A DNA stretch of 64,000 bases, taken from NCBI GenBank assembly GCA_002409145.1, contig DHUL01000037.1, positions 49,325 to 113,324 on the forward strand, in the 5' to 3' direction. The translations under genes were made by a program, and so were the position numbers. The DNA is from Bacteroidales bacterium UBA5235. GTDB lineage: Bacteria; Bacteroidota; Bacteroidia; Bacteroidales; VadinHA17. Positions 1 through 64,000 of this stretch are shown piece by piece (position 1 is the stretch's first letter; the number at the start of each line of letters is the position of its first letter). The notes below the pieces were generated by a model, which was not told the DNA's origin, did no database searches, and saw only the letters and a list, made by a program, of their open reading frames with translations.

Positions 1-563
1 AAGAGGTTCTGGTCGGGGCCGCCGCCGCGTACGTAGATGCCGGTGGATCCTTCGGTGCCCGACTGCACACCGGGGAGTAGCTGTATCACCTTGAGCACGT
101 CGGCTTCGCCGAAGATCACCGGCAGCTTGAGGAATTTCTCCACCGGGACGTCTATCATGCTCATCTGGGTGCTTTCGATTTTTGCCCTTCGGCCGGAGGC
201 CGTAACTGTTACTGCAGCTATCTCGCTTGATGACATGACCAGGCTGAAGTTGATAACCGTGTCACGGGAGAGTTGCACGACAAGGGTGTCAGGGCTGTAG
301 CCCAGGTAGGAGACGATAAGTTCAGCCTTTCCCTCCTGGAGTGGAAGGCTGTAGAAACCGTAGCTGTTGGTTGTGGTTCCGGCGAAGGAGGCTCTTTCAT
401 AGACAGTGGCGTCGATCATTCGTTCTCCGCTGCCTGCATCGGTGACGAAGCCGCTGACGGTGATCCTTGCAGCTGCGGCAGAAGAGCCGGTTGCACTTCG
501 CTGCGCCTCAAGGGACAGGCTCAGGGCGAGTGCTGTAAAAGTGAGAGAGAGCAGGATGCGCAT
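1..563 (-). CDS. TonB-dependent receptor, N-terminal part (gene runs off the window start)
   Basis: Absent from the ORF track because it is open at the window edge. ATG at 563-561 (rc). Hand translation gives signal peptide MRILLSLTFTALALSLSLEAQ, then ITVSGFVTDAGSGE (carboxypeptidase-regulatory-like domain), then FGEADVLKVIQLLPGVQSGTEGSTGIYVRGGGPDQNL (TonB-dependent receptor plug motif). Confidence 0.8.
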   Translation of the reverse strand, partial: MRILLSLTFTALALSLSLEAQRSATGSSAAAARITVSGFVTDAGSGERMIDATVYERASFAGTTTNSYGFYSLPLQEGKAELIVSYLGYSPDTLVVQLSRDTVINFSLVMSSSEIAAVTVTASGRRAKIESTQMSMIDVPVEKFLKLPVIFGEADVLKVIQLLPGVQSGTEGSTGIYVRGGGPDQNL

Positions 564-568
564 ATGTA

Positions 569-979
569 TCAGAAGCCGGTTGTCTCTTTCAGGAATTTCC
601 GGACGGCCCGTTTCTCATCGAACTCAAGCATCCCCGTCGGGAGCCGGATGATACGGCCGTTTTTCATCACGATGCGGACAAAGTTTTCGTCGGCCAGGAT
701 CTCATCGATCTCATGTATCGGCAGGATTATCCTCATAGGTTTTGTGTACCATCTTATTGTCAGCACACCTTTTTCTACTGTCAGTCTGTTGACCAGGGTA
801 CCGAAGTTGAGGCTCAGGAATGCCAGCCCCAGCAGAAGCAAGGCTACAATCTGGATCCAGAATGACCACTCATTTTTATCACCTGTAATGATTATTACGA
901 TAACCATCACCAGGCAGACGATTCCCAGTGAGCGGTAGATCCGTTCATAAAGTGAGTTCCGGAGTACGAGCTGTTTCAT
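569..979 (-). CDS. small membrane protein, two N-terminal TM helices plus a bacterial-PH-like C-terminal domain (paralog 1)
   Basis: 136-aa ORF with ATG start. Hydrophobic N-terminal half, then LTIRWYTK...IDEI...FVRIVMKNGRIIRL...RKFLKETTGF. Stop lies 5 nt upstream of the TonB-receptor start. Domain call rests on topology and pattern only. Confidence 0.55.
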   Translation of the reverse strand: MKQLVLRNSLYERIYRSLGIVCLVMVIVIIITGDKNEWSFWIQIVALLLLGLAFLSLNFGTLVNRLTVEKGVLTIRWYTKPMRIILPIHEIDEILADENFVRIVMKNGRIIRLPTGMLEFDEKRAVRKFLKETTGF

Positions 980-1102
980 GACAAGAGATTTATAAATGTA
1001 AATATAGGAAATTCCTTGAACAGGCCGAAGGAGTGATACGGTGTCAGTCCTGTCATTGGAACAAGCTGGCGATATTATGAGTTATCCCGCAGGGATGGTG
1101 CC

Positions 1103-1513
1103 TTACAGTCCTGTACTCTCCTTAAGGAATTTGCGTGCTGCTTTGCGTTTGTCGGCGTCCATGAGTTTTACGTGCAGGCGGATGGTGCGGCCGTCTTTCA
1201 TGATTATGCGTATAAATCGCTTGTCCTCAGTAATCTCTGCGATCTGCTCAATAGGGAGATGTTTTTTAAAGATTTTTGTGTTCCATCTGATTGTCAGTAT
1301 TCCGTGATCAGCAGTGAGCCGGTTGATAATGGCGCCGAAAATCAGTGTAAAGAAGACTACGGCAGCCAGAATAAAAACCACCACAAGAATCCAGAAGACA
1401 GCTCTTTTAGGACTGTGCATGAAAAGTTGGAGGCCCACAGCGAAGAGCAGCAGTCCTCCCAGGAAGCGGAAGAGATATTCCTGAGCCTTGTCGCGAATCA
1501 CCAGTTGATTCAT
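1103..1513 (-). CDS. small membrane protein, bacterial-PH-like (paralog 2 of 569..979)
   Basis: Same 136-aa length and gap-free alignment to the neighbour, roughly 40 percent identical by eye. Shared blocks: NRLT..G.LTIRW.TK, LPI..I.EI, F.RI.MK.GR.IRL, RKFLKE.TG. Confidence 0.55.
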   Translation of the reverse strand: MNQLVIRDKAQEYLFRFLGGLLLFAVGLQLFMHSPKRAVFWILVVVFILAAVVFFTLIFGAIINRLTADHGILTIRWNTKIFKKHLPIEQIAEITEDKRFIRIIMKDGRTIRLHVKLMDADKRKAARKFLKESTGL

Positions 1514-1620
1514 CAGGGATTAGTTTATTGCATCGCTAAAGTTATAAAAATCCGCAGAATTGCTGACGGGAGCACGCATTGAATGAGTTTTGTTTTTATG
1601 ATCACGTTGTCATTCCGGCA

Positions 1621-1815
1621 TTACTTTCTATACTGCCTGATCTGGAAGAAGAAAGAGAGACATGTGAGCGCTGCCACAACTGCCATGAGTATCATGGCTA
1701 ATCTGTGATAGGGACCGGTCGGCGGAAGAATCGCCATAATGACTGTTATAACCAGGGTGATCAGGCTGATTATGAATCCTGCCTTCAGCAACTTTATTCT
1801 TTTAATTGAGCTCAA
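1621..1815 (-). CDS. 2-TM mini-protein with a basic C-terminus
   Basis: 64-aa ORF. The track start is TTG (rc of caa at 1813-1815), so the start is uncertain. Two hydrophobic helices, tail QIRQYRK. Confidence 0.35.
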   Translation of the reverse strand: MSSIKRIKLLKAGFIISLITLVITVIMAILPPTGPYHRLAMILMAVVAALTCLSFFFQIRQYRK

Positions 1816-1950
1816 GACAAGGCCCTCCCCTCACTGTTGCCGGTTTACCGAAGCGTAACTTCCTCTTTGTTTTTCATACTGAACATATATGCAATGAATA
1901 GATTCCCGATCGAAACATGCTGGCGGGCTTCCCCGGGTTAGTGGGCCGGA

Positions 1951-2421
1951 TCAGGCTGGCTGGCCCTGTTGGCTGTACACCAGCAGAGTTATGACACCGA
2001 CGATTATGAAAGCAGCGCATCTGATGGCAGTGGCCCTGTAGAAGCGGTGCCTTTCGCTGGAGTTTCTGATAAGGGCAAGAAGCAGCATCAGTGCTGTGAC
2101 CACCAGGCCACAGTTGATGAGGATTCTTGTCATAGGATAATTGTTCAGGGCAAATAATAATCCCAAAGTCAGTTGAGACAGTCCAAGCCCGGTTCCTGCT
2201 GCAACAACGATTCTCCAGGGTCCCAGACCCTTGTAGGATTCGGAATTGAATATTTTCCGAATCGGAATTTCGTTAAAGAGGGCGAATCCAAGGTAGAGGT
2301 AGACGGTACCCAGCACCACCAGGAAGACAGATGTGATTAGCGAATGGAAAGGCACGTTGAGCAATGCCATCAGGATGCCGATTATGGCTCCGGCGATGAG
2401 GATTAGTTCGGGCTTCTTCAT
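1951..2421 (-). CDS. polytopic membrane protein, unknown function
   Basis: 156-aa ORF with ATG start and about 5 hydrophobic segments. No motif recognised. Confidence 0.55.
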   Translation of the reverse strand: MKKPELILIAGAIIGILMALLNVPFHSLITSVFLVVLGTVYLYLGFALFNEIPIRKIFNSESYKGLGPWRIVVAAGTGLGLSQLTLGLLFALNNYPMTRILINCGLVVTALMLLLALIRNSSERHRFYRATAIRCAAFIIVGVITLLVYSQQGQPA

Positions 2422-2575
2422 ACTTTTGGATTAGAGACATTTGACTTTCGATGATAATTTGGTAATCTGGTACTAAGTTATTATATTATTGTTATCAAAT
2501 CAGTTACAGCCAATATTCTTCTGCGATGAAATTAATAAACCTGCCAACACTTTGTACAGACTCTTTAGTAAGGTT

Positions 2576-3058
2576 TTAAACAAACATATTATATAATGAG
2601 GCCAGGAAATTATCCATGGCGTGAAGAATGAAAACCAGGATTATTGCATCTTCCTTTCTGTATCTTCCAAGGTAATATGCTAAGGCATAAATTATTCCAA
2701 CCAAAAACGTAATTAATACATAAAGAAAACTGTATGTATGATTCAATGCAAACGCCAGAGAAGAAGCTAATACTGCAATCCAGATGTTCTTCCATGGTCT
2801 TTTAACGATCTTACAGATAATTTCAATTATTAATGATTGAAACAAAAGCGTTTCTATGATTGGAACAGCTATAACCGCAATTAACAGATCAATAACGATA
2901 TTATCTGTTTTCCAGTAACCTGCCGACTCAGGTTCCGGTAAAAATGTGGTTATTGCAGCCAGCAATAAAGTAGGAACCAGGAATATTAAAATATATTTAA
3001 TAGTCGGAACCTTAATCAAATAACTGACTGAAAAGATATGTATTGAACCTTTATGCAA
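2576..3058 (-). CDS. CPBP/Abi family intramembrane protease-like protein (bacteriocin self-immunity type)
   Basis: 160 aa, polytopic. Motif 2 is FALNH and motif 3 is LHAMDN. Motif 1 is degenerate (IETLLFQ instead of EExxxR). The track start is TTG, so the start is uncertain. Confidence 0.6.
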   Translation of the reverse strand: MHKGSIHIFSVSYLIKVPTIKYILIFLVPTLLLAAITTFLPEPESAGYWKTDNIVIDLLIAVIAVPIIETLLFQSLIIEIICKIVKRPWKNIWIAVLASSLAFALNHTYSFLYVLITFLVGIIYALAYYLGRYRKEDAIILVFILHAMDNFLASLYNMFV

Positions 3059-3111
3059 CTATTATGAATTTAGCATTACATAGTCCTTATGACCGTTATT
3101 AAGCAGAATTG

Positions 3112-3486
3112 TCATCCTTTTTTGAAGAAAATGCTAACAACCATGAGATTTATTCCGATGGCTATCACTGTGCCAATCAGAGTACCCAGTATATCATGGA
3201 AATCGAAAGTAGCCCATGGAAGAAATATCTGAATAAACTCATAGGCTGCTAAACCCAAACCAACCGACAAGATTCCCCAAATCCTGGGTTTGATTGTTCT
3301 GTAGTCTTTGAACCAAATGAATAACGAAGAAATAGTCAATACTCCACCAGTATTAGCTGAAGTATCATGAATGAAACCCATAGTAGCATTGTGATGAGGA
3401 AGAAACCTCATCAGTGTAACTCCCAGGGAGGTCAGGATAAAGAAAGCAATAAACAGGAATAAATCAGTGTTCCTTGGATCAGTCAT
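3112..3486 (-). CDS. VanZ-like membrane protein
   Basis: Track ORF 3112..3519 begins at TTG. I prefer the in-frame ATG at 3486 (MTDPRNTD...). Four hydrophobic segments. YEFIQIFLPWATFDFHDILGTLIG resembles the VanZ E..Q.F.P....D..D....G pattern. Confidence 0.5.
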   Translation of the reverse strand: MTDPRNTDLFLFIAFFILTSLGVTLMRFLPHHNATMGFIHDTSANTGGVLTISSLFIWFKDYRTIKPRIWGILSVGLGLAAYEFIQIFLPWATFDFHDILGTLIGTVIAIGINLMVVSIFFKKG

Positions 3487-3549
3487 TATTATGTAAGTGT
3501 TTAATCTTAAGTAGCACAAACTTTCAAGTTTTCCGGAAAATGAAAAGAA

Positions 3550-3738
3550 TCATTCTTTCTTTCTCTTGCGGGACAGGGAAATCCATCCTAAAACAACCAC
3601 TGATCCGGTAGCATAAAGCAGCACAGATGTTGCCTTAGAGAGGTTAGCCATGTCACTTAATAACCAATAGTAAGTCATCATGATGACATACAACAGGGAA
3701 ATCAGGGCAAGTGCAATTTTAAGAACTGTTCTGTTCAT
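3550..3738 (-). CDS. 2-TM mini-protein with a polybasic tail
   Basis: Track ORF begins at TTG (3753). The in-frame ATG at 3738 gives 62 aa, MNRTVLKIALALISLLYV...LSRKRKKE. Confidence 0.45.
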   Translation of the reverse strand: MNRTVLKIALALISLLYVIMMTYYWLLSDMANLSKATSVLLYATGSVVVLGWISLSRKRKKE

Positions 3739-4178
3739 GTTGTATAAATTCAAGTCGATTTATGCAGGAGAAAATCGATCATCTACAGATTCAGTATGTT
3801 AAAGATAAGAATTTATCACGTTTGAGAGCAAAGATTGCCGCTGATCGGACTTCTTCTGTCACATTACTGGTAAGCTATAATTGGTAGAGGTTTTCCTGCT
3901 GTGTTCCTGCTCCCTGGTTTTATCCAGATTGGTTTTATAATAGGCTTCACAGAAGATAGCTTTAAAACTCCGGGTGTTCTATTTATAGTTGGCGAATAAC
4001 TGGATCAGAATCAAAACAACCACTCCTCAGTGGAACGGTCAGATCTCTTTTAGTAATTTTTTTTGAATAGATGTTTTCATGAAAGGAGCAATAAACCAAG
4101 TGAAGAGTGAATATACACTATGCCAATAGGAAGATAGACATTAGGCACTATTCGATGGCAAGTTATTCTGTACTAAAC

Positions 4179-4370
4179 CTATTCCCTATTTCTCCTTTTT
4201 ACCCTTCTTCTATACTCAATAAGTAATGAATTTATCAATCCTCCAACCAAAAGAATAATAAACAAAATATTATCAGTTTTAGTCAGGTCCTCAATAAAGA
4301 TCAACTTGTAAAGAATATAGACTGCCAAAGCAACTAAGATGACAAATACAATTGTAGTAACAGTTCTCAT
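4179..4370 (-). CDS. 2-TM mini-protein with a polybasic tail
   Basis: 63 aa with ATG start. Two hydrophobic helices, tail EYRRRVKRRNRE. Lies immediately downstream of the two GG-leader peptide genes. Confidence 0.5.
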   Translation of the reverse strand: MRTVTTIVFVILVALAVYILYKLIFIEDLTKTDNILFIILLVGGLINSLLIEYRRRVKRRNRE

Positions 4371-4483
4371 TTCAGTAAAATAACTGAAGAAAGCCTACTT
4401 TGTTTTTACCACAGAATTTGGGTTTTAACGAAATAACCCTAATGTTCCTAAATGACAAAAACACTTAATAAACCCTCTTTTAG

Positions 4484-4672
4484 TTAATCTAGTGTGGCTG
4501 CCTTGTAAATTATACAGCCTATTCCTGCAGCCTTTACTATGACATAACCCACCCCAGATAATGCCAAGAGGGGAGAGATAATATTAGCAACACCTACTGC
4601 AACACAAAAGCCATCCCAAAAGTTACCTCCTTGAGTTTCACTTAACTCATCATATGTTAGAATCCTTATCAT
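4484..4672 (-). CDS. double-glycine-leader peptide precursor B (bacteriocin-like)
   Basis: 62 aa. Leader MIRILTYDELSETQGG (DELSxxxGG type). The 46-aa core NFWDGFCVAVGV...GIGCIIYKAATLD has 2 Cys. ATG start. Sits 11 nt after precursor A and downstream of the C39 ABC exporter. Confidence 0.7.
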   Translation of the reverse strand: MIRILTYDELSETQGGNFWDGFCVAVGVANIISPLLALSGVGYVIVKAAGIGCIIYKAATLD

Positions 4673-4683
4673 AATTCTTAGTA

Positions 4684-4890
4684 TTATTCTACGACAATTC
4701 CTTCACTTTCCCAATATTTTTTCGCAGCAAGGGCTGCTGCACAACCAACTGCAGGTGCAGCTGCTAAAGGTGCCAAAACAAACCCAAAGCAAGCAATCAT
4801 AGCAGCTGAACCGCATAGTAATCCAGTTAGAGTGCTGAATTTTAATCCACCATTTACTGTTTCCATTTGACACGTCTGAAGTTCTTTCAT
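4684..4890 (-). CDS. double-glycine-leader peptide precursor A (bacteriocin-like)
   Basis: 68 aa. Leader MKELQTCQMETVNGG has hydrophobic residues at -4 (V), -7 (M), -12 (L) and -15 (M) relative to the GG. The 53-aa hydrophobic core has 3 Cys. ATG start. Confidence 0.7.
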   Translation of the reverse strand: MKELQTCQMETVNGGLKFSTLTGLLCGSAAMIACFGFVLAPLAAAPAVGCAAALAAKKYWESEGIVVE

Positions 4891-5080
4891 AGCGAGACAA
4901 TTTTAACTTTCACCTACTCTATTATTGGCTTTTCGGTTTCTGCCTGCAGACGAAAAATGTTAAATTCCATCTGCATTATCAAAGTAAAAACAGTGCAGTC
5001 CAATAATACAGGATTGGCGTATTTTTCTTCCTGCCGAACCTGGTTTTTGTTTGCTGATAATACACCTGGCGGTTGAAAAT

Positions 5081-7276
5081 CTAAGCCTTAATCTGCTTTG
5101 CCAGATCAAATTCCTCCCAAAACCTTTTGTAAAGGTTCTCCTTCATCAACAGCTCGCTATGGGTTCCTGAAGCTGTTATGGTCCCTCCCTCAAGAAGGTA
5201 AATCCTGTCACATATTTTCCTGATAATATTAATTCTGTGAGTAACGAGCAGTATTCCAACTGAAGCCCTGATCCTCATCAGAATTTTCAATATGAGAGAT
5301 TCTGTATCCCGGTCCATTCCTGAGGTGCCTTCGTCAATGATCAAAATATCAGGATCATTGAACAATGTTCGCATGAATGCAATTACTTGTTTTTGACCCC
5401 CTGACAGCTTGACACCTTCTTCTCCGGTTAATGTGGCAAATCCAAGTGGCAAACTATTAACGAATTGTTCAAGTCCGAATTCAGCGGTCAACCGTACAAG
5501 TCTGGCAATTTTGGTCTCATCAGGATCAGGAATAATGTTTTCTAGGACTGTCCCATTGAAAATATGAACATCCTGAGGGATAAGACCAATCGACTTGCGC
5601 CATTTAGCCATAGGTATTTCCTGATGTGCAGAATGATCATTCACTGTTATAACACCAGATTCAGGGTCATAAAAGCGCATCAGGATATTGACCAGAGTGC
5701 TTTTCCCCGAACCGGATTCGCCAACCAATGCGACAATCCTGCCCTTCCTGATCTCAAAACCTATATCCTTTAACAGCAGCTTTTGTCCAGGGAATCGAAA
5801 TGAAATACCCTTTAATCCTATACCGACAATATCAGGAAAATCTTCCTTTAGATCTGCAGGGATTTCCTCCGCCTTCAACTGGGTAAATTCAAACATCCTT
5901 TCAAGCGCCACCTTCGCCTCACTCAAAGGAATGGAAACGAGGGCCAGGTTTAAAACTGAAGGCAGCAGGGTCGAACTAAGTGTAATGATAGCCATCAGTT
6001 CGCCCTGGGTCATCCTCGTCCCCATAACTTCAAGCGATGTGAATAACAGTAATCCCATCAGATATAAGGTCCCCGCCAGGTTGGTAACTATGCCCAGCTT
6101 AATTTTAATCTTGCCAAGAGAGAATGCCCTCTCCTGAAACAAACTGAAAATTGATTTATTCCTGCCCTCATAAAAACTCTGCCACCCCATGCTCTTAATC
6201 TCCGTAATTCCCTTTAAAGTGCTGATGAAGTTACTTTCGTTGAGCGCATAACCCGCCATCAGATCCTGCTGGGATTTTATCACTGGTTTATTCCATTTGT
6301 GAACCAGGAGAAAAAACAATGGGACTGCTGTAGTCGAGATTGTTCCGGCGATCGTAGAGTAAGACCAAATCATTGCCAACGTTATCAAAACAATCAGACA
6401 ATCTATTACATAAACACTGACCACTTCGGAAATAACCCGCTGAATCCTGAGAGTATCATTAAGACGGGCAACCATGTCCCCCGTTTTACGTGAATCGAAG
6501 AATGGCTTTGGCAAACCAAGCAGCGATCTGTAGAATCCATCAACGACCCTGATATTGTATGTCTTGCCCTGGGATAATAACGTCGTCTGACGGATAGCGG
6601 TAAGTACCACCCTCACAGCAAGAAGCATGAACACTAAAACGATTGAAACGATCAGCATCCGATTATTGCCGGATGGCAAGATATCATCCAGTAATTTCTG
6701 TGTAAAGACTGCCATTACAACTCCAAGCCCGGAAACGAGAATGCCAACAAAAAAACTAGCAGTCAACAATTCAATATCGGGTTTGACAGTTTCAGCTATC
6801 CACTGACGCTTCCTTCTTATCGTTGTTTCATGATAGGTAAAATTCTTCCCTGGAGCAACTGCAAGGCATTTATGGCTCAACCAGATTTTTTCAACTTCAT
6901 CCCGGGTTCTTAAAACAAGTCCCCGGGCCGGATCCCAGATTATGAATCGGTTATCTATATAACCATACGATACAACATAATGCTCGTATCCCTTTCCCGG
7001 GGTTACGTGAAGGATCAGAATCCCGGTATACTCAGTAATATTTTTTATAGTAGCCTCATAGCCTGTAGCTACCATACCTGATGACTTGGCAGCCTGATAC
7101 AAACCCAGCATGGTTGTCCCTGACTGGCTTGTGCCGCTCAATAGGCGTATCTGATCAATAGTTGAATCCCCTCCAGAATACCTTATGATTGATGCAAGGC
7201 ATGCTGCTCCACAGTCTGTAGAGTCGTGCTGCAACAATGAGACCTCCTTAATCCTTTTTAGATTAATCGCTGTCAT
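5081..7276 (-). CDS. peptidase-C39-containing ABC transporter (PCAT; GG-leader peptide processing and export)
   Basis: 731 aa. C39 catalytic Cys in HDSTDCGAACLASII, with His/Asp context EHYVVSYG...IWDPARG. Six-helix TMD. Walker A GESGSGKST, signature LSGGQKQ, Walker B ILIIDEGTS. Confidence 0.92.
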   Translation of the reverse strand: MTAINLKRIKEVSLLQHDSTDCGAACLASIIRYSGGDSTIDQIRLLSGTSQSGTTMLGLYQAAKSSGMVATGYEATIKNITEYTGILILHVTPGKGYEHYVVSYGYIDNRFIIWDPARGLVLRTRDEVEKIWLSHKCLAVAPGKNFTYHETTIRRKRQWIAETVKPDIELLTASFFVGILVSGLGVVMAVFTQKLLDDILPSGNNRMLIVSIVLVFMLLAVRVVLTAIRQTTLLSQGKTYNIRVVDGFYRSLLGLPKPFFDSRKTGDMVARLNDTLRIQRVISEVVSVYVIDCLIVLITLAMIWSYSTIAGTISTTAVPLFFLLVHKWNKPVIKSQQDLMAGYALNESNFISTLKGITEIKSMGWQSFYEGRNKSIFSLFQERAFSLGKIKIKLGIVTNLAGTLYLMGLLLFTSLEVMGTRMTQGELMAIITLSSTLLPSVLNLALVSIPLSEAKVALERMFEFTQLKAEEIPADLKEDFPDIVGIGLKGISFRFPGQKLLLKDIGFEIRKGRIVALVGESGSGKSTLVNILMRFYDPESGVITVNDHSAHQEIPMAKWRKSIGLIPQDVHIFNGTVLENIIPDPDETKIARLVRLTAEFGLEQFVNSLPLGFATLTGEEGVKLSGGQKQVIAFMRTLFNDPDILIIDEGTSGMDRDTESLILKILMRIRASVGILLVTHRINIIRKICDRIYLLEGGTITASGTHSELLMKENLYKRFWEEFDLAKQIKA

Positions 7277-7784
7277 ACAAATACTTCATTATTGTTTCCG
7301 GCTTAACCGAGCCTCTGAATATCTTAACAAGCCGAAGACTGTCGTTGTATATAAAATTGGCCGGAATGATATTAGCTCCAAACAATTCACTCAATTTTAA
7401 ATCAGGATCATGTATTATATGTAGATGCGATGTATCTATGATTTTGAAATCCTTAAGAAAAGATCTGATCTCAGATTTTCCAGCGTAACTTACCAGGATG
7501 ATTCTGGAATTGCAGCTTTGGGAGTCATTGGATATAAGAGAGGAAATTTCATACCTGCAATGATCACACTCCGGGTGAAAGAAAGTGATCAGTAAGGGTC
7601 CCGATGTAAGCCAGGAAGTATTGAATTCTTCCCCATTGATATCAGTCAATACTAAATCCGGCAGAATCCTGATCCTTTCCAATGCGCCTTCCACCCGTGA
7701 CTTGCGTGTGAGAATAGCTACAATCAACAATACAATAATGATTATCGGGATCAACAGTAAGAATTTCGCAATTCTCCGTTTCAT
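7263..7784 (-). CDS. membrane-anchored thioredoxin-fold thiol-disulfide oxidoreductase (TlpA/ResA-like)
   Basis: 173 aa. N-terminal anchor FLLLIPIIIIVLLIVAIL. CxxC in FFHPECDHCRYE. Its 3' end overlaps the PCAT start by 14 nt. Confidence 0.75.
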   Translation of the reverse strand: MKRRIAKFLLLIPIIIIVLLIVAILTRKSRVEGALERIRILPDLVLTDINGEEFNTSWLTSGPLLITFFHPECDHCRYEISSLISNDSQSCNSRIILVSYAGKSEIRSFLKDFKIIDTSHLHIIHDPDLKLSELFGANIIPANFIYNDSLRLVKIFRGSVKPETIMKYLYDSD

Positions 7785-8437
7785 GGCATTGCATCAATTG
7801 TTAAAAACATAATAACCGCGATCCATACTGCGACAGCGGGAACATAGGTCGATAAAACAACCTTATCCGCCGCCCCCTTCCTTATTGATCCGATTCTGGA
7901 TAGGCCGAATGCAAGCAGCAATACATAAAGTGCCTGAAAAATGTTAACGCTCTGCAGGGGATAGATCCAATAGGATGCGACTTCTGACCGGCTGAAAAGA
8001 TTAATCAATGACAGCGGATAAAAGAAACTAATATCTTCAAGTGTGTAATTACCAGCAAAAAAAATAAACCATAACAGTTTCATCACCGAAGCCAAAATGA
8101 ACACTATTTCGCACAAGACGACTACTTTAAAGATCTTACCTAGAGTAATCTCCTTGTGCAGATCGCTGAAGAATGCACCTATAAATAAAACCACACTCAA
8201 GGCAGAAAATTTGAGAAGTAGCAATATAGGTGTAATTGCATAGGTCACCCAGGAATATGATTTCATCCTGTAAAAGAGCTCCATCGATCGTTCGTATGTC
8301 AGCTGCTCGCTGTAGGTATTGAAAAAGACGATTTCATCAATCAGAAGTGTTTGAGAAGCGATAAGGAAAAGTATGTCTATCATTACTATCCCGGAAAACA
8401 GCTTCCACCCTCTTAAAGACAAGGCTCTGGCAATCAT
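7781..8437 (-). CDS. polytopic membrane protein of unknown function, coupled to the redoxin gene
   Basis: 218 aa with ATG start and about 5-6 hydrophobic segments. ATGA 4-nt overlap with the downstream redoxin gene. No motif recognised. Confidence 0.6.
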   Translation of the reverse strand: MIARALSLRGWKLFSGIVMIDILFLIASQTLLIDEIVFFNTYSEQLTYERSMELFYRMKSYSWVTYAITPILLLLKFSALSVVLFIGAFFSDLHKEITLGKIFKVVVLCEIVFILASVMKLLWFIFFAGNYTLEDISFFYPLSLINLFSRSEVASYWIYPLQSVNIFQALYVLLLAFGLSRIGSIRKGAADKVVLSTYVPAVAVWIAVIMFLTIDAMP

Positions 8438-8512
8438 ACCTTCATTATTAAGAATCTATCTTCAAACCAAGGATATGCACTTCAGTAATGCGCATTTATA
8501 GTCTTAACTTAA

Positions 8513-8758
8513 TTAATGTCCCTCCATAACCTTCTCTACTTTTATTACTATCCTTCTGGAATCACCATAGTAGTAGGATTCCCGAACATTGGAATACCTG
8601 ATATCAACACCCATCCCTTTCATCTCCTGAAGGGTTTCAAACAGCATTGAACGACTTAGATTCATCTTGTACGCAAACTCCTCTGGCGGACCGGTTGCCT
8701 TCATGGCAATAAGAGAGTCCATCCGTTGCAAACGTGCAATGTATTTTGACAACGACAT
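8513..8758 (-). CDS. small HTH-domain protein (putative locus regulator)
   Basis: Track ORF starts at TTG (8788). The in-frame ATG at 8758 gives 81 aa, MSLSKYIARLQRMDSLIAMKATGPPEEFAYKMNLSRSMLFETLQEMKGMG. This is the wHTH-like pattern of small Bacteroidota HTH proteins found next to peptide clusters. Confidence 0.5.
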   Translation of the reverse strand: MSLSKYIARLQRMDSLIAMKATGPPEEFAYKMNLSRSMLFETLQEMKGMGVDIRYSNVRESYYYGDSRRIVIKVEKVMEGH

Positions 8759-8785
8759 GATTACTATTTTAGAAATGCAGCACTT

Positions 8786-8793
8786 CAAATTTA
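8786..8793 (-). promoter_or_regulatory. candidate Bacteroidota -7 promoter box TAAATTTG
   Basis: The rc of caaattta is an exact match to TAnnTTTG. It ends 28 nt upstream of the HTH ATG at 8758. Confidence 0.3.
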
Positions 8794-8996
8794 AGAAGGG
8801 TTTTTAAGAATGTCAACACTGCTTGCAAAATATTTTGATATATGGTTCTTCGAGATGACTTTTTATAACAATCATGGTTCCTGCCGACTGAGGTCATAAT
8901 CAAGATCCTGACTTGAGAATATCTTAGATTTACTTGACATGAGCAGTCAAATGGCGTAAATTTATATGGCATTACTGGGGAGAAACCTAAAAATCA

Positions 8997-9443
8997 ATGC
9001 CTATGAAAAAGACTGCCGTTCTCTGCTCACTGCTCCTGATTATGCTCGTGGCATGCAAGCAGGAGCCACTAAATCCTGTCATTGGCGCATGGGACCTGTT
9101 CTATGCCAAACAGGTGGTAAATGACTCGGTCGTAGCCATATACCCGGACACCTACCAGGGAAGCCAGGTAAAAATGTGGTGCAATAACTACTGGATGTTC
9201 GTCGGGCAATATAAACAGGATACCATCATATCAGAAAGCTATGGCGGCGGATCCTATACGCTCGAGGGAATCGTCTATAAAGAAACCATCGAGTACCACG
9301 TCACCGGTGATTTCATCGGGAAAACCTTAAGAATGAGAATCGTTGTCGCCAATGATACCCTGATACAGGTGTGGCCGGCCGACGAAACAGGTGAAGTGGA
9401 TAAAAGCAATTACTGGTCCGAAAAATACGTCAGGGTGAAATAG
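8997..9443 (+). CDS. lipoprotein, unknown function
   Basis: 148 aa. Signal peptide plus lipobox LLIMLVAC. The second ATG at 9003 (MKKTAV...) may be the true start. Confidence 0.6.
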   Translation: MPMKKTAVLCSLLLIMLVACKQEPLNPVIGAWDLFYAKQVVNDSVVAIYPDTYQGSQVKMWCNNYWMFVGQYKQDTIISESYGGGSYTLEGIVYKETIEYHVTGDFIGKTLRMRIVVANDTLIQVWPADETGEVDKSNYWSEKYVRVK

Positions 9444-9527
9444 GGGTGTCAGTGACCCGTCAGGCGGGACAATGCTGGACGATCTGTGATCAACGCCGTA
9501 ATTATTGTCACTTGGACTACAATTCTT

Positions 9528-9594
9528 AAAGGCCTGCGGCCTATATACATCTTTTGGCATTCTGTGCTGCAATGCTGAAAGGCCTACGGCCTAT
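9528..9594. repeat. two copies of a 17-nt hairpin motif (aaaggccTGCggcctat / aaaggccTACggcctat) exactly 50 nt apart
   Basis: Copies at 9528-9544 and 9578-9594, 16/17 identical. Each has a 5-7 bp stem (aggcc/ggcct) and a 3-nt loop. They lie between convergent genes, and copy 2 overlaps the stop codon of 9591..10118. Confidence 0.35.
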
Positions 9595-10118
9595 TTGGCC
9601 AGGAGCTTTACCAGCTTTTCATGCAACTGTACTGACCAGGTCTCTATTTCCGAATGACCCCGGTTCTCGGCTTCACGAAGTAACCCAAGCAACAGCCGCA
9701 GTTTGAATTTTGACCGCTCACCGGGCTGCGCTGCCTCCCTGCTGTCAGCCTCACCACTGAAGAATCCTTCACTAACAGTATGAACCATACCCCTTACATG
9801 AGAAGTGTATTGCATGATCACCATTCGCGACTCAGCCCCTCTATCTGTACTGAGCGACGGAATGACAGTAAAAATGGCAAAGGGCTTCTTGCCCAACACC
9901 GACTGGTTCCGCCTGACAAACTCCATCGCCTCCGGAACCCATCCTCCACCCTGCTCCTGGCACCCGGCAATCACAGCCGAAAAAACTTTTACCCCTGACA
10001 CCCCGCTCATAGGCCTGAGCGTCACCTCGGCACCCAGGCCGGTCAACACCCGGGCCACTCGCTCAGCCACACTGGCTGCCAGCCCGGACGTACCTGCATG
10101 AGTTACAAGAATCTTCAT
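9591..10118 (-). CDS. flavodoxin-fold protein (HemG/flavodoxin_5-like)
   Basis: 175 aa. MKILVTHAGTSGLAASVAERVARVL...FSAVIAGC...KPFAIFTV follows the flavodoxin-like beta-alpha pattern. ATG start. Confidence 0.55.
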   Translation of the reverse strand: MKILVTHAGTSGLAASVAERVARVLTGLGAEVTLRPMSGVSGVKVFSAVIAGCQEQGGGWVPEAMEFVRRNQSVLGKKPFAIFTVIPSLSTDRGAESRMVIMQYTSHVRGMVHTVSEGFFSGEADSREAAQPGERSKFKLRLLLGLLREAENRGHSEIETWSVQLHEKLVKLLAK

Positions 10119-10237
10119 CGCTCTGGAACAAGGTTTGGTCTCCCAAAATTAATAAAAAGTGAACAATCTTTAACCGGGGATCCCGGCCGGAACTACCCCG
10201 CTAAGCGTTTTCTTGCTATTTTTGCAAAAAGAACACA

Positions 10238-10573
10238 ATGGCTATCCCGAGCTTCTTCAAACAGAACAAACCCCGCGGCTTCAACTACAAGCCCCGGTAC
10301 TATGATCCGGTCAAGGAGGAACTGGAACAGAGACGCAAGACATGGGAGAAAGAAAAGAGAGATAGCGGGGAAAGGCAGAATAATAGTGAGCCCTCCCCCG
10401 CTGAAGCTGCGGAGGGAACCTCCCGTCAGCCCTACCGCTCAAGGATCATGCGCGGTGATATGAAAAACTACTTTAACCACAGGCAGGAGAAAGTGCAGAA
10501 ACAGACCACCATCAGACTAATTGTGATCATAATTATCCTTGCCTTCGTAGTCTATCTTTACCTCCGTTTTTAA
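10238..10573 (+). CDS. hypothetical protein with a C-terminal TM anchor
   Basis: 111 aa. Charged, low-complexity N-terminal part and C-terminal helix LIVIIIILAFVVYLYL. Sits 9 nt upstream of mutL. Confidence 0.5.
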   Translation: MAIPSFFKQNKPRGFNYKPRYYDPVKEELEQRRKTWEKEKRDSGERQNNSEPSPAEAAEGTSRQPYRSRIMRGDMKNYFNHRQEKVQKQTTIRLIVIIIILAFVVYLYLRF

Positions 10574-10582
10574 TCGCCCCGG

Positions 10583-12439
10583 ATGAGTGACATTATAAAG
10601 CTTCTGCCCGACTCCGTCGCCAACCAGATAGCGGCAGGTGAAGTCATCCAGCGTCCGGCATCAGTGGTCAAGGAGTTGACGGAGAACGCCGTTGACGCAG
10701 GGGCTACAGAAATAAGCGTGGTCATCCGCGATGCCGGCCGTACTCTCGTACAGGTGATTGACAACGGATGCGGCATGAGCGAGACTGACGCCCGCCTCTC
10801 ATTCGAGAGACACGCCACCTCAAAGATCTCATCAGCCGATGATCTTTTTATCATAACTACCAAAGGATTCCGGGGTGAGGCGCTCGCCTCAATAGCAGCC
10901 GTCTCAATGACCGAGTTGCGCACAAGACGCGAAGAAGACGAAGCAGGAACACTGGTTGAAATAAATAACTCGAGGGTCACAAGACAGGAACCATGTTCAT
11001 GCGCTGCAGGATCAGTATTCAGCGTCAGGAACCTCTTTTACAATGTCCCCGCCCGCCGAAAATTCCTGAAGTCGGACACAACCGAGTTCCGGCATATCAT
11101 CACCGAGTTCCAGCGTGTAGCCCTTGCCCACCCGGAGATAAGGTTCAACCTTACCCACAATGACCAGGAGATTTACCGCCTTCCGGCGGGAAACCATCGT
11201 CAGCGGATAGCAGGGCTGTTCGGAAAACATTACAACCAAAACCTGGTCAGTGTGGAGACCTCCACCTCCATTGTGTCAGTAAGCGGGTTTGCGGGGAAGC
11301 CCGAAAACGCCCGCCGCTCAGCCGGTGAACAGTTTTTCTTCGTGAACAACAGGTTCATCCGGCATCCCTATCTGCATCGCGCTGTGCTGGAAGCCTACCA
11401 GGGTCTCCTTCCTCCCGATACCCTCCCGGCATATTTCATATATATGATCGCTGACCCGGCAACAATAGATGTGAACATCCACCCCACCAAAACCGAGGTC
11501 AAGTTCGAGGACGAGAGGTCTGTCTGGCAGATCATGCTGGCTTCCGTCCGTGAGGCTCTGGGCCGGTTCAACGTGGTGCCGTCGCTTGACTTCGGTCCCG
11601 AGGGCGCCGTGGATATCCCGGTCATCATGGGCAACACCCCTCCGCCACCGCTGCCGCAGATAGAGGTTGACCACACCTTCAATCCGTTCGAAGGCACTGA
11701 ATACCAGAGACCCGGAATAAAATGGAAATGGGACGCTGAGCGTAATCCTCCACGCGACTGGGAGTCGCTTTTCACCATCACCACACGCGGAAAGAGTGAG
11801 AGTGAGAGTGAGATTGAGGCTGAGAGCGGAAAAAGGATATCATCAGGCCCGTCAGATGATGAAGGGCACGGAGCAGCCCAGCGCCGTTTTTTCCAGGTAA
11901 AAAACCGCTACATCATGTGCCCTGTGATCTCCGGAATAATGATGATTGACCAGAGAAGGGCCCACGAGAGAGTGCTCTACGAGAGATACCTTACCTCACT
12001 CGGTGACGGTCCGAGACCTGCACAGGTATCGCTTTTCCCTGTAGAGGCGGAACTTAATCCGGGCGATCTGGTGATCATTGAAGAGATAAGCGACCAGCTC
12101 AGGATACTCGGATTTGAGATAAAAACCGGGACGCAAGGCAGGGTCACAATCAGCGGTCATCCCGCTGACAGCCGCAATGCAAACCCCCTGGCAATGCTCG
12201 AAACTATCATCGCCGAATACAAGCACTCGATGGGAGACCCGGCTATAGGTGCACGCGAACGGATCGCCCTCTCCATGGCCAGGGCTTCAGCTATCCAGTA
12301 TGGCACCCCGCTGACTCACACAGAGATGGAGGAACTATTTGACATGCTTTTCGCCTGCGCTATGCCAAACTACTCTCCCTCAGGCAAAACGGTGATGAAC
12401 ATCATCACCCTCGAGGAGCTTGACCGGAGATTCAGCTGA
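10583..12439 (+). CDS. mutL: DNA mismatch repair protein MutL
   Basis: 618 aa. GHKL ATPase motifs VVKELTENAVDAGAT, DNGCGM and GFRGEALASI. DVNIHPTKTEV. C-terminal dimerisation region. Confidence 0.95.
   Translation: MSDIIKLLPDSVANQIAAGEVIQRPASVVKELTENAVDAGATEISVVIRDAGRTLVQVIDNGCGMSETDARLSFERHATSKISSADDLFIITTKGFRGEALASIAAVSMTELRTRREEDEAGTLVEINNSRVTRQEPCSCAAGSVFSVRNLFYNVPARRKFLKSDTTEFRHIITEFQRVALAHPEIRFNLTHNDQEIYRLPAGNHRQRIAGLFGKHYNQNLVSVETSTSIVSVSGFAGKPENARRSAGEQFFFVNNRFIRHPYLHRAVLEAYQGLLPPDTLPAYFIYMIADPATIDVNIHPTKTEVKFEDERSVWQIMLASVREALGRFNVVPSLDFGPEGAVDIPVIMGNTPPPPLPQIEVDHTFNPFEGTEYQRPGIKWKWDAERNPPRDWESLFTITTRGKSESESEIEAESGKRISSGPSDDEGHGAAQRRFFQVKNRYIMCPVISGIMMIDQRRAHERVLYERYLTSLGDGPRPAQVSLFPVEAELNPGDLVIIEEISDQLRILGFEIKTGTQGRVTISGHPADSRNANPLAMLETIIAEYKHSMGDPAIGARERIALSMARASAIQYGTPLTHTEMEELFDMLFACAMPNYSPSGKTVMNIITLEELDRRFS
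11794..11823 (+). repeat. hexanucleotide tandem repeat (GAGTGA)x3 plus two degenerate units inside the mutL linker
   Basis: Read directly as gagtga gagtga gagtga gattga ggctga. Encodes SESESEIEAE in the disordered linker. Confidence 0.8.
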
Positions 12440-12491
12440 TATTTGGTCAGAATGGCTAAATTTGCGCTTTGAAACACGTGAGAACAATAAG

Positions 12492-13226
12492 ATGAACAGA
12501 ATACTTTCAGGGACCCCTCCGGTGGTGAAAAACCTCATCATCATCAATGTGGTGATGCTCCTGCTGTATGAACTCCTCAAGCTGACAACAGGCATCAACC
12601 TGAACGGCATCCTGGGGCTCTATTTCCCAAAATCGGAATTCTTCCGTTCATGGCAGATTGTCACACACATGTTTATGCATGGCGGGTTTGTGCACCTGCT
12701 TTTCAACATGTTTGCCCTGTGGATGTTCGGGAGGATACTCGAACAGGTATGGGGGCCAAAGAGGTTCCTCCTCTATTACCTGGTGACGGGACTGGGCGCA
12801 GCCTTCTTCTTTGAACTGGTACAGTGGTACCAGTACAACAAGGTGATGGGAATCCTCTCACCTGAGCAGCTTCAGTATGTCTATGACGCCGGAAGCAATG
12901 CCGTCAGCCAGGGCAAAAACTTCACAGACCCGGATATGGGGAGGCTGAATTCAATACTTAATGTTCCCGTTGTGGGAGCATCAGGAGCTGTCTACGGAGT
13001 GCTTCTGGCCTTCGGGGTGCTCTTCCCCAACACGCAGCTGATGTTCATATTTCCTCCCATACCTGTCAAGGCGAAATATGTTGTCATAGGGTATGCAGCC
13101 ATAGAGCTCTACCTGGCTATCACAAGCCCGGGAAGCAGCATAGCCCATACGGCACACCTCGGCGGTATGCTCTTTGGCTATATCCTGATAAGATACTGGA
13201 GGAAGACCACTAAAACCCTTTACTGA
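12492..13226 (+). CDS. rhomboid family intramembrane serine protease
   Basis: The track ORF starts at 12420, inside mutL. ATG 12492 (MNRILSG...) is preferred. Motifs: HMFMHGGFVHLLFNM, catalytic GASGAVYG, AHLGG. Confidence 0.85.
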   Translation: MNRILSGTPPVVKNLIIINVVMLLLYELLKLTTGINLNGILGLYFPKSEFFRSWQIVTHMFMHGGFVHLLFNMFALWMFGRILEQVWGPKRFLLYYLVTGLGAAFFFELVQWYQYNKVMGILSPEQLQYVYDAGSNAVSQGKNFTDPDMGRLNSILNVPVVGASGAVYGVLLAFGVLFPNTQLMFIFPPIPVKAKYVVIGYAAIELYLAITSPGSSIAHTAHLGGMLFGYILIRYWRKTTKTLY

Positions 13227-14140
13227 TGAGCATCTGGGACGAGATAAAGGGTTCATTCAAACATGGCACAGCCCTGACAAGGCTGATGTACATCAACGGC
13301 GCCGTATTCCTGTTTATAAAGATTATTGAAGTAATAGGGGTACTTACATCCAGCCCCGGCCTGGCTACGGCAGTAATATCGAACCTGGCTGTCCCGGCCT
13401 CCACCACCGCCCTTGCCCTTAAGCCATGGACACCCGTCACCTACATGTTCACTCACCAGGGATTTATCCACCTGCTCTTTAACCTGTTGTGGCTATGGTG
13501 GTTCGGGAAAATTTTCCTGGCATATCTCGATCAGCGGAAGCTGGTGGCACTCTATATCATGGGAGGTCTCGCCGGAGCACTTCTTTATGTAATTGTCTTC
13601 AATATCTTCCCTGCCTTCGCGTCAGCGGTGAACGTCTCAATTGCACTGGGTGCATCCGCCTCGGTGATGGCATTGGTTATAGGCACAGCCGTCTACCTGC
13701 CCGATCTCGAGCTGCACCTCCTCTTTTTCGGGAGGGTGAAGCTGAAATACCTGGCACTGGTAACCTTCCTGATAACCTCTGTGTTTGATTTCTCGGTGAA
13801 CACCGGAGGCAAGATCGCCCATATCGGCGGTGCACTGATGGGATTAGCCTACGGACAGGGTCTGAGAAATGGCAGGGATTTTGGAATATGGTTAAACAGG
13901 ATCCTCGACTTTTTTGTTAGTCTGTTCAAACCGGGGAAAAGGCTCAGGGTGAAATACAAGAAAACCGGAACCGCCTTCAAAGCACAAAAGACAAAGACTG
14001 ACCACGAATACAACTCAGCAAAAGCCGAAAGGCAGAAGGAGATAGACCATATACTCGACAAGATTTCGAAAGGAGGTTATGACAGTCTCACGAGGGAAGA
14101 AAAAGCAATCCTCTTCAGCGAGAGCCAGAAAAAAGGATAG
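13226..14140 (+). CDS. rhomboid family intramembrane serine protease with a lysine-rich cytosolic tail
   Basis: 304 aa. Motifs YMFTHQGFIHLLFNL, GASASVMA and AHIGGAL. The start overlaps the previous stop. About 90-aa charged C-terminal extension. Confidence 0.85.
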   Translation: MSIWDEIKGSFKHGTALTRLMYINGAVFLFIKIIEVIGVLTSSPGLATAVISNLAVPASTTALALKPWTPVTYMFTHQGFIHLLFNLLWLWWFGKIFLAYLDQRKLVALYIMGGLAGALLYVIVFNIFPAFASAVNVSIALGASASVMALVIGTAVYLPDLELHLLFFGRVKLKYLALVTFLITSVFDFSVNTGGKIAHIGGALMGLAYGQGLRNGRDFGIWLNRILDFFVSLFKPGKRLRVKYKKTGTAFKAQKTKTDHEYNSAKAERQKEIDHILDKISKGGYDSLTREEKAILFSESQKKG

Positions 14141-15266
14141 CGGTATCAGGCGCTTCACGCGAAACATACTGCTGGTGGTCAACCTTTTCCTGGTTATCCT
14201 CCTGGCGTTGGCTTATCTTTCAATCTATATCAATCCTGCCACGATAGCATTCCCGGCCCTTTTCGGGCTTGCATACCCCTATATCGCTGCTGTGAACGTT
14301 GCCATGGTCATTGTCTGGATCCTCTTCAGGAAATGGTATGCACTGCTGTCGGCCGTTGCACTGGTGGCAGGTGTCGGTTATATCCACAACTTCATCAGGT
14401 TCACCAATCATGGGAAGGAAGAGCATCACCACCTGAAGCTGATGAGTTATAACGTACGACTGTTCAACATTTATGAGTCAGCCGAGAAGAACACCCACAC
14501 CAAGATGCTTCAGCTTCTGAAGAAGGAGGATCCGGGTATTATCTGCCTCCAGGAATATTATGTAAGGGGTGACCCTGCTGCCGGTGAGCGGAAGTTGAGA
14601 GAGGGTCTCGGGGGAAAGAGATATACCCATTTCAAACTCATCCGCAGCGGATCAGCGAGCAGGTACGGGATTGCTACCATCTCACGGTACCCTATTATCT
14701 ACCGGGGTGATGTGGTACATCCGGGGTCATCATCACTTACCATCTTCAGCGATATCGTGGTCGAAACTGACACTTTCAGGGTCTATAACAATCACCTGCA
14801 GTCGTTCCGCCTGCGTCGCATGGAGGGTAACCTGTTCAGCGAGATTGCCGGGGAGGAGAAGGGGCGCTCCATGGATAACATCTCTGGTATCTACCGCAGC
14901 CTGATGCAGGGTTTTGCCAGCCGTGCGCTGCAGGTCGACCGTGTCAGGAGACACATGGAGTCATCGCCTTACCCGGTGATTGTGGCCGGGGATTTCAATG
15001 ACACACCTGTTTCATACACATACCGCGTTATGCGCCGGGGTCTGAATGATGCCTTTGTGGAGGCCGGGTACGGGGCAGGATTCACCTACCGTGGCAAGTA
15101 CCCGCCGAACAGGATAGACTATATTCTCTACAGCGAAGGAATTGAATGCTCTGATTTTGATATCGTCAAGGTCAGGTATTCAGATCACTACCCGGTCATT
15201 GCCTATTTCAGGCGTGCTGACCGGACATTGGTTTCAAAAAACCAGCAATCCCGCCGGAATCAATAG
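14079..15266 (+). CDS. endonuclease/exonuclease/phosphatase (EEP) family membrane protein
   Basis: 395 aa. N-terminal TM segments, then SYNVRLFN, CLQE, AGDFNDTP and SDHYPV. The ATG at 14079 overlaps the previous gene by 62 nt and the start is not verified. Confidence 0.8.
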   Translation: MTVSRGKKKQSSSARARKKDSGIRRFTRNILLVVNLFLVILLALAYLSIYINPATIAFPALFGLAYPYIAAVNVAMVIVWILFRKWYALLSAVALVAGVGYIHNFIRFTNHGKEEHHHLKLMSYNVRLFNIYESAEKNTHTKMLQLLKKEDPGIICLQEYYVRGDPAAGERKLREGLGGKRYTHFKLIRSGSASRYGIATISRYPIIYRGDVVHPGSSSLTIFSDIVVETDTFRVYNNHLQSFRLRRMEGNLFSEIAGEEKGRSMDNISGIYRSLMQGFASRALQVDRVRRHMESSPYPVIVAGDFNDTPVSYTYRVMRRGLNDAFVEAGYGAGFTYRGKYPPNRIDYILYSEGIECSDFDIVKVRYSDHYPVIAYFRRADRTLVSKNQQSRRNQ

Positions 15267-15273
15267 AGGTCAA

Positions 15274-16287
15274 TCACCCGTTCTGACCGAAAGGAAGCTT
15301 CGACAGGTCGGCATTTCCGCCGGAGACAACAATTCCCACCTTCCTGCCGCTGAACAGTTCCCGGTTTGCCAGTACTGCAGCCAGGGGGACGGCTGAAGAA
15401 GGTTCAACCACTATCTTCATCCGTGTCCATATCAGGGCCATGGCCTCGATAATCTGTTCCTCGGAGACGGTCAGGATGTCGTCAACATTCTTTTTTATGA
15501 CCGTGAAGGTTCTTTCGCAGAGCGAAGTGAGGAGTCCGTCCGCGATGGTGCGCGGGGGCAGTGCGGGCTGGATGGTGCCTGTGCGGAGTGATCTGGCTGC
15601 ATCGTCGGCCAGCAGCGGCTCAGCCCCGTATATTTTTGCAGCCGGGGCCATATGGCGGATGGCTATGGCCGAGCCGCTGAGGAGGCCGCCGCCGCCCACC
15701 GGAACGAGGACCGCGTCAGGGTCCGGTAACTCTCCGAGCAGTTCCATAGCCGCGGTCCCCTGACCGGCGATGATGTAAAAGTTGTCATAAGGATGGATCA
15801 TCGTTGCGCCGGTCCGCTCAATCACCCCTGCGGCGGCGGCCTCACGCGCCGCCAGCGTGGGCTCACAGAAGGTGATCTCGGCACCGTAGCCTGCCACCGC
15901 CCTCTTCTTCACCTCGGGCGCCGAGGAGGGCATCACAATATAAGCCTTCATCCCGCGCATCGCTGCAGCATGCGCCAGGGCGGCGGCATGATTGCCCGAC
16001 GAGTGCGTCACCACGCCGGCGGCGCGCTGGCCTTCCGTGAGATTCAGGACAGCATTGGTGGCTCCTCTGAACTTGAATGCTCCCACCTTCTGGAAATTCT
16101 CGCACTTGAAAAAAAGCCTGGCACCGCTGATGGCATCAAGCTTCTGCGATGTCAGTACCGGGGTGCGGTGCACATAGGGCGAGATCAGCTGCATAGCCGC
16201 TGCAACATCTTTAAAATCAGGAATTAATGACATAATTTTTTGATCAGTATGTTTCTTAAGTTCAGGGCCATTATCCGGCCTATTCAT
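15274..16287 (-). CDS. PLP-dependent serine/threonine dehydratase family enzyme (short form, no regulatory domain)
   Basis: PLP-lysine motif CENFQKVGAFKFRGA, plus SGNHAAALA and GGGGLLSG. An alternative ATG at 16233 (MSLIPDF...) is equally plausible. Confidence 0.85.
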   Translation of the reverse strand: MNRPDNGPELKKHTDQKIMSLIPDFKDVAAAMQLISPYVHRTPVLTSQKLDAISGARLFFKCENFQKVGAFKFRGATNAVLNLTEGQRAAGVVTHSSGNHAAALAHAAAMRGMKAYIVMPSSAPEVKKRAVAGYGAEITFCEPTLAAREAAAAGVIERTGATMIHPYDNFYIIAGQGTAAMELLGELPDPDAVLVPVGGGGLLSGSAIAIRHMAPAAKIYGAEPLLADDAARSLRTGTIQPALPPRTIADGLLTSLCERTFTVIKKNVDDILTVSEEQIIEAMALIWTRMKIVVEPSSAVPLAAVLANRELFSGRKVGIVVSGGNADLSKLPFGQNG

Positions 16288-16373
16288 TCAATATCACAAG
16301 TATACATCCTCCGGGTTCTCCCGGTTCAGGAGCGCCCGGGATCCCCGGTACTTACCGGCACCGGGTCCTCTGT

Positions 16374-17222
16374 TCAATGAACAACCCTGAACATGTCATT
16401 GAAAATCAACTCCTGCGCCTTAGTCATCACCTCCTGGGTGCCGGCAAGGATGGGGCTGTCGAACAGCACATCATAGCCCGGGGCGCTGAATGACCGCCAC
16501 GTTCCGGCCGGGGTACCGGCTGTCTCCGCTCTGTTGGAGGTAGTCACCGGCTCCAGTCCTGTTGAGACGGTGGTCCATCCGGGATACAGATCAAGGGTGA
16601 TATGACTGGGCTCAGCCAGTGCATCTTCCGGGTAAAGAAAGAGGGCTGCCGGTACGATGAAAGCATGGGTGGTATCAATGAAAGCATCAGCAACAGAGTG
16701 GCTGTTGCCGTAGATCACCCATGAAGCCGTCAGTTTGTCTGCGCCACCGGTGGCCACCTTCCAGATATTCTTTGATGTCTTCAGAAAGTGACATTCCCTG
16801 CCTGTGGCATCCCTGATCTCCAGCCGGCTCAGGTTCTTCGGGTAGTTCTGTATCCAGTAATAACCCGGAGTCCATACGGGCATTTTCAGCACAAGCGTAT
16901 CTGTCATGACACCGTCAAGGGTCATCGTGATCCTGAAATTATGGTTCACAGCATCATTCATTGATACCATGTAGTTTATAATAAGCTCACCCGACAGGGA
17001 GGCGGGTGAAATACAACCTTCAATTGGGGTAGAAGAGGTGGCCGTGGCCGGTAAGCCAGGGGAAACGAGTGCCGGGGAACCTTCGGAAGCCGCCTGCATA
17101 ACACTGGCAGTGCAACCGGCAAGGGTAGCAGAGGAAACGGAGAAGCCCAACACCATGTTGACAATCAGCGTCAGTAATCTGGATCGAAACAGGATTGCGT
17201 CAGGCCCGGATAGAATATTCAT
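16374..17222 (-). pseudogene. M61 glycyl-aminopeptidase N-terminal domain only (truncated gene or stand-alone remnant lipoprotein)
   Basis: The track start is GTG at 17285. ATG 17222 gives a signal peptide plus lipobox (SSATLAGC). FRITMTLDG...LKMPVWTPGYYWIQNYPKN...YDVLFDSPILAGT matches the M61 N-domain. The ORF stops about 20 aa later, before any HExxH catalytic domain. Confidence 0.5.
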
Positions 17223-17424
17223 AGTGTTAATGATAAGATGCTTTATTGACATAAGGTGCACAAGACATAAAAGTAGTAAAATCACCTCAACAGATTACCG
17301 GGTATGATGAGTAAGATATAATTTGGGGATGAGAGAGTCTGTACTACATCCATTACAGAATTTTCAGCCGGATGAAGGAGTAGTAAAACAGGAGGAAATC
17401 TGTTTCAATTTCCTCCTGTCTGAA

Positions 17425-17817
17425 TCAGTAATTTACCATAAAACAAAAACCGTCTTTCGATTCCTTCTGCGAGAGGTATCCATTCTTCAGGATCCAGCGG
17501 CATCTGAAGGCGTCATAATCATAAATTGCATTGAAAAAACTAACATATTCCGTCAATGAGTTAAGATGATCAGGAAATATGAAAGCATAATCGCACCTTT
17601 CATCAGAATCAAATAAACAGGTAATTGAAGTCTGTTCACAATCAAATCTTATTTCTACAGATATCTGTCTTTCTTCCTTCTCATAAAAGTCCATGAAACA
17701 TATTGGGTATTGATTAAACCTTTCCCAGATTTGTCGACCAGATAATCTAAGTAATGAACTTGCATGTGCAACCAGACCGGGGAACATTTTCAGATTAGAA
17801 AGATTTTCAGGTAGCAT
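17425..17817 (-). CDS. hypothetical acidic, Cys-rich cytoplasmic protein
   Basis: 130 aa with ATG start. No signal peptide or TM segment, no recognisable motif. Located in a lower-GC patch. Confidence 0.45.
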   Translation of the reverse strand: MLPENLSNLKMFPGLVAHASSLLRLSGRQIWERFNQYPICFMDFYEKEERQISVEIRFDCEQTSITCLFDSDERCDYAFIFPDHLNSLTEYVSFFNAIYDYDAFRCRWILKNGYLSQKESKDGFCFMVNY

Positions 17818-18159
17818 GTCAGTCCGTGTTAGTTCCTGTAGTCCCAGATACAGGTGTATTATATAGGGGAAGCGTGGGACAATAGTATTCCTTTCGGGAC
17901 AGCCGGTACTTCCGTGTTTTAATTAACTGGTCCGGGCTCAGCTCATGTTATGTTATTTCCCGGTTGCACGAACTAACAACCAGGAAATGGAATGAACAGC
18001 CTTTATAACCGTTAACTGAATGCGGAATTTCACCTGCCGGTTATCCGGTAAAGGTTATTAACTAACGCTCCCGTTTGACAAATAACAGGTTAAATGTAAA
18101 AAAATAATACATTAAGTCAGCCATTTATTACCTTTAGTCGTTCAAAATAATCTGCTTAC

Positions 18160-19119
18160 ATGAAAAAGTCTGTAAAATATCTGCCGCGGGAGAAACAAGA
18201 AGACCTGAAATATATTGTTAGCATGATTCTGGAGAGAATCCCTCGTACTGAAATGATAATACTGTACGGCAGTTACGCCACCGGGAAGTATGTTGAATAC
18301 GACACTCGTGTTGAATTCGGTGTTCGTACCACCTATATGAGTGATTATGATATACTTGTCGTGACGAGTGGTGAAAAGGATAAGGAAGTCGGTCAGAAAC
18401 TTGATAATATCGAAGCTATTTACTATAAAAATCATAGCATTAGCGATATTCTTTACGTAGGTGAAACCGGCAGTATGGAAGTGATATCCGGCAGGTCCTC
18501 AGACAGGCAAACACCGGTACAGTTCATTAATGAAGACATCAGGAAATTGAACAGGGATCTGTCGGATGGCAGGTATTTTTATACCCAGATTAAAGAAGAG
18601 GGTATTCTGTTGTACAACAGTGGTAAACATAAACTCGAAAGACGCCGGAAACTGCGTTTTGATGAGATTGCTAAACAGGCTGCGGAGTATTTTGAAGAGA
18701 AATTCAACAGGGCTTCTGTATTTATAAAACATGCCAGGTATGCATTTAAGGATAAAGACTATGGGATGGCATCTTTTTTTCTCCACCAGACAATTGAAAA
18801 CCTGTTTTACGCCGTGAGGTTGGTTTACACCCTGGAAAACAATAAGATGCATAATCTGATAAAACTGCTGGCATCGGTAAGGAAGTACTCGGGTGAGTTT
18901 GAGAAACTATTCTTCCCGGAAAAAACAGAAGATGAGAAAAGGTTGTTTAACCTTGTAAAGGCTGCATATGTCGAAGCCCGTTATAATCCGGATTTTGTGG
19001 TGACAAAAGCTGATGCAGAGTATCTGATCTCTGTGGCAGAAAGGCTTTTTAAACTTGTTGATGAGCTTTGTCACATAAGGATCAGCGAGTATGAGAAATC
19101 GGCGTCTTCTGCAGCCTGA
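18160..19119 (+). CDS. fused nucleotidyltransferase (MNT-like) and HEPN domain protein
   Basis: 319 aa. NTase motif ILYGSYATGKY...SDYDILVV. C-terminal HEPN-type helices (FFLHQTIENLFYAV, KMHNLIKLL, AYVEARYNPDF). Confidence 0.75.
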   Translation: MKKSVKYLPREKQEDLKYIVSMILERIPRTEMIILYGSYATGKYVEYDTRVEFGVRTTYMSDYDILVVTSGEKDKEVGQKLDNIEAIYYKNHSISDILYVGETGSMEVISGRSSDRQTPVQFINEDIRKLNRDLSDGRYFYTQIKEEGILLYNSGKHKLERRRKLRFDEIAKQAAEYFEEKFNRASVFIKHARYAFKDKDYGMASFFLHQTIENLFYAVRLVYTLENNKMHNLIKLLASVRKYSGEFEKLFFPEKTEDEKRLFNLVKAAYVEARYNPDFVVTKADAEYLISVAERLFKLVDELCHIRISEYEKSASSAA

Positions 19120-19138
19120 AGATCCAGTGTAATAAAAA

Positions 19139-19158
19139 GAGGGCCCCGAAAGGCCCTC
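19139..19158. terminator. bidirectional rho-independent terminator between convergent genes
   Basis: 7-bp GC-rich stem gagggcc/ggccctc with loop ccgaaa. An A-run precedes it, which gives the U-run for the minus-strand hppA transcript. Confidence 0.6.
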
Positions 19159-19182
19159 CTGAGTTCTATATAGTCTTAGTTG

Positions 19183-21477
19183 TCATCCCATTATGCTCCA
19201 CATGACCGTAAGGCCGGCGAGCACCACTGAAACCATTGACATCAGCTTGATGAGGATGTTGAGAGCCGGACCGGAGGTATCCTTGAACGGATCGCCTACA
19301 GTATCACCAACTACACCTGCCTTATGGCACTCGCTCCCCTTGCCGCCGAAGTTGCCTTTCTCAATGAATTTTTTCGCGTTGTCCCATGCACCGCCTGCAT
19401 TGTTCAGCATGCTGGCCAGGGTGAATCCGGCAGTCATGCCACCCACAAGAAGGCCTACAACACCCGGGACACCAAGCAATATGCCGGTTAAAGTCGGAAC
19501 GGCTATTGCCAGAAGTGACGGGAACAACATCTCACGCTGAGCGCCCTTTGTAGATATGGCAACGCACTTTGCATATTCTGGTTTGCCTGTTCCTTCCATT
19601 ATACCTGGTATTTCACGGAACTGGCGCCTGACCTCGTCGACCATACTTCCTGCAGCACGCCCGACAGCCTTCATTGAGAGTGCGCTGAAAAGGAATGCCA
19701 TCATGGCACCGATGAAGATTCCGCCCAGGAGAAGCGGGTTAAGAACCGACAGGTTATATGCATTTACAAAGTCCATAATGCCGGCGTTGCTGACCATCAC
19801 CGCAGACATGCCGTCAGGAACATTTACAGGAACATGGCTCTTGTAGAAAAGCACGTCACCTATCTGTTTGAATCCCTCAGGGGCGCTGTCGGCTGTTCTG
19901 CCGAGCCAGAGCCTTACCTCTTCAATATAGGCAGCCACAAGGGCCATGGCGGTGAGAGCAGCTGATCCGATTGCAAATCCCTTGCCTGTTGCAGCTGTGG
20001 TGTTGCCCAGTGCATCAAGGGCATCAGTACGCTCGCGTACCTCCTTGGGCAGATGAGACATCTCTGCGTTTCCGCCTGCGTTGTCGGCAATGGGGCCGAA
20101 GGCATCAGTAGCAAGCGTGATACCAAGAGTTGAAAGCATACCCACAGCCGCGAAACCAATACCATATACTCCGTTTGCGAAGCTGGTGAAACCGCCTGCA
20201 AACCCGTAAGCAGCTATAATGGCAGCGGCAATAACAAGAACCGGCACCCATGATGACATCATACCAACTGCCATGCCTTCAATAATGGTCGTTGCCGGAC
20301 CCTGCTGAGTCTGTTTTGCAATTCCCTTCGTTGGTTTGTATTCGTCTGATGTAAAGTACTCTGTTGACTGTCCGATTATAACCCCTGCGGCAAGCCCTGC
20401 CACCACAGCACCAAACACACCCCATGAAATCCAGCCAAGAAATGCCAGCAGGGCTACAGCCACCAGGATCAGCGCAGAACTGCCTCCTGTGCCAAGCAAC
20501 AATGCATTCAACAGGTTTTTCTGCGTGGCCTGTTCCTTTGTCCGGACCATATAGACGCCCGCGATGGACAGCAATATTCCTACCGCGGCAACGATCATCG
20601 GTGAGATGATTGCCTTGATCTGGTCATTGGCGCTTAATAAGGGCAATGCTGCGCCAAGAGCAGCAGTGGACAGGATTGATCCTGCATACGATTCATAAAG
20701 GTCGGCTCCCATACCTGCCACGTCTCCCACATTATCACCAACGTTGTCAGCTATTGTAGCCGGGTTACGCGGGTCATCCTCGGGGATGCCGGCTTCAACC
20801 TTACCAACCAGGTCAGCGCCCACATCAGCAGCCTTTGTGAAGATACCGCCGCCCACGCGGGCAAAGAGAGCCTGTGTAGAGGCACCCATACCAAATGTAA
20901 GCATGGTTGCGGTCATCTCAATCATTTTTGTATGCTGATCTGTTCCGGGCTGAACAAATGTCAGTCCGAGCCATTTCCACCCTTCAACCATATTCTCCGG
21001 CGTAAAAACAAGGTAATTAAGAATGAGGAACCAGAGGACAATATCGAGCAGGCCGAAGCCAACCACAACGAGTCCCATCACAGCACCGCTCCGGAAGGCA
21101 ATCTTAAGTCCCCTGTTCAGCGAAACTGATGCTCCCTGGGCAGTCCTTGAAGATGCCATGGTTGCTGTCTTCATCCCGAGGTAGCCACATAAACCGGAGA
21201 AGAAACCACCGGTAAGAAACGCAATAGGTACAAATGGGTTCTGAACACCCAGATATGCCAGAATCAGTAGCAGTACCACAAGGATCATAAACACCTTGAA
21301 TACCACACTGTACTGGCGTTTCAGATAAGCCATTGCGCCTTCACTGACGTATCCGGCAATCTCCTGCATCCTGTCGTTGCCGGCAGGAGCCTTAATCATA
21401 CCCCTGTAGAAAATCCATGCAAATAGCAAGGCAAGCACCGCTGCAATGGGCGCTATCCAAAAAAGACCTTCAATCAT
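19183..21477 (-). CDS. hppA: membrane-bound ion-translocating pyrophosphatase (K+-dependent type by the GNTTAA motif)
   Basis: Track ORF 19183..21699 carries a 74-aa non-homologous N-extension that overlaps the next gene. ATG at 21477 gives MIEGLFWIAPIAAVLALLFAW... Motifs: KAADVGADLVGKVE, DNVGDNVGD, GNTTAATGKGFAIGSAAL, DTVGDPFKD. Confidence 0.93.
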   Translation of the reverse strand: MIEGLFWIAPIAAVLALLFAWIFYRGMIKAPAGNDRMQEIAGYVSEGAMAYLKRQYSVVFKVFMILVVLLLILAYLGVQNPFVPIAFLTGGFFSGLCGYLGMKTATMASSRTAQGASVSLNRGLKIAFRSGAVMGLVVVGFGLLDIVLWFLILNYLVFTPENMVEGWKWLGLTFVQPGTDQHTKMIEMTATMLTFGMGASTQALFARVGGGIFTKAADVGADLVGKVEAGIPEDDPRNPATIADNVGDNVGDVAGMGADLYESYAGSILSTAALGAALPLLSANDQIKAIISPMIVAAVGILLSIAGVYMVRTKEQATQKNLLNALLLGTGGSSALILVAVALLAFLGWISWGVFGAVVAGLAAGVIIGQSTEYFTSDEYKPTKGIAKQTQQGPATTIIEGMAVGMMSSWVPVLVIAAAIIAAYGFAGGFTSFANGVYGIGFAAVGMLSTLGITLATDAFGPIADNAGGNAEMSHLPKEVRERTDALDALGNTTAATGKGFAIGSAALTAMALVAAYIEEVRLWLGRTADSAPEGFKQIGDVLFYKSHVPVNVPDGMSAVMVSNAGIMDFVNAYNLSVLNPLLLGGIFIGAMMAFLFSALSMKAVGRAAGSMVDEVRRQFREIPGIMEGTGKPEYAKCVAISTKGAQREMLFPSLLAIAVPTLTGILLGVPGVVGLLVGGMTAGFTLASMLNNAGGAWDNAKKFIEKGNFGGKGSECHKAGVVGDTVGDPFKDTSGPALNILIKLMSMVSVVLAGLTVMWSIMG

Positions 21478-21506
21478 AACCTGACTTTTTTTTAAGATTT
21501 GAGTTA

Positions 21507-21514
21507 CAAAACTA
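21507..21514 (-). promoter_or_regulatory. candidate -7 promoter box TAGTTTTG
   Basis: Exact TAnnTTTG match (rc of caaaacta), 30 nt upstream of the hppA ATG. Confidence 0.3.
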
Positions 21515-21553
21515 ATCAGATTTTTAAAACTACCTAACCAAAGCCGGTAGTAA

Positions 21554-23965
21554 TCATTTTTTGTTTTTAACGTACTTATCAAGCCATCTGAGGTACTCCC
21601 AGTGCATGTGGAGGAGCGATTCGCGGGCCGAGTATCCGTGAGCTTCATGTGGCAGCAGTACCAGCCTGGTAACAGCCCCGGCTCCCTTGAGTGCCGCATA
21701 GTACCTTTCGCTCTGTATGGGGAAGGTCCCCTGGTTGTCGTCAGCCATACCGTGGATCAGCAGCAGGGGATCCTTAACCTTTGTGGCATGGGTGAAGGGT
21801 GACATCTGAAGATATAATTCAGGATCCTCCCAGAAGCTGCGGCGCTCGCTCTGGAACCCGAACGGTGTAAGTGAACGGTTATAAGCACCGCTGCGGGCAA
21901 TGCCTGCTGCAAAGAGCCTCGAGTGCGACAGCAGGTGTGCGGTCATGAATGCGCCATACGAATGACCGCTGACAGCAACCCGCCCAGGATCGGTGACACC
22001 CATCTCAACAGCCTTGCTGATTGCTGCCTCAGCATTGGCAACAAGCTGTTCCACGAAGGTGTCATTGGGTTCTTTACCATCCGCACCCACTATGGGGAAA
22101 CTGGCGTCATTAAGCACGGCATATCCCTGGGTTACATAAACGAGCACCGATGAAGCGCTGATGCGTGTGAAGGTATATGGAGAACCGCTCACCTGACCTG
22201 CCATCGACGGATCATTGTATTCACGCGGATACGCCCACAGGATAGTGGGAAGCGGACCGTCCTTGGTCCTGTCATATCCGGCCGGGAGGTAAAGGGTGAA
22301 TGAGAGATCCACACCATCCTTACGCTTGTAGGTGACCAGTTCCTTGTGCACACCTGCCATCTGCGGATAAGGATTCTCAAATTTCGTTACCTGCTTCAGG
22401 GTTCCCTTCTTCAGGTCACGTATGAAATAATTCGGCACTTCAGAGACAGACTGTCTCACGGTAAGAAGAAGACCGCGGGCCGGATCAATAAACTCATTTA
22501 CCGTCTCAAAGTACGGTGCCTCGGAGCGCCACAGCCTGGTTGTCCTGCCTGTCTTCAGATCATATTTGTCCATGAACGGCCTGTCACCTTCGGGTGATGC
22601 CCCGGGGCCCGACAGATACAGGCTCCTGCCCCTGTCTGTGGTCAGCAATACTGACCTGCCCCATATATTGGGCACCGTCACCGGGAAGCCGGGGTTGTTG
22701 TACCTGTCGTCAGAGTTGAGCTCCCATAGTTTTTTCAGAGTGGTCTTCGGACTGGCAGGACTGAAAGTTGATGTAACCCTGACACGTGATTTTGACAACC
22801 CCTCTGTAAGGACAGCAAGGTTTTCATCGCCCCAGGTTATTCCCTGAAAGCGTTTCTCCGTGGCAATGAAAGGCTCCGGTTCACCGGTAAATGGTGCCTC
22901 GAGGATGAATACCTGGTCATGATACTTCATCTCCCTTGCGTGGTAGTCGCCTCCGTCAAGAGCCTCCACCCACATCAGTGATGCCGGCCTGTCACTGCGC
23001 CAGTTGTATCCCCTGGGGCCGGGTATGACAACATCATAGCCCCTGGGCAGGTTTTCCCGGAGGGGAGCCTCAAGCAAAAGTCTTACCATCCTGCCATTAA
23101 GGTCCCATATCTCGGTCCTTGACGGGAAAAAGTAATAAGGAACCACGTACGAGAATGGCCTGCCGGTAACGGAAACGAGTAACCATTGTCCATCAGGTGA
23201 GGGCGAGACATCATTAATCATTCCCTTGCTGCCCAGAGTGGTCGCTGACATGCCATCCCACCTGACCAGTTCCGAAGTGGCATAATATTCAAAAATCTTT
23301 TCGTCATCAACTGTCTGGAGGAGGTCCTGGTATGTGCGCGACTCTCCCCTGACACCATCACTTTCCTGTACTGAAGGGCCCGCGGGCACCGCGGAAGCCT
23401 CCGGGGCTTTCCCCCTGTTGCTCAGCGTACGGAGGTATATCAGTGATCCGTCAGGCAGCCATGTCACATTCCTGCGAAGAACGCCGTTAAGTCCTTCATC
23501 GATTTTTCGTGCCGTCATCGTTGCAGCATCGGCAATCCATAGTTCAATTGTATTGTCAGTGGTGTTGGTGAAGGCAAACCTTTTACTGTCAGGTGACCAT
23601 GCTACCCCACCCACGCTGGCTTCAGCCGGAAGATCTTTAAGATCAACAGGCTGCGTACCGTCAATCTTCATTGCCGAAATCCGGCTGATCCCCTGTCCGC
23701 GACTCGGACCATTGGTAGAAGGATTGAACCTGATTCCGGCCAGGCGCAGTTCAGTTTGTGAAAGGTCGGCAATGGTCGGTAATCCAGGGCGGTATAACAA
23801 GAGCATCGTCTGGTTGTCAGGGCTGAGATTCACAGATGGAGTCTGCGGGGCATCCAGTAGTGAGACAATAGCTTCAGGCGGAATCTGGTAACCGGATTTG
23901 TCCTGTGCACTGATCAGCATGGCTGAAACGGCAAGGATGGCAGAGATGAGAATTTTACGCATCAT
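21554..23965 (-). CDS. S9 family serine peptidase (beta-propeller plus prolyl-oligopeptidase-type catalytic domain)
   Basis: 803 aa with a signal peptide. Nucleophile elbow SGHSYGAFM. Asp in IHGMADDN and His in PHEAHGY. Confidence 0.85.
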   Translation of the reverse strand: MMRKILISAILAVSAMLISAQDKSGYQIPPEAIVSLLDAPQTPSVNLSPDNQTMLLLYRPGLPTIADLSQTELRLAGIRFNPSTNGPSRGQGISRISAMKIDGTQPVDLKDLPAEASVGGVAWSPDSKRFAFTNTTDNTIELWIADAATMTARKIDEGLNGVLRRNVTWLPDGSLIYLRTLSNRGKAPEASAVPAGPSVQESDGVRGESRTYQDLLQTVDDEKIFEYYATSELVRWDGMSATTLGSKGMINDVSPSPDGQWLLVSVTGRPFSYVVPYYFFPSRTEIWDLNGRMVRLLLEAPLRENLPRGYDVVIPGPRGYNWRSDRPASLMWVEALDGGDYHAREMKYHDQVFILEAPFTGEPEPFIATEKRFQGITWGDENLAVLTEGLSKSRVRVTSTFSPASPKTTLKKLWELNSDDRYNNPGFPVTVPNIWGRSVLLTTDRGRSLYLSGPGASPEGDRPFMDKYDLKTGRTTRLWRSEAPYFETVNEFIDPARGLLLTVRQSVSEVPNYFIRDLKKGTLKQVTKFENPYPQMAGVHKELVTYKRKDGVDLSFTLYLPAGYDRTKDGPLPTILWAYPREYNDPSMAGQVSGSPYTFTRISASSVLVYVTQGYAVLNDASFPIVGADGKEPNDTFVEQLVANAEAAISKAVEMGVTDPGRVAVSGHSYGAFMTAHLLSHSRLFAAGIARSGAYNRSLTPFGFQSERRSFWEDPELYLQMSPFTHATKVKDPLLLIHGMADDNQGTFPIQSERYYAALKGAGAVTRLVLLPHEAHGYSARESLLHMHWEYLRWLDKYVKNKK

Positions 23966-23987
23966 AAAAGTTCATTTAGATCTGTCT

Positions 23988-23995
23988 CAAATTTA
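23988..23995 (-). promoter_or_regulatory. candidate -7 promoter box TAAATTTG
   Basis: Exact TAnnTTTG match (rc of caaattta), 23 nt upstream of the S9 peptidase ATG. Confidence 0.3.
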
Positions 23996-24065
23996 TACTT
24001 CTGAAATCAGGCAGAAAAACTAAATAAGAGCTATTATTGTTTTTTAACTTTATCAAAAACTGACA

Positions 24066-24662
24066 ATGACCGTTCATCATAAGGAAATGAAGAGTGAATT
24101 CGGAACCGACCTGGCCAGTGCTCTGAAGGTTCTCAGAGCCGGAGGGGTTATACTTTATCCAACTGACACTGTCTGGGGGCTGGGCTGTGATGCCACAAAC
24201 GCGAAAGCTGTACAACGGATCTATGAGATCAAACAGAGGGCTGAGAACAAGAGTCTGATAATCCTTGTCAACTCCGTTGCGATGCTTGAGAGGTATGTTG
24301 AAAACCCGCCTGAGGTGGCCATAGAGATGGCAGAGCTCTCGGAGAAGCCGATGACGGTGGTTTATGACAGGGGAAGGAACCTGGCTGAAGGGGTTGCCTC
24401 TGCCGACGGGTCCGTGGGGGTGCGGGTTTGCGCTGAACCGTTCTGCGATGCGCTCATTGAAGCTTTTCGGAAACCTCTGGTCTCCACCTCGGCAAATATA
24501 AGCGGAAGCAGTTCTCCTTCCATATTCGATGAGATAAGTGAGGAGATGAAATCTGCTGTAGATTATATATGCCTCTGGAGACAGGATGACCGAAGCAGGG
24601 CCACACCCTCTTCGGTCATCAAAATATCCGGAAACGGTATTGTAAAAATTCTCCGCGGATGA
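24066..24662 (+). CDS. tsaC: L-threonylcarbamoyladenylate synthase (YrdC/TsaC family)
   Basis: 198 aa. Motifs GGVILYPTDTVWGLGCDATN and STSANISG. Confidence 0.85.
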   Translation: MTVHHKEMKSEFGTDLASALKVLRAGGVILYPTDTVWGLGCDATNAKAVQRIYEIKQRAENKSLIILVNSVAMLERYVENPPEVAIEMAELSEKPMTVVYDRGRNLAEGVASADGSVGVRVCAEPFCDALIEAFRKPLVSTSANISGSSSPSIFDEISEEMKSAVDYICLWRQDDRSRATPSSVIKISGNGIVKILRG

Positions 24663-25358
24663 TTACTTCATCCGCACCTTGCCTGACCCGGATACAGAGG
24701 CATCAATCTTCGGATTGCCCGAATAATAGATATCGCCACTTCCCGAGATAGAGGCTCTCAGCATTTCAGTCACATGGCAGTCGCAACTGCCGCTGCCGGA
24801 AATCCTGGCATCCAGGGCTTCAATCCTGGTGCCATCCCCCATATAGTCACCGGAACCTGAGATTGATAATTCAAGTTTCCTGATGGTGCCGTTTCCGGCG
24901 AGGTTAAGACTGCCTGATCCGGATATGGCGCACTCGACTTCCCCAAGTGCCACATCACGGAGAATTGCCTTACCGCTACCGCTGATGGCCACATCGAGCT
25001 CATTCCCCCTGAGAGGATCGTTTACCGTTAACCTCCCTGAGCCCGAAACGCTTATACCATCAAGGGCAGGCATAGTGATTCTTACAATAACCTTTTTGTT
25101 CCCGGAATCAAACCATTTATCCCGTTTGATTCTCAGCTCATCGCCGTTAACTTCGGTAATGATCTCATTGATGTAATTCCTGTCACCTTCCAGTTCAACA
25201 CTGTAATCCTTTCCGATGCTGATCAGAACTTCGCCTGAGACGGCGAATGCCACTTCGTCGAAGCCTGACACCTGTCTCTTTTCTGTATAAGCTGTCTGAG
25301 CAAGTGAAGACTGAACGGCGAATATCGTTAAGAATGAGAAAATCAGGAATTTTTTCAT
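24663..25358 (-). CDS. secreted DUF2807 / head-GIN-domain-like beta-helix protein
   Basis: 231 aa with a signal peptide. Repeated ISGSGS/VSGSGK strands roughly every 20 aa. Confidence 0.6.
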   Translation of the reverse strand: MKKFLIFSFLTIFAVQSSLAQTAYTEKRQVSGFDEVAFAVSGEVLISIGKDYSVELEGDRNYINEIITEVNGDELRIKRDKWFDSGNKKVIVRITMPALDGISVSGSGRLTVNDPLRGNELDVAISGSGKAILRDVALGEVECAISGSGSLNLAGNGTIRKLELSISGSGDYMGDGTRIEALDARISGSGSCDCHVTEMLRASISGSGDIYYSGNPKIDASVSGSGKVRMK

Positions 25359-25443
25359 AGCTGCTCCGTTTTATTTGATTATAACATAAAGACGGGGCAG
25401 GATGTTCTTCGCTGCACAATGAATCAAAAAAGGAGTGGAGAGG

Positions 25444-25938
25444 TCAGTTGTTAAGATTTACGAGACCTTCCGGAAGTGCCATCCTGATTGCCTTGTGGCT
25501 GTGGTCAACTGAGATGATCAGGTCAGGGTGGATGGGTATGTATACCTCCCGGCCTTTAATGATGGCTACGGCAATAACCTGGCCGGGGTTCCGGATCAGA
25601 TCATTTATTATACCTGACAATCCGGTTGTTGCATCTGTAAGTGTGAATCCCTTCAGTGCCATGAGGTCATCACCTGGCTCACCGGCGCCTTCAGAAAGCA
25701 CTTCGCACCCCCGCAGATGTACAACGGATTCTGCAGTAGGATAATCGTCAAATGAGATGATCAGTGTATCAGGGGCAGGCGAAAACGCCTCCCGTGTAAA
25801 AAAGGGAACCGGTATTCCGTCTGTCACGACGAATACCGGTTCTCCCTGTTCCGGTTCCCCTGCAATGCCCGTCTGGCTCTTCACCACCACGGCTCCATCG
25901 AAGCCATAGGTTTTTATTATTCTGCCAATCGATCTCAT
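25444..25938 (-). CDS. rimM: 16S rRNA processing protein RimM
   Basis: 164 aa. IGRIIKTYGFDGAVVVKS, then a PRC-barrel-like C-terminus. Lies directly downstream of rpsP. Confidence 0.85.
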   Translation of the reverse strand: MRSIGRIIKTYGFDGAVVVKSQTGIAGEPEQGEPVFVVTDGIPVPFFTREAFSPAPDTLIISFDDYPTAESVVHLRGCEVLSEGAGEPGDDLMALKGFTLTDATTGLSGIINDLIRNPGQVIAVAIIKGREVYIPIHPDLIISVDHSHKAIRMALPEGLVNLNN

Positions 25939-25964
25939 TATCAGGCGGCAGGGGAATGATGACT

Positions 25965-26582
25965 TTATTCGGTCTTTTCAGCAGTATCCTCCTGAGCTTC
26001 GGCTGCGGGAGCCTCATCCTCTGCCTGTGCTGAAGCCTCTCCGGCTGCAGTTTCGGCAACGGCCTCTTCAGGAGCCTCGGCTGCTGCGGCGGCTTTTGCT
26101 GCTGCCTCAGCCTCAGCGGCGAGAGCTGCAGCCTTCTTGGCGAGTTCTTCTGCCCTGGCTTCCTTGATAGCCTTCTCAGCTTCAAGTTTCTTCTTGCGCA
26201 GTTCTTCGCCCTTCTTCTCGAGACCTGATTTCTTAAGCTCGATCTTTTCTTCCTTGCCTTTCAGCCATTCATTAAACCGGCGGTCGGCTTCTGCTTCGTC
26301 AAAAGCGCCCTTCTTTACTCCCTCGAGGAGATGTTTCTTCATCATGACACCCTTGTACTTCAGGATTGCCCTGCATGTGTCCGTAGGTTGCGCGCCGTTC
26401 TGCAGCCATCCCAGTGCCTTCTCGAAGTTGATGTCGATCGTTGCCGGGTCAGTGATCGGATTGTAAATTCCGATCTTCTCAATGAATCTGCCATCACGTG
26501 GCGACCTGCTATCTGCTACCACCACGTGGTAGTAGGCCTGCTTCTTGCGGCCTTTCCTAGCTAATCTGATTTTTACTGACAT
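25965..26582 (-). CDS. rpsP: 30S ribosomal protein S16 with a long Ala/Glu/Lys-rich C-terminal extension
   Basis: [42 protein letters not shown], followed by about 110 aa of low-complexity tail. Confidence 0.92.
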
Positions 26583-26798
26583 TTAAAGAATTAATTTGTT
26601 GTTACTCTTTTTAAACGAGGGTGCAAATATACAAGTAAATTTTTTACCTGCCGACGTTTATGTACATTAAAATTCACCTCACACAGTCTGATTATGGTTT
26701 TTGAGCGCTGTTTTCGCCTGGCTGTTAAATCCGTTACTATATAGTTACCTGCGGGCCAGCCGGCGCCGGAAATTGTTATTCTGAAAGTTCACAAGAAA

Positions 26799-26821
26799 AG
26801 GGTGTCCTTGCGAGACACCCT
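26799..26821 (-). terminator. rho-independent terminator after the SusC/SusD/lipoprotein operon
   Basis: Stem agggtgtc/gacaccct with a 7-nt loop. Followed on the minus strand by tttcttgtg. Confidence 0.55.
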
Positions 26822-26845
26822 CTGATAATTGTTCGTCAGATATTA

Positions 26846-27736
26846 TTAACGTATTGTCCAGGTTGTATTAAACACATCCCAGCAATATACGTAGTCATCA
26901 AGAACGATTGCCATCCTGTTAATCTGGATCACTCCGTTGTCAGTGAATGTGCCTGTCATGCTGATTCCCTTTGCTTCATCAAGGAATGAGGCATCAGTAT
27001 AATTACCGGCATCCCTGATTATATCATCCGTAGCATAATAGACTGATCCGGCAAACGGGCCACCATAGGCCTCATAAATATTACCAAGGTCCTGACCTGA
27101 CTCTATTGTGACAATCTTGTCGTCCATATTGAATTTAAGAATCACAGCTTCGGTTCCAAATGAAATACCGGTAGCCTTCAGTTCAAGCTGATTATCTCCT
27201 TCAACTGTGGTTACAGTCCATAATTCATCATTGATTCCGGGCACGAAAGTACTGATTGCCTCCACATCATAAGTTCCTATCCATGTTGTGAGGGGATGTT
27301 CATCCTCCAGTATTGTCACCAGGATTGAATTTTGTGCAGCAACCGGGTAATTTTTGCTGTTACCTGCAATTGATACTTTAAACTGTTTATTGCCTGTGAA
27401 TTTATCATCATTGGCTGGTATTACAGACACTGATGCAGTACCAACAGGAAGGTTGATATTCTTTGTTGACAGTGTAAAGTCGGTGCCTTCCACTGCAGGA
27501 TTATCAATGCCGTCAACGGAAACCTGCAGTGTGACATCGGTAGCCTCGGTACCGGTGACACCGCCGAGATATATTGTAAATTCTCCTTCGGCATCCTCAT
27601 TCAACGTGAGGACGGCTGTGTTCAAGCCGACAATGATGTTTGATTCATCATATATTACCGGATAGCTATCGTCGCAGGAAGTCATCATAAGGATGGCTAC
27701 TCCGAAAATGAACAATTTTGAAAATATCTTTTTCAT
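26846..27736 (-). CDS. surface lipoprotein with a Calx-beta-like segment, third gene of the SusC/D operon
   Basis: 296 aa. Lipobox ILMMTSCDD. AVEGTDFTLSTKNINLPVGTASVSVIPANDDKFTGNKQFKVSI. Confidence 0.55.
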   Translation of the reverse strand: MKKIFSKLFIFGVAILMMTSCDDSYPVIYDESNIIVGLNTAVLTLNEDAEGEFTIYLGGVTGTEATDVTLQVSVDGIDNPAVEGTDFTLSTKNINLPVGTASVSVIPANDDKFTGNKQFKVSIAGNSKNYPVAAQNSILVTILEDEHPLTTWIGTYDVEAISTFVPGINDELWTVTTVEGDNQLELKATGISFGTEAVILKFNMDDKIVTIESGQDLGNIYEAYGGPFAGSVYYATDDIIRDAGNYTDASFLDEAKGISMTGTFTDNGVIQINRMAIVLDDYVYCWDVFNTTWTIR

Positions 27737-27753
27737 CTCTTTCTGGTTTAGAG

Positions 27754-29196
27754 TTAATAACCCGGGTTTTGTTGGCAGTTGACATTGGCGTCAATTTCTG
27801 CCTGTGGTATAGGCATGGCCCATAGGTAGTTGACAATTGCCGAGCCACCCGGGGTGAATATTACATTCTTATTTACCAGTCCGGTAAAATCTGTCCTTGA
27901 AAGTGAACGTCCGGTACGTGCAAGGTCAAAGAGTTCGTTTCCTTCGAAGCAAAGTTCCCTTCTTCTTTCAGCGTATATGTCATTGAGGGTCACAGAAGAT
28001 GCAGCAGCAAGACCACGATGTATGCGGACAGCATTAAAATCATTCAGGGCTGTAGCACCAGGGACAGAGGCATCCTCGAGCAGAGCTTCAGCACGAATGA
28101 GATACATCTCGGCAAGTCTCAGAACAGGTGTATTATATTCCCTTATTGAACCATTGCGTCCCGGATATTTCAGGCTCCAGTATTCACCCGGATAATCTTC
28201 AGGTTCGAGATAAAGATCAGCGCGAACATCACCTGCCTCATACAGGTTGATCAGGTCCATGGATGCTGCACAGTCACCGTATCCTTCCGGATTTACCAAA
28301 TAGCTTATGGCCTCCCAGTAACCATGCGAAGTGTTCGGCTCTGAGCCATCTACCTGGAAAATGATTTCAGCGCCCGGTCCGCCACTGCCCCAGTAACCAT
28401 CATTATCCCATGTGGTATAATCCTCGGGGCTGAAGAGTTCAAAACCGGGGGCTCCGATAACATCGGTGGCCAGGGTTGCAGCCTCCTGCCAGTTCTCCAT
28501 ATAGAGGTGGACTTTAGCAAGGAGTGCCTGTGCGGCCACTTTAGTTGCCCAGGCGCCATCATCTCCTCTCGGACTGGTAACGGGAAGAAGCTCTATAGCA
28601 TCTTCAAGGTCTGTAACTACCCTTTCATAGGTCTCGCCAACGGTATTACGGGAAGGATAACCTTCCTCTGTCACCAGAACGACAGGCACACCGGGATTGC
28701 TGACACCTGCTGAATAAGGCTGGCAGTACATGCGTGCCAGGTCAAAGTATGACAATCCCCTCAGGAAAAGGCATTCTCCCTTCAGCAGATCGATGTCAGT
28801 CTGTTCGATTCCAGCTTGCCCGAAACCACCATCAATAACCTCTATTACGTTATTTGCCTTCGCTATGGTTGAATATGCCACCGACCAAAGCCCGGAGGTT
28901 GCACCCGGCCTGTTGTTCCATAAGTATTCGTCAGTATAGCGACCCGAAACAACAGAGCCTCTTTTTGCGTTACCCCCTTTCATGTCAGCAGTAACTATAA
29001 ATCCGGCACCGTACCATTCTGTAGAACACAACTGCGAGTAAGCACCGCCGGTTGCATTGTTGAGTCCGTCAAATGTGGAAAGAGTCTCTTTGTTCAATTG
29101 TGATAACCGGGGTTCTTTCACAAGAAAATCTTCGCATGCTGTGGTAAACAGAACCAGAATGATTACCAGGAATATTGTATAACTTCTCGTTTTCAT
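27754..29196 (-). CDS. SusD/RagB family outer-membrane nutrient-binding lipoprotein
   Basis: 480 aa. Lipobox LFTTACED. LIRAEALLE and ERRRELCFEGNELFDLARTG are typical of SusD. Begins 19 nt after the SusC-like gene. Confidence 0.85.
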   Translation of the reverse strand: MKTRSYTIFLVIILVLFTTACEDFLVKEPRLSQLNKETLSTFDGLNNATGGAYSQLCSTEWYGAGFIVTADMKGGNAKRGSVVSGRYTDEYLWNNRPGATSGLWSVAYSTIAKANNVIEVIDGGFGQAGIEQTDIDLLKGECLFLRGLSYFDLARMYCQPYSAGVSNPGVPVVLVTEEGYPSRNTVGETYERVVTDLEDAIELLPVTSPRGDDGAWATKVAAQALLAKVHLYMENWQEAATLATDVIGAPGFELFSPEDYTTWDNDGYWGSGGPGAEIIFQVDGSEPNTSHGYWEAISYLVNPEGYGDCAASMDLINLYEAGDVRADLYLEPEDYPGEYWSLKYPGRNGSIREYNTPVLRLAEMYLIRAEALLEDASVPGATALNDFNAVRIHRGLAAASSVTLNDIYAERRRELCFEGNELFDLARTGRSLSRTDFTGLVNKNVIFTPGGSAIVNYLWAMPIPQAEIDANVNCQQNPGY

Positions 29197-29215
29197 ATCA
29201 TCATCGTTTTAATGA

Positions 29216-32194
29216 TTAAAATGATACCTCAATCCCACCAATGATCTTCTTTGTCTGAGGGTAGATACCTGAGCCGCTGCCTTCAACCCCTCTTTCGGGA
29301 TCCCAGAAATCTACCTTATGGAAAGTGTAAAGGTTAACAGCAGCTGCATAAATCCTCAGGTTTTGCATTTTCATCCTGGCAGTGACTGCCTTGGGGAGAG
29401 AATAGGAAAGGGTAAGGTTCTTAACCCTTAAATAAGATCCGTCGTATAACCAGCGTGTGCTGAGAGAACTGCTGGAAGCCGATACGTTATTTGCTACCGG
29501 TTTGGGGTTGCGTGCAATCTGACCAGGAGTTGTCCAGTAATCAAGCTGAGTATTGCCATAGTTGTTTGGCCAGCTGAAACCATCAGAATTGGCATACCTG
29601 TTCTCGGTCAGGCAGATGAGGTTGCCATATTTATATTCAAAGTTTACATCCAGGGTCAGACCCTTGTAAGATACTGCGGTATTGAAGCCTCCCGTCAGCT
29701 TGGGTTCAGGAGAGCCGGCAATGATTCTTCTTGCTTCCGAATACTTGTTGGTCAACTCTCCATCTTCATTGTACCACATTGCGTCACCATTGGCAGGGTT
29801 AACGCCGGCATAGTCAAACAGATAGAAGCTGTAGAGCCGTTCTCCGACCTTATGTAAAAGAAGGGTGTTTGATGTCGGCACAAACTGCTCATCTTTCCCA
29901 AGATCAAGTATTTCACTTTTATTATGGGAGAGATTGAAGCCTGCATTCCATTTGAAATCATTACCGGAGATAATAGAGCCGTCTATCAGAAACTCAAATC
30001 CTGCGTTCCTTATGGAACCGATATTCGACTTGATGGACGGGAAACCTGATGTGAGTGATAACGGATAGTCAAGAAGCATATCAGTGGTCTTTCTTGAGTA
30101 TACATCAAATGATCCGGTAATTCTGTCGAATAATGCAAAATCAAAACCGGCATTGTATTCACTGTTGTTTTCCCAACCCAATTCCGGGTTAGCCGGTTGT
30201 ACCGGAACCATTACTGAGATGGCATTGTATTCTGCAGGACGGTATAAACCAAACTGTTCATAGTCGCCAATATTAAAGTTGCCGCTTATACCATAACTGC
30301 CCCTGAGCTTGAGCATATTGACAAAACTGATGTCTTCCATAAAAGCTTCATTATGGATGTTCCATGAGGCACCCAGCGACCAGAAGGTACCCCACCTGTT
30401 TTTTTCACCGAAACGCGATGAACCATCTGATCTCAGGCTGGCCTGCAGATAATACTTACTGTCAAAATTGTAATACATGACGCCAAAGAAAGACAGTATG
30501 GAGTAGGCTGATTCAAAATAGTCAGCATCGTCATCCTCGGCAGTTGCAGTATTTGGGAAGGGTATATCAGGATGAACTCCTGGAGAATAGATGAAATATT
30601 CGTTATAATTATATCTTGAAGCCTCCTGACCTGCAACCACTGACAAAGAATGCCTGTCAAATTCATTGCTGTAGTTGAGTGTATTGGAAGTTGTTAGCAA
30701 AAGATACTTGGTTCTGGATACCTGTAGTGTTCCGGTTTCCTCTCCGTAATTGGCTTCCGGGGTCCAGAGTCTCGCTCCTTCCCCGTCGGTCAGTTCTATA
30801 CCATTTGTGGTCTTTGCGGTGAGTCCTTTGATAATGTTATATTCCAGATATCCATTCCCGTTAAGCTTGTACTGTTTCTCCCACTGCGAATCATAATCAG
30901 CCGTGGCCCTGGGATTTGTATAGTTATTCTCAGGGATGTTGAGATTGTATGTTCCATCTTCATTATAAAGCGGAGTAAAAGGCTTGATCATAATCATCGA
31001 AAACAGGGGATTAGCAAAGTATAAACTCTGCATGGCAATGTCATTTGCCTTTGAGTATGCACCATTTATGCGTGTTCCCAGCTTTAGTTTATTGCTGATC
31101 TTATGATCAATGTTGGAACGTACTGCATACTTCTTGTAATCAGACCCATAAACAATACCCTGATGATCATCATAAACGAGTGAGAAGAAGTTGGCTGTTT
31201 TGTCTGTACCTCCCTCGGCGCTTATTTCGGCAGAATATATGTTGCCGGTCCTGGTAAGCTCTTTTTTCCAATCCGTTACCGGTCCGTCAAGTAATGACAA
31301 GGGGAAATAATAGGCTGCCCTGGTCGGGTCATCCGGATTGCCTCCGGCGTTTGTAACGGCAAGCCTCTGATATGTAAGGTATTCCTCAGCAGTCAGGGGG
31401 CGATAACCATTATCATTTGCCAGCTGTTCCACTCCGTAGGAGGCGCGGAAGTTAATCTTCGTTGCACCGGATTTACCTGATTTGGTAGTGATAAGGATAA
31501 CCCCGTTTGCAGCCCGCGAACCGTAGATGCTTGAAGCAGCGGCGTCCTTGAGGATCGTCATCGACTCAACATCATTCGGGTTAAGTGATGCAAGCGCGTT
31601 ACCTGTGTTGGTGAAGTAACTCTGATTACCCGACAATACAGGAATTCCGTCTATTACATACAGAGGTTCAGTACCGGCATTAATAGAACTGATGCCACGG
31701 ATACGTATCTCCGAGGCAGCTCCGGGCTGCCCGGATGTAGAGGTTACCTGAACACCGGCCACCTTCCCGGTAAGCATCTTTTCAATACTTGTTTCAGGGA
31801 TGTTCTTGATTTCAGCACTCCTGACCTCACCGACTGATCCCGTGCTGGCCTCTCGTTTCTGCACGCCATAAGCCACCACGATCACCTCCTCAAGGTTCAG
31901 AAGATCAGGTTGCATGGCAATATCAATGATGTTACCTGCACCTACGGTAACTTCCTGTGTCTTCTGGCCCGTAAACCTGTACACAAGGATCTGTCCCTCC
32001 GAGGCTTTAATTGAATACTGACCATCAGTGTCGGTCACTACCCCTGTTGTGGTCCCCTTTACCTGAACAGTCACTCCCGGTATGCCCAAATTGTCTTCTG
32101 TGCCGGTAACAGTTCCGGTAATTAACTTTTCCTGGGCAAAGGCAGTTGCCAGGAATCCACATAGTACCATAAATACTAAAATTCCCCTTTTCAT
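29216..32194 (-). CDS. SusC/RagA family TonB-dependent outer-membrane transporter
   Basis: 992 aa. ITGTVTGTEDNLGIPGVTVQVKGTTTGVVTDTDGQYSI, plug motif TILKDAAASSIYGSRAANGVILITTKSG, and a terminal aromatic residue (EVSF). No N-terminal anti-sigma signalling extension. Confidence 0.9.
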   Translation of the reverse strand: MKRGILVFMVLCGFLATAFAQEKLITGTVTGTEDNLGIPGVTVQVKGTTTGVVTDTDGQYSIKASEGQILVYRFTGQKTQEVTVGAGNIIDIAMQPDLLNLEEVIVVAYGVQKREASTGSVGEVRSAEIKNIPETSIEKMLTGKVAGVQVTSTSGQPGAASEIRIRGISSINAGTEPLYVIDGIPVLSGNQSYFTNTGNALASLNPNDVESMTILKDAAASSIYGSRAANGVILITTKSGKSGATKINFRASYGVEQLANDNGYRPLTAEEYLTYQRLAVTNAGGNPDDPTRAAYYFPLSLLDGPVTDWKKELTRTGNIYSAEISAEGGTDKTANFFSLVYDDHQGIVYGSDYKKYAVRSNIDHKISNKLKLGTRINGAYSKANDIAMQSLYFANPLFSMIMIKPFTPLYNEDGTYNLNIPENNYTNPRATADYDSQWEKQYKLNGNGYLEYNIIKGLTAKTTNGIELTDGEGARLWTPEANYGEETGTLQVSRTKYLLLTTSNTLNYSNEFDRHSLSVVAGQEASRYNYNEYFIYSPGVHPDIPFPNTATAEDDDADYFESAYSILSFFGVMYYNFDSKYYLQASLRSDGSSRFGEKNRWGTFWSLGASWNIHNEAFMEDISFVNMLKLRGSYGISGNFNIGDYEQFGLYRPAEYNAISVMVPVQPANPELGWENNSEYNAGFDFALFDRITGSFDVYSRKTTDMLLDYPLSLTSGFPSIKSNIGSIRNAGFEFLIDGSIISGNDFKWNAGFNLSHNKSEILDLGKDEQFVPTSNTLLLHKVGERLYSFYLFDYAGVNPANGDAMWYNEDGELTNKYSEARRIIAGSPEPKLTGGFNTAVSYKGLTLDVNFEYKYGNLICLTENRYANSDGFSWPNNYGNTQLDYWTTPGQIARNPKPVANNVSASSSSLSTRWLYDGSYLRVKNLTLSYSLPKAVTARMKMQNLRIYAAAVNLYTFHKVDFWDPERGVEGSGSGIYPQTKKIIGGIEVSF

Positions 32195-32306
32195 AACTTT
32201 TCAAAATGTTTAGCAATTTTGTAGTAGTTCCAAATATGCAAATACATACTAGAAATCAAACTCCCATTGTTAAAAAAAATTGTTTCAGGGCATCCCCCTT
32301 TTTCCT

Positions 32307-32314
32307 TAAATTTG
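32307..32314 (+). promoter_or_regulatory. candidate -7 promoter box TAAATTTG
   Basis: Exact TAnnTTTG match, 41 nt upstream of the dnaE ATG. Confidence 0.3.
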
Positions 32315-32354
32315 TCAGCAGGTGAGGTGAAAATCAGGTAACAAACAGTTTTTT

Positions 32355-35300
32355 ATGTCTTTATTTGTTCATTTACACGTACATACACAATATTCCATTC
32401 TTGACGGGGCATCAGCCGTAAAAACTCTGGTCCGAAGGGCGAATGAACTGGGAATGAAAGCTCTTGCCATCACTGACCATGGGAACATGTTCGGCGTAAA
32501 AGAATTCCATGATGCAGCTACTGCTGCATCCATAAAACCCATTATCGGATGCGAAATCTACGTGGCACGGACAAGCCTTGAAGACAAAACATCCGTGGAG
32601 GACCGCTCCGGTGACCATCTTATATTACTGGCAAAAAACAAAACCGGGTACCGGAACCTGATCAAACTGGTTTCAGAAGCATGGATCCGGGGCTTCTATT
32701 ACAAGCCACGCATTGACAAGGAGCTTCTCCGTAAGCATCGTGAGGGACTTATCGCTTCTTCCGCCTGCATTGCCGGAGAGGCGGCGCAGGAAATACTGAC
32801 GGGAAACATACGTGCAGCTGAGGAAGCCATCCTTTCATACAGTGAGATCTTCGGTGACGACTACTACCTTGAGGTGCAACGCCACGAAACAACTGATCCG
32901 ACAGCCGATGTTACCGTCTTCCCCCAGCAGCAACGGGTGATAGCCGCATACCGTGAGCTGGCAGCAAAACACAATATTAAAATAATAGCCTCTAACGACG
33001 TCCACTTCATAATGAAGGATGACGCCGAGGCTCACGATCGTCTTATTTGCCTCAATACGGGCAAGGATATCGATGACCTTAAGAGACTTCGCTATACCAA
33101 ACAGGAGTACCTGAAGAGTGCAGATGAGATGCTGGACATCTTTGCCGATATTCCCGAGGCGGTCAGCAACACTGTGGACCTGGCAGATAAGGTTGAGTAT
33201 TACAAGCTTAACAGCGAGCCCATAATGCCGGAATTCTTGATCCCCGGCGAATTTGCCGACAAGGACGAATACCTCCGGCACCTGACGATGAAAGGAGCAG
33301 CAGAGCGGTGGGAGACTATCACACCTGAAATACAGTCACGCATTGATTTTGAGCTCTCAGTAATCAAAAACATGGGCTTCCCCGGCTACTTCCTGATAGT
33401 GCAGGATTTCCTGAAGGCTGCCCGCGGGATGGGCGTATGGGTCGGTCCGGGCAGGGGATCTGCTGCCGGTAGTGCCGTAGCCTATTCTCTCCGGATCACT
33501 GACATTGATCCCATAAAGTATAATCTCCTCTTCGAAAGATTCCTCAACCCTGACCGCATCTCGATGCCTGACATAGACATTGACTTCGACGAAGACGGCC
33601 GTGAGAAGGTACTCAGGTACGTGGTTGAAAAGTACGGTCATGACCGTGTGGCACATATCATAACCTTCGGCACCATGGCCGCCAAGATGGCTATCAGGGA
33701 TGTTGCCCGCGTACAGAAACTGCCTCTTCCCGAAGCAATAAGGCTGACTAAGCTGGTGCCCGACAGACCCGGCACAACCCTGGCATCAGCTTACGAGGAA
33801 GTGCCTGAGCTGCTGAAGGAGAAGGAGTCAAAGGAACCACTGGTAGCCCAGACACTGAAGTATGCAGAGGTGCTAGAAGGAAGCATCAGGCAGACCGGTG
33901 TCCACGCCTGCGGAATAATTATAGGCAAGGATAACCTGTCAGAACATATACCCATCTGTACTGCGAAGGATACTGACCTCTATGTGACCCAGTACGAAGG
34001 CAACCACGTTGAGTCAGTGGGGCTTCTGAAAATGGACTTTCTTGGTCTGAAAACCCTTTCAATCATGAAGGATGCCGTTGACAATATTAAAAAGTCAAAA
34101 GGCATAACAATTGACCTCCAGACCCTGGAACTCGATGACCGGGTTACATATGAACTCTTCAGCAACGGTGAGACAACAGGCGTATTCCAGTTTGAATCTG
34201 TCGGTATGAAACGGTACCTCCGCGAACTGAAGCCAAACCAGTTCGGTGACCTTATCGCCATGAACGCTCTCTACCGCCCCGGACCGATGGACTATATACC
34301 GCAGTTCATCAGGCGCAAGCACGGGAAGGAAAAGATCTCATACGAGGTGCCGGCCATGGAAAAGTATCTTAAAGAAACATACGGCATCACTGTTTACCAG
34401 GAACAGGTGATGCTTCTCTCACAGGAACTGGGAGGTTTTTCCAAAGGCCAGGCCGACTCGCTGCGCAAGGCGATGGGCAAAAAGAAGCGTGACATCATGG
34501 ACAGGCTCAAGGAGCAGTTCATTGAGGGTTGCCGCAGGAACGAATATGACCAGAACACAATAAACAAGATATGGTCAGACTGGGAATCGTTCGCTCAATA
34601 TGCCTTCAACAAGTCACACTCAACCTGTTATGCGCTGATAGCCTACCAGACGGGATACCTCAAGGCACATTACCCGGCAGAGTTCATGGCGGCAGTACTG
34701 AGCCGCAACATCAGTGATATAAAGAAGATCACCGTCATGATGGAGGAGACCAGGCGAATGGGGATAGAAGTTCTTGGCCCTGACGTAAATGAGAGCCTCC
34801 TGCAGTTCACCGTCAACCGTAACGGCAACATCAGGTTCGGACTGGGCGCCATCAAGGGTGTGGGTGAGAATGCAGTACTCCACCTGATTGAGGAAAGGGA
34901 AAAGAACGGTCCATACAAAGATATTTATGATCTTGCAGAAAGGGTGAACCTGAACACTGTCAACAAAAAAATGCTTGAAGCCCTGGTGGTATCAGGCGCC
35001 CTCGACGGGCTTCAGGGGATGACCAGGGCCCAGTACTTCGCCGCTGACGGCAAGGGCTCCAGCTTCCTCGAAAGCCTTATCCGTTACGGCAACAACGTGA
35101 AGAACATCAGGAACAGCACCCAGCAGTCACTCTTCGGCGACACCGGCGGATTTGACCTGGTACGTCCCGAACCGGCACCATGCCCCGAATGGTCAAAGCT
35201 TGAAAGACTTAACAAGGAAAAGGAGGTTATCGGCATCTACCTCTCATCACACCCTCTTGATGATTTCAAACTTGAGATCAGCACATTCTGCAATGCAAAC

Positions 35301-35840
35301 CTGACCGACCTTCAGAACCTGAGTGAGTTCGCCAACCGTGATGTCTGCGTCGCCGGTATCGTGAGTGACACCCGCAGCGGGGTGACCAGGAACGGCAAAC
35401 CCTTCGGGGGATTCACCCTGCAGGATTATACTGATTCGTTCTCCTTCCTGCTGTTTGACAAGGATTATGTTTCCTTCAGCAACTACTTCAGGAATGACTA
35501 TCAGCTCCTTGTAAGAGGGAGGGTGCAGGGAAGACATTTCAACCCCGAGGAGCTTGAATTCAAGATAAAGGAGATCCACCTCCTGACTGCCGTCAGGGAA
35601 GACCTGATAACATCAATCACCATAAAACTGAAACCGGAACTGGTTAATCCTGAATTCATTAAAAACCTTAAGTCAGTCATATCGGAAAACCCCGGGAACA
35701 AATCTCTGAAATTCCTGTTGATTGACCATGATGAAAGGATTACCATCCCGCTCTTCTCGCGAAGTATAAAGGCAGGTATCACTGATGAGCTTATCGGATG
35801 GCTTGAAGATAATCCGGAACTCGGTTTTAAAGTAAATTAG
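32355..35840 (+). CDS. dnaE: DNA polymerase III alpha subunit
   Basis: 1161 aa. PHP domain HLHVHTQYSILDG, with palm, fingers and OB regions colinear with DnaE. Confidence 0.96.
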   Translation: MSLFVHLHVHTQYSILDGASAVKTLVRRANELGMKALAITDHGNMFGVKEFHDAATAASIKPIIGCEIYVARTSLEDKTSVEDRSGDHLILLAKNKTGYRNLIKLVSEAWIRGFYYKPRIDKELLRKHREGLIASSACIAGEAAQEILTGNIRAAEEAILSYSEIFGDDYYLEVQRHETTDPTADVTVFPQQQRVIAAYRELAAKHNIKIIASNDVHFIMKDDAEAHDRLICLNTGKDIDDLKRLRYTKQEYLKSADEMLDIFADIPEAVSNTVDLADKVEYYKLNSEPIMPEFLIPGEFADKDEYLRHLTMKGAAERWETITPEIQSRIDFELSVIKNMGFPGYFLIVQDFLKAARGMGVWVGPGRGSAAGSAVAYSLRITDIDPIKYNLLFERFLNPDRISMPDIDIDFDEDGREKVLRYVVEKYGHDRVAHIITFGTMAAKMAIRDVARVQKLPLPEAIRLTKLVPDRPGTTLASAYEEVPELLKEKESKEPLVAQTLKYAEVLEGSIRQTGVHACGIIIGKDNLSEHIPICTAKDTDLYVTQYEGNHVESVGLLKMDFLGLKTLSIMKDAVDNIKKSKGITIDLQTLELDDRVTYELFSNGETTGVFQFESVGMKRYLRELKPNQFGDLIAMNALYRPGPMDYIPQFIRRKHGKEKISYEVPAMEKYLKETYGITVYQEQVMLLSQELGGFSKGQADSLRKAMGKKKRDIMDRLKEQFIEGCRRNEYDQNTINKIWSDWESFAQYAFNKSHSTCYALIAYQTGYLKAHYPAEFMAAVLSRNISDIKKITVMMEETRRMGIEVLGPDVNESLLQFTVNRNGNIRFGLGAIKGVGENAVLHLIEEREKNGPYKDIYDLAERVNLNTVNKKMLEALVVSGALDGLQGMTRAQYFAADGKGSSFLESLIRYGNNVKNIRNSTQQSLFGDTGGFDLVRPEPAPCPEWSKLERLNKEKEVIGIYLSSHPLDDFKLEISTFCNANLTDLQNLSEFANRDVCVAGIVSDTRSGVTRNGKPFGGFTLQDYTDSFSFLLFDKDYVSFSNYFRNDYQLLVRGRVQGRHFNPEELEFKIKEIHLLTAVREDLITSITIKLKPELVNPEFIKNLKSVISENPGNKSLKFLLIDHDERITIPLFSRSIKAGITDELIGWLEDNPELGFKVN

Positions 35841-35886
35841 GTATCTTTGAAACGGAAAGAAAGTAATTAAAGAAACATATAACATT

Positions 35887-36204
35887 ATGGCACAACAAGT
35901 TAACGACAGCAATTTTGATGAGGTAGTATTGAAGTCAGACAAACCGGTTATTGTTGATTTCTGGGCTGAATGGTGCGGACCCTGCAGAATGATAGCTCCC
36001 TACATTGAACAGATAGCAGAGGCTTACAAGGAGAAAGCGCTGGTCGTTAAGTGTGACGTTGACAGCTCCCCTGAAGTTGCCCGCCGGTTTATGATAAGAA
36101 ATATCCCGACTGTGCTTTATTTCAAAAACGGTGAGGTGGTTGACAAGCAGGTGGGCGCCGCTGCCCGCTCTGCCTTCGAGGCCAAGCTCACTCCCCTGCT
36201 ATGA
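35887..36204 (+). CDS. trxA: thioredoxin
   Basis: 105 aa with the WAEWCGPCR active site. Confidence 0.93.
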   Translation: MAQQVNDSNFDEVVLKSDKPVIVDFWAEWCGPCRMIAPYIEQIAEAYKEKALVVKCDVDSSPEVARRFMIRNIPTVLYFKNGEVVDKQVGAAARSAFEAKLTPLL

Positions 36205-36211
36205 TAACAGT

Positions 36212-36787
36212 ATGAAGGTATGTGTTTTTGCAGCCTCCAGCAGCCGTATTGACCCTGCTTATATGAAAGCGGCTGAAGAACTGGGCGTGGCATTTGCCAG
36301 GCACAGGGTTCATGCTGTGTTCGGCGGAGGAGGCATAGGACTGATGGGGGTATTCGCCGATTCACTGATGACTCATGGCGGCACCCTGACCGGAGTAATC
36401 CCGGGTTTTATGATAGATGAGGGCTGGGGACACAGCGGGGTGAGTGATATGATTGTCACCCCTGACATGTCAGAGAGGAAGAAAACCATCTTCGCCATGT
36501 CAGATGCTGCAGTAGCTCTTCCCGGCGGCGTGGGGACACTCGAAGAACTAACGGAAGTTATCACCCTTAAGCAACTGGGTCAGTTCAACAAACCTATCGT
36601 AATCATTAATGTCAACGGTTTCTATGACCACCTGATCGAGTTTTTTGACCATATGGTCAGGGGTCACTTCATGAGACTGGAACACAAGGATATATGGCAG
36701 ATAGTTACCACTGCCGATGAGGTTGTGCCGGCCATTATCAATTATACCGGCTGGCATGCCGATCCCAGGGTGATTGCCAGGATATAA
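36212..36787 (+). CDS. LOG family nucleotide 5'-monophosphate nucleosidase (TIGR00730-type)
   Basis: The track ORF starts at 36131, inside trxA. ATG 36212 (MKVCVFAASS) is preferred. Motifs GGGGIGLMG and PGGVGTLEEL. Confidence 0.8.
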   Translation: MKVCVFAASSSRIDPAYMKAAEELGVAFARHRVHAVFGGGGIGLMGVFADSLMTHGGTLTGVIPGFMIDEGWGHSGVSDMIVTPDMSERKKTIFAMSDAAVALPGGVGTLEELTEVITLKQLGQFNKPIVIINVNGFYDHLIEFFDHMVRGHFMRLEHKDIWQIVTTADEVVPAIINYTGWHADPRVIARI

Positions 36788-36825
36788 CCCGACTCATTGA
36801 AAGCGTCTGAAAGGCATGCTGTTAT

Positions 36826-39800
36826 TTAAGGCACCCTGGTCCCGATAAACAGAATATCATCAACCTGGGCCAGGTCACCCATCCATTCCCTGATGGCTTT
36901 TTCGAGACGGAACTTCTGTTCCTCAACAGGAAGCATATGAATTTCGGCCAGCAGTGACCTGATATTTATGGTCTTGAACTTTTTCTCATGTTCTCCGCCG
37001 AACTGGTCGGCAAAGCCGTCGGTGAAGATGTAGAGCATGTCGCCAGGCTTTACCTCCACCCTGTGGTTGGTAAAGCTCTTCCTGGCCTGTCCGTCGATCA
37101 TTCCTATCGGGAAACGGTCACCCCTGTATATGGTTACCTTGCCTTCACGGACATGATAAAGGGGCTGGTATGCCCCGGCATAATCGACTGTATGCTCCAG
37201 GATATCATATGAAATAACCGAGATATCCATTCCGTCCCTGACGGCCTTTTCGCTGCGTTGCAGCAGGGCATGGACAACCTCGATGTTCAGATGGTCAAGG
37301 ATGTCTGACGGTTTTGTTATGCCGCTCTCTCTGACTATCTTATTGAGGGAGTTATGGCCGATGATTGACATAAAGGCTCCTGGAACGCCGTGTCCGGTGC
37401 AGTCGACTGCAGCAATATATTGCTTGAAGCCGCTGTCATGCATCCAGTAGAAGTCACCGCTCACAATATCCCTCGGCATGAACAGCACGAATGTATCATT
37501 GAAGAAATTTTCCGGTGGCAGCATAGCCGCCTGAATCCTCTCTGCATACCTGATGCTGGCGGTGGTATCCCTGTTTTTCTCCTCCAGTTCCAGGCTTTTG
37601 CTGACTACCTCGGCGGTACGTTCCTCAACCTTCTGTTCCAGGTGCTCCTTTTCCCGGCGCAGCGTTCTTTCGCGGAGGCTTATGAAGAGATATATTCCCG
37701 CAACCAGTGAAGTGATGCAGAGTATGATGAACCACGAAGTCATGTATACCGGCCCCCTTATGGAGAATGATAGTTTTGCCGGTACCTCGTTCCAGTAACC
37801 ATAGTTGTTTGAAGCCCTCACCATGAAGGTATACCTGCCCGGACTGAGTGTCGGATATGTGGCACGGTTCTGGTCCGTGGTGATCCACTCCTTGTCTAAT
37901 CCCTCAAGCATGAACTGGTATCTTACCGCTCCGGGATTGACAAGGCAGATGCTGAGGAAGTCAAAGATAATTCTGTTTTGTGTATGCATGAGCCTTATAC
38001 CGTCATGCATCGGGAATACCTCGTAGTTGACAAGCGTTCTCCAGATATGCGTTTCAGGCTCGGTAACCACCGGGGGTATCATGGAGGGAGAGAGTCTCAT
38101 TGCCCCGTTTGATGTTCCGAACCAGAGGTCGCCCATATCATCTGCAAACGAGGCATTGGGCCTGGTCTCAATACCGGTAAAGCCGCTCTTTTCCGTAAAT
38201 GAAGAGATCCTGCCTGTGTTGCTGTCATACCTGTTCAGCCCCAGGTTGGTTCCTATGAACAGGTTACCGGACCTGTCAGGCTGAAGAAGGTTGATTGAAT
38301 TCATCAGCAGGCCTTCAGCCTCCGTGAGTTTCTTTTTCACCGTGTCATTCCTCAGACCATAGAGTCCGTCAATAGTACCCACCCAGATCATTCCGTCAGG
38401 GGTTTCAGTGATGGCTGTCGGATGTACATCAGACCTGAAGGTCACAGGGGTGAATGTATTGCTCCCCGGGGTGAACCTGGTGAGGCCGTTACGCTCCTCG
38501 GTGCCTATCCACAGAGAGCCGCGGCTGTCGCAGAAGAGAGAGGTTATGTTGTTTCCCGTCAGGCCGTTGATCTGCGTATAGGTTGTACTCTGCTTGCGCC
38601 TGGCATCCCACATTATGAGGGCCCTGTCAGTGCCAATCCAGAGGTTATCCCTCAGGTCAGTGGTCATGGCGGCGATCCTCAGAGAGCGGAGGCTGGCGTT
38701 GAGGTCAAGGTCATACCGGAAATTCCTTTCGTCAATATCATAGCGGTACACCTCGTCGCCTGCGGTGGCTATCCATACATTTCCCTCATTGTCAGGACTG
38801 ATAATGCTTATCTGTGTTCCCTCAAGCGATGGGGGGAATCCGCTGAGCTTGATACGGTCCTCCTCTTTAAGGGCGGGGTTGTACAGTGAGAGGCCCCTGC
38901 TGGTGCCGAACCAGTACCTGCCCGTGTGATCCTGGGCCAGGGAGAAAACATCGTTTGAGGGCATGAACTGCGGTGCCATGAACGAGGCAAAGTGGTCACC
39001 CTTATAGATGAAGAGCCCTGCATCACGGTCAGCTATCAGTATATTTTTTTCCTTATCCTCAATCATGCAGAGGATGTGCTGAGCGGGCAGGCCGTTGCTA
39101 CTGTTGTAGACGACTGTCCCCTCCGGGGAAAAGACTGTTATTCCTCCCCTGCTTTCCCAGTCTTCCATTGATGCCACCCAGATATTACCCCGGTAGTCTT
39201 CGAGGATGTAAGAGACAAAATTGCCCCAGAGGCCGCTGCGCGTATCAAAGAAGCCCATCTCTCCCGTCTCGCCATCCTGACGGTAGAGCCCGCCGTTGAA
39301 GGTTCCGAACCACATATTTCCCCGTGAGTCCTCGAAGATGGTTGTAGTCAGGAAGTAGCGTGTCAGCCCTTCCGGATTGAAAGGAACAAACCTGTCACTT
39401 GCATGGTCATACTTCCTGATGCCCATGTCAGTGATGGAGTACAGGTTTTCGCGATGGTCGGCATAAAGTCCGAAGACGTCATTGCTGAGTCCCTGGCGGC
39501 CTGCATATTGCTGGCCGGTCATCAGTGTCACCCCATGTTCCGGCATGTCAAGTCTCAGCGCTCCGCCGAGAGAGGTTGAGACCCAGATGGAGCCGTCGTA
39601 TTCAGTAATGCCTGTAACATCTCCCGTCAGGCTGGTGACGGGTCTCAGTGGGTCACTGATACGGGCAGAATCGACTCCGATGAATATAGATGGGGAAAAA
39701 GATGCTCTTCTGATTATGTTGTCCCCGATAATTGAAACACCCCCGCCGATATGTCCCAGCCATAGTCTTCCGCGGCTGTCCTCGCAGATGCTTTTTACGC

Positions 39801-40071
39801 CACCGGGAGCCAGGCTGTCAGAAGTGGAGAAGTTCTCGAAGCGCAGGCCGTCAAAGCGTGTGACACCGCTGCCGGTGCCAAGCCATATGAATTCGTTTGC
39901 ATCCTGTATGACTGTATAAACCTTCGAGGCGCTCAGCCCTTCCTTTGAGCCGTACTGTTCAAAATAGTAGGTCTGGCTGTTTAACGGCGGAGGAAGTAAA
40001 ATATGAGACAAAAGCAGTAATGCCAGGACAGTTATTGAGTATTTGCCGGAGTTACTGCCTCGCCCTCGCAT
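36826..40071 (-). CDS. sensor protein: periplasmic two-component-regulator propeller repeats, Y_Y_Y domain, one TM helix, and a cytoplasmic PP2C/SpoIIE phosphatase
   Basis: 1081 aa. Repeated ..IWIGT..GL..Y propeller blades. RYQFMLEGLDKEW...GRYTF is the Y_Y_Y domain. TM helix WFIILCITSLVAGIYLFISL, then a coiled coil. Phosphatase motifs SGDFYW, DCTGHGVPGAF and FTDGFADQ. Confidence 0.8.
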   Translation of the reverse strand: MRGRGSNSGKYSITVLALLLLSHILLPPPLNSQTYYFEQYGSKEGLSASKVYTVIQDANEFIWLGTGSGVTRFDGLRFENFSTSDSLAPGGVKSICEDSRGRLWLGHIGGGVSIIGDNIIRRASFSPSIFIGVDSARISDPLRPVTSLTGDVTGITEYDGSIWVSTSLGGALRLDMPEHGVTLMTGQQYAGRQGLSNDVFGLYADHRENLYSITDMGIRKYDHASDRFVPFNPEGLTRYFLTTTIFEDSRGNMWFGTFNGGLYRQDGETGEMGFFDTRSGLWGNFVSYILEDYRGNIWVASMEDWESRGGITVFSPEGTVVYNSSNGLPAQHILCMIEDKEKNILIADRDAGLFIYKGDHFASFMAPQFMPSNDVFSLAQDHTGRYWFGTSRGLSLYNPALKEEDRIKLSGFPPSLEGTQISIISPDNEGNVWIATAGDEVYRYDIDERNFRYDLDLNASLRSLRIAAMTTDLRDNLWIGTDRALIMWDARRKQSTTYTQINGLTGNNITSLFCDSRGSLWIGTEERNGLTRFTPGSNTFTPVTFRSDVHPTAITETPDGMIWVGTIDGLYGLRNDTVKKKLTEAEGLLMNSINLLQPDRSGNLFIGTNLGLNRYDSNTGRISSFTEKSGFTGIETRPNASFADDMGDLWFGTSNGAMRLSPSMIPPVVTEPETHIWRTLVNYEVFPMHDGIRLMHTQNRIIFDFLSICLVNPGAVRYQFMLEGLDKEWITTDQNRATYPTLSPGRYTFMVRASNNYGYWNEVPAKLSFSIRGPVYMTSWFIILCITSLVAGIYLFISLRERTLRREKEHLEQKVEERTAEVVSKSLELEEKNRDTTASIRYAERIQAAMLPPENFFNDTFVLFMPRDIVSGDFYWMHDSGFKQYIAAVDCTGHGVPGAFMSIIGHNSLNKIVRESGITKPSDILDHLNIEVVHALLQRSEKAVRDGMDISVISYDILEHTVDYAGAYQPLYHVREGKVTIYRGDRFPIGMIDGQARKSFTNHRVEVKPGDMLYIFTDGFADQFGGEHEKKFKTINIRSLLAEIHMLPVEEQKFRLEKAIREWMGDLAQVDDILFIGTRVP

Positions 40072-40075
40072 CAGG

Positions 40076-42457
40076 TTATTTCTTTACAAAGAAGAATGTC
40101 CCGTCTTCATCCTTCAGGCCTGTAATCTTGCCGAATCTGGGCTTCTGCTGGTTATTCCCGGTAACGGCTTTGGTAACGTGGAGTACAATCTCGTCTATGG
40201 AGATACATGTTTTCGGATTGCCGCGCAGGGTGCTGGCAAAGGTGCGGGTGAACTGTGAGTCGTCAACCGCAAGCTCATAGCCCGCAGATGAAAAGATCTG
40301 GCTTGACTTGAACTGTGTGGCCCTCCAGTCGGCACAGTTGCGTGGCCTGGGATCTGACCTCATGGCCTGGTAGAAGCTGGGCCCCGACTCACATGCATCA
40401 GTGATCACCAGCACATGCGTCAGATAGTTCATATATGTCTCCATTGACGCCCTCAGAGTATTGAGGCTGAAGTAGGTAAACTCCTCATCGCGGCGGGCGT
40501 CAACGGGGATCCAGTAGCCCACGTCATTGATGAACTTGCCATGACCGGCGAACCAGATGACAAGCGACTTGATCTGTTTTGCCCTGACCTCGTCACGCAG
40601 GTCTATGGAAAAGAATTTTTCCATCTCCTGTTTAGTCTGGTTGCGAATGAGTTTTACGGGCAGCACCTGGTAATCATCCTCGAGCACACCGGTAATGAGA
40701 CTGGCGTCCTTGGGCGGCCCTTGCAGTGCGGCAAAGTTCTGATAATCACTATTTTCTATAAAGACCACCAGGGTGTTTCCCATGGGGTTTGATGCTGAAA
40801 TTGTTGTACCGTTACGGTCAAGCGAATAGTCCATGATGGTACGGTTGCCGTAGACGTCCTCTACAAGTATGGTAACCTTGTCATTGTTCCTGACATCAAT
40901 ACCCTTGGCAATGAATGACGGATTAAGGTTATCCTGCGAGAACTGGGCACTTATGTTTTCGATCTTCACTGACTTAATCAGGTTCTGGTCCTTCACCCTG
41001 CCCTCGATGTCAATTGTCGATGCGATGCTGTCAATCACAAGCACATTTCCTCCAAGGATGTAGGGAGCAAGGATCTGGATCTCAGGAGGATCTACCTCGG
41101 TGCGCCTGATACGGAATGTAAGGACCTTCTCGTTGTCATAGACGTCACGGGCAACGATGCGAAGGGTTTCGTCAGAAGGGATCTCCACCTCCGCGGCAAA
41201 GGGAACTGTTCCCCTGCCCTCATACCTCACTGGGATGTTATTTATTGAGAGCTCGGCAAGGAGGCTTTTGTCAGTCACCTTTCCGGTCACCATTATGCTT
41301 TTCTTGTCAAGTCCTATCTCGATCTCGCTTTTGGAAGTGATAGTCGGGGTCTCGAGCCATATATCCGGGCTGTCGTTTTCACGGTTGATGGCGTAGAGCC
41401 TGTCGTTAGCCTCGGTAAGCATCTTCTTGGCCGAGGAGCTGTTCTCGTTCATCGCCACCACCCTGGTGTAATCGTCAGCAGCCTTTTCAAAGTCATGCAT
41501 CTCCTCGTAGGAACGGGCGCGCATAAGGTAAATCTCCGGGGTGAACTGGTCGATTGTAAGGGCTCTTGTGAAGTCGCTTACGGCAGCCAGATGCTGGTTG
41601 AACTTCTGGTAGCAGGTACCGCGGGTGACATAGTGCTGCTGTGAGGCCGGTTCAAGAAGTATGGCTGTGGAGACGTCATTAATTGCAGATGGATAGTCAA
41701 GCTTTGCCTCATATACCATGGCACGGGTAAGGTATGCCTCCACATTTTTCTGATCCTGCTGAATCACCATGTTACACTGGCCGAGTGCGCTGTTGACATC
41801 TCCCTGGCGGATCAGCACCCTGGCGAGTTCAAGGCGTGCAGCTGCGAATGATTTGTCCCTGGTCACCGCCTTTTCCAGCTGCCGCCTGGCAGTGTTGTCA
41901 TCACCTTTTTTCTGGTAGATGATCCCCTGGTGGTAATAGTTGACCGCATCATCGCGCATCTGGATTGCAGTGTCAGATGCACCCAGGGCCCTGTCCCAGA
42001 GTTCCATTCCAATCAGTGAAACCACCTTTTCGGTATAAAGTTTCCCGTTGCGGAACTCCTTCCTTATGGCCATCTGCAGATAAGAGACAGCATCAGAATA
42101 GCATTTGCTTTTTTCTTCAGGGGTTGCCTTTGCCGACGCGCCCAGCAGGTTGCACATCCGCCCCAGACTGTAGAGTATGCCGGCATCATCCGGGAGGAAG
42201 TTGTTCGCCCTGCGGTAGTCATCGCAGGCAAGCCCGTAACTGCCGGTCATTTCATGAACCCTGGCCCGCCTGACATAACCGTCAGCGGAGGAAGGGTCCT
42301 CATCGATAGCCTTCGAGTATTGCTCAATAGCATCCTCAAGCATGCCATTCCTGGTGAACTCCTCACCGGCCTTTATGTACTTGCGGGCTGTCTGTCCTGC
42401 TAAATTAAGGCAGGTGACAACAAGTAATAATACAAGAACACTGAATCCTCGCTTCAT
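40076..42457 (-). CDS. secreted TPR-repeat protein with Ig-like middle repeats and a C-terminal caspase-like (C14) domain
   Basis: 793 aa with a signal peptide. About 8 TPR-like repeats, two internally similar beta-rich repeats, and the caspase His/Cys dyad contexts VIWFAGHG and VITDACESG. The stop lies 4 nt before the phosphatase ATG. Confidence 0.75.
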   Translation of the reverse strand: MKRGFSVLVLLLVVTCLNLAGQTARKYIKAGEEFTRNGMLEDAIEQYSKAIDEDPSSADGYVRRARVHEMTGSYGLACDDYRRANNFLPDDAGILYSLGRMCNLLGASAKATPEEKSKCYSDAVSYLQMAIRKEFRNGKLYTEKVVSLIGMELWDRALGASDTAIQMRDDAVNYYHQGIIYQKKGDDNTARRQLEKAVTRDKSFAAARLELARVLIRQGDVNSALGQCNMVIQQDQKNVEAYLTRAMVYEAKLDYPSAINDVSTAILLEPASQQHYVTRGTCYQKFNQHLAAVSDFTRALTIDQFTPEIYLMRARSYEEMHDFEKAADDYTRVVAMNENSSSAKKMLTEANDRLYAINRENDSPDIWLETPTITSKSEIEIGLDKKSIMVTGKVTDKSLLAELSINNIPVRYEGRGTVPFAAEVEIPSDETLRIVARDVYDNEKVLTFRIRRTEVDPPEIQILAPYILGGNVLVIDSIASTIDIEGRVKDQNLIKSVKIENISAQFSQDNLNPSFIAKGIDVRNNDKVTILVEDVYGNRTIMDYSLDRNGTTISASNPMGNTLVVFIENSDYQNFAALQGPPKDASLITGVLEDDYQVLPVKLIRNQTKQEMEKFFSIDLRDEVRAKQIKSLVIWFAGHGKFINDVGYWIPVDARRDEEFTYFSLNTLRASMETYMNYLTHVLVITDACESGPSFYQAMRSDPRPRNCADWRATQFKSSQIFSSAGYELAVDDSQFTRTFASTLRGNPKTCISIDEIVLHVTKAVTGNNQQKPRFGKITGLKDEDGTFFFVKK

Positions 42458-42486
42458 GACTTTAGGTCCTTTCCCGGTTGGGGTCT

Positions 42487-42494
42487 CAAAAATA
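42487..42494 (-). promoter_or_regulatory. candidate -7 promoter box TATTTTTG
   Basis: Exact TAnnTTTG match (rc of caaaaata), 30 nt upstream of the TPR-caspase ATG. Confidence 0.3.
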
Positions 42495-42553
42495 CGAATA
42501 ATTATTTACTAACAAGTAAAAGCAGTTATTAACATTAGTTATACGGAATTTGA

Positions 42554-43603
42554 TCAAAAATGATACGCAAATTCCAGAATACTTTTGTCAAAAAATACTG
42601 TTTTATCAGGGGTGAATCCGGGGAACGGATCAGGCACCCCGTCGCCGAAGCTTGTGTTGCCGGTGAAGCGCCGTGCTTCATCCCACTGCCCCGACTCAAG
42701 GAAACTGCCGATGATAAAGGCGCCGCCCTCAACAAAGAGCGACTGAATGCCGGCCTGCCGGAGGCTTGCCAACACCTCGCTGACGAACGGTTCAGCGCCT
42801 GGCAGTATTACGGTTCGTGTGCCGTGGAATTGTGCCTGCCCGTTGCAGGTATAGAGGACGGTTTCTACTGACCCGTCGAAGACCGACGAGGCAGGATCAA
42901 GGTTGCCGCTCCGGCTGACAATAATACGTACCGGGTTTCTGCCGCTCCAATACCTGACGGTGAGCGACGGATTGTCAGCGCGGATGGTTCCTCCGCCGGC
43001 GAGAATAGCGTCTTCACCGGCGCGCCATCGGTGAACGAGAACGCGCTCAGCCATTCCGGTGATCCAGTTTGGCCCGATGGCATCAGAGCTTTTCCTGCGC
43101 AGATCAATGAACCCGTCTGCACTGCGGGCCCACTTGAGAATCACATAAGGTCTCTTTTTCTCATGCCATGTAAAGAAGCGTCTGTTGAGACTGCGGCATT
43201 CCTCCTCCGCCACTCCGGTTATCACCTCCACTCCTGCCTGTCTGAGGCGGGCAATACCCATGCCTGCCACCTGCGGGTTGGTGTCAGGGGTGCCGATGAC
43301 CACCCGGCGAATGCCGCTGCTGATGATCAGGTCAGCGCATGGCGGAGTACGTCCCTGGTGAGAGCATGGCTCAAGGCTGACATATATGGTTGATGTGGGC
43401 AGCAGGCTGCGGTCGCTGACTGCATTGATGGCATGTACCTCGGCATGTGGAGTACCTGCTTTAAGATGATATCCCTCACCAATTATCACACCGTTATGCA
43501 CCACCACCGCTCCCACCAAAGGGTTGGGTGAGGTGCATCCCTCAGCCATTGCTGCGAGCTGCAGAGCACGTCTCATCCATATAAGGTCATCAGGTCGGGT
43601 CAT
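42554..43603 (-). CDS. ribD: bifunctional riboflavin biosynthesis deaminase/reductase RibD
   Basis: 349 aa. Zinc deaminase motifs HAEVHAI and PCSHQGRTPPC, plus a C-terminal reductase domain. Confidence 0.92.
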   Translation of the reverse strand: MTRPDDLIWMRRALQLAAMAEGCTSPNPLVGAVVVHNGVIIGEGYHLKAGTPHAEVHAINAVSDRSLLPTSTIYVSLEPCSHQGRTPPCADLIISSGIRRVVIGTPDTNPQVAGMGIARLRQAGVEVITGVAEEECRSLNRRFFTWHEKKRPYVILKWARSADGFIDLRRKSSDAIGPNWITGMAERVLVHRWRAGEDAILAGGGTIRADNPSLTVRYWSGRNPVRIIVSRSGNLDPASSVFDGSVETVLYTCNGQAQFHGTRTVILPGAEPFVSEVLASLRQAGIQSLFVEGGAFIIGSFLESGQWDEARRFTGNTSFGDGVPDPFPGFTPDKTVFFDKSILEFAYHF

Positions 43604-43628
43604 GAACTCAATTTCCTATCTTTGAATC

Positions 43629-44495
43629 ATGGCCGGAAAGGTACAAACAATAAGCGAGATCCGCCGTTGCTCCCTTGATTTGCTTAAGGAGGGATGGCCT
43701 GCAGAGGAGGCTGCGGCGCTGGCGTCAGCCATCATAAGTGAGTATACCGGGATGGGCAGGGCAGCACAGATGGCTTTCGGGGAGCGTGTTCCCGGGGCTG
43801 ATGCCGCCGCACGAATAGAGAATGCCGTTGCCCGCGCCGTAGCCGGCGAACCGCTGCAGTATATCCTTGGCTATACCGGGTTCTGCGGACACCGGATTGA
43901 GGTGGCGCCGGGTGTTCTGATACCAAGGCCCGAAACCGAGGAGATGACCATCATGATCACCAGTGAAAACAACGGCTTCACCGGAACCGTCACTGACCTG
44001 TGCACAGGATCAGGGTGCATCGCGATTGCCATTGCCCTGGCATTTCCCAGTGCTGCTGTTACAGCAACGGACCTGTCAGGTACGGCACTGGAGATGGCAC
44101 GACGAAACATCTGCATCAACGGTGCGGCCGTGAATCTGATCAGGGCTGATATCCTGAACGATGACCCTTCGCTGGTGCCCCTGAGCAATATCATGGTCAG
44201 CAATCCTCCCTATGTCACCATGCATGAGAAGGAGGCTATGCACGGCAACGTGCTTGATCATGAGCCCCATGAGGCCCTGTTTGTGCCTGATGACAACCCG
44301 TTGCTCTACTACCGGGCCATAGCAGCCGTGGCTGAAACACGCCTCCTGCCCGGAGGCACCCTGTGGCTTGAGGTGAATGAGAACTTTGCAGAAGAGACGG
44401 CTGCCCTGCTATCCCCGGGTAGCTACAGAAAGGTCCGGGTCATAAGGGATATCAGGGGCAAAGAGAGATTTATCAAAGCTGAGAAAAATGGCTGA
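43629..44495 (+). CDS. prmC: peptide chain release factor N5-glutamine methyltransferase
   Basis: 288 aa. SAM motif DLCTGSGCIAI and the catalytic VSNPPYV. Confidence 0.85.
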   Translation: MAGKVQTISEIRRCSLDLLKEGWPAEEAAALASAIISEYTGMGRAAQMAFGERVPGADAAARIENAVARAVAGEPLQYILGYTGFCGHRIEVAPGVLIPRPETEEMTIMITSENNGFTGTVTDLCTGSGCIAIAIALAFPSAAVTATDLSGTALEMARRNICINGAAVNLIRADILNDDPSLVPLSNIMVSNPPYVTMHEKEAMHGNVLDHEPHEALFVPDDNPLLYYRAIAAVAETRLLPGGTLWLEVNENFAEETAALLSPGSYRKVRVIRDIRGKERFIKAEKNG

Positions 44496-44961
44496 AAAGA
44501 AACAGAGGGAGGAACTGCTGCAGAGGGCAATGAGAGCCTGCTCGGAAAGGGAGTACTGCATCAGTGACATCTCGGCGCTGCTTGACCGCTGGGGTGCGGA
44601 TGGATCTGAGACGCGAACCTGGATAATCGACAGGCTGATAAAGGAAAAGTTCATTGACGAATACCGTTACAGCAGGGCATTTGTGCTTGACCATTTCAGG
44701 CACAGCCAGTGGGGGCGGGTAAAGATCAGCATGGCACTGAAACAGAAGAAGGTCGAACCGGAAGCCATAGCATCAGGTATGGAAGCCATCGGTGAAGATG
44801 AATACCTGGAACTGCTGCAAAAGATCCTGGGCGACCAGCGGAGGAAAATAAAGGCAAAGAACAGGCTTGACCTCAGGGGAAAGCTTCTCAGGCATGCACT
44901 GGGAAAGGGATTTGAGAGCCATCTTGTATATGACGCCATCAACTCGCTGCTGACTGACTGA
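44488..44961 (+). CDS. recX: RecX family regulatory protein
   Basis: 157 aa. Repeated three-helix pattern (REYCISDISALL, IIDRLIKEKFIDEYRYSRAFV, GRVKISMALKQKKV). Overlaps prmC by 8 nt. Confidence 0.75.
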   Translation: MAEKKQREELLQRAMRACSEREYCISDISALLDRWGADGSETRTWIIDRLIKEKFIDEYRYSRAFVLDHFRHSQWGRVKISMALKQKKVEPEAIASGMEAIGEDEYLELLQKILGDQRRKIKAKNRLDLRGKLLRHALGKGFESHLVYDAINSLLTD

Positions 44962-44996
44962 AGTCCTTTCTTTGCCTGGCTGCAGATCCATCAGGC

Positions 44997-45416
44997 TCAG
45001 AAAAGGCTGATCCACAATACCCTGAAGAACGGATAAAAAGCAGTCAGCGCCATCACACCCGAGACGGCAGCATCAGTGATGCCAACCGTCCTAAAGTTCA
45101 CCTTCGCCCTGAGGGCCGTAAGTGCAAGACCGAGGCGCATCACCAGTTGCAATGCAAAGAAGATGAATACCCTGAGTGACTGGCTGTTCCACACCATCGC
45201 TTCGTCCACCCTGCCCCTGACAATAAGTGAAAAAGCATGGGACAACCCGCATGACGGACATGGTTCACCGGTCAGTTTCTCATGAATACATGATACGGGG
45301 TACTCATTCTCATCAGGGGAATAAAAAAGGGAGTAACCCATGATTAACAGGATTACTCCGGCAAGTATAAGATTTAAAATGAAATACGGCTTGTCAGACG
45401 GGTTCAGCCTTACCAC
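44997..45416 (-). CDS. DUF2752-like membrane protein
   Basis: 139 aa. CIHEKLTGEPCPSCGLSHAF, followed by TM helices. Confidence 0.55.
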   Translation of the reverse strand: MVRLNPSDKPYFILNLILAGVILLIMGYSLFYSPDENEYPVSCIHEKLTGEPCPSCGLSHAFSLIVRGRVDEAMVWNSQSLRVFIFFALQLVMRLGLALTALRAKVNFRTVGITDAAVSGVMALTAFYPFFRVLWISLF

Positions 45417-45901
45417 TGTCCCTTTGTTGTGTCCGTCTTCGACTTCAGGGTGTCAGTGGTTCCCTCAAGTTCCTGCAGCCTGTCCTCGAGGTCAGTTCTT
45501 TTTGTGGAAGCTTTGATCTCGACAGAATCATCATTGCTGTTAATCTTAATTGTCACCTCGTTGTCACCGAACTCCTTCTCGAGGTCATCGGTAACATCCT
45601 TGATCACCTTCTCAATATCGGTAGCCCAGCCGCCTGACTTATTTGCAATCTTGCCGAGGACAAAACTCTGCGAAACTGAGATCATAAGGGCGATAATGCC
45701 GACAACAAGCCCGCCGACGAGCATCCCCTGGTTTCCCTGGGGCCTGGAAAGCCCTATTATGCCAAGGACAATGGCGATCACTGCCGGGATTATTGCAACC
45801 AGGCCTATGCATGGAATAACTGCCAGCAGGAAAGCTATTATGGCGGTCACAAGGGCACCTACACCCACTCCTGACTGCTTGGAGGATTTTTCTTCTTCCA
45901 T
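45410..45901 (-). CDS. membrane protein (DUF4190-like N-terminal helices, charged C-terminal domain)
   Basis: 163 aa. Three Gly/Ile-rich helices, then a soluble acidic tail. Overlaps the downstream gene by 7 nt. Confidence 0.5.
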   Translation of the reverse strand: MEEEKSSKQSGVGVGALVTAIIAFLLAVIPCIGLVAIIPAVIAIVLGIIGLSRPQGNQGMLVGGLVVGIIALMISVSQSFVLGKIANKSGGWATDIEKVIKDVTDDLEKEFGDNEVTIKINSNDDSVEIKASTKRTDLEDRLQELEGTTDTLKSKTDTTKGQW

Positions 45902-45926
45902 TGGTTCAAGTATTAATTGTTCCTAA

Positions 45927-46570
45927 TTACCTTATGAGGATATTTCTTGTATCCTGTTCTAAAGACGTCACAGGAACTTCAATGATGCGTCCCTTTTCTA
46001 TATTATTTTTATAAAAAATAAATGTCGGGACCCTCTCAATTGCCAGCTGAGGGTAATCTTCAAGAGGTGCGACCTTGTTGATGTCAACCCCGATGAATTT
46101 GATTCTGTCATGCGGGAATCCCCACAGGTCGGTCACTTTGATAAATCGGGGCACCTCTCTCCTGCTGTCGGGGCACCAGGTACCTAGCACGATTGTTATT
46201 GTCAGGTCATCCTTTCCGAGTTCCATGAGTTCCGCCATCACTCCCTGGTCAGGCTGGTAATCTGCGTAGCCCTTGTGATACCATTCTGAATGCGGAGGGT
46301 TGTTCAGCATGGCCGGTGTGAGTTCTCCCAGCAGCCATGTGGTGGCATCGCGGAAATCCCATACATGTGCAGCCTCTTCTTCCCCTTCCGGTTTACCGGC
46401 AAGAGCGGCATTGCCGAGGGGGGCAATCTCCGGGACCTGTGCGTCAGGCGATTGCTGTCCTGCAGGTGCCGCGGGAGACGGGTCGTCCGGTACTACCCTG
46501 TTCTTCCGGCTCGCACTGCAGCCGGCAATGAGGCCAAGGGCTGCAACGAACAGTATGACAAGAATCGTTC

Positions 46571-46574
<4 letters not shown>
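45927..46574 (-). CDS. thioredoxin-fold lipoprotein with a CxxS motif
   Basis: 215 aa. Lipobox [24 protein letters not shown] is a thioredoxin-like fold with WCPDS. ATGA-type 4-nt overlap with mutB. Confidence 0.65.
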
Positions 46575-48727
<2,153 letters not shown>

Positions 48728-48733
48728 CTGCCG

Positions 48734-50599
48734 TCAGTTTATTCCGAGTATCCTGTTGAACATTTGCAGTGTCTCAAGCACATTTGATTTGATGCTTATG
48801 AAGTGTTCCATTCCTCCGGTCTTAAGTTCCTCCATGCATGGCGGATTTCCAGCCACCACGAAGAGGGCCCTGCCACCGGTTTCCCTGAAAGCCTCATTTG
48901 CCAGTGTGGCGTACTCCTCGTCAGAGCTGCAGATAACTATTATGTCTGCCCTGGCCTCAATGGCGGCATTTATGCCTTCGGCGACGCTTGCGAAGCCGTT
49001 ATTGTCCCTGACCTCATAACCTGCCACCGCGAAGAAGTTGGATGAGAACTGTGCTCTTGCCCTGCGCATGGCGAGATCACCGATGGTGAGCATGAAAACA
49101 AGCGGCCTGCGGCCTGACTTCCCGGTAGCCAGTCTCAGTTTCTCGAACTCATCTGCACCGCGGGCAGGAATTATCGGCTTTACCTCCTCCTCCGCAGAAG
49201 GGGTGTATTCAGTAAAGAGCTTTCCGGGATCATGCTCCGGTGACCTCTTCTCCCTGAAGTCAGGATACTGGTTCGTACCCAGGAGTACTTCCTTTCTCTT
49301 TGCCATGTCAGCCTTGCGCGATGCAGCAGTCTCACTGATACGCTGTTGTATCATTCCTTTACGAAGTGCTGCAAGGAATCCTCCTTCGTTTTCAAGCTCA
49401 AGGAAGAGTTTCCAGGCCTGACGGGCTATCATGGATGTCAGTTCTTCTATATAGTATGATCCGGCTCCCGGGTCAGCAACCTTTCCGAGATGAGCCTCTT
49501 CCATCAGCAGCAGCTGCTGGTTGCGGGCGATCCTCTCGGAGAAATCACCTGCACTGCGGAATACGGCATCAAATGGCTCCACGGTTATTGACTCAGCTCC
49601 TCCGAGAACAGCGGACATTGCTTCTGTCTGGGTTCTGAGCATGTTGACGTACGGGTCAAAAAGAGTCTTGTTCCACCTGCCTGTGACCGAGTGAATGTGC
49701 ATCAGGGCTGACCCGGGTTGCTTCGTGCCATAGGCACTGACTATCTCTGCCCAGAGCATCCTGGCTGCACGCAGTTTGGCTGTCTCAGGGAAGAAGTCGG
49801 GACCGATGCCGAATGTGAACCGGAAGGAGCCGGCTGCGATGTCCGGGTCAATCCCCCTTGTGGTCAGTGCGGCCATGTATTCATTGCCAAGTGACAGGGT
49901 ATACGCCAGTTCGGCCACAGGGCCGACGCCGGCGTTGCTGAAGAGCGTGCCTGAGGGCTCCACGCACCTTATGCCCGGTGTCTCTGCCGCATCGCTGACG
50001 AGACCTGCCAGGTAATCGAGGCCCTGATCAACCGGGATGCACAGTCTGCCATTGGCGGCCAGCCTGCCAAGCGGATCAGCCGAAACGGTTATGTTCACCT
50101 GATCCAGGTCAGTGCCTGATGAGCGGAGGTATCCCTTCAGTGCGGCAACGAGCTCCTTCGCCCTGCCGGCGATTGAAAAGTTTATCTCTATACTTTCAGG
50201 ATGAATATCTTTCAGGAGCTGTGCAACCGTTTCAGGAGATGCCGACTGCGGATCAGCGACGACAAAGCCAAGTGAGGTGATGCCTCTCATCAGTATGTCA
50301 AGGGCCTTGGCGTTAGCTGCCTTATAGTCGGTCACCGTGATATCCTGGCGGATGAGCCAGTGGTTACCCTTTATCTCCACTCCCCTTACAAAGGGAAAAT
50401 CACCCGGAAGCAGGTGGCTGTGTGGCAGCTTGTCAAGATCCTCCTGCCTGTAGAAGGGCATGACAGAAAGATTGTCACGTGTTTTCCATACAAGTTTCCT
50501 GTTAAAGTCCGCCCCCTTCAGATCAGCAGTGATCTTCTCCATCCACTCCGTTGTGGAGACAGGTGGAAATTGTTCAAATAGCTTCTTTTTTTTATCCAT
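48734..50599 (-). CDS. mutA: methylmalonyl-CoA mutase small subunit
   Basis: 621 aa. Colinear paralog of the large subunit (RIARNQQ) without the DxHxxG motif. Sits 6 nt upstream of mutB. Confidence 0.9.
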   Translation of the reverse strand: MDKKKKLFEQFPPVSTTEWMEKITADLKGADFNRKLVWKTRDNLSVMPFYRQEDLDKLPHSHLLPGDFPFVRGVEIKGNHWLIRQDITVTDYKAANAKALDILMRGITSLGFVVADPQSASPETVAQLLKDIHPESIEINFSIAGRAKELVAALKGYLRSSGTDLDQVNITVSADPLGRLAANGRLCIPVDQGLDYLAGLVSDAAETPGIRCVEPSGTLFSNAGVGPVAELAYTLSLGNEYMAALTTRGIDPDIAAGSFRFTFGIGPDFFPETAKLRAARMLWAEIVSAYGTKQPGSALMHIHSVTGRWNKTLFDPYVNMLRTQTEAMSAVLGGAESITVEPFDAVFRSAGDFSERIARNQQLLLMEEAHLGKVADPGAGSYYIEELTSMIARQAWKLFLELENEGGFLAALRKGMIQQRISETAASRKADMAKRKEVLLGTNQYPDFREKRSPEHDPGKLFTEYTPSAEEEVKPIIPARGADEFEKLRLATGKSGRRPLVFMLTIGDLAMRRARAQFSSNFFAVAGYEVRDNNGFASVAEGINAAIEARADIIVICSSDEEYATLANEAFRETGGRALFVVAGNPPCMEELKTGGMEHFISIKSNVLETLQMFNRILGIN

Positions 50600-50673
50600 C
50601 AGGATTTATGTTGCTGAGGGTTGTAAATTAATGCGTGGTAAGGTTGTTAAACCATGCTTTTTATCATGACAGT

Positions 50674-51766
50674 TCACTCTTTTCCGCCAAATTCCATCAG
50701 GTACGCCTTGATGAACTCATCAATCTCCCCGTCGAGGACAGCCTGGGCATTGCCTGCCTCGTAACCGGTGCGCAGGTCCTTTACCAGCTTGTATGGGTGC
50801 AGGGTGTACGATCTGATCTGTGAACCCCATTCGATCTTTTTCTTAGCGCCCTCGATCTTTGCCTGTTCATCCATCCTCTTGCGCAGTTCCATCTCGTAGA
50901 GGTGAGACCTGAGGAGGCGGAGTGCGTTCTCCTTGTTCTGTCCCTGGGAGCGCGACTCCTGGTTCTCGATGACGAGGCCGGTAGGGGCATGTCTCAGGCG
51001 GACGGCTGTCTCAACCTTGTTGACGTTCTGTCCGCCGGCGCCGGATGAGCGGAAAGTCTCCCAGGTAATGTCGGCCGGATTTATCTCGACAACGATGTCA
51101 TCATCCACAAGCGGAGCCACGAAGACCGATGCAAATGTCGTTTGTCGTTTACCCTGTGCGTTGAAGGGTGATATGCGGACCAGTCTGTGCACTCCGTTCT
51201 CGCTCTTGAGGTAACCGTAGGCATTTTCGCCCTCAAACTCCAGGGTAACGGTCTTAATGCCTGCCTCATCGCCGGCCTGGTAGTATGCCTCTGTGATCTT
51301 GTACCCGCTTTTCTCTCCCCACATGAGGTACATTCTCATGAGCATCTGTGCCCAGTCATTGCTCTCTGTGCCACCGGCGCCTGCGTTGATCTTCAGGACA
51401 GCGCCAAGGCGATCCTCCTCGCGGCGGAGCATGTTGCGGAGCTCAAGCTTCTCCACGGCTGTGAGGGTCTTGTCATACTGAGAGGCCATCTCTTCATCTG
51501 TCACCTCACCCTCCTTGAAAAAGTCGTATAGGACAAGCATGTCTTCCACGGCGGTATCGACTGTTGAGAATGCTGTGGTCCAGCTCTTGATGCCGGAGAT
51601 CTCCTTCATGAGTTCCTCCGCCTTTTTCGGGTCATTCCAGAATCCGGCCGAGTGTGCAATTTCTTCCTTCTCTTTGATTTCTTTCAGTCTGGCATCGACG
51701 TCAAAGATACCTCCTTAACGCATCCCGGCGTTCAACGAGGTCCTGTATCTGGTCATTGTTTATCAT
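50674..51766 (-). CDS. prfB: peptide chain release factor 2, two segments joined by a programmed +1 frameshift: complement(join(50674..51702,51704..51766))
   Basis: The track shows only 50674..51609. Hand translation from ATG 51766 gives [21 protein letters not shown], then an in-frame TGA. The +1 frame continues [34 protein letters not shown]... into the tracked ORF. SPF (RISPFNA) and GGQ ([10 protein letters not shown]) motifs are present. Confidence 0.93.
51700..51715 (-). promoter_or_regulatory. RF2 +1 frameshift cassette AGGAGG-TAT-CTT-TGA-C
   Basis: Read directly on the minus strand. SD-like AGGAGG sits 3 nt before the slippery CTT, and the TGA stop is followed by C, as in the classical prfB autoregulatory site. 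Confidence 0.9.
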
Positions 51767-51784
51767 GTACTGTGAAAGTTTGCG

Positions 51785-51792
51785 CAAAGATA
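51785..51792 (-). promoter_or_regulatory. candidate -7 promoter box TATCTTTG
   Basis: Exact TAnnTTTG match (rc of caaagata), 19 nt upstream of the prfB ATG. Confidence 0.3.
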
Positions 51793-52022
51793 GTCAAAAT
51801 AGGTATGAGGCAGTATCCCGCAGAAGTAACAGCAGTGTATACACAGCAATGAAAAACCTTTAAATACCGCGTAGTGGTTTAAGCATTGTAGGACCGCAAA
51901 TAATCCCCGGAATCCTTGACAAAGGGGTGTATCCGGGCGTAAATTGCATCATATTTCTCCAATGAAGATCAATCAGTTGACTCCAGGACCTGAGTTAATA
52001 AACCTCAATAAAATCTGAACTT

Positions 52023-52844
52023 ATGAAAAAACTGATCTTCTTACTGGCATTGATGATCCTTGCTGCGGTTGCATGCAAGGAGAAAAAGTCTGCTGAATTC
52101 ACCAGGCTTGGAATCTACACACCCTACCAGGGTTACATGGAAAAGCTGAATGGCAAGATTGAATCGGTTACCGAAAAAGGTTATTGGGCAATTCCTGAGG
52201 GCGATACATATATCAAAGGAGCACGGATCACCAAAAAGGAACTGGACAGTATAGGTTATACCTATGAATACAAGGCTGTTTTTGATGCTGACGGTGACCT
52301 TGTCTCCAGTACTACTTTTGATGAGAATGACAAGGTTATAGGTGTTTGGCGTCTGTACAAAGTCAATAACCTTTATGCAAGATCCGAGTACATCTCGGAT
52401 GACACGGTCAGGTTCAGGCAGGTGATCACCTGTGACGGGGAGGGCAATCCCGTTCTCTATGAAGGATATAACGAACCGGCTGATACACTTGCTCAGAGAA
52501 TAGAGTTTGAAGGGAGTTACCTGAGTGATTCTTTGAAAGTGCAGTTTTTTAATCAAAGGGGTGAGGCTGGAGGAAGATACCTCTTTGTATTCAATGATCA
52601 GGGACTTCTAACGCATTTTGACTTTTACAGGAAAGACGGCACCCTGGGGTCAAGTCAGGTTCTTAACTATAATGACAAAGGATTTCAATCGGAGTATACC
52701 TCTTCTGACAAGGATAAGAATGTTATAGGAAAGACATACTCAACCTACGAGTATGATCAGAGGGGCAACTGGATAAAGGCCACAATCAGGGATGACAAAG
52801 GATTTACTGTAATATCCGAGCGGGTTTATACCTATTTCGAATAA
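52023..52844 (+). CDS. lipoprotein, unknown function
   Basis: 273 aa. Signal peptide plus lipobox LAAVACKE. No motif recognised. Confidence 0.55.
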   Translation: MKKLIFLLALMILAAVACKEKKSAEFTRLGIYTPYQGYMEKLNGKIESVTEKGYWAIPEGDTYIKGARITKKELDSIGYTYEYKAVFDADGDLVSSTTFDENDKVIGVWRLYKVNNLYARSEYISDDTVRFRQVITCDGEGNPVLYEGYNEPADTLAQRIEFEGSYLSDSLKVQFFNQRGEAGGRYLFVFNDQGLLTHFDFYRKDGTLGSSQVLNYNDKGFQSEYTSSDKDKNVIGKTYSTYEYDQRGNWIKATIRDDKGFTVISERVYTYFE

Positions 52845-52884
52845 ATGGCTCTCCGGTTACACCGGAGCAGATTAAAGCCATTTT
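52845..52884. terminator. nested hairpin between convergent genes (probable bidirectional terminator)
   Basis: Inner stem ctccggt/accggag with loop tac. Outer stem atggct/agccat. Followed by a T-run on the + strand. Confidence 0.45.
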
Positions 52885-53856
52885 TCAATCTACTCTGAAT
52901 CCGGAGAAATAACCCTTTTCTAGTCCTGTTAGATAATCAGTGGTGTTCCGTACCAACACTGTGATGGTATGAGAAGGTGTCAATCTCATGGTAATGCTGC
53001 CCGATGAAATACCAGCGGTTGCTGAATTAATGATCACCTCTTCGCGATCATCCACAATTTTCAGGATGACCCGTATACCACTGGGAATATCCATGGCTAC
53101 ATTAAAAGTGTAAATCCCCTCAAACGGTGTTCTGAATTCGCCGGTAGTCGGGTTGTAAGCTCCGCCGATATTAAAATTTGACCCTGTAGTGGCATTATCA
53201 AACTTTACCTGCACCTCTCCTTTGGCAGGGAGGGGTATTGTGGTTCCATCACCAAGGCTTGCCCTGAAGGCAACCATCGGCTCGAGAGTTGCTGAACTGC
53301 CTCCGGTGATGGTAATAGTCCTGGTTGCAGGATTGTAACCCAGGTCCTGAAGTTCATTTTCCGGATCGGTGTCAATGGTGATGGATTTGTTGATCCCGGA
53401 AATGGATAGTTGGTTATTGTTAACCGTCAGTTCCTGCAGAAGAGTCTTCCCTGCATATAATGCATAAGGCACTGACATAAAAGAGATTGTGCCCATTCTT
53501 TTCCATCCGTTGCCAAGGTCTATGTCTACCTGAAGTGAATGGTTTCCTGTTGACCAGTCGATGGCATGAAAAGTGCCATTGAGCGCCTCTCCCTTACCTA
53601 TGATAAGAGAGAATACACCGTATTGTGATGTAGTAGTATGGTGAAGCTCCTCGTAAACCGAGGTTTCACCTGCAAGGATGGAGAATTTCACATCAATGGA
53701 TTCATTTTTGATCTCCCCGCTTGCATCACGGGCCACAGCCTGATAATGTATCCCCGGAGGAACTGTTCCTGTTCCCTGTCCCCTGACGCGACACTCGCTT
53801 CCTGCAAGAAAGAGTCCCATCAGTAATAATAAACCTATACCTTTCTTCATCATCAT
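52885..53856 (-). CDS. secreted protein with a C-terminal C1q/TNF-like globular domain
   Basis: The track ORF has a 24-aa upstream extension. ATG 53856 gives MMMKKGIGLLLLMGLFLAG. The C-terminus N-IGGA-Y-NPTTGE-F-RTPFE-G-I-Y-T-F fits the C1q signature core [ND]-x4-[FYWL]-x6-F-x5-G-x-Y-x-F as I recall it. The middle carries tail-fibre-like ...NQLSISG...ENELQDL. Confidence 0.6.
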   Translation of the reverse strand: MMMKKGIGLLLLMGLFLAGSECRVRGQGTGTVPPGIHYQAVARDASGEIKNESIDVKFSILAGETSVYEELHHTTTSQYGVFSLIIGKGEALNGTFHAIDWSTGNHSLQVDIDLGNGWKRMGTISFMSVPYALYAGKTLLQELTVNNNQLSISGINKSITIDTDPENELQDLGYNPATRTITITGGSSATLEPMVAFRASLGDGTTIPLPAKGEVQVKFDNATTGSNFNIGGAYNPTTGEFRTPFEGIYTFNVAMDIPSGIRVILKIVDDREEVIINSATAGISSGSITMRLTPSHTITVLVRNTTDYLTGLEKGYFSGFRVD

Positions 53857-53860
53857 CGTT

Positions 53861-54406
53861 TTAAATCTTGAGTATCTTCGCCTCAGCGGCTTGACCATCA
53901 GACCGCACAACCCTGACCAGATAAACACCCCTGGACCATCCTTCCATATCTACCATAGTCTTGTAGAAAAAACTGCCTGATGAGTACGTACTCCAGGCAT
54001 CGACAGAAATATTAAGCACTTCGGCGTATACGATGGATCCGGTGAGATTGACAATAACAATTTCATAAGTCCATGGGAGCGCAGCACCGGCAAACAGTTC
54101 CAGGATAAGTTTATTCCTCAGGTCATTCTCCTTGGAGACAGGATTGGGATAAAACTTAACCCCGCTATCCTCCGGTACTCCTGGTTTCTGAATGATGCTG
54201 GGTTGCTGGAATCCCTGTGTCAGAACTGTGTCCTCCTCCCCGACCAGCTCAACCATAACCTCCCCGATAGTATGCTGGTAATAAATATGGCCGTTAGCTA
54301 TGTAATCTACTCCTGCACCCGACACGATCACCCTGTGAGACAGCTCCTGTGAAAGTACCGATGCAGACATAAGAGCCAATGCCGTACACGCTAACAACCC
54401 CTTCAT
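53861..54406 (-). CDS. small secreted protein with a T9SS C-terminal sorting domain
   Basis: Track ORF 53861..54829 carries a 141-aa extension overlapping the flippase gene. ATG 54406 gives signal peptide MKGLLACTALALMSASVLSQ. LTQGFQQP motif. C-terminal FYPNPV...GVYLVRV...KILKI is a type-A T9SS CTD pattern. Confidence 0.6.
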   Translation of the reverse strand: MKGLLACTALALMSASVLSQELSHRVIVSGAGVDYIANGHIYYQHTIGEVMVELVGEEDTVLTQGFQQPSIIQKPGVPEDSGVKFYPNPVSKENDLRNKLILELFAGAALPWTYEIVIVNLTGSIVYAEVLNISVDAWSTYSSGSFFYKTMVDMEGWSRGVYLVRVVRSDGQAAEAKILKI

Positions 54407-54447
54407 ATCAAACACAAGTATACAATTACTGACAAAAATAACACTTT

Positions 54448-55899
54448 TTATGCAGAACCGGCCCTGTCGGTCAGCAGTTTGAGGCTTTTGAGAGGTTCGG
54501 CGAACCTTAAGAGAAGGGCCAGGACGGCACCTGCTGCCAGTTGGAGACCACCAGCCGCCATCCATGAGAGTCCTGTCCTCCGCAACAACCAGCCGGTAGC
54601 GAAAGTAAGGGTAAGCATCAGAAGGAAGAAAGTAACCCGGCCTGCACCGGTAATACCGGTTATGGTCTTCCTCACTGCTGCCATGCATGCTGCTGCCACC
54701 AGTGTTTGTGTAACCAGTGCGGTGTATGCAGCACCTGCAATACCAAGCCACGGGATCAGCGCAAGGTTGAGGGACACGTTCAGGAGCATGCCCGACAGAG
54801 TGATTAATCCAAGAAGCCTCAGTTTCCATGCAGCTGTAAGCATCGTACTGTATATGTAGATCGCTCCAACGGGAACCAGGGTGATCATCAGAATCCGGAA
54901 AGCTAAGACAGCGCTGGCAGTGGGTGAGATATAGAGCAGATCGAGTATTTCGCCCGGGAAAGTGGCCAGTGTCACCGCTCCGACGCCCAGCGGCGCCATG
55001 AGCAGGCGTCCGGCCATGCTCGCAAGCGGCCTGATATCACTTCCGGACGACAACCCCCTGGTCATGATTGGAAGTAGCATGCCTCCGAACATGACCGGGA
55101 TCATTGCAAAAGCATCAAACAGCCGGAATGCCTGTGCATAGTTTCCTGCCTGGGTCGCCCCTTCAGGAAGCAGACGTTCAATCATCACAGAGTCGATCCG
55201 CCAGTAAATTGTCATTGCAAAAACTACAGCCGCATAGGGGAGTCCGGTCACAATGATGCTCCTTAGCACTGTGATATCAGGTTTCACCCCTGAAACCTGA
55301 CCCTTGCGCACCACTATTATGAATGCAGCGCACATAACTGTAAAATAGGCAGCTGTCTGCGCCCATACAAACCATTCGATCCTGAATCCTCCCGTTGTAA
55401 TACCACCCCACAGGAGCACCGAGCAGATGATGATCATCACAAGCCTGTCAGCTACAGAAAAAATACTGTCAAGGAAGAGATACTGCATGCCGCTTATGTT
55501 TGACCGGAGCCAAAGGATCATTGAAGCCATCACCTGGTTCAGCATCAGAACAAGGAGCATGGATATCTGCCATCCTCTGTAGCCGAGGGCTAAAGCGACA
55601 CTGACAGTCACAAGAAAGTAGGCCGTTGTAAGCAGGAGCCGGAGCAACAATACATTGCCGAAATAAAGCTTCACCCGGGAGGGATCGGCTGCCACTGCCC
55701 TGTTGTTGAAGCCCGACAGCCCCATGTCGAGCAGCAGGGTAAAGAGAACGGAGAAGCTGAAGAGTGAAAAATAGCTTCCGTAGGCGGTCTCGCCAACCAC
55801 GTTCTGAACGGTACGGTCTATACCAAGTACCCAGAAAGCTTTGACCAGGATGCTCACCGTCAGGAGGAAGGTGATATTAATAAGGAACTTTCGCCTCAA
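54448..55899 (-). CDS. polysaccharide/oligosaccharide flippase (MOP/Wzx-like)
   Basis: 483 aa with about 12-14 TM segments and the general MOP flippase pattern. The track start is TTG, so the start is uncertain. Confidence 0.7.
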   Translation of the reverse strand: MRRKFLINITFLLTVSILVKAFWVLGIDRTVQNVVGETAYGSYFSLFSFSVLFTLLLDMGLSGFNNRAVAADPSRVKLYFGNVLLLRLLLTTAYFLVTVSVALALGYRGWQISMLLVLMLNQVMASMILWLRSNISGMQYLFLDSIFSVADRLVMIIICSVLLWGGITTGGFRIEWFVWAQTAAYFTVMCAAFIIVVRKGQVSGVKPDITVLRSIIVTGLPYAAVVFAMTIYWRIDSVMIERLLPEGATQAGNYAQAFRLFDAFAMIPVMFGGMLLPIMTRGLSSGSDIRPLASMAGRLLMAPLGVGAVTLATFPGEILDLLYISPTASAVLAFRILMITLVPVGAIYIYSTMLTAAWKLRLLGLITLSGMLLNVSLNLALIPWLGIAGAAYTALVTQTLVAAACMAAVRKTITGITGAGRVTFFLLMLTLTFATGWLLRRTGLSWMAAGGLQLAAGAVLALLLRFAEPLKSLKLLTDRAGSA

Positions 55900-55980
55900 T
55901 TCAGTCTGCCGTGGATAAAAGAATCAATGCCAATTTATAAATTAATTGCCACATTTGTATTTCAGTACCAGCAACCGGAA

Positions 55981-57114
55981 ATGATCATTGCAATAAATGC
56001 GCGTACGCTCAGGGCTGTGCCACGTGATGGCATCGGATGGTTCACCCTTGAGGTTGTCAGCGGAATGATCCGTAAACATCCTGAGCACCGGTTTGTACTG
56101 GTTGGTGACAGAAGGCCGGAGCCACTGCCTGTTGAAGGTAACAATGTTGAATATTTCACCCTGCCGTTGCGTACAGTTCATCCGCTGCTCTGGTATGTGT
56201 GGCATGAATTTCTGCTGCCGCCCGTTCTGAAGCGCACAGGGGCTGCTCTGTTCATCGCCCCTGACGGGATGATCCCGCTGAAAACGGATATACCTTGCAT
56301 TCCCGTCATCCACGACCTCAACCATGAGCATCGTCCCGATGATATCCCCTCCGGAGAGTGCAGTTACTACCGCCGGCGGTTTCCGCTCTTCGCCGGGAAA
56401 GGAGCGCGTGTGGCGACGGTGTCTCATTTCTCGGCAGGAGACATTGCTTCGACCTATGGTATCAGGCCGGACAAGATAGATGTGGTGCCCAACGGCGTTT
56501 CAGCGATCTTCTCGCCGCCATTGCCGGGCGAAGTGGAGGAGACACGCCGCAGGTACACAGGTGGCAGGCCATATTTTCTCTTTGTCAGCAATTTTTCTCC
56601 GAGGAAGAATGTTGAGGCGGTCATCCGTGCTTTTGAGCTCTTCAGGCAATCGGGCAGCGGTGATCATGTACTGCTTCTTGCAGGGCGAAGGCTATATCTT
56701 ACCAGGGAGATGGACAGGCACCTGGAGGATTCTGCGTACAGTAATGATATACTCTTCACAGGGTCGGTCACTCGTGATGTGCTGCGCAGGCTCTATGGAG
56801 CTGCCGATGCTCTGACCTTTGTGCCGTGGTTCGAGGGGTTCGGCATACCTGTAGTGGAGGCGCAGCGGTGCGCTACGCCGTGCATTCTGTCAGACAACTC
56901 ATCACTCCCCGAGGTAAGCGGCGGCGCGGCGCTCTGCGTCAGCCCCGCTGACGCAGGTGCCATAGCCGAGGCTATGGCACGCCTCGTCACCGACGGCGCG
57001 CTGCGCCGCCGCCTGGCTGACGAGGGATATTACAACTCCCTCAGGTACACCTGGGAAAAGTCTGCGGAAGAAATGTGGAAATCAGTCATCAAAGCTACCG
57101 GGGGAGACGTCTGA
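55981..57114 (+). CDS. glycosyltransferase family 4 (GT-B, GT1-type domain)
   Basis: ATG 55981 (MIIAINARTL...GIGWFT) is preferred over 55927. C-terminal EGFGIPVVEAQRCATPCILSDNSSLPEV. Confidence 0.85.
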   Translation: MIIAINARTLRAVPRDGIGWFTLEVVSGMIRKHPEHRFVLVGDRRPEPLPVEGNNVEYFTLPLRTVHPLLWYVWHEFLLPPVLKRTGAALFIAPDGMIPLKTDIPCIPVIHDLNHEHRPDDIPSGECSYYRRRFPLFAGKGARVATVSHFSAGDIASTYGIRPDKIDVVPNGVSAIFSPPLPGEVEETRRRYTGGRPYFLFVSNFSPRKNVEAVIRAFELFRQSGSGDHVLLLAGRRLYLTREMDRHLEDSAYSNDILFTGSVTRDVLRRLYGAADALTFVPWFEGFGIPVVEAQRCATPCILSDNSSLPEVSGGAALCVSPADAGAIAEAMARLVTDGALRRRLADEGYYNSLRYTWEKSAEEMWKSVIKATGGDV

Positions 57115-57716
57115 TGCTTAAACCATTCTATAAGGACGGCATCCGTGAGGCCGGGTGCGACGAGGCAGGACGCGGATGCCTGGCAGGCCCCGTGTACGCT
57201 GCAGCAGTCATCCTCCCCAGAAGATACAGAAACAGGGAACTCAATGACTCCAAGAAACTGACCGCCCGCCAGCGCGAACGGCTGCGCTCCGAAATCATGT
57301 CATCTGCCAGCGCCTGGTGTATTGCCTCATGCTCAAACACCGAAATAGATGAGATGAACATACTCCGCGCCTCAATCACCGCCATGCACAGGGCTATCGA
57401 CGGACTTGAACCCAGGCCACTGCTGCTGCTAATAGACGGTAACAGGTTCTATACATATGGAGATATCCCCCATCAGACAATTATCAGGGGTGACGCCACA
57501 TACCTCTCCATCGCGGCTGCATCGGTGCTGGCAAAAACAGAACGTGATCACCGGATGGAGGAACTTGACGCCCTCTACCCATGCTACAGGTGGCGGCAGA
57601 ACAAAGGATATCCTACCCCGGAACATCGCAGAGCCATTGCTGAATACGGCCCAAGCCCGATTCACCGGCTTTCATTCAACCTGGTTGACAAGCAGGGGGT
57701 GCTTCCTTTCTTATAA
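57114..57716 (+). CDS. rnhB: ribonuclease HII
   Basis: ATG 57114 overlaps the glycosyltransferase stop (TGATG). Motifs AGCDEAGRGCLAGPV and DSKKL. Confidence 0.9.
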   Translation: MLKPFYKDGIREAGCDEAGRGCLAGPVYAAAVILPRRYRNRELNDSKKLTARQRERLRSEIMSSASAWCIASCSNTEIDEMNILRASITAMHRAIDGLEPRPLLLLIDGNRFYTYGDIPHQTIIRGDATYLSIAAASVLAKTERDHRMEELDALYPCYRWRQNKGYPTPEHRRAIAEYGPSPIHRLSFNLVDKQGVLPFL

Positions 57717-57792
57717 AATGTTAAAATCATCAATCCTGAGAGGGTATTTTGATATCTTTGGTTCCTTACTTAAATCAACAACACCTTAAATC

Positions 57793-59937
57793 ATGAGAAA
57801 AATACTGGCAATTATTGTTATCCTTCTAACCTTCTCAGCCTCACAGGCCAGAGCTGATGAGGGCATGTGGCTGCTGCCGCTCATTGAAAAGCTCAATATC
57901 GGTACCATGACCGAGATGGGGCTCAAACTGACAGCAGAAGACATCTACAGCATCAACCAGGCAAGCCTGAAAGACGCTATTGTCATCTTCGGTGGCGGCT
58001 GTACCGCTGAGATCGTCTCACCTCAAGGCCTGCTTCTTACCAACCACCACTGTGGTTACGGCCAGATCCAGAACCACAGCACCGTGGAACATGACTATCT
58101 CAACAATGGTTTCTGGGCTATGTCAAAGGAAGAAGAACTTCCCAATCCCGGACTGTCAGTCACCTTCCTGGTGCGCATTGAAGATGTCACCTCAAGGGTA
58201 CTTGGAAAGACCAGCACAGACATGACCGAAGCAGCACGCCGCGAAGCCATCCAGGCTGAGAGTGCCGCCATCACCGCCGAGGCAACAAAGGGAACCCACT
58301 ACAACGCCCGCGTCGCATCATTTTACAGTGGGAACCAGTATTTCCTGCTTATCTATGAAGTATTCTCCGACGTAAGGCTCGTTGGAACACCACCCAACTC
58401 AATCGGGAAATATGGTCATGACTCTGATAACTGGATGTGGCCGCGCCATACCTGCGATTTCAGCGTTTTCAGGGTCTATATGAGCCCTGACGGAAAACCG
58501 GCTCAGTACTCGAAGGACAATGTTCCTCTCAAGCCGAAGCACTACCTGCCTGTATCAATAAAGAACCTGCAGAAGAATGATTTCGCAATGGTGATGGGCT
58601 ACCCCGGTACAACAACCAGGTACATGACATCATACGAGGTTGACGAAGCGATGAAGATCACCAACGCCAACAGGATCAAGATCCGTGGTACACGCCAGGA
58701 GATATGGATGAAGGATATGATGGCTGACCCGAAGGTGAACATTCAATACGCATCGAAATATGCCGGTTCATCCAATTACTGGAAGTTCTCAATAGGCCAG
58801 AACGCAGGTCTCACACGTCTGCGCACCGCAGATAAGAAGGCAGCTTTCGAAGCTGAATATATGAAGTGGGTAAAGGCAGACCAGGCACGCAATGCCAGAT
58901 ACGGCAATGCACTTTCACTGATTGAAAACGCCGTTAAGGGAAGGGCTGAAAAGTACAATGTCTCACAATATATCAGGGAAGCATTGTCTACGGAACTGAT
59001 AGGCTTTGCCGGTCAGATGACCATACTCGAAGAGGCCCTTGCCACAAAAGAGACCGAAAGAATCAGCGGCATGATCGAAAGGTTAAAGAAATATGCTGAG
59101 AATTTCTACGGTGATTATAACTATCCTACCGATCAGAAAACTACAAAGGCGATGATGACGCTCTACAGAACGGATATCGATCCCAGGTACTGGCCATCTT
59201 TTTACAAGCTGATCGACACGAAGTTCAAGGGCAACATTGACACCTTTGTTGATAATATCTTCGCGAAGTCAATATTTGTCTCCCAGGAGAAACTGGCAGC
59301 CTTCCTTGGAGCTCCCAGCCTGAAGGTTCTTCAGAAGGATCCCGCATATGTTGTTGCCAGATCAATCAGCGAAATGAGTTCATCATTGATGAAAGATCTC
59401 CAGGGATTCAATGCTGATCTCTCAAAAGGACAGCGTCTCTATATGGCCGGAGTAATGGAATACCAGCCTGACAAAACAGAGTATCCGGATGCCAACTCCA
59501 CCATGAGGCTCACATATGGCAAGGTGCTTGACTACTACCCGTATGATGCAGTGCATTACAACTGGTATACGACACTCGACGGTGTGGTGCAGAAATACAA
59601 GCCTGGCGATTATGAGTTCGACCTGCCGCAGCGGCTCATTGATCTTAACAACAAAAGGGAGTATGGCCGTTATGCATCCCCGGATGGCTACATGCCGGTA
59701 TGCTTCATTACCGACAATGACATCACCGGGGGCAATTCAGGCAGTCCTGTCATAAACGGCAACGGCGAGCTTATCGGCCTTGCCTTTGACGGCAACTGGG
59801 AGGCCATGACCGGAAACATAGCATTCGAGCCTGACTTTCAGAGGTGCATCAACGTTGACATCCGTTACGTTCTCTGGGTGATTGACATCTACTCAGGGGC
59901 AGGGTATCTGCTCGATGAGATGGATATCAGAGAATAG
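57793..59937 (+). CDS. S46 family dipeptidyl-peptidase (DPP7-like by the specificity residue)
   Basis: 714 aa. Signal peptide then ADEGMWL. Catalytic TNHHCG (His) and GGNSGSPV (Ser). FDGNWE carries Gly at the position where DPP11 has Arg. Confidence 0.9.
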   Translation: MRKILAIIVILLTFSASQARADEGMWLLPLIEKLNIGTMTEMGLKLTAEDIYSINQASLKDAIVIFGGGCTAEIVSPQGLLLTNHHCGYGQIQNHSTVEHDYLNNGFWAMSKEEELPNPGLSVTFLVRIEDVTSRVLGKTSTDMTEAARREAIQAESAAITAEATKGTHYNARVASFYSGNQYFLLIYEVFSDVRLVGTPPNSIGKYGHDSDNWMWPRHTCDFSVFRVYMSPDGKPAQYSKDNVPLKPKHYLPVSIKNLQKNDFAMVMGYPGTTTRYMTSYEVDEAMKITNANRIKIRGTRQEIWMKDMMADPKVNIQYASKYAGSSNYWKFSIGQNAGLTRLRTADKKAAFEAEYMKWVKADQARNARYGNALSLIENAVKGRAEKYNVSQYIREALSTELIGFAGQMTILEEALATKETERISGMIERLKKYAENFYGDYNYPTDQKTTKAMMTLYRTDIDPRYWPSFYKLIDTKFKGNIDTFVDNIFAKSIFVSQEKLAAFLGAPSLKVLQKDPAYVVARSISEMSSSLMKDLQGFNADLSKGQRLYMAGVMEYQPDKTEYPDANSTMRLTYGKVLDYYPYDAVHYNWYTTLDGVVQKYKPGDYEFDLPQRLIDLNNKREYGRYASPDGYMPVCFITDNDITGGNSGSPVINGNGELIGLAFDGNWEAMTGNIAFEPDFQRCINVDIRYVLWVIDIYSGAGYLLDEMDIRE

Positions 59938-59961
59938 GCAAGAGGCATTAGGCTATAGGCA
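59934..59961 (+). repeat. four tandem heptads NNAGGCA (atAGGCA agAGGCA ttAGGCT atAGGCA)
   Basis: Read directly from the sequence. The first unit contains the TAG stop of the S46 gene. Confidence 0.8.
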
Positions 59962-59971
59962 ATAGTGAAGT

Positions 59972-59997
59972 GGGGCTGTCTTATATGAGACAGCCTC
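59972..59997 (+). terminator. rho-independent terminator of the S46 peptidase gene
   Basis: Stem ggctgtc/gacagcc with an 8-nt loop, followed by tcttttacattt. Confidence 0.55.
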
Positions 59998-60064
59998 TTT
60001 TACATTTCATAAAATAGTTTAATGACGTACAAATCCAACGACTGCATGTGATTGACAACGCTAC

Positions 60065-60092
60065 TGCCTACTGCCTCTTGCCTGATGCCTAA
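60065..60092 (-). repeat. four tandem heptads NNAGGCA in inverted orientation (plus strand TGCCTac TGCCTct TGCCTga TGCCTaa)
   Basis: Read directly from the sequence. The rc of 60066-60083 matches 59936-59953 at 17 of 18 positions. Confidence 0.8.
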
Positions 60093-60120
60093 TAAAGTCC
60101 TACCTTTGCAAAAATTTGCA

Positions 60121-60699
60121 ATGCAGTTCAGTTTTGTTGACATATTAGCCTGTTTTATGGTGTTGTTTGCAATCATTGACATCACCGGATCAATACCCAT
60201 CATCCTTGATATCAAATCCAAGACGGGCAACATCCATCCCTGGAAAGCCACGCTGGTATCATTCCTGATTTTCCTGGCTTTCCTTATTTTCGGGGAGAAG
60301 CTTCTCGGCCTCTTCGGCGTTGATGTCGGGTCATTCGCCATAGCCGGCTCCTTCATTATTTTCCTTATCGGGATGGAGATGGTTCTCGGTGCTGAATTCT
60401 TCAAGCATGACTCACCCGGAGGGGGAACCATTGTTCCGATTGCATTTCCGCTGATTGCCGGTGCCGGTTCAATAACAACAATCCTGTCACTGCGTGCGGA
60501 ATATGCTACTGTAAACATCCTCGTTGCCCTGTTGCTGAACATGGTAATTGTATATGTCGTGCTCAGGCTCACAACGAGAATTGAGCGTCTGCTGGGGCCA
60601 ACCGGGCTGCACATACTCAAGAAATTTTTCGGCATTATTCTTATAGCCATCGCAATAAGGCTCTTCATCAATAATACAGGTATTACCCTCCCCCAATGA
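60121..60699 (+). CDS. MarC/UPF0056 family membrane protein
   Basis: ATG 60121 (MQFSFVDILACFMVLFAIID) is preferred over the track start at 60052. IAFPLIAGAGSITT motif, six TM segments. Confidence 0.8.
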   Translation: MQFSFVDILACFMVLFAIIDITGSIPIILDIKSKTGNIHPWKATLVSFLIFLAFLIFGEKLLGLFGVDVGSFAIAGSFIIFLIGMEMVLGAEFFKHDSPGGGTIVPIAFPLIAGAGSITTILSLRAEYATVNILVALLLNMVIVYVVLRLTTRIERLLGPTGLHILKKFFGIILIAIAIRLFINNTGITLPQ

Positions 60700-61178
60700 G
60701 TCTGTCAGAGGTAACAATTTACACTGACGGTGCCTGCAGCGGCAATCCTGGTCCGGGAGGCTACGGCGTGGTGCTTATTTCGGGTCCTCTTCGCAAGGAG
60801 CTCTCCGGAGGTTTCAGGCTCACAACCAACAATCGGATGGAGCTGCTGGCTGCCATCACCGGCCTGGAGGCGCTTAAACTTGACGGGCTGAGTGTCAGGC
60901 TGCACACAGATTCACAGTACCTTGTAAATGCGGTCAACAACGGCTGGCTCTTCAGCTGGGAGATGAAACGGTTTGCCAGGAAGAAAAACCAGGATCTGTG
61001 GATCCGGTTCCTGGAGGTTTACAGGCGTCACAGGGTGACCCTGATATGGGTGAAAGGACATAACAATGACCCTGAGAATGAACGCTGTGACACCCTGGCG
61101 GTGGCAGCTTCAAAGCTGCCCGGTCTTCCTGAAGATGAGGGATACATGGCAAACAATGAAGCTGAGGACCTTATCTGA
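60696..61178 (+). CDS. rnhA: ribonuclease HI
   Basis: 160 aa. Motifs IYTDGACSGNPGPGGYG, TNNRMEL, TDSQY and GHNNDPENERCDTLA. ATGA overlap with the previous gene. Confidence 0.9.
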   Translation: MSLSEVTIYTDGACSGNPGPGGYGVVLISGPLRKELSGGFRLTTNNRMELLAAITGLEALKLDGLSVRLHTDSQYLVNAVNNGWLFSWEMKRFARKKNQDLWIRFLEVYRRHRVTLIWVKGHNNDPENERCDTLAVAASKLPGLPEDEGYMANNEAEDLI

Positions 61179-61240
61179 CAGGTGACAGTTATTTTTGACT
61201 TTTATAAAAAAAGTGCAATTTTTGTAAAAAAAGGGGAGAG

Positions 61241-61645
61241 ATGAAAAGTTTCATACACAAAGCCACAGAGCTGACACCGGAAATTATCCTCGCTCCGGCT
61301 GAAAACAGGTTCACCATTTCCGGGAAGTCGGCGCCGGAAGATGTAAGAGGCCTTTATTATCCGGTTATTGAATGGATGGAAGAGTTCGTAACGGAAATAA
61401 AAAGGGGGCACAATTACACTGACAGTAATCCTCTCCTCCTGAAGCTTGACCTTGAGTATTTCAATTCGTCCTCTGCAAAGTTCCTCTTTGACATCTTCGG
61501 CCAGCTGAAGGAAATGAGCAACGAAGGTATTCCCGTGGATATCGAATGGCATTATGACGAGGAAGATACCGATCTTCGCGAGGCTGGCGAGGACCTGGCG
61601 TTGCTTGCAGAACTTCAGTTCAGGTATTGCCCGGAGACCAGATGA
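61241..61645 (+). CDS. DUF1987 / SiaC-like regulatory protein
   Basis: 134 aa. TPEIILAPAENRFTISGKSAPEDV..YYPVIEWMEEF...LKLDLEYFNSSSAKFLFDIF is the characteristic DUF1987 pattern. Confidence 0.6.
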   Translation: MKSFIHKATELTPEIILAPAENRFTISGKSAPEDVRGLYYPVIEWMEEFVTEIKRGHNYTDSNPLLLKLDLEYFNSSSAKFLFDIFGQLKEMSNEGIPVDIEWHYDEEDTDLREAGEDLALLAELQFRYCPETR

Positions 61646-62133
61646 GCCAGCTGAGAGGACCGGCAGAACTGTACCGGCTGCTTGATTCCCTGCAAATACC
61701 ATTCGAATATATAGAGCATCCTCCGGTACCAACAGTTGAGGAAGCAATGAAATACTGGTCCGGCATAGACTCCGGTCATTGCAAGAACATCTTTTTCCGT
61801 AATCACAAGGGTGACAGGCACTACCTGGTGATACTCTATTATGAATCAAAGCTGAACATCAGGGAGCTTGAGCAGAAGCTTCGCCAGGGAAAGCTCTCGT
61901 TTGCCTCAGACAGGAGACTAATGCAGTATCTCGGACTGACGCCCGGCTCGGTCTCTCCTTTCGGACTTATAAATGACCACTCCCACCACGTCCATCTCTT
62001 CATTGATAAAACACTCATGGAGCACAAACGGCTGTCATTTCACCCGAACACAAACACCGCATCGCTGATTATTCCACGTGACGGGCTTTTCACATTCCTG
62101 AAACACACAGGCAACACCTGGGAATTTTTCTGA
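61642..62133 (+). CDS. YbaK/ProX-like aminoacyl-tRNA deacylase domain protein
   Basis: ATG 61642 overlaps the previous stop (ATGA). Motifs HCKNIFFRN and LGLTPGSVSPFGLIND. Confidence 0.7.
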   Translation: MSQLRGPAELYRLLDSLQIPFEYIEHPPVPTVEEAMKYWSGIDSGHCKNIFFRNHKGDRHYLVILYYESKLNIRELEQKLRQGKLSFASDRRLMQYLGLTPGSVSPFGLINDHSHHVHLFIDKTLMEHKRLSFHPNTNTASLIIPRDGLFTFLKHTGNTWEFF

Positions 62134-62211
62134 TCATCTTTCATGCAGCATAATGCATATTCCGGCAGTCTTTAAGGCGGACTTGCATCATTATATTTTA
62201 CTCTTACCGCC

Positions 62212-64000
62212 ATGAAAAGAATTGCGTTTATTGCGACTGTGCTTATCTTGTTTACCATTGCAGGAGCCGCAGCGTCTACCCAGGACTCCGTCCAAAGAAG
62301 AACCTACCAGGCAAGATTCACCTCCTCACCACCTGTTATTGACGGATCAATCGATGATGTAGAATGGAAGACAGGTGAATGGCAGGGTGATTTTACACAG
62401 TTTGAGCCAGATAACGGAGCCCCATCCTCTCAGAGAACTGAATTTATGATTCTTTATGATGACAACAATATATATGTTGCCTTCAAAGCCTATGACACAA
62501 ATCCTGACAGCATTGTCAGGCGTATCTCCCGGAGGGACAACGGTGACGGGGATTTTGTGGGGATTGGTTTCGACAGCTATCACGATCTTCAGACCGGTTT
62601 TGCATTTGTCACAAACGCGGCAGGTGTAAAGAATGATTTCATCTGGTCCCAGGATGGCCGGATAGAGGATGACACCTGGGATGCCATCTGGTTTACGGGA
62701 GCAAAGGTGTATGAATGGGGATGGGCCGCCGAGATGCGGATTCCGCTCACCCAGCTCCGGTTCCGTATCTCAGATGAAGGCGTATGGGGGATCGAGGCCT
62801 TCCGCCGCGTCTTTCGCTGCCAGGAGACTTCTGTATGGCAGTTTATTGACCGTAATGCTTCCGGTATGGTCCATAACTTCGGAACTCTGACCGGGCTGAC
62901 AGATATAAAGCCCAGAAAACAGGCTGACATCACTCCGTTTGTCGTGGGAAGTGTGGAGACATTCGAGAAAGAGGATGGCAACCCCTTTGCCACCGGCACA
63001 AACTGGAAATACAACGGCGGCCTCGATGCCAAGTTCGGCCTGACAAACAATATGACCCTTGACCTTACCGTCAATCCCGATTTCGGGCAGGTTGAGGCTG
63101 ACCCTTCCGAGGTGAACCTCACAGCATATGAGACTTTTTTCCAGGAGAAGAGGCCTTTCTTCATCGAAGGAAACAACATCACCAGCCTGAAGACCGGAAT
63201 TGGTGACGGAGACCTGGGCTTTGACAACCTCTTTTATTCAAGGAGGATCGGGCGGAGCCCCCACCTGGAAGCAGACAACGATGATGATGAATTCGCGAAG
63301 GTGCCACGCGTAACACCTATCATCAGCGCTGCCAAGCTGACAGGGAAAACACCGGAAGGCCTGTCAATAGGTATTGTGGAAGCAGTGACGGCAGAGGGCA
63401 GAGCTGTTATTGACTCGCTGGGTCACAGGAGTGAACAGACGGTTGAACCTCTTACCAACTATCTGGTTTCACGGGTAATGAGGGACTTTGGTGGTGGCCG
63501 GACAGTTATCGGCGGAGCCTTCACCAACACTCACCGTTTCCTTGACGGAAACGTCACTGAAGAGCTTGTCCGCAGCGCCAGTACAGCAGGCATCGACTTC
63601 ACCCGGTATTTTGATGAGGAGCGTAAATGGTACGCCTCGGTCACTGCAGCAGGAAGCAACCTTAAGGGCACCATGGAAGCCATTGAAGACCTGCAGCGCT
63701 CAACAGTCCACCTTTATCAGAGACCCGATGCCGATTATATGGAAGTAGACCCGTCGCGCACCTCCCTGAACGGTTTCGGCGGTAATCTGCAGGCAGGAAA
63801 AGTGGGAGGCAAGTGGAACTTCATGGCCTTTACATACCTGAAGTCGCCGGGCTTTGACCTTAACGACGTGGGATACCTTCAGAGCGCAGATGCAATATAT
63901 GCCGGACTATGGTCGGCATACAGCTTTGACAAGCCATTCAGCATCTTCAGGAGAATCAGGCCAAATGCCAACCTGTTCAGCGAGTGGGACTTTGGCGGCA
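62212..64000 (+). CDS. DUF5916-like outer-membrane protein with an N-terminal CBM9-like domain (3' end beyond the window)
   Basis: Absent from the track because it is open-ended. ATG 62212, signal peptide MKRIAFIATVLILFTIAGAAA. IDGSIDDVEWKTGEW..FTQFEPDNG and later LFYSRRIGRSPH. The reading frame stays open to 64000. Confidence 0.6.
   Translation, partial: MKRIAFIATVLILFTIAGAAASTQDSVQRRTYQARFTSSPPVIDGSIDDVEWKTGEWQGDFTQFEPDNGAPSSQRTEFMILYDDNNIYVAFKAYDTNPDSIVRRISRRDNGDGDFVGIGFDSYHDLQTGFAFVTNAAGVKNDFIWSQDGRIEDDTWDAIWFTGAKVYEWGWAAEMRIPLTQLRFRISDEGVWGIEAFRRVFRCQETSVWQFIDRNASGMVHNFGTLTGLTDIKPRKQADITPFVVGSVETFEKEDGNPFATGTNWKYNGGLDAKFGLTNNMTLDLTVNPDFGQVEADPSEVNLTAYETFFQEKRPFFIEGNNITSLKTGIGDGDLGFDNLFYSRRIGRSPHLEADNDDDEFAKVPRVTPIISAAKLTGKTPEGLSIGIVEAVTAEGRAVIDSLGHRSEQTVEPLTNYLVSRVMRDFGGGRTVIGGAFTNTHRFLDGNVTEELVRSASTAGIDFTRYFDEERKWYASVTAAGSNLKGTMEAIEDLQRSTVHLYQRPDADYMEVDPSRTSLNGFGGNLQAGKVGGKWNFMAFTYLKSPGFDLNDVGYLQSADAIYAGLWSAYSFDKPFSIFRRIRPNANLFSEWDFGG

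Follow-up and report, generated by a model that had tools for sequence, protein, structure and literature searches.

A probable class II bacteriocin locus with bacteroidetocin-homologous export genes and an uncharacterised peptide pair on a Bacteroidales chromosome

Overview of the locus

The window, that is the whole 64-kb stretch of Bacteroidales DNA analysed here, contains what is likely a chromosomal class II bacteriocin locus, in which export genes homologous to those of bacteroidetocins serve an uncharacterised two-peptide cargo accompanied by immunity genes, the whole being ancestral and cargo-swapping. What the sequences show is the homology of the export proteins, how the peptides are built and linked, and how the locus has behaved in evolution. 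The export genes are of the known bacteroidetocin kind, and the peptide pair is of a different kind, its relatives being all uncharacterised. The ORFs confirm the ten minus-strand genes of the original prediction, in the order that it listed (Table 1).

Table 1. Features of the locus and of its distal edge, by position in the window
Feature	Coordinates	Strand	Basis
156-aa 4-TM protein, distal edge	1951..2421	-	native composition; neighbour of the locus in relatives
CPBP/Abi (Rce1-like) intramembrane protease homologue, 160 aa	2576..3058	-	Pfam Rce1-like, 2.3e-12
124-aa 3-4-TM protein, weakly VanZ-like	3112..3486	-	sub-threshold Pfam VanZ
Second 2-TM basic mini-protein, 62 aa	3550..3738	-	two hydrophobic segments; ORF open to 3753
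Remnant of a 48-aa gene, with terminator-like hairpin (4017-4041)	3935..4064	-	alignment to L101
63-aa 2-TM basic mini-protein, candidate cognate immunity protein	4179..4370	-	position; co-divergence
pep2, GG-leader precursor, leader MIRILTYDELSETQGG, mature 46 aa, 2 conserved Cys	4484..4672	-	leader anatomy
pep1, GG-leader precursor, leader MKELQTCQMETVNGG, mature 53 aa, 3 conserved Cys	4684..4890	-	leader anatomy
Conserved cargo leader: promoter-like box, covarying hairpin, DUF805b (4911-4946)	4891..5030	-	Rfam; alignment
Peptidase-containing ABC transporter (PCAT), 731 aa	5081..7276	-	Pfam C39 and ABC domains
Membrane-anchored thioredoxin-fold CxxC (CDHC) oxidoreductase (redoxin), 173 aa	7263..7784	-	AhpC-TSA, ResA-like
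218-aa ~5-TM protein, bacteroidetocin "TM protein" family	7781..8437	-	family HMM
Small putative winged-helix (HTH) regulator, 81 aa	8513..8758	-	weak BirA-type family match; ORF open up to 8788

Export machinery

The TM protein did not return any Pfam or NCBIfam family in our scans, and a profile search with it reports 926 cluster representatives at E<=1e-3. The HMM assembled from 136 of these representatives and the window protein reports a hit with the bacteroidetocin A TM protein (84.4 bits, E 1e-25), and pairwise BLASTP aligns the two proteins with 22% identity over 141 aa (E 6e-6). The TM-protein gene overlaps that of the redoxin by 4 nt, suggesting translational coupling, and the redoxin gene in turn overlaps the PCAT gene by 14 nt. 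The redoxin possesses one N-terminal TM segment and a CDHC motif at residue 73; it is assigned to the AhpC-TSA (1.3e-7) and ResA-like (2e-7) families and shares 23% identity with its bacteroidetocin A counterpart, a protein of 171 aa (E 9e-9). Pfam analysis of the PCAT reports Peptidase_C39 (1e-24), ABC_membrane (2e-28) and ABC_tran (2.5e-30) domains, with the C39 catalytic set (Q16/C22 in QHDSTDC, H99 in HYVV, D115 in WDP) and the ABC motifs (Walker A, signature, Walker B, H-loop) all intact. This protein shares 30.5% identity over its full length with the bacteroidetocin A PCAT (E 1e-107) and 73-74% with its orthologues in the related loci L015, L101 and L102. Judged by sequence, each of the three export genes has its homologue in the bacteroidetocin core, and together they constitute a genuine homologue of its export module, so that the predicted resemblance to bacteroidetocin loci holds for the PCAT, the redoxin and the TM protein alike.

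No adaptor gene (HlyD-type) was found in the locus, as the original prediction had stated, and no adaptor or outer-membrane component is encoded nearby. Yet the bacteroidetocin A locus examined (L091) contains no adaptor gene either, and a four-gene region of bacteroidetocin A has been reported to yield toxin in E. coli (PMC6671954); this absence is therefore not, as had been proposed, a difference from bacteroidetocins.

Cargo peptides

Pep1 and pep2 are the only two canonical GG-leader ORFs in the 64 kb, both leaders having hydrophobic residues at positions -4/-7/-12/-15. The computed net charge of either mature peptide is 0, and their GRAVY values are +1.14 (pep1) and +1.28 (pep2), in agreement with the predicted hydrophobic and net-neutral, rather than cationic, cargo. 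Cysteines 11, 19 and 35 of pep1 are invariant among the aligned orthologues, an odd count that suggests no obvious pairing scheme. Searches with the two peptides did not match any characterised bacteriocin, the hits with Pfam Bacteriocin_IIc being sub-threshold (E 0.005-0.03). The relatives of pep1 fall into 25 clusters, all hypothetical or unnamed, one of which has a Pfam Bacteriocin_IIc match unrelated to bacteroidetocins. For pep2, a set of 5.8 billion proteins yields only nine clusters, each with an identity of 71% or more. These relatives are uncharacterised and metagenomic and, as far as sequence comparison can tell, the cargo is an uncharacterised kind of peptide that differs from bacteroidetocins.

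The pep2 gene starts 11 nt after pep1 in the window, and the corresponding spacing is 19 nt in L101; such co-occurrence of the two types could stem from simple linkage, not joint action. The order of a pep1-type gene, a pep2-type gene and a small 2-TM gene is held in all six independent loci examined (the window, L101/L013, L102, L108, L106/L107 and L103). The pair of L108 sits in a different chromosomal context, the peptides of L106/L107 are 47% and 41% identical to those of the window, and those of L103, from an organism of 37% GC, are 51% and 27% identical. The 2-TM gene following the pair encodes 50-63 aa in the window, L101, L102, L108, L107 and L103. This conserved order suggests a two-peptide (class IIb-like) toxin together with its own immunity protein.

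Candidate immunity genes and distal edge

The 63-aa protein is 53-64% identical to its counterparts where the peptides are ~71% identical, and it has no detectable similarity in loci whose peptides are 41-47% identical. The CPBP homologue is 75% identical to the one located by the divergent peptide pair of L107, which exceeds the conservation of the peptides. In the decayed locus L012, the peptides and the exporter are gone, while an intact homologue of the 63-aa protein (52% identical) is kept, as is a C-terminal CPBP remnant beside an IS fragment. Because it co-diversifies with the peptides, in contrast with the CPBP homologue, and persists in L012, we infer that the 63-aa protein is a candidate cognate immunity protein.

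Further downstream, the remnant shares 73.7% nucleotide identity with L101 positions 10063-10194, which encode a 48-aa ORF. Its hairpin, a 10-bp stem followed by a T-run, is the strongest terminator-like one, the total of such hairpins (7 matches against 5.4 expected by chance) not being above chance. The second mini-protein, with a pI of 10, most likely starts at 3738 and the VanZ-like protein at 3486, as suggested by orthologues and gene calls. No homologue of the former turned up in the other loci fetched, the pair-bearing ones included; it is possibly the product of an extra or orphan immunity gene. The latter has no homologue in the other loci compared; the gene is present as predicted, but its VanZ assignment is weak (E 0.0075, 17.3 bits against a cut-off of 30.1). 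The CPBP homologue contains the FALNH and HAMDN motifs, and its motif 1 is degenerate, IETLLFQ (ETxxxQ) taking the place of EExxxR. In pneumococcal blp loci, the immunity genes are taken to be those for CPBP/Abi and small membrane proteins (PMC4860687, citing Kjos 2010 for Abi/CAAX), and by comparison the self-protection genes, first described as unusually numerous, are ordinary in number. Lastly, the gene of the 156-aa protein, with a flank-like third-codon-position G+C (GC3) of 0.61, adjoins the locus in L015, L101 and L102, with only 49-54% identity between species, and is absent from the fetched flank of the exporter-less L012 and L018; it is possibly associated with the locus.

These data also bear on a different arrangement, in which pep1 and pep2 would be independent one-peptide bacteriocins sharing a pump, and the 63-aa and 62-aa mini-proteins would each give immunity to one of them. 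The two peptides, which have almost no mutual sequence similarity, and the two 2-TM mini-proteins of the window fit this arrangement, as do L015, where the same machinery is accompanied by only one GG peptide, and L103, in which several GG peptides occur, some apparently unpaired. However, the minimal loci L102 and L108 contain a single 2-TM gene per peptide pair, the second mini-protein lies beyond the gene remnant and its hairpin, and the adjacency of the two types persists in six of six loci, down to 27-51% identity. We consider independent bacteriocins unlikely and favour a two-peptide toxin.

Regulator gene and cargo leader

Gene calls and the orthologues, all of which begin with MSLxKYIARLQRMD, place the most likely start of the HTH gene at 8758. 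Its product is 82-91% identical across eight related loci, a conservation exceeding that of MutL, and the gene is kept in L018 although the exporter is lost there. The sole family evidence is a weak NCBIfam match with the BirA repressor domain, of the winged-helix type (E 0.028). The AF2 model displays an alpha-alpha-beta-beta layout (pLDDT 64), and a fold search with it reports no matches. The gene and its position stand as predicted; the HTH assignment is weak.

Upstream of the cargo, ~130 nt are conserved up to the start codon in a seven-locus alignment, even where the cargo differs. Three pairs of the leader hairpin (TGCAGA/TCTGCA) exhibit compensatory changes. The DUF805b element (RF02914), which scores 40.4 bits where the gathering cut-off is 35.6 (E 1e-8), also precedes the first GG-peptide gene of L102, L015 and L101.

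Composition, synteny and evolution

The predicted sharp drop in base composition is borne out by sliding-window G+C and GC3: G+C is 39.1% in 2430-8996 as compared with 50.3% in the rest of the window, the lowest of all 6.6-kb intervals of the 64 kb, which reach their minimum at 2401 and have a median of 0.499, and GC3 is 0.22-0.49 inside the locus against 0.55-0.64 in the flanking genes. The original prediction viewed the region as an acquired island, and a recent horizontal transfer from an AT-rich donor would fit this drop and its clean edges. The cargo genes having the lowest GC3 (0.22-0.31), the HTH-to-immunity module of L108 occupying another chromosomal neighbourhood with FAD oxidases upstream, and the IS fragment of L012 are also consistent with it. 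However, the core formed by the HTH, TM-protein, redoxin and PCAT genes is found at the same site, upstream of flavodoxin and mutL, in L015 and L013, whose MutL is 82-84% identical to that of the window species, and in L101 and L102 (the L014 sequence ends within the PCAT), and it is low-GC in these loci too. Between the window and its relatives, nucleotide identity is ~69% for the core, only a little below the 73-76% of the flanks, which is what vertical descent would give if the core evolved somewhat faster. Nine contigs of the same species, obtained from different samples, share 99.7-100% identity across the locus. As originally noted, no integrase was found among the locus genes, no tRNA at the edges and no meaningful repeat at the flanks. 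Exchange is apparent only at the cargo/immunity end (2450-4484, or up to 4882).

A recently acquired island is quite improbable given this shared mutL-side site and low GC. Synteny and composition are largely conserved in relatives for the core, while the cargo/immunity end varies and the locus has decayed in L012 and L018. These comparisons point to a locus that is old, ancestral to this Bacteroidales clade and fixed at a site near mutL, its cargo/immunity end being repeatedly swapped or decaying, in some relatives down to remnants that comprise immunity genes only. By analogy, this turnover resembles that of the bacteriocin-immunity region of pneumococcal blp loci.

Proposed mechanism

The small winged-helix protein would control expression. 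The overlapping TM-protein, redoxin and PCAT genes would form a single export operon, and a separate cargo transcript, starting from the conserved promoter-like box and carrying a structured leader that includes DUF805b, would encode pep1, pep2 and the 63-aa 2-TM protein. The C39 domain of the PCAT would cleave both precursors after Gly-Gly for export across the inner membrane, and the CDHC redoxin would form disulfides between the conserved cysteines, one per half of each peptide, which probably staple helical hairpins in pep1 and pep2. The two peptides may act jointly on the target-cell membrane, as class IIb two-peptide bacteriocins do, with the 63-aa protein as putative cognate immunity protein; the CPBP/Abi homologue, the second mini-protein and the VanZ-like protein may add generic or orphan protection.

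It is very improbable that the peptides are instead signals or membrane- or surface-active molecules, with the small membrane proteins as unrelated passengers, even if they are neutral, extremely hydrophobic and unlike the cationic bacteroidetocins, and even if GG leaders and PCATs export pheromones in other bacteria (ComC/BlpC systems). Indeed, no histidine kinase or response regulator was found near the locus, peptides of 46-53 aa with putative stapling cysteines are large for pheromones, the small 2-TM and CPBP genes co-vary with the peptides and outlast the producer genes as orphans, which is how immunity genes behave, and a conserved exporter whose cargo keeps changing is a typical trait of antagonism loci (PMC4860687).

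Comparison with known systems

The bacteroidetocins Bd-A and Bd-B, proposed as class IIf (Coyne et al. 2019, PMC6671954; Matano et al. 2021, PMC8546649), belong to the same phylum and share with the toxin locus proposed here the three-protein module (218/173/731 aa here, 220/171/732 aa there), GG leaders of 15-16 aa, a cysteine-containing cargo and the lack of an HlyD-type adaptor gene. Pep2 starts with NFWDG, much like KFWGS in Bd-A; no similarity beyond the leader was found between the peptides and bacteroidetocins. A bacteroidetocin is a single peptide of 42 aa, cationic and hydrophilic (GRAVY -0.6 to -0.9, 4 Cys), in contrast with two peptides of 46-53 aa here (charge 0, GRAVY above +1.1, 2-3 Cys). 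Bacteroidetocins bind BamA through charge (PMC8546649), a mode of binding that is implausible for peptides without net charge. Bacteroidetocin loci are devoid of an immunity gene and their producers self-inhibit (PMC6671954), as compared with up to four candidate immunity genes here. Gene order also differs, the peptides following the PCAT here and the peptide lying between the TM-protein and redoxin genes there, and the regulator gene and conserved RNA leader are further differences.

The class IIb peptides described so far are cationic products of Gram-positive bacteria, whereas the host here is Gram-negative and the peptides are neutral with conserved cysteines; the dedicated redoxin, the extra TM protein and the lack of a two-component quorum-sensing system also set the locus apart. 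The likeness to class IIb systems (plantaricin EF/JK, blp; PMC4860687) resides in the adjacent pair of GG peptides followed by a small membrane immunity gene, putative here, probably in a single transcription unit, and in the small-xxx-small helix-packing motifs of the peptides. As in blp, CPBP/Abi genes are located at the locus end, the exporter is conserved next to a hypervariable cargo/immunity region, and some lineages have no exporter yet retain immunity genes. Family scans of the peptides and mini-proteins did not return any sequence homology with known class IIb systems.

Class IIa microcins of Enterobacteria bear disulfides and have a small membrane immunity protein encoded alongside, as is proposed here. 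Each is a toxin of one peptide, with neither a redoxin nor a TM protein dedicated to it; these microcins need a cluster-encoded membrane-fusion protein and TolC, neither encoded here, and no sequence similarity with the locus peptides was found. Nevertheless, MccV and MccL (class IIa; PMC12219008) share with this locus a Gram-negative host, GG leaders, PCAT export and hydrophobic, glycine/alanine-rich peptides.

Gene content and base composition

The locus at window positions 2430-8996 encodes ten genes, all on the minus strand and in the order of the original prediction, as reported by the ORF listing (coordinates in the table). The sharp drop in base composition noticed there is also measured: the G+C content is 0.391 here and 0.503 in the remainder of the window. 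In the sliding-window profile, values of ~0.46-0.58 give way to 0.32-0.44 from about 2250 to 9000, and the 2430-8996 interval has the lowest G+C of all 6.6-kb windows of the 64 kb, with the minimum at 2401. Third-position G+C is 0.22-0.49 in the ten genes and 0.55-0.64 in the genes on either side. Of the predicted families, profile scans return the exporter, the redoxin and the CPBP protein firmly, and the helix-turn-helix (HTH) and VanZ-like proteins only weakly. The VanZ-like match is sub-threshold (17 bits for a 30-bit cut-off). The HTH assignment is based on a weak match with the BirA repressor domain (E 0.028) and on a sequence pattern, since Foldseek analysis of its single-sequence model (pLDDT 64.5) against the PDB reports no match at E<=0.001 and the sequence search of the PDB returned noise alone.

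A second low-GC patch (0.36-0.40) lies elsewhere in the window. It contains a gene for a 130-aa protein, for which no family was detected, and one for a 319-aa fused nucleotidyltransferase-HEPN protein, and resembles an insertion of the toxin-antitoxin or defence type.

Coordinates of the features discussed, in the window and in the fetched comparison loci (L numbers)
Sequence	Feature	Position	Strand	Remark
Window	Tandem paralogous 136-aa genes	569-979 and 1103-1513	-	Two N-terminal TM segments; weak EbsA-like match
Window	CPBP/Abi protein	2576-3058	-	
Window	VanZ-like protein	3112-3486	-	
Window	Second mini-protein	3550-3738	-	62 aa
Window	Strongest terminator-like hairpin	4017-4041		
Window	2-TM protein	4179-4370	-	63 aa
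Window	pep2 precursor	4484-4672	-	
Window	pep1 precursor	4684-4890	-	
Window	65-aa Cys-rich ORF	4703-4900	-	Over pep1, other frame
Window	DUF805b (RF02914)	4911-4946	-	40.4 bits (gathering score 35.6), E 1e-8
Window	PCAT	5081-7276	-	
Window	Redoxin	7263-7784	-	
Window	TM protein	7781-8437	-	
Window	Putative HTH regulator	8513-8758	-	
Window	Lipoprotein gene	8997-9443		
Window	MutL	10583-12439		
Window	Second low-GC patch	17250-19120		
Window	130-aa protein	17425-17817	-	
Window	Nucleotidyltransferase-HEPN protein	18160-19119	+	HEPN 4e-16
L101	DUF805b	7723-7757		Above gathering score
L102	DUF805b	7719-7753		Above gathering score
L102	Nucleotidyltransferase/HepT pair	2768-3388		
L015	DUF805b	4212-4246	-	Above gathering score
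L012	Remnants of the locus	5600-9000		
L018	222-aa lipoprotein-like ORF	6430-7098	-	
L075	Different GG-peptide system	3900-9750		
L103	GG-peptide-rich locus	1989-16186		

Export machinery

In its machinery, the locus belongs to the bacteroidetocin-type production systems: it contains all four gene classes by which these are defined. For comparison, the precursor sequences of bacteroidetocins A and B (Bd-A and Bd-B) were reconstructed from the supplement of Coyne et al. 2019 (PMC6671954), and the bacteroidetocin A locus, L091, was fetched with them from human-gut metagenomes. L091 encodes, in this order, a 220-aa transmembrane (TM) protein, the peptide, a 171-aa redoxin and a 732-aa C39-peptidase ABC exporter (PCAT); the window TM protein, redoxin and PCAT comprise 218, 173 and 731 residues. 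Pfam analysis of the window PCAT reports Peptidase_C39 (E 1e-24), ABC_membrane (2e-28) and ABC_tran (2.5e-30) domains. Its catalytic Gln/Cys/His/Asp residues and every ABC motif are intact, and it aligns with the L091 PCAT over its full length (728 aa, 30.5% identity, E 1e-107). The redoxin, which has an AhpC-TSA match (1e-7) and one N-terminal TM segment, is 23% identical to its L091 counterpart (E 9e-9), with a CDHC motif here and CDFC there.

The TM protein returns no family in Pfam or NCBIfam. A pairwise alignment with the bacteroidetocin TM protein is co-linear (22% identity, E 6e-6), and the link is marginal when a shallow profile is used (hhalign, E 0.001, probability 22%), becoming clear only with 136 diverse representatives: the HMM built from these and the window protein scores the Bd-A TM protein at 84.4 bits (E 1e-25) and every other ORF of both sequences at 7 bits or less. 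Searched against 1.84 billion proteins, the profile of this protein collects 926 cluster representatives (E<=1e-3). Its AlphaFold2 model (25-sequence alignment, pLDDT 59.7) is too poor for a fold search. By these alignments, all three machinery proteins have their homologues among the bacteroidetocin production proteins, in line with the resemblance originally proposed. The overlapping gene ends (4 nt for TM protein/redoxin and 14 nt for redoxin/PCAT) suggest that they form one operon. Toxin activity of B. thetaiotaomicron CL15 is attenuated when the gene for the TM protein, the redoxin or the peptide is deleted, and the bacteroidetocin four-gene set leads to toxin production in E. coli (PMC6671954).

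Cargo peptides and the proposed two-peptide module

A GG-leader heuristic (GG with hydrophobic residues at -4, -7 and -12) returns exactly two ORFs in the 64 kb, pep1 and pep2, with leaders of 15 and 16 residues. The mature peptides comprise 53 and 46 residues, with three and two cysteines. As predicted, they are hydrophobic and net-neutral (charge 0 for both, GRAVY +1.14 and +1.28) rather than cationic, Bd-A and Bd-B (42 aa) having charges of +6 and +2 and GRAVY values of -0.64 and -0.85. Their likeness to the bacteroidetocins does not extend beyond the leader and the first few mature residues (NFWDG versus KFWGS), the best BLASTP hit covering 15 aa with an E-value of 6e-4, to be compared with 2e-22 between Bd-A and Bd-B. 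By sequence relatedness, pep1 and pep2 fall outside the bacteroidetocin peptide family. Relatives of pep2 amount to just 9 clusters among 5.8 billion proteins, each at least 71% identical. A profile search with pep1 returns 25 clusters, none with an informative name and one with a precomputed Pfam Bacteriocin_IIc match; for the distant peptide relatives, the search reports leader-level similarity to Bacteriocin_IIc and nothing more.

Cysteines 11, 19 and 35 of pep1 and 7 and 37 of pep2 are kept in all relatives. In each peptide, a cysteine of the N-terminal half stands opposite one of the C-terminal half with a central proline between them, and the same layout occurs in the unrelated peptide of locus L015 (Cys 3 and 46) and in many peptides of L103. 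We infer that the peptides are disulfide-stapled helical hairpins, which would account for the dedicated redoxin. The cysteine count of pep1 is odd. Several small-xxx-small motifs, e.g. GLLCG and AAGIG, occur in these net-neutral peptides.

In all six independent loci examined (the window, L101/L013, L102, L108, L106/L107 and L103), a pep1-type gene is closely followed by a pep2-type gene and then by a 50-63-aa gene with two TM segments (2-TM). The two peptide genes are separated by 11 nt in the window and by 19 nt in L101. Peptide identity to the window is 71-73% in L101 and L102, 47% and 41% in L106/L107, and 51% (E 5e-16) and 27% (E 4e-5) in L103, from an organism of 37% GC. As L102 and L108 carry this triplet only, each peptide pair comes with a single small membrane protein. 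The best-surviving rival explanation, two independent one-peptide toxins, has on its side the single GG peptide of L015, and has to be set against this recurrent pairing with a single companion gene. The pair is read in what follows as a two-peptide system.

The L103 metagenome contig encodes at least 10 GG-leader peptides with the common leader MKQLEFxKMEELQGG, several of them in adjacent pairs, each pair being followed by a 2-TM mini-protein. It also carries three copies of the TM family, three redoxins, an extra ABC ATPase and one PCAT.

Immunity candidates

The third gene of the triplet is presumably the immunity gene. The 2-TM protein is 53-64% identical where the peptides are ~71% identical, and its similarity is undetectable where they fall to 41-47%; the CPBP protein stays 75% identical while peptides and 2-TM protein diverge. 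Such co-divergence is what a specific immunity protein should show, and the constancy of the CPBP protein what a generic protective factor should. The CPBP protein matches the Pfam Rce1-like family above threshold (2e-12, 47.5 bits) and possesses the FALNH and HAMDN motifs, its first motif reading ETLLFQ as compared with EExxxR, with the second Glu and the Arg replaced. None of the other fetched loci encodes a homologue of the second mini-protein or of the VanZ-like protein. The genes of these two lie beyond a 48-aa gene remnant and the strongest terminator-like hairpin and might, with low confidence, represent an added or orphan protection unit. The self-protection genes had been called unusually numerous, a description that does not hold: for pneumococcal blp loci, the genes of CAAX/Abi proteases and short membrane proteins are taken to be the immunity genes, and these outnumber the bacteriocins (PMC4860687), so that four candidates are ordinary. 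A second rival, that the exported peptides are non-toxic, would have to accommodate these immunity-like genes.

Conserved leader and DUF805b

Rfam analysis places a DUF805b match 21 nt before the start codon of pep1. The motif also precedes the first GG-peptide gene of L102, L101 and L015, in the last case despite unrelated cargo; it was looked for, and not found, in L103 and in the bacteroidetocin A locus. This suggests that DUF805b is tied to bacteriocin cargo genes in this clade; the collection of papers searched contains no description of its biology. It might act here on transcript stability, on translation or on transcription. In an alignment of seven loci, ~130 nt are conserved from the PCAT stop to the peptide start, comprising, in this order, a CCAATCC...ATTGG palindrome, a TTG...TtAnTTTG box, a TGCAGA/TCTGCA hairpin with compensatory changes at three pairs, the DUF805b hairpin with its tail, and an invariant TGTCTCGCTATGAAA around the start codon. 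The TTG...TtAnTTTG box resembles the Bacteroidota promoter consensus. Bacteroidota promoters differ from the sigma-70 type, and sigma-70-type matches were therefore set aside, the conserved box alone being noted. Homology to L015 stops just inside the peptide gene, so the leader may be the upstream recombination boundary of cargo exchange.

The 65-aa Cys-rich ORF overlapping pep1 is not considered a gene, its L101 equivalent meeting a stop after 9 codons. Its start is a conserved (A/T)TG 10 nt upstream of the pep1 ATG, and this upstream start codon could play a role in translation control.

Ancestry of the locus

For the most part, the locus behaves as an ancestral one, in which the producer core is conserved and the cargo and immunity end turns over fast. 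The identical exporter protein occurs in 16 metagenome contigs, of which the nine fetched are 99.7-100% identical to the window throughout the locus. More distant relatives, from uncultured Bacteroidales genome bins, some labelled Rikenellaceae, were located with MutL as the anchor. In L015 (MutL 82% identical), the regulator (79%), TM protein (75%), redoxin (52%) and PCAT (74%) occupy the same position, with a locus G+C of 0.30-0.45 against 0.5-0.6 in the flanks, and the same core is present in L013/L101, L014 and L102. Nucleotide identity to these relatives is ~69% in the core (4485-8816) and 73-76% in the flanks, and homology ends in the distal part (2450-4484, up to 4882 in L015), L015 carrying a single, different GG peptide and different small membrane proteins. 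The frameshifts of L013 (in PCAT, redoxin and others) were considered as pseudogenisation and rejected; they are probably assembly errors, as a flanking gene is frameshifted too and L101, of the same layout, is intact.

Other relatives have lost the producer genes. L012 (MutL 89%) is devoid of peptides, exporter, redoxin and TM protein, and retains a truncated regulator, an intact homologue of the 63-aa gene and another 2-TM gene (65-aa and 70-aa 2-TM genes), a split CPBP-like gene, and a CPBP C-terminal remnant abutting a DDE-transposase fragment. In L018, the regulator and small 2-TM genes are retained and the exporter is gone. These remnants show loss and not original absence, and the intact 2-TM genes surviving in L012 point in the same immunity direction. 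L108 carries the complete module in another chromosomal neighbourhood, so the whole unit has moved at times. Another, unlikely rival, the recently acquired island of the original framing, has the deviant composition and the L108 relocation on its side, and is opposed by a core found at the same site and with low G+C in relatives (conservation, named beforehand as the outcome against it, is largely what is observed) and by edges that are, as first noted, devoid of mobility signatures (no tRNA within 20 kb, no integrase or transposase ORF, flanking direct repeats at chance level).

Several observations concern the same neighbourhood. At the locus site of L018 lies a 222-aa lipoprotein-like ORF with no Pfam family, its Cys-rich, hydrophobic C-terminus (…CATGCSFATAGVGTVLCGWACWCMLC…) being reminiscent of GG-peptide cargo. 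In L102, a nucleotidyltransferase/HepT toxin-antitoxin pair takes the place of the window lipoprotein gene, so that gene turnover also affects the right-hand junction of the locus. The 101-kb contig of the closest species (L010, MutL 93%) stops ~300 nt past that boundary, consistent with an assembly break from strain variation. On the far side of the locus, the tandem 136-aa genes are kept in relatives, with 41-47% identity across paralogues between species. L075, a Daejeonella sp. MAG (Sphingobacteriales), harbours a different and unrelated GG-peptide system just upstream of mutL, a position that may be coincidence. It encodes two Cys-rich 57-aa precursors and, by eye, a multi-TM protein of 534 aa, possibly redox-active in its Cys-containing C-terminal part, and a 784-aa PCAT directly followed by a 435-aa HlyD-like adaptor.

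Proposed mechanism and significance

In the mechanism judged most likely, the cargo operon (pep1, pep2 and the immunity gene) would be transcribed under regulation. The PCAT, helped by the TM protein, would cleave the precursors after GG and export the peptides over the inner membrane, where the anchored redoxin would form their disulfides in the periplasm before release. The two peptides would jointly attack the membrane of related bacteria, the producer being protected by the 63-aa protein with a CPBP-type back-up. We tentatively regard as possible, short of probable, an undescribed Bacteroidota antimicrobial class of neutral, hydrophobic, disulfide-stapled two-peptide toxins, served by the bacteroidetocin trio, with cognate immunity, in a hypervariable region at a fixed site and with DUF805b as the cis-regulatory leader for any cargo.

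In this locus, the bacteroidetocin export module serves a quite different cargo class, one with immunity-like genes; a ~220-aa membrane family of more than 900 representatives, without Pfam entry, belongs to it; and it appears to take interchangeable cargo behind a conserved leader. This provides a handle for mining Bacteroidota antimicrobials that are missed by searches seeded with bacteroidetocin peptides, and suggests in which biological setting the orphan Rfam motif DUF805b may act. The host being uncultured, the value lies in testable hypotheses from sequence.

Comparison with known systems

To our knowledge, the bacteroidetocins are the sole class II peptide toxins characterised in Bacteroidales. 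The window locus resembles theirs in its C39 PCAT, ~220-aa protein with ~5 TM segments, thiol oxidoreductase and GG-leader Cys peptide. Bacteroidetocins target BamA, their producers are self-sensitive and an immunity gene is reported absent (PMC6671954, PMC8546649); the candidate immunity genes of the window locus argue against the latter trait here. The class IIa microcins are similar in host envelope and peptide chemistry. They differ by the membrane-fusion protein of their cluster, such an adaptor being absent from the window locus (no HlyD/MFP-like gene among the ten genes and their immediate flanks). Class IIb bacteriocins are characterised by GxxxG helix-helix motifs and cationic peptides, and their activity depends on both peptides at similar levels. 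As in class IIb, two different adjacent GG-leader genes in one operon are followed by one presumed immunity gene, whereas the window peptides have a net charge of 0, conserved cysteines and a dedicated redoxin. The likeness to class IIb and blp-type loci is thus one of organisation and evolutionary behaviour, and the locus offers a Gram-negative parallel to the "producer versus immunity-only" dynamics of pneumococcal blp.

Follow-up and report, generated by a model that had tools for sequence, protein, structure and literature searches.

Two double-glycine precursor genes

[quoted passage not shown] Precursor A (4684..4890, minus strand) has 68 aa, a 15-aa leader (4846..4890; MKELQTCQMETVNGG) and a 53-aa core; precursor B (4484..4672, minus strand) has 62 aa, a 16-aa leader (4625..4672; MIRILTYDELSETQGG) and a 46-aa core. 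The coordinates and translations of both ORFs are identical to those in an earlier note on this DNA (the original prediction), and the coordinates also bear out the 11-nt spacing that it gave (4673..4683); the equimolar co-expression that it drew from this spacing may hold. When the six frames of the 64-kb window were searched with a regular expression for the leader, A and B were the sole matching ORFs. These genes lie in a low-GC island (2400..9000; 33–44% vs 50–55%).

The leader of A has M, L, M, and V at positions −15, −12, −7, and −4, that is, the predicted hydrophobic residues are present; in the leader of B, position −4 is an invariant Thr, hence non-hydrophobic. The core lengths, the Cys positions, and the counts of charged residues (Lys and Glu in A, Lys and Asp in B) are as first described: core A has Cys at positions 11, 19, and 35 with 3 Lys and 3 Glu, and core B has Cys at positions 7 and 37 with 2 Lys and 2 Asp, so the net charge of each is 0. 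The computed pI values are 6.3 (A) and 6.1 (B), and the GRAVY values are 1.14 (A) and 1.28 (B).

Conservation and predicted structure of the precursors

Among 5.8 billion proteins, homologues of A and B fall into 7 and 9 clusters, respectively; the close homologues are all metagenome-derived. In the alignments of these homologues many Gly, Ala, and Pro residues are invariant besides the core Cys, and pN/pS is 0.17–0.44 at a pS of 0.4–0.8 for A and B; A and B are genuine genes under purifying selection. An MK-L start 15 residues before the GG is kept across the homologues, so the 15-aa leader of A is the real one; the alternative start at Met9 of A that the JGI and ENA gene callers use was rejected because the homologues keep the upstream start. 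A is missed or shortened by gene callers in several assemblies.

The Cys residues that bracket each core (C11/C35 in A, C7/C37 in B) are kept in the homologues; Cys19 of A is variable (Phe in the homologue from related locus L021), so the conserved pairs are C11/C35 of A and C7/C37 of B. The suggestion that the five Cys "pair logically" thus fails for the odd Cys19, which is dispensable in a homologue; the Cys in the leader of A also varies. The small-xxx-small motifs that had been noticed in both cores are conserved among the homologues, with invariant positions at G8/(G or A)12, A14/A18, G21/A25, and A28/A32 in A and at A13/S17 and S17/A21 in B. AlphaFold2 models B as all-helical (helices 14–31, 33–39, and 41–61; pLDDT 70.6) and returns a low-confidence model for A (pLDDT 48.4); the proposed helix-Pro-helix shape of the cores therefore has moderate support for B and low-confidence support for A. 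A and B are not paralogues: profile–profile comparison detects no homology outside the leader.

Curated families and solved structures were searched with A, B, and the sibling cargos that are encoded in related loci (described below). A and B match the Bacteriocin_IIc family (PF10439) with 14.7 and 17.4 bits, that is, under the gathering threshold of 27.1, and neither matches TIGR03949 (lactobin A/cerein 7B). The sibling cargos reach 23.6 bits with PF10439 and 18.0 bits with TIGR03949 (cut-off 21.5), again sub-threshold; in all, sub-threshold matches to one or the other of these two models of class II double-glycine bacteriocins were obtained for A and B and for 4 of the 10 siblings, and one sibling cargo has a weak match to the lichenicidin family (E 0.038). 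Profiles of A and B compared with all PDB chains gave nothing meaningful, and a Foldseek search of the PDB with the model of B gave nothing at E < 1; the solved bacteriocins match A and B in neither fold nor sequence.

The export module

An 81-aa protein (8513..8758, minus strand; ATG taken at MSLSKY) is encoded directly upstream of the export module, and a gene for 81–92 aa occupies the equivalent place in five related loci. This protein is weakly HTH-like (its match is to the BirA N-terminal HTH, E 0.028), and a search of the PDB found no relative; it is a possible regulator.

The 5-TM protein (7781..8437, minus strand; 218 aa) has about five hydrophobic segments by hydropathy, and scans of Pfam and NCBIfam assigned it to no family. 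It has 351 matches in the 5.8-billion database, the best 120 of which are at least 63% identical; its family comprises 935 clusters of metagenome proteins (50% identity, E ≤ 1e-3). In every related locus examined, its gene is directly upstream of those for the redoxin and the PCAT. A tblastn search of plasmids with this protein matched solely Flammeovirga, and a profile scan of IMG/VR had no matches. A role as a DsbB/VKOR-like re-oxidase of the redoxin was rejected because the 5-TM protein has a single, non-conserved Cys.

The redoxin (7263..7784, minus strand) is a ResA/TlpA-fold thiol-disulfide oxidoreductase, with a hydrophobic membrane anchor at its N-terminus and the active site C73-D-H-C76. 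It matches AhpC-TSA (PF00578; 32 bits, gathering threshold 26) and ResA (NF002854, E 2e-7), and its PDB match is ResA (3c73, E 1e-7). Across 83 tblastn matches in related loci, which include some loci fetched twice from one contig, the site is C-[DEGL]-H-C in 78 (C[DE]HC in 76) and C-D-Y-C in 5. A His before the second Cys is also found in DsbA (CPHC) and PDI (CGHC). By analogy with the bacteroidetocins (see below), the redoxin is plausibly the periplasmic disulfide oxidase for the A/B cargo; the proposal that the Cys of the peptides pair with an adjacent CxxC redoxin is right in that such a protein (CDHC) is present in the cluster, and wrong about adjacency, since the 2.2-kb exporter gene lies between the redoxin and A.

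This exporter, the PCAT (5081..7276, minus strand; 731 aa), contains Peptidase_C39 (PF03412), ABC_membrane, and ABC_tran domains; its matches to TIGR01193 and TIGR03796 are strong, yet fall under the equivalog cut-offs. It aligns full-length to PCAT1 (4ry2, E 3e-103), ComA is also among its structural matches, and all of the catalytic and ATPase residues are there (Q16, C22, H99, D115, Walker A at 519, and LSGGQ at 624); we infer that it cleaves the leaders after GG and exports the cores. The original description of A and B as double-glycine precursors was sound, and the neighboring peptidase-ABC exporter would serve both. No HlyD/MFP or TolC-like ORF was recognized in positions 1..14000 of the window, with the ten cluster proteins scanned against Pfam and NCBIfam, and no membrane-fusion or TolC Pfam family is listed for the called genes of the syntenic loci. 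The nearest named relative of the module is on the Flammeovirga plasmid, where the cargo is a hydrophilic, Cys-bracketed peptide and a LanC-family gene adjoins.

Candidate immunity genes

B is followed by a gene for a basic (pI 10.3), two-TM protein of 63 aa (4179..4370, minus strand), which the original prediction did not include. A two-TM gene follows B in every A/B locus, that is, in the window and in six related loci, and the four proteins that were compared by BLASTP (from the window and three related loci) are 44–79% identical; a two-TM gene of this A/B type was not found after other cargo types. From this context, the 63-aa protein is likely the immunity protein of the A/B pair.

More small membrane proteins are encoded downstream in the window (3550..3753, 3112..3519, and 2576..3058). 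The last of these (minus strand), within the low-GC island, is a homologue of the CPBP/Rce1-like (Abi-type) intramembrane proteases (PF02517, 47.5 bits); CPBP-like proteins are also encoded downstream of the cargo in two related loci. The CPBP-like protein may have an accessory immunity function; its membership of the system is uncertain.

Regulatory elements

A consensus scan identified a promoter-like box upstream of A (4975..5002, minus strand; TGGACT-16 nt-GATAAT within TTGGACTGC.CTGTTTTTA.TTTGATA); in the related loci, the box is kept upstream of the first cargo gene whatever the cargo type. It is followed by a hairpin/palindrome, H1 (4945..4975, minus strand; UGCAGAUGGAA-9 nt-UUUCGUCUGCA). 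The minimum free energy fold of 4885..5010 (minus strand) has −29.6 kcal/mol (z −2.4), and RNAalifold on 20 loci finds 7 pairs in H1, several of them preserved through two-sided changes (e.g., one pair is AU in 6, CG in 5, and UA in 5).

The 5′ leader also contains the DUF805b RNA motif (Rfam RF02914; 4911..4946, minus strand), 21 nt upstream of the start codon of A. The match scores 40.4 bits (gathering score 35.6; E 5e-8), and of 14 related loci, 13 have a copy that ends 19–25 nt upstream of the first cargo ATG. On 35 IMG/VR contigs, DUF805b also stands before unrelated genes whose function is unknown, with one or two copies per locus, so we rejected it as a mark specific to bacteriocin cargo or to integron-like arrays. 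A literature search on DUF805b found no text. The putative A-B-immunity unit is closed by a terminator-like stem-loop with a T-run (4017..4041, minus strand), a pattern match from the consensus scan.

Related loci and exchange of cargo

A, B, and the two-TM gene occur together in 7 independent loci (53–87% identity); an eighth copy contains many frameshifts (long-read sequencing error or decay). In profile searches of all of the fetched loci, A is found solely where B is, and B solely where A is. The two are always adjacent, with a stop-to-start gap of 11–27 nt, and are always followed by one gene for 62–65 aa. One cargo that occurs singly, the L006 type, is a distant relative of B (profile E 1.5e-6, BLASTP 24% identity with E 2e-4).

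The related loci are from environmental, Rikenellaceae-like MAGs, in which the same export module occupies the same chromosomal slot with about 25 other cargo types behind it. The cargo leaders are nearly invariant (M-K-x-L-x-x-x-Q-M-E-x-[IVL]-x-G-G), with M at −7 in all 30 and Q at −8 in 29 of them. The sibling cargos are also hydrophobic (GRAVY 0.4–1.6), carry a net charge of −3 to +2, and have one Cys near each end; in the four-Cys types, the inner pair (20/29) is nested symmetrically within the outer one (5/45), which is the arrangement expected of a hairpin. The net neutrality of A and B, which had been singled out as atypical, is correct for both peptides and is the norm across the cargo of the module instead of an oddity of the pair.

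Most cargo slots of the module hold a single peptide. Downstream, most of the cargo types examined have one or more membrane-protein genes of their own behind them, which co-vary with the cargo; in one locus (L008), this gene encodes a multi-TM protein and an ABC ATPase gene comes after it. Locus L021 contains, as an orphan, the immunity gene that goes with another cargo type.

Comparison with characterized bacteriocin systems

The precedent that the original prediction did not recognize is that of the bacteroidetocins, the proposed class IIf bacteriocins of Bacteroidota (Coyne et al. 2019, PMC6671954; Matano et al. 2021, PMC8546649), for which 19 regions are published. A 5-TM protein, a thiol oxidoreductase, a PCAT, and a peptide with a 15–16-aa GG leader were found experimentally to be necessary and sufficient for bacteroidetocin production (PMC6671954). 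The A/B locus is in the same phylum and has the same kinds of genes (multi-TM protein, thiol oxidoreductase, and peptidase-ABC, matched by type), a 15–16-aa double-glycine leader, a mature peptide with two or more Cys and a presumed disulfide, no membrane-fusion/TolC gene in the locus, and a low-GC region. The cargo differs: a bacteroidetocin is a single peptide of 42 aa, basic (net +2 to +6) and with only 12–13 hydrophobic residues, which targets BamA and has no immunity gene (PMC6671954, PMC8546649), whereas the A/B locus encodes two peptides (53 and 46 aa, net 0, pI 6.1–6.3, GRAVY > 1.1) and, dedicated to them, an immunity-like two-TM protein whose gene co-varies with the cargo. The cargo is also downstream of the exporter instead of between the TM protein and the redoxin, and the locus occupies one fixed slot of the chromosome, in which cassettes are swapped, whereas the bacteroidetocin loci of gut Bacteroides are part of an ICE or mobile region. 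The class II peptide bacteriocins of Bacteroidota that have been tested number four, and all are bacteroidetocins (PMC8546649).

The A/B operon also resembles those of the class IIb two-peptide bacteriocins: two different, adjacent GG-leader genes in one operon are followed by one gene for a small membrane protein of immunity (here the candidate); a dedicated peptidase-ABC exporter is present; and the cores are helical, of 30–55 aa, with GxxxG-like motifs. In the A/B locus, a promoter-like box precedes the three genes and a terminator-like site comes behind them. Class IIb bacteriocins are known from Gram-positive bacteria (e.g., lactococcin G and plantaricin EF/JK), and lactacin F and brochocin-C fall in PF10439. 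They are cationic, usually Cys-free, and made by Firmicutes, whereas A and B are neutral, Cys-bracketed, presumably oxidized in the periplasm, and encoded by a diderm.

The class II microcins of Enterobacteriaceae (e.g., microcin V; Parker et al. 2025, PMC12219008) share a Gram-negative producer, a GG/GA leader of about 15 aa that is cut by a PCAT, hydrophobic, Gly/Ala-rich, often non-cationic peptides that sometimes have one disulfide, and a small inner-membrane immunity protein encoded beside the toxin (PMC12219008). Unlike A and B, microcins are single peptides with another leader consensus, have no dedicated redoxin or 5-TM gene, and are exported via a membrane-fusion protein and TolC, neither of which is encoded here. 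The Blp/thermophilin loci of Streptococcus thermophilus are class II GG-bacteriocin loci with a dedicated thiol-disulfide oxidase, BlpG. They are similar in that their own oxidoreductase (BlpG, discussed in PMC10059821) forms the bacteriocin disulfide and multi-peptide loci occur; they differ in having a Gram-positive producer, proteins without sequence relationship to those described here, and regulation by a quorum-sensing peptide.

Judged from its genes, the A/B locus looks like a variation on the bacteroidetocin/class II bacteriocin theme in uncultured environmental Bacteroidales, not a new kind of system.

Predicted function of the A/B cassette

With good confidence, we predict that the A-B locus is a toxin and immunity cassette; the intact PCAT, the ResA-fold redoxin, the bacteroidetocin-type gene set, and the conserved triad point to this function. 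The sub-threshold matches to class II models and a low-GC island like those of the bacteroidetocin regions favor a bacteriocin, and cargo-specific, co-varying membrane genes together with orphan copies are the signature of toxin/immunity cassettes. A and B themselves are probably an unmodified, disulfide-stapled, class II-type bacteriocin, most likely two-peptide, with the 63-aa protein after B for immunity. The two-peptide toxin that was originally proposed is the best reading of the strict co-occurrence of A and B, the single immunity-like gene downstream, and the conserved small-xxx-small motifs. The distant, single relative of B (the L006-type cargo) suggests that B might be active alone; we give obligate synergy of A and B even chances. 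Several observations count against our assignment: neutral charge and extreme hydrophobicity are atypical of class IIb, no membrane-fusion/TolC-like gene lies within about 8 kb, A and B lack mutual homology outside the leader, the model of A is of low confidence, the curated family matches of A and B are all sub-threshold, and no solved bacteriocin matches.

That A and B are instead two independent one-peptide bacteriocins, sharing a promoter, an exporter, and perhaps a cross-protective immunity protein without synergy, is unlikely, yet it is the strongest of the alternatives. The unrelated cores, the single peptide in most slots of the module, the weak detection of the L006-type cargo by the profile of B, and a possible second immunity factor among the downstream membrane proteins (3550..3753, 3112..3519, and 2576..3058) would all fit it; however, neither peptide occurs alone in the 7 independent loci, the two genes are always adjacent and always precede the same single gene, and both peptides keep the small-xxx-small motifs.

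PCATs also export pheromones such as ComC. The match of the PCAT to ComA and a neutral charge that is unusual among bacteriocins could suggest exported non-toxins, which the original prediction had allowed, perhaps signaling peptides or small hydrophobic components for the producer's own envelope or vesicles; we disfavor this interpretation as improbable. Known pheromones do not resemble the cores (46–53 aa, GRAVY > 1.1), the locus encodes neither a sensor kinase nor a response regulator, all of the weak family matches are to bacteriocin models, and the cargo is hypervariable behind a constant leader; the types examined downstream have their own co-varying membrane genes, of which orphan copies occur. 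More improbable still is a RiPP pathway, in which A and B would have to be modified before export by more than disulfides (thioether or other crosslinks): GG leaders and PCATs do serve lanthipeptides and other RiPPs, the Flammeovirga module adjoins a LanC-family gene, and one sibling cargo has the weak lichenicidin-family match, but neither the window locus nor the syntenic loci contain a radical-SAM, LanB/C/M, YcaO, or other modification gene, and the redoxin is the only conserved tailoring-type gene. Chance reading frames in intergenic DNA, to which the skipping or shortening of A by gene callers might point, have next to no probability and are refuted already by the homologue alignments and pN/pS, since amino acids are conserved despite saturated synonymous change, Cys, Gly, and Pro are invariant, and the genes have a fixed position behind a conserved 5′ leader.

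For the two-peptide bacteriocin, we propose the following mechanism. The A-B-immunity unit would be transcribed as one from its own promoter and 5′ leader, in which H1 and DUF805b are conserved and may be functional. By homology with PCAT1, the C39 domain of the PCAT (Q16/C22/H99/D115) would bind the amphipathic leaders and cut after Gly-Gly, and the ABC part would carry the cores across the inner membrane. By analogy with the bacteroidetocins, the ResA-fold redoxin (C-D-H-C) would then oxidize C11–C35 of A and C7–C37 of B, closing each peptide into a stapled helical hairpin; the 5-TM protein would be a required accessory, as reported for the bacteroidetocins. The released Gly/Ala-rich, hydrophobic peptides may insert into the membrane of related Bacteroidales and permeabilize it jointly via small-xxx-small packing, with the producer shielded by the two-TM immunity protein.

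Implications

The same type of export module that produces the bacteroidetocins here serves a different cargo, which is very hydrophobic, neutral, disulfide-bracketed, accompanied by candidate immunity genes, and paired. It is possible, if somewhat doubtful, that A/B belongs to a large class of Bacteroidota bacteriocins that has yet to be described, namely hydrophobic, near-neutral helical hairpins with an N-to-C disulfide bracket, whose toxin-and-immunity cassettes are exchanged behind a constant promoter and 5′-UTR (H1 and DUF805b) beside a fixed bacteroidetocin-type module. If so, the module would be a chromosomal "expression slot" for interchangeable weapons, and DUF805b would acquire its first functional context. 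If A and B are active, they would extend two-peptide bacteriocins to a diderm phylum and raise the question of how such peptides cross two outer membranes; their many natural cargo/immunity variants would offer narrow-spectrum means against the Bacteroidales of sludge, sediment, and digester communities. For surveys of such peptides, genes of the A/B type are routinely missed or shortened by gene callers.

A putative bacteriocin-plus-immunity cassette

The two tandem precursor genes A and B and the immunity-like gene that follows them are, judged from sequence, a conserved, uncharacterised putative bacteriocin-plus-immunity cassette on a bacteroidetocin-type export module. Precursor A (4684..4890, minus strand; 68 aa) has the leader MKELQTCQMETVNGG and a 53-aa core, that is, the part after Gly-Gly; precursor B (4484..4672, minus strand; 62 aa) has the leader MIRILTYDELSETQGG and a 46-aa core. 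Reading of the window reproduced exactly the coordinates, sequences and 11-nt gap in the original prediction, as well as its leader A positions (Met, Leu, Met and Val at -15, -12, -7 and -4) and its net charge of 0 for both cores; the computed pI values are 6.3 (A) and 6.1 (B), with GRAVY values of 1.14 and 1.28. Leader B matches the classical LSxxELxxIxGG pattern except for Thr at -4, which is invariant among homologues. A permissive double-glycine-leader regular expression, applied to all six frames of the 64-kb window, matches A and B only.

In a set of 5.8 billion clustered proteins, homologues of A fall into 7 clusters and those of B into 9, all metagenomic; none has a functional name, and two are labeled ‘hypothetical protein’. 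The alignments show invariant cysteines in the cores, together with many invariant Gly, Ala and Pro residues; the Cys of leader A is not conserved. Because pN/pS is 0.17–0.44 at pS 0.4–0.8 (codon comparison, four loci), A and B are under purifying selection. Public gene callers place the start of A at Met9 or miss A altogether, so protein catalogues under-represent this peptide family; the Met9 start leaves a 7-residue ‘leader’, and the miscalls concern A in the window and its homologues in three related loci (L001, L002 and L128). The 15-residue leader is identified as the real one by its conserved M-K-x-L start, by its constant spacing from a conserved element upstream, and by the logo built from the leaders of 30 related first-position peptides.

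Four genes lie upstream of A, all on the minus strand: an 81-aa protein with weak HTH likeness (8513..8758); a 218-aa protein that belongs to no known family and has about five hydrophobic segments (7781..8437); a membrane-anchored redoxin of the ResA/TlpA fold with a C-D-H-C site (7263..7784); and a 731-aa peptidase-containing ABC transporter (5081..7276). The transporter aligns full-length to PCAT1 (4ry2; E 3e-103) and has all of the C39 active-site residues (Gln16, Cys22, His99 and Asp115) as well as the Walker A and signature motifs. Thioredoxin-fold enzymes of the DsbA, PDI and DsbC pattern have His or Tyr in front of the second Cys; C-x-P-C is the reductase pattern, for example, in ResA and TlpA. 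Among 83 tblastn matches from related loci, the redoxin has C-[DE]-H-C in 76, C-D-Y-C in 5 and C-[GL]-H-C in 2; thus, the active-site motif fits an enzyme that is probably of the oxidase or isomerase type.

The immunity-like gene (4179..4370, minus strand), downstream of B, encodes a 63-aa basic two-TM protein. Consensus scans place a promoter-like box at 4975..5002 and, after the 63-aa gene, a terminator-like site at 4017..4041 (both minus strand). No membrane-fusion or TolC-like gene was recognised near A/B among the ORFs of window positions 1..14000 or by comparing ten cluster proteins with Pfam/NCBIfam, and no peptide-modification enzyme among the nearby ORFs or in the Pfam/NCBIfam scan. 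A low-GC island (2400..9000; 33–44% vs 50–55% in the flanks) spans the export module, the cargo and downstream small membrane-protein genes, with its minimum (33–38%) over the cargo/immunity part. Inside it, downstream of the cassette, are minus-strand genes for a CPBP/Rce1-like (Abi-type) intramembrane protease homologue (2576..3058), a weakly VanZ-like membrane protein (3112..3519) and another small two-TM protein (3550..3753), which are possible additional or orphan immunity genes; CPBP-like genes also occur in two related loci (L014 and L021). Two tandem paralogous 136-aa genes (569..979 and 1103..1513, minus strand), whose products combine a membrane part at the N-terminus with a soluble part at the C-terminus, are conserved in every syntenic locus, where they border the variable region.

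The export module is found with many different cargos

The 218-aa membrane protein has 351 matches among 5.8 billion proteins, the best 120 all at least 63% identical, and its profile detects 935 clusters at 50% identity (E ≤ 1e-3); B, in a scan of 185,579 species (one genome each), occurs in three only, all uncultured Rikenellaceae MAGs. The machinery is thus far commoner than the A/B cargo. In relatives, the three-gene module is followed by different cargo in an equivalent chromosomal slot, bordered by mutL/rhomboid genes on one side and a TonB-dependent receptor on the other; the slot behaves as a cassette-swapping hotspot by these gene-order comparisons.

A survey of 80 metagenome loci and the other fetched loci identified about 25 cargo types behind a near-constant leader, M-K-[TEK]-L-x-x-x-Q-M-E-x-[IVL]-x-G-G (examples: L006 11605-11820, L008 11551-11751, L010 11849-12055; others begin at L037 6140, L056 3537, L066 5711 and L073 7962). 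All of the hydrophobic cores have GRAVY 0.4–1.6, 26–41% Gly + Ala, net charge of -3 to +2 and one Cys close to either end; being neutral and hydrophobic is therefore typical of the family rather than special to A and B. In four-Cys types the cysteines are symmetric at 5/45 and 20/29, the pattern expected of nested disulfides in a helical hairpin. The wider cargo family and its slot are of greater interest than the A/B pair alone.

A Flammeovirga pectinis plasmid (NZ_CP034564.1, 5911-9432; locus L092) has the same module order and, after the same leader (MKKLTFNQMGKINGG), a hydrophilic peptide bracketed by Cys (GTCHYQ...NMVC), so the module type is present in a second class of the phylum; this cultured Cytophagales strain is a possible experimental entry point. 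The neighbors of this stretch are GLPGLI-family, LanC-family and glycosyltransferase genes. In another locus (L012), a cargo-like peptide (MKKLSLNEMSVISAD, then SKLGCALAIAG...IIEACT) at +177 after the exporter gene has the family leader ending in S-A-D instead of Gly-Gly, which points to a non-standard cleavage site or to a copy in decay.

A and B as a probable two-peptide toxin

The A/B cassette most likely encodes a two-peptide toxin. In profile searches of every ORF of every fetched locus, A was found only where B is present: in the window, L001 (refetched as L003), L002 (refetched as L004), L021/22, L128, L129, L130 and the frameshifted L005. In all of these A and B are adjacent and followed by the same immunity-like gene, across 53–87% identity. 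As predicted, small-xxx-small motifs are kept in both peptides in homologue alignments; the predicted helices have moderate support for B, for which AlphaFold2 gives an all-helical model (pLDDT 70.6), and the model for A is unreliable. Co-occurrence, motifs and the helical model of B fit a class IIb-like two-peptide bacteriocin.

It is possible that A and B act independently of each other, because profile-profile comparison of A with B detects no homology between their cores and the B profile weakly matches a cargo found on its own (L006 type, E 1.5e-6); against this stand the strict adjacency and the single immunity-like gene over 53–87% identity. To obligate synergy of A and B we give an even chance. 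No inter-peptide bond is needed among the ‘five cysteines’: Cys19 of A is Phe in L021, leaving A C11–C35 and B C7–C37 as the conserved disulfide candidates. In L005 (MAG CAWDHN010000012.1, 4200-8200) the TM protein, redoxin, exporter, A, B and immunity genes have many frameshifts, from either long-read sequencing error or decay of the locus.

We examined the DNA downstream of the cargo in 17 loci. Behind most cargo types stand genes for one or more membrane proteins of their own, co-varying with the cargo: a 62-65-aa two-TM protein for the A/B type, a 56-aa protein for the FNTFWRSAC type, and a 226-228-aa multi-TM protein for the MPCA/MPCS type (beyond which L008 has a gene for an ABC ATPase). 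The A/B locus L021 additionally has an orphan copy of the 56-aa immunity-like gene (5789), its FNTFWRSAC-type cargo being absent. Taken together, hypervariable cargo, an unchanging leader and machinery, small membrane proteins matched to the cargo and orphaned immunity genes are the signature of bacteriocin loci. Sub-threshold matches to PF10439, the class II double-glycine bacteriocin model, were obtained for A, B and 4/10 sibling cargos, and three siblings also match TIGR03949 below threshold; other family matches are few, weak and scattered. The alternative first entertained, that A/B is a non-toxin cargo, is unlikely given this signature and these matches.

Comparison with bacteroidetocins

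The closest described system is that of the bacteroidetocins, for which a five-TM protein, a thiol oxidoreductase, a peptidase-ABC transporter and the peptide (15-16-aa GG leader, at least two Cys) are necessary and sufficient for production, the oxidoreductase being thought to stand in for missing Dsb machinery (PMC6671954). The likeness is in the export and oxidation steps, the machinery being compared by gene type and description. In contrast, bacteroidetocins are single 42-aa peptides (here, two cores of 53 and 46 aa) with net charge of +2 to +6 (here, 0), target BamA, lack an immunity gene (here, an immunity-like gene) and are encoded on mobile elements (here, in a chromosomal slot). The locus is therefore bacteroidetocin-like at the level of export and oxidation; its cargo and immunity are more like those of class IIb bacteriocins or class II microcins. 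Thousands of class II bacteriocins have already been predicted in Bacteroidota by large-scale mining (PMC12648112); the kind is known, and neither this cargo type nor the A/B/immunity cassette has been described.

Elements in the 5′ leader

The orphan cis-regulatory motif DUF805b (Rfam RF02914) matches at 4911..4946 (minus strand; 40.4 bits vs a threshold of 35.6), ending 21 nt before the start codon of A. In 13/14 related loci it precedes the first cargo gene by 19-25 nt, whatever the cargo type (e.g., L001 9723-9757, L008 11496-11530, L010 11793-11827, L021 3745-3779 and L092 9217-9251). Specificity for bacteriocin cargo was rejected: an exact-pattern scan located DUF805b on 35 IMG/VR contigs, in most of them 15-29 nt upstream of unrelated genes of unknown function that have no Pfam family (in one the ATG follows at 73 nt, and another contig stops short of any ORF). 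DUF805b therefore resembles a 5′ leader element in general use among Bacteroidota and on their mobile DNA. Directly 5′ of it, outside the Rfam model and just after a conserved TTTTTA.TTTGATA box, is a hairpin/palindrome, H1 (4945..4975, minus strand; columns 21-52 of alignment A6), in which several of the 7 pairs are kept by compensatory changes across 20 loci (e.g., one pair as AU 6, CG 5, UA 5); H1 may be a 5′-terminal mRNA stem or an operator.

Follow-up and report, generated by a model that had tools for sequence, protein, structure and literature searches.

A probable bacteroidetocin-type operon of a Bacteroidales bacterium joins a PCAT exporter to an anchored redoxin and a predicted five-helix membrane protein

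How a diderm bacterium may export GG-leader peptides when its PCAT gene stands beside no gene for a periplasmic adaptor or an outer-membrane channel, and what a polytopic 218-aa protein encoded in the same module contributes, are questions raised by a locus of Bacteroidales bacterium UBA5235, studied here within a stretch of 64,000 nucleotides (the window). The original prediction described the locus as a PCAT, an anchored CxxC redoxin and an unrecognised membrane protein, and suggested that the latter could be a novel accessory or immunity component, or else that the cargo may go no further than the periplasm or outer membrane. The evidence gathered here makes it quite probable that the locus is a bacteroidetocin-type ("class IIf"-like) operon for the production and export of peptide toxins, to whose parts individual roles can be proposed. 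The architecture of the module is not new: Coyne et al. 2019 (Nat Commun 10:3460, PMC6671954) described it for the bacteroidetocin locus. The four-gene loci there described, proposed as class IIf, contain a 5-TM unknown protein (the TM protein), a GG peptide, a thiol oxidoreductase and a C39-ABC transporter, the thiol oxidoreductase being found in most, not all, published loci (PMC6671954).

The three genes of the module are on the minus strand and each overlaps the next (Table 1). Where the TM gene meets that of the redoxin the sequence reads ...GCAATGCC-ATGA-AACGG, in which the TGA that ends the 218-aa ORF overlaps the ATG of the redoxin; the end of the redoxin ORF in turn shares 14 nt with the beginning of the PCAT. 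With the C39 catalytic motif (HDSTDCGAAC) beginning as early as residue 17, there is little room for a PCAT start further 3'. In longest-ORF calls for related loci, which may put some starts too far upstream, the 4-nt overlap is the same in 18 loci, and redoxin/PCAT overlaps of 8-14 nt recur (14-nt in 6 loci, 11-nt in 8). Both overlaps on which translational coupling had been predicted are present in the sequence, and the view of the three genes as one coupled export module is supported. The low-GC stretch spans about 2000 to 10000 of the window.

Table 1. Features of the module and of the surrounding low-GC island, in window coordinates.
Feature	Position	Strand	Basis
218-aa five-helix inner-membrane accessory protein, bacteroidetocin "TM protein" family, distantly Yip1-like (predicted)	7781..8437	-	homology and AF2 model
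173-aa membrane-anchored thioredoxin-fold thiol oxidoreductase (redoxin), CDHC	7263..7784	-	AhpC-TSA match, homology
731-aa PCAT: C39 peptidase, transmembrane domain and ATPase	5081..7276	-	Pfam, NCBIfam, homology
ATGA stop/start overlap, TM protein/redoxin	7781..7784	-	read directly from sequence
14-nt overlap ATGACAGCGATTAA, redoxin/PCAT	7263..7276	-	read directly from sequence
GG-leader precursor peptide A, 68 aa: 15-aa leader ...QMETVNGG and 53-aa hydrophobic mature part, 3 Cys	4684..4890	-	translation
GG-leader precursor peptide B, 62 aa: 16-aa leader ...ELSETQGG and 46-aa mature part NFWDGFC..., 2 Cys	4484..4672	-	translation
81-aa winged-helix-like small protein, probably regulator and first operon gene	8513..8758	-	synteny, weak profile match
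TAAATTTG, candidate -7 promoter element matching TAnnTTTG, 28 nt upstream of ATG 8758	8786..8793	-	read by eye
63-aa two-helix membrane protein, candidate immunity or accessory gene (putative function)	4179..4370	-	translation
160-aa CPBP/Rce1-like (Abi-type) intramembrane protease homologue, candidate immunity gene	2576..3058	-	Pfam
156-aa polytopic membrane protein, distal end of low-GC island	1951..2421	-	homologues in related loci

To place the module among published loci, the bacteroidetocin B locus was recovered via the cloning primer of Coyne et al.; it encodes a 221-aa TM protein, a 57-aa peptide with four Cys, a 173-aa redoxin and a 707-aa PCAT. The window PCAT exceeds the Pfam cut-offs for Peptidase_C39 (87 bits), ABC_membrane (100 bits) and ABC_tran (106 bits). 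It also matches the NCBIfam model bacteriocin_ABC (E 2e-100) and is 29% identical to the bacteroidetocin B PCAT over its full length (E 6e-106). The redoxin, also of 173 aa in both loci, is 26% identical to the bacteroidetocin B thiol oxidoreductase (E 5e-7). It scores 32.1 bits against AhpC-TSA (Pfam cut-off 26), and the ResA and StoA models of NCBIfam align to it in full length, weakly and far below their cut-offs. A hydrophobic stretch at residues 8-26 serves as N-terminal anchor, so that thioredoxin fold, CxxC and anchor combine in it as in TlpA/ResA-like proteins; a CxxC is likewise found in all 67 redoxin homologues of related loci, mostly as C-[DE]-[HYF]-C. As in bacteroidetocin loci, the C39-ABC transporter stands beside peptide genes and a thiol oxidoreductase gene belongs to the locus.

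Profile scans assign the 218-aa protein to no Pfam or NCBIfam family, in line with the lack of a recognisable motif noted in the original prediction, and its 351 close homologues are all named hypothetical. Its novelty was nonetheless undercut by profile searching. The family profile finds the bacteroidetocin B TM protein with 63.2 bits in full length by hmmsearch, the best of 1000 shuffles reaching 6.3 bits, and hhalign gives 97.6% over 201 columns; a pairwise BLASTP between both proteins yields no match. BLASTP does recover C7448_RS13025 of Tenacibaculum gallaicum DSM 18841 (36% identical, E 5e-43), the TM protein named in Supplementary Data 2 of Coyne et al. (PMC6671954), and orthology to EH213_01845 / C7448_RS13025 is accompanied by transmembrane regions along the whole protein. 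By sequence, the 218-aa protein thus belongs to the TM protein family known from bacteroidetocin loci (PMC6671954): the prediction of an export-related accessory factor stood, whereas that of a novel one did not, the family having been published. Function can be transferred from bacteroidetocin B only by inference, because the homology to its TM protein, the only one tested by experiment, is remote and because this protein does not share several residues (K76, E110 and the PLS and YPLQ motifs) that are conserved in the subfamily of the window protein.

What is new on this family is its size, which at 935 clusters (50% identity) far exceeds the published one, together with a confident five-helix model that has no solved analogue, the lack of conserved cysteines, and a sub-threshold similarity to Yip1. 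The AF2 model of the 218-aa protein (pLDDT 96.1) consists of five long helices, and Foldseek returned nothing below E = 1 for it in PDB and BFVD. No alignment column of the family is conserved as cysteine, the best one holding Cys in 28 of 69 aligned sequences, and the single Cys of the 218-aa protein is not conserved. The family consensus aligns to positions 21-172 of the 173 of Yip1 (PF04893) with 23.3 bits (E 6.4e-5), below the Pfam gathering threshold of 28.6; two further loci score 20-22 bits, 3/69 members reach E < 0.01, and the 218-aa protein itself gives no match even at E of 10 or less, all of which suggests remote kinship rather than membership. The two long, conserved loops 1 and 3 are net acidic, the short loops and the N-terminus being weakly basic, and this is consistent with a periplasmic location of the former in a topology inferred from loop charge and the AF2 model.

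Peptides A and B both carry the 15-16-aa GG leader and the at least two Cys of bacteroidetocin-locus peptides. They match Bacteriocin_IIc, weakly for A (E 0.03) and with E 0.005 for B, and have homologues in 6 related loci, 3' of PCAT, and in 8 related loci, respectively. Their mature parts are extremely hydrophobic, Gly- and Ala-rich, far more hydrophobic than bacteroidetocin B, and show no BLASTP similarity to it. The only cargo similarity is in leader and first residues, to bacteroidetocin-like peptides of T. gallaicum: the leader of A resembles that of one of them, and the leader and FWxxFC start of B match the one adjoining the TM gene. Hence, as judged from sequence comparison, the module is a bacteroidetocin-type member, and its cargo is not a bacteroidetocin A-D homologue.

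Directly 5' of the TM gene, the 81-aa gene is found in 25/25 Bacteroidales loci with identities of 51-90% (82-90% in the closest twelve). Its product has a weak birA_repr_reg match and belongs to a family of 81 members, some named 'biotin operon repressor' by JGI, whose nearly invariant N-terminal residues support the ATG at 8758; the AF2 model is of low confidence and gives just an H-H-H-H-beta-beta pattern. It is probably a regulator and the first gene of the operon, preceded by the candidate promoter element of Table 1, TAnnTTTG being the Bacteroidetes -7 consensus. On the other side, the 63-aa protein, with no family match, has homologues 3' of the peptides in 5 related loci; the 160-aa protein (Rce1-like in Pfam, 47.5 bits) is present in 3 related loci, Abi/CPBP proteins being linked to bacteriocin immunity; and the 156-aa protein, with no Pfam or NCBIfam match, has homologues 3' of the module in 9.

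Among the 69 GTDB Bacteroidota loci with enough sequence, the order TM protein, redoxin, PCAT on one strand is kept in 64, which bears out the co-occurrence of the 218-aa family with PCAT and redoxin genes. GG-leader-like small ORFs lie near the module in 51/69 of these loci, and exactly two Cys are present in 49 of the 57 unique mature peptides kept by a stricter leader filter. Even between close loci the peptide repertoire varies greatly. TM-protein identity follows PCAT identity across related loci (r = 0.98) and not the peptide repertoire.

Proteobacterial adaptor genes are as a rule linked to that of the PCAT; TolC is commonly unlinked in this group. The window has 54 listed ORFs with 150 aa or more, and Pfam scans of 36 of them revealed no HlyD, MFP or OEP/TolC domain; most of the remaining ORFs are inside or overlap larger ones, and a few free-standing ORFs of 157-231 aa left out of the scan are at 24.0-26.6 kb, 36.1-36.8 kb, 44.5-46.6 kb and 60-63 kb. 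Neither HlyD nor OEP is among the 25 most frequent Pfam families of 123 flanking ORFs (280-560 aa) from 80 related loci. The linked HlyD/MFP adaptor of a tripartite type I system is thus absent from the scanned window ORFs and the frequent flank families. No outer-membrane factor came up in these two sets, with the reservation that TolC genes are often unlinked. The claim that no adaptor or outer-membrane gene is in or next to the island holds for the ORFs scanned, and the adaptor-less architecture is the norm for the TM-protein family across Bacteroidota.

Genetic work on the bacteroidetocin system gives these parts a context. Toxin activity is attenuated when the TM, redoxin or peptide gene is deleted, E. 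coli needs no more than the four bacteroidetocin B genes to show it, and neither the TM nor the redoxin gene confers immunity, the bacteroidetocin B TM protein in trans having left a sensitive strain unprotected (PMC6671954). Bacteroidetocins A-D kill from outside (PMC6671954), at least bacteroidetocin A by targeting surface-exposed BamA (PMC8546649); release by lysis could not be excluded, and active secretion across the outer membrane could not be shown by Coyne et al. (PMC6671954).

On these grounds the proposed operon would run, 5' to 3' on the minus strand, from the winged-helix-like protein through the 218-aa protein, redoxin, PCAT and the two GG-leader peptides to the small membrane and CPBP-type proteins, which may give immunity. 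The C39 domain of the PCAT would cut the 15-16-residue leader after GG and the transporter would pump the peptide across the inner membrane, because this is the established PCAT mechanism. The anchored redoxin would then make the single disulfide of the peptide on the periplasmic side, as also inferred in PMC6671954, and it would be needed because Bacteroides are without general disulfide-bond machinery (PMC6671954, citing Dutton et al.). The 218-aa protein would be a required, cargo-independent component of the machinery and not an immunity factor, genetic proof being for the bacteroidetocin B homologue only; from its loop charges it is predicted to act at the periplasmic face of the inner membrane, where it may partner PCAT and redoxin and receive or hand over the very hydrophobic peptide. 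With no dedicated adaptor or outer-membrane channel in the module, passage of the outer membrane could take place via lysis, vesicles or an unlinked channel. A more specific proposal, tentative and on balance unlikely, is that TM protein, redoxin and PCAT form a Bacteroidota-specific secretion and maturation machine in which the Yip1-like TM protein takes the place of the HlyD adaptor, receiving the peptide at the periplasmic face, coupling it to disulfide formation and passing it to a non-TolC exit (vesicles or outer-membrane leaflet). If true, this would be a distinct and widespread kind of diderm peptide export, with at least 268 GTDB species, and the first biochemical role for a bacterial Yip1-like protein.

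Other functions of the 218-aa protein have to be weighed. As a self-immunity protein it would block, in the inner membrane, insertion or the receptor of the two hydrophobic peptides, in line with its polytopic nature and its place in a bacteriocin island, and with the immunity or transport roles suggested for Yip1-domain proteins of leaderless and circular bacteriocin clusters (PMC11580447); moreover, the negative protection test on BamA-targeting bacteroidetocin B (PMC8546649) may not transfer to the window peptides, which are membrane-peptide-like, unlike bacteroidetocin A/B. Considering, however, that (i) the bacteroidetocin B homologue does not protect and its deletion lowers toxin activity (PMC6671954), (ii) the TM gene is coupled to redoxin and PCAT and kept with them whatever the peptides, (iii) mean TM identity is 68.8% in loci with the peptide family of the window and 71.1% in those with other peptides, besides following PCAT, and (iv) the CPBP/Rce1-like and small membrane proteins are better candidates within the island, this alternative of the original prediction is now disfavoured. 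Its probability is judged very low. A membrane redox partner of the CxxC protein, as functional analogue of DsbB or VKOR that re-oxidises the redoxin as BdbB does BdbA, would fit the TM gene being directly 5' of the redoxin with a 4-nt overlap and the analogy to sublancin. DsbB and VKOR, however, both need conserved cysteine pairs, and the absence of such cysteines from the family largely refutes a DsbB/VKOR-type thiol oxidase identity, the 218-aa protein also lacking sequence or fold similarity to either. The redoxin does need some oxidant, Bacteroides being without general disulfide-bond machinery (PMC6671954). Even so, a redox-partner role is extremely improbable.

Regarding the exit route, an ordinary type I secretion system could have its HlyD-type adaptor and TolC-type channel encoded elsewhere, the 218-aa protein being an extra, non-essential part; the inspected sequence is 64 kb of the genome, and unlinked TolC genes agree with this. 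It nevertheless appears improbable, given that no adaptor is frequent in the flanks of related loci, against the linkage usual in Proteobacteria, that toxin activity arose in E. coli, where a cognate adaptor is lacking, from just the four bacteroidetocin B genes, and that the TM gene is needed for activity in the bacteroidetocin system (PMC6671954). Alternatively, the peptides might stay in the producer's own periplasm or membrane, for example for signalling or as membrane residents, and require no outer-membrane route; their extreme hydrophobicity, the missing outer-membrane component in scanned ORFs and frequent flank families, and the outer-membrane secretion that Coyne et al. could not show (PMC6671954) favour this option. 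It is very unlikely all the same, since related bacteroidetocins A-D kill from outside, bacteroidetocin A via BamA (PMC6671954; PMC8546649). Against it are also the immunity-type genes of the island (CPBP protein, small membrane proteins) and the strong variation of peptide repertoire between close loci, a pattern expected for antagonistic toxins.

Set beside known systems, the bacteroidetocin-type operon proposed here recalls the sublancin operon of Bacillus subtilis, in which the PCAT SunT is accompanied by the thioredoxin-like BdbA and the DsbB-like BdbB, the latter re-oxidising BdbA. Both combine a PCAT, a thioredoxin-fold protein and a small polytopic membrane protein with a disulfide-containing peptide, but BdbB is a cysteine-dependent DsbB homologue, in contrast to the 218-aa family, which has neither conserved cysteines nor DsbB similarity. 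With the exporters of proteobacterial class II microcins (CvaB PCAT, CvaA adaptor and TolC; the CvaAB-TolC system is described in PMC12219008) it shares GG-leader cleavage by the exporting PCAT in a diderm cell; on the contrary, the window family has no linked adaptor or nearby OEP gene, and adds a TM protein and an anchored redoxin that are absent from microcin systems. The Yip1 family (PF04893) also comprises five-helix membrane proteins of ~200 aa associated with bacteriocin clusters, recurring in Gram-positive leaderless and circular ones (PMC11580447), and nearly its whole model is covered by the TM-family consensus and some members, even though the consensus stays under the threshold and the 218-aa protein is unmatched.

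With the bacteroidetocin A/B loci of Bacteroides/Phocaeicola the window has in common the TM protein, thiol oxidoreductase and C39-ABC transporter, all three homologous, the type of GG peptide, and the lack of an adaptor or outer-membrane gene. Nonetheless, there the peptide lies between TM gene and redoxin, while here two peptides lie 3' of the PCAT; kinship between the TM proteins is only remote; the clade of the window adds the conserved winged-helix-like gene 5'; and the hydrophobic window peptides with 2-3 Cys have no sequence similarity to the charged, four-Cys bacteroidetocin B. The T. gallaicum DSM 18841 locus (C7448_RS13025/13030), made of GG peptides, a 210-aa TM protein, redoxin and PCAT, differs in having its peptides 5' of the TM gene, a redoxin in two ORFs in this assembly and an extra 138-aa ORF between redoxin and PCAT. 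Its likeness to the window lies in the TM protein, in a PCAT 45% identical, and in two tandem GG peptides, one of which starts with DFWGSFC as peptide B does with NFWDGFC.

Judging from sequence, the module is a bacteroidetocin-type one, and its 218-aa protein is the "TM protein", the multi-pass accessory protein of bacteroidetocin loci (Coyne et al. 2019, PMC6671954). This assignment is based on (i) a match to a listed orthologue, (ii) a profile match to the bacteroidetocin B TM protein, and (iii) homology of the other two components. Regarding the first, Supplementary Data 2 of that study gives TM-protein orthologues in 35 Bacteroidetes genomes, including C7448_RS13025 of Tenacibaculum gallaicum DSM 18841 (PMC6671954). 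The locus of this strain (L044) is one of 268 GTDB loci and comprises two GG peptides, a redoxin, a PCAT and a 210-aa membrane protein that shares 36% identity with the window protein (E 5e-43). The bacteroidetocin B locus (L087) was recovered from gut metagenomes with a cloning primer of Coyne et al., and two more of their primers translate to the C-terminus of its TM protein. It encodes a 221-aa TM protein, a 173-aa redoxin, a 707-aa PCAT and a peptide of 57 aa, whose 15-aa leader and four Cys agree with the publication. Pairwise BLASTP gave no signal between the window and bacteroidetocin B TM proteins, their relation being seen only by profile methods: the 69-sequence family profile aligned with the bacteroidetocin B protein end to end (hhalign probability 97.6%, 201 columns) and scored 63.2 bits in hmmsearch, the best of 1000 shuffles reaching 6.3 bits. 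The PCATs are 29% identical (E 6e-106), and the redoxins are also homologous (E 5e-7). Thus, the 218-aa protein, which the original prediction had taken as unknown and potentially novel, belongs to a published family, and the window combines a PCAT, a TM-protein orthologue and an oxidoreductase with GG peptides having two or more Cys.

Features of the module and its surroundings in the window
Feature	Position	Strand	Description
218-aa TM protein	7781-8437	-	ORF; no Pfam/NCBIfam model
173-aa redoxin	7263-7784	-	N-terminal hydrophobic anchor, AhpC/TSA-type thioredoxin fold, CDHC
731-aa PCAT	5081-7276	-	Peptidase_C39 + ABC_membrane + ABC_tran
ATGA overlap, TM gene/redoxin	7781-7784	-	...GCA ATG CCA TGA; next frame ATG AAA CGG
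14-nt overlap, redoxin/PCAT	7263-7276	-	...TAT GAC AGC GAT TAA; next frame ATG ACA GCG ATT AAT
Peptide A	4684-4890	-	MKELQTCQMETVNGG then LKFST..., 3 Cys; tandem with B, 3' of PCAT
Peptide B	4484-4672	-	MIRILTYDELSETQGG then NFWDGFC..., 2 Cys; tandem with A, 3' of PCAT
CPBP/Rce1-like protein	2576-3058	-	47.5 bits; distal to peptide genes
81-aa winged-helix-like protein	8513-8758	-	weak BirA-N-type HTH similarity; upstream of TM gene

Both gene overlaps that had been claimed, of 4 nt (ATGA) and 14 nt, were read directly from the sequence as described. The three PCAT domains each scored above the Pfam cut-off, the protein also matching the NCBIfam model bacteriocin_ABC (E 2e-100), and the AhpC/TSA match of the redoxin reached 32.1 bits versus a cut-off of 26. 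The host belongs to an uncultured Bacteroidales lineage, with Rikenellaceae MAGs closest. A low-GC stretch extends over ~2 to 10 kb of the window (38-44% GC versus about 50%), no tRNA was found in 1-12 kb as a sign of a mobile element, and related MAGs share the gene order of the upstream flank (flavodoxin, MutL, rhomboid). Distal to the GG peptides follow small membrane proteins, the CPBP/Rce1-like protein and a 156-aa membrane protein. Scanning for sigma-70 promoters and terminators was uninformative for a Bacteroidales genome.

An exhaustive profile search returned 935 TM-protein representative clusters at 50% identity (E ≤ 1e-3), nearly all of 205-235 aa; the 268 loci in GTDB species genomes were retrieved with a 17-sequence subset of the 69-sequence alignment. 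The best 80 of these loci are almost all titled Bacteroidota (Bacteroidales, Cytophagales, Flavobacteriales, Sphingobacteriales and Chitinophagales), two MAGs among them being titled Clostridiaceae and Rickettsiales. Among the 69 loci whose downstream sequence was long enough, a redoxin occurs in 65, a PCAT in 66 and both in 64, always in the order TM protein, redoxin, PCAT on one strand. The 4-nt overlap of the TM and redoxin genes recurs in 18 loci (longest-ORF calls), and GG-leader-like small ORFs lie near the module in 51 of the 69. In reviews up to 2025, bacteroidetocin-like peptides still number 19 (PMC11901371, PMC12219008); the TM-redoxin-PCAT cassette extends through Bacteroidota far beyond the 35 genomes and 19 peptides of the literature. 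In L023 and L025 (Bacteroidales and Rikenellaceae MAGs), matches to the three proteins are fragmented or short, suggesting degradation of the module by pseudogenisation.

The earlier remark that the 218-aa protein carries no recognisable motif agrees with HMM and fold searches, none of which gave an accepted match. No Pfam or NCBIfam model was found even at E ≤ 10, a KGW match (17 bits) was discarded as spurious, and the family profile had no match among PDB sequences at E ≤ 10. The AF2 model built from the 69-sequence alignment is confident (pLDDT 96.1, pTM 0.89) and displays five long helices and two structured loops (residues 32-61 and 127-165); Foldseek searches with it against PDB and BFVD returned nothing below E = 1. 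Below threshold, the consensus of the family and some of its members match nearly the full length of the Pfam Yip1 model (consensus 23.3 bits versus 28.6, E 6.4e-5), which suggests a remote kinship of both families. Gram-positive clusters for leaderless and circular bacteriocins have also been noted to contain Yip1-domain proteins, none with a known role (PMC11580447). The conserved motifs lie in long loops 1 and 3 (SEQLSYE, YTLxDLQxFYPLS and YPLQxxNxFE). These loops are net acidic, and the N-terminus and short loops are slightly basic; by the positive-inside rule, the protein is therefore predicted to be N-in, with its conserved surface toward the periplasm, the side on which the redoxin domain and the exported peptide would also lie. 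Since several residues conserved in the window subfamily (K76, E110, PLS, YPLQ) are absent from the bacteroidetocin B protein, comparison of both points to scaffolding or binding more than to catalysis.

The original prediction had left open whether the 218-aa protein was an accessory or an immunity component, and the evidence favours the former. Across related loci its identity to the window protein tracks that of the PCAT (r = 0.98), and mean TM identity is no higher where the peptide family of the window is shared (68.8%) than where close loci carry different peptides (71.1%), which fits a part of the machinery rather than a cargo-specific immunity protein. [quoted passage not shown] An immunity function is accordingly judged highly improbable. 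Even less credit is given to the protein being a redox partner of the redoxin: because the family has no conserved cysteine, a DsbB/VKOR-like reading was rejected. As an accessory component, the TM protein would act in a sequence where the PCAT, following its established mechanism, would cut the leader after GG and export the peptide. We infer, as did Coyne et al. (PMC6671954), that the anchored redoxin would then make the disulfide in the periplasm. The TM protein, presumably placed at the periplasmic face with PCAT and redoxin, would be a required accessory of the disulfide step or of export, as shown only for the bacteroidetocin B homologue.

The lack of a linked adaptor or outer-membrane component was also upheld, no HlyD/MFP or OEP/TolC domain being detected by Pfam scans in 36 of the 54 window ORFs of at least 150 aa, which comprise housekeeping, SusC/D-type and other genes; most of the others are nested in or overlap bigger ORFs, and a few (157-231 aa) stand free. 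This absence is a property of the whole family and not peculiar to the window, because neither HlyD nor OEP families appear among the 25 most frequent of the 177 Pfam families in 123 flanking ORFs (280-560 aa) of related loci. That an unlinked MFP/TolC pair provides adaptor and channel is considered very unlikely, and that the peptides are not released at all slightly more so. Toxin activity was obtained in E. coli from the four genes (TM protein, peptide, oxidoreductase and transporter), and Coyne et al. left open that release occurs by lysis instead of active transit through the outer membrane (PMC6671954).

Regarding the cargo, the cassette is accompanied across loci by very diverse peptides, mostly with two Cys. 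All 67 redoxins of related loci contain CxxC (mostly C-[DE]-[HYF]-C), and 49 of 57 distinct mature peptides retained by a stricter leader filter have exactly two Cys, a combination that fits one dedicated disulfide per peptide. Both adjacent hydrophobic peptides of the window (4484-4890, -) present small-xxx-small motifs (AVGVA, SGVGY, AAGIG), in an arrangement reminiscent of two-peptide (class IIb-like) bacteriocins; A and B occur together in L002, L005, L006, L010, L014 and L025. L088-L091 represent one locus in four public contigs, and its two GG-peptide genes are called only in the JGI record and missed in the other three, in line with Coyne et al., who noted that some 46% of these peptides lack annotation (PMC6671954). 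EryCIII-like/UDPGT-type glycosyltransferases adjoin the module in five of 80 related loci and might modify the peptides.

In all 25 Bacteroidales loci (L001-L025), the 81-aa HTH-like gene directly precedes the TM gene, with 51-90% identity; in the closest twelve (82-90%), conservation of its product exceeds that of the TM protein or the redoxin. Its family is small (81 members, some named 'biotin operon repressor' by JGI), and its AF2 model is of low confidence (pLDDT 55); it is probably an operon regulator. Between it and the flavodoxin gene, a 148-aa predicted lipoprotein without family match (8997-9443, +; signal ...LIMLVAC) is encoded, and 6 related loci keep it at the same place. Just outside the island's distal end lie two equally long ORFs in tandem (136 aa; 569-979 and 1103-1513, -); next to them, beyond the left end of the window (L088 17875-20657), come genes for a TonB-dependent receptor and a DUF4249 protein, and no evidence was found that any of them belongs to the export module. 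Elsewhere in the window, an M61 peptidase gene (16374-19119; L088 271-2064 versus L089 1-2064) is complete (597 aa) in one public contig, while the window and the JGI contig keep the N-terminal domain only (about 300 aa), adjoined by a HEPN-domain gene, in what looks like a strain-level rearrangement or insertion. A 347-aa protein (52885-53928, -) has a C-terminal C1q domain above the Pfam cut-off (36.9 bits, E 4.9e-9), a domain that is, to our knowledge, uncommon in bacteria.

The structural model, the periplasmic-loop motifs and the exclusion of a DsbB-like role may guide experiments on the role of the TM protein and on how the peptides exit a diderm cell, and the wider picture (distribution, diverse cargo, no recurrent adaptor or channel) is more useful than the locus itself. 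The breadth found extends the published count and is not a new kind of system. Relative to the bacteroidetocin A and B loci, the window differs in gene order, its peptides being 3' of the PCAT, and carries the HTH-like gene as an extra. No similarity of its peptides to bacteroidetocin B was found, they are much more hydrophobic, and they resemble the T. gallaicum ones in leaders and first residues only. The locus itself is thus an ordinary addition to the bacteroidetocin-type systems.
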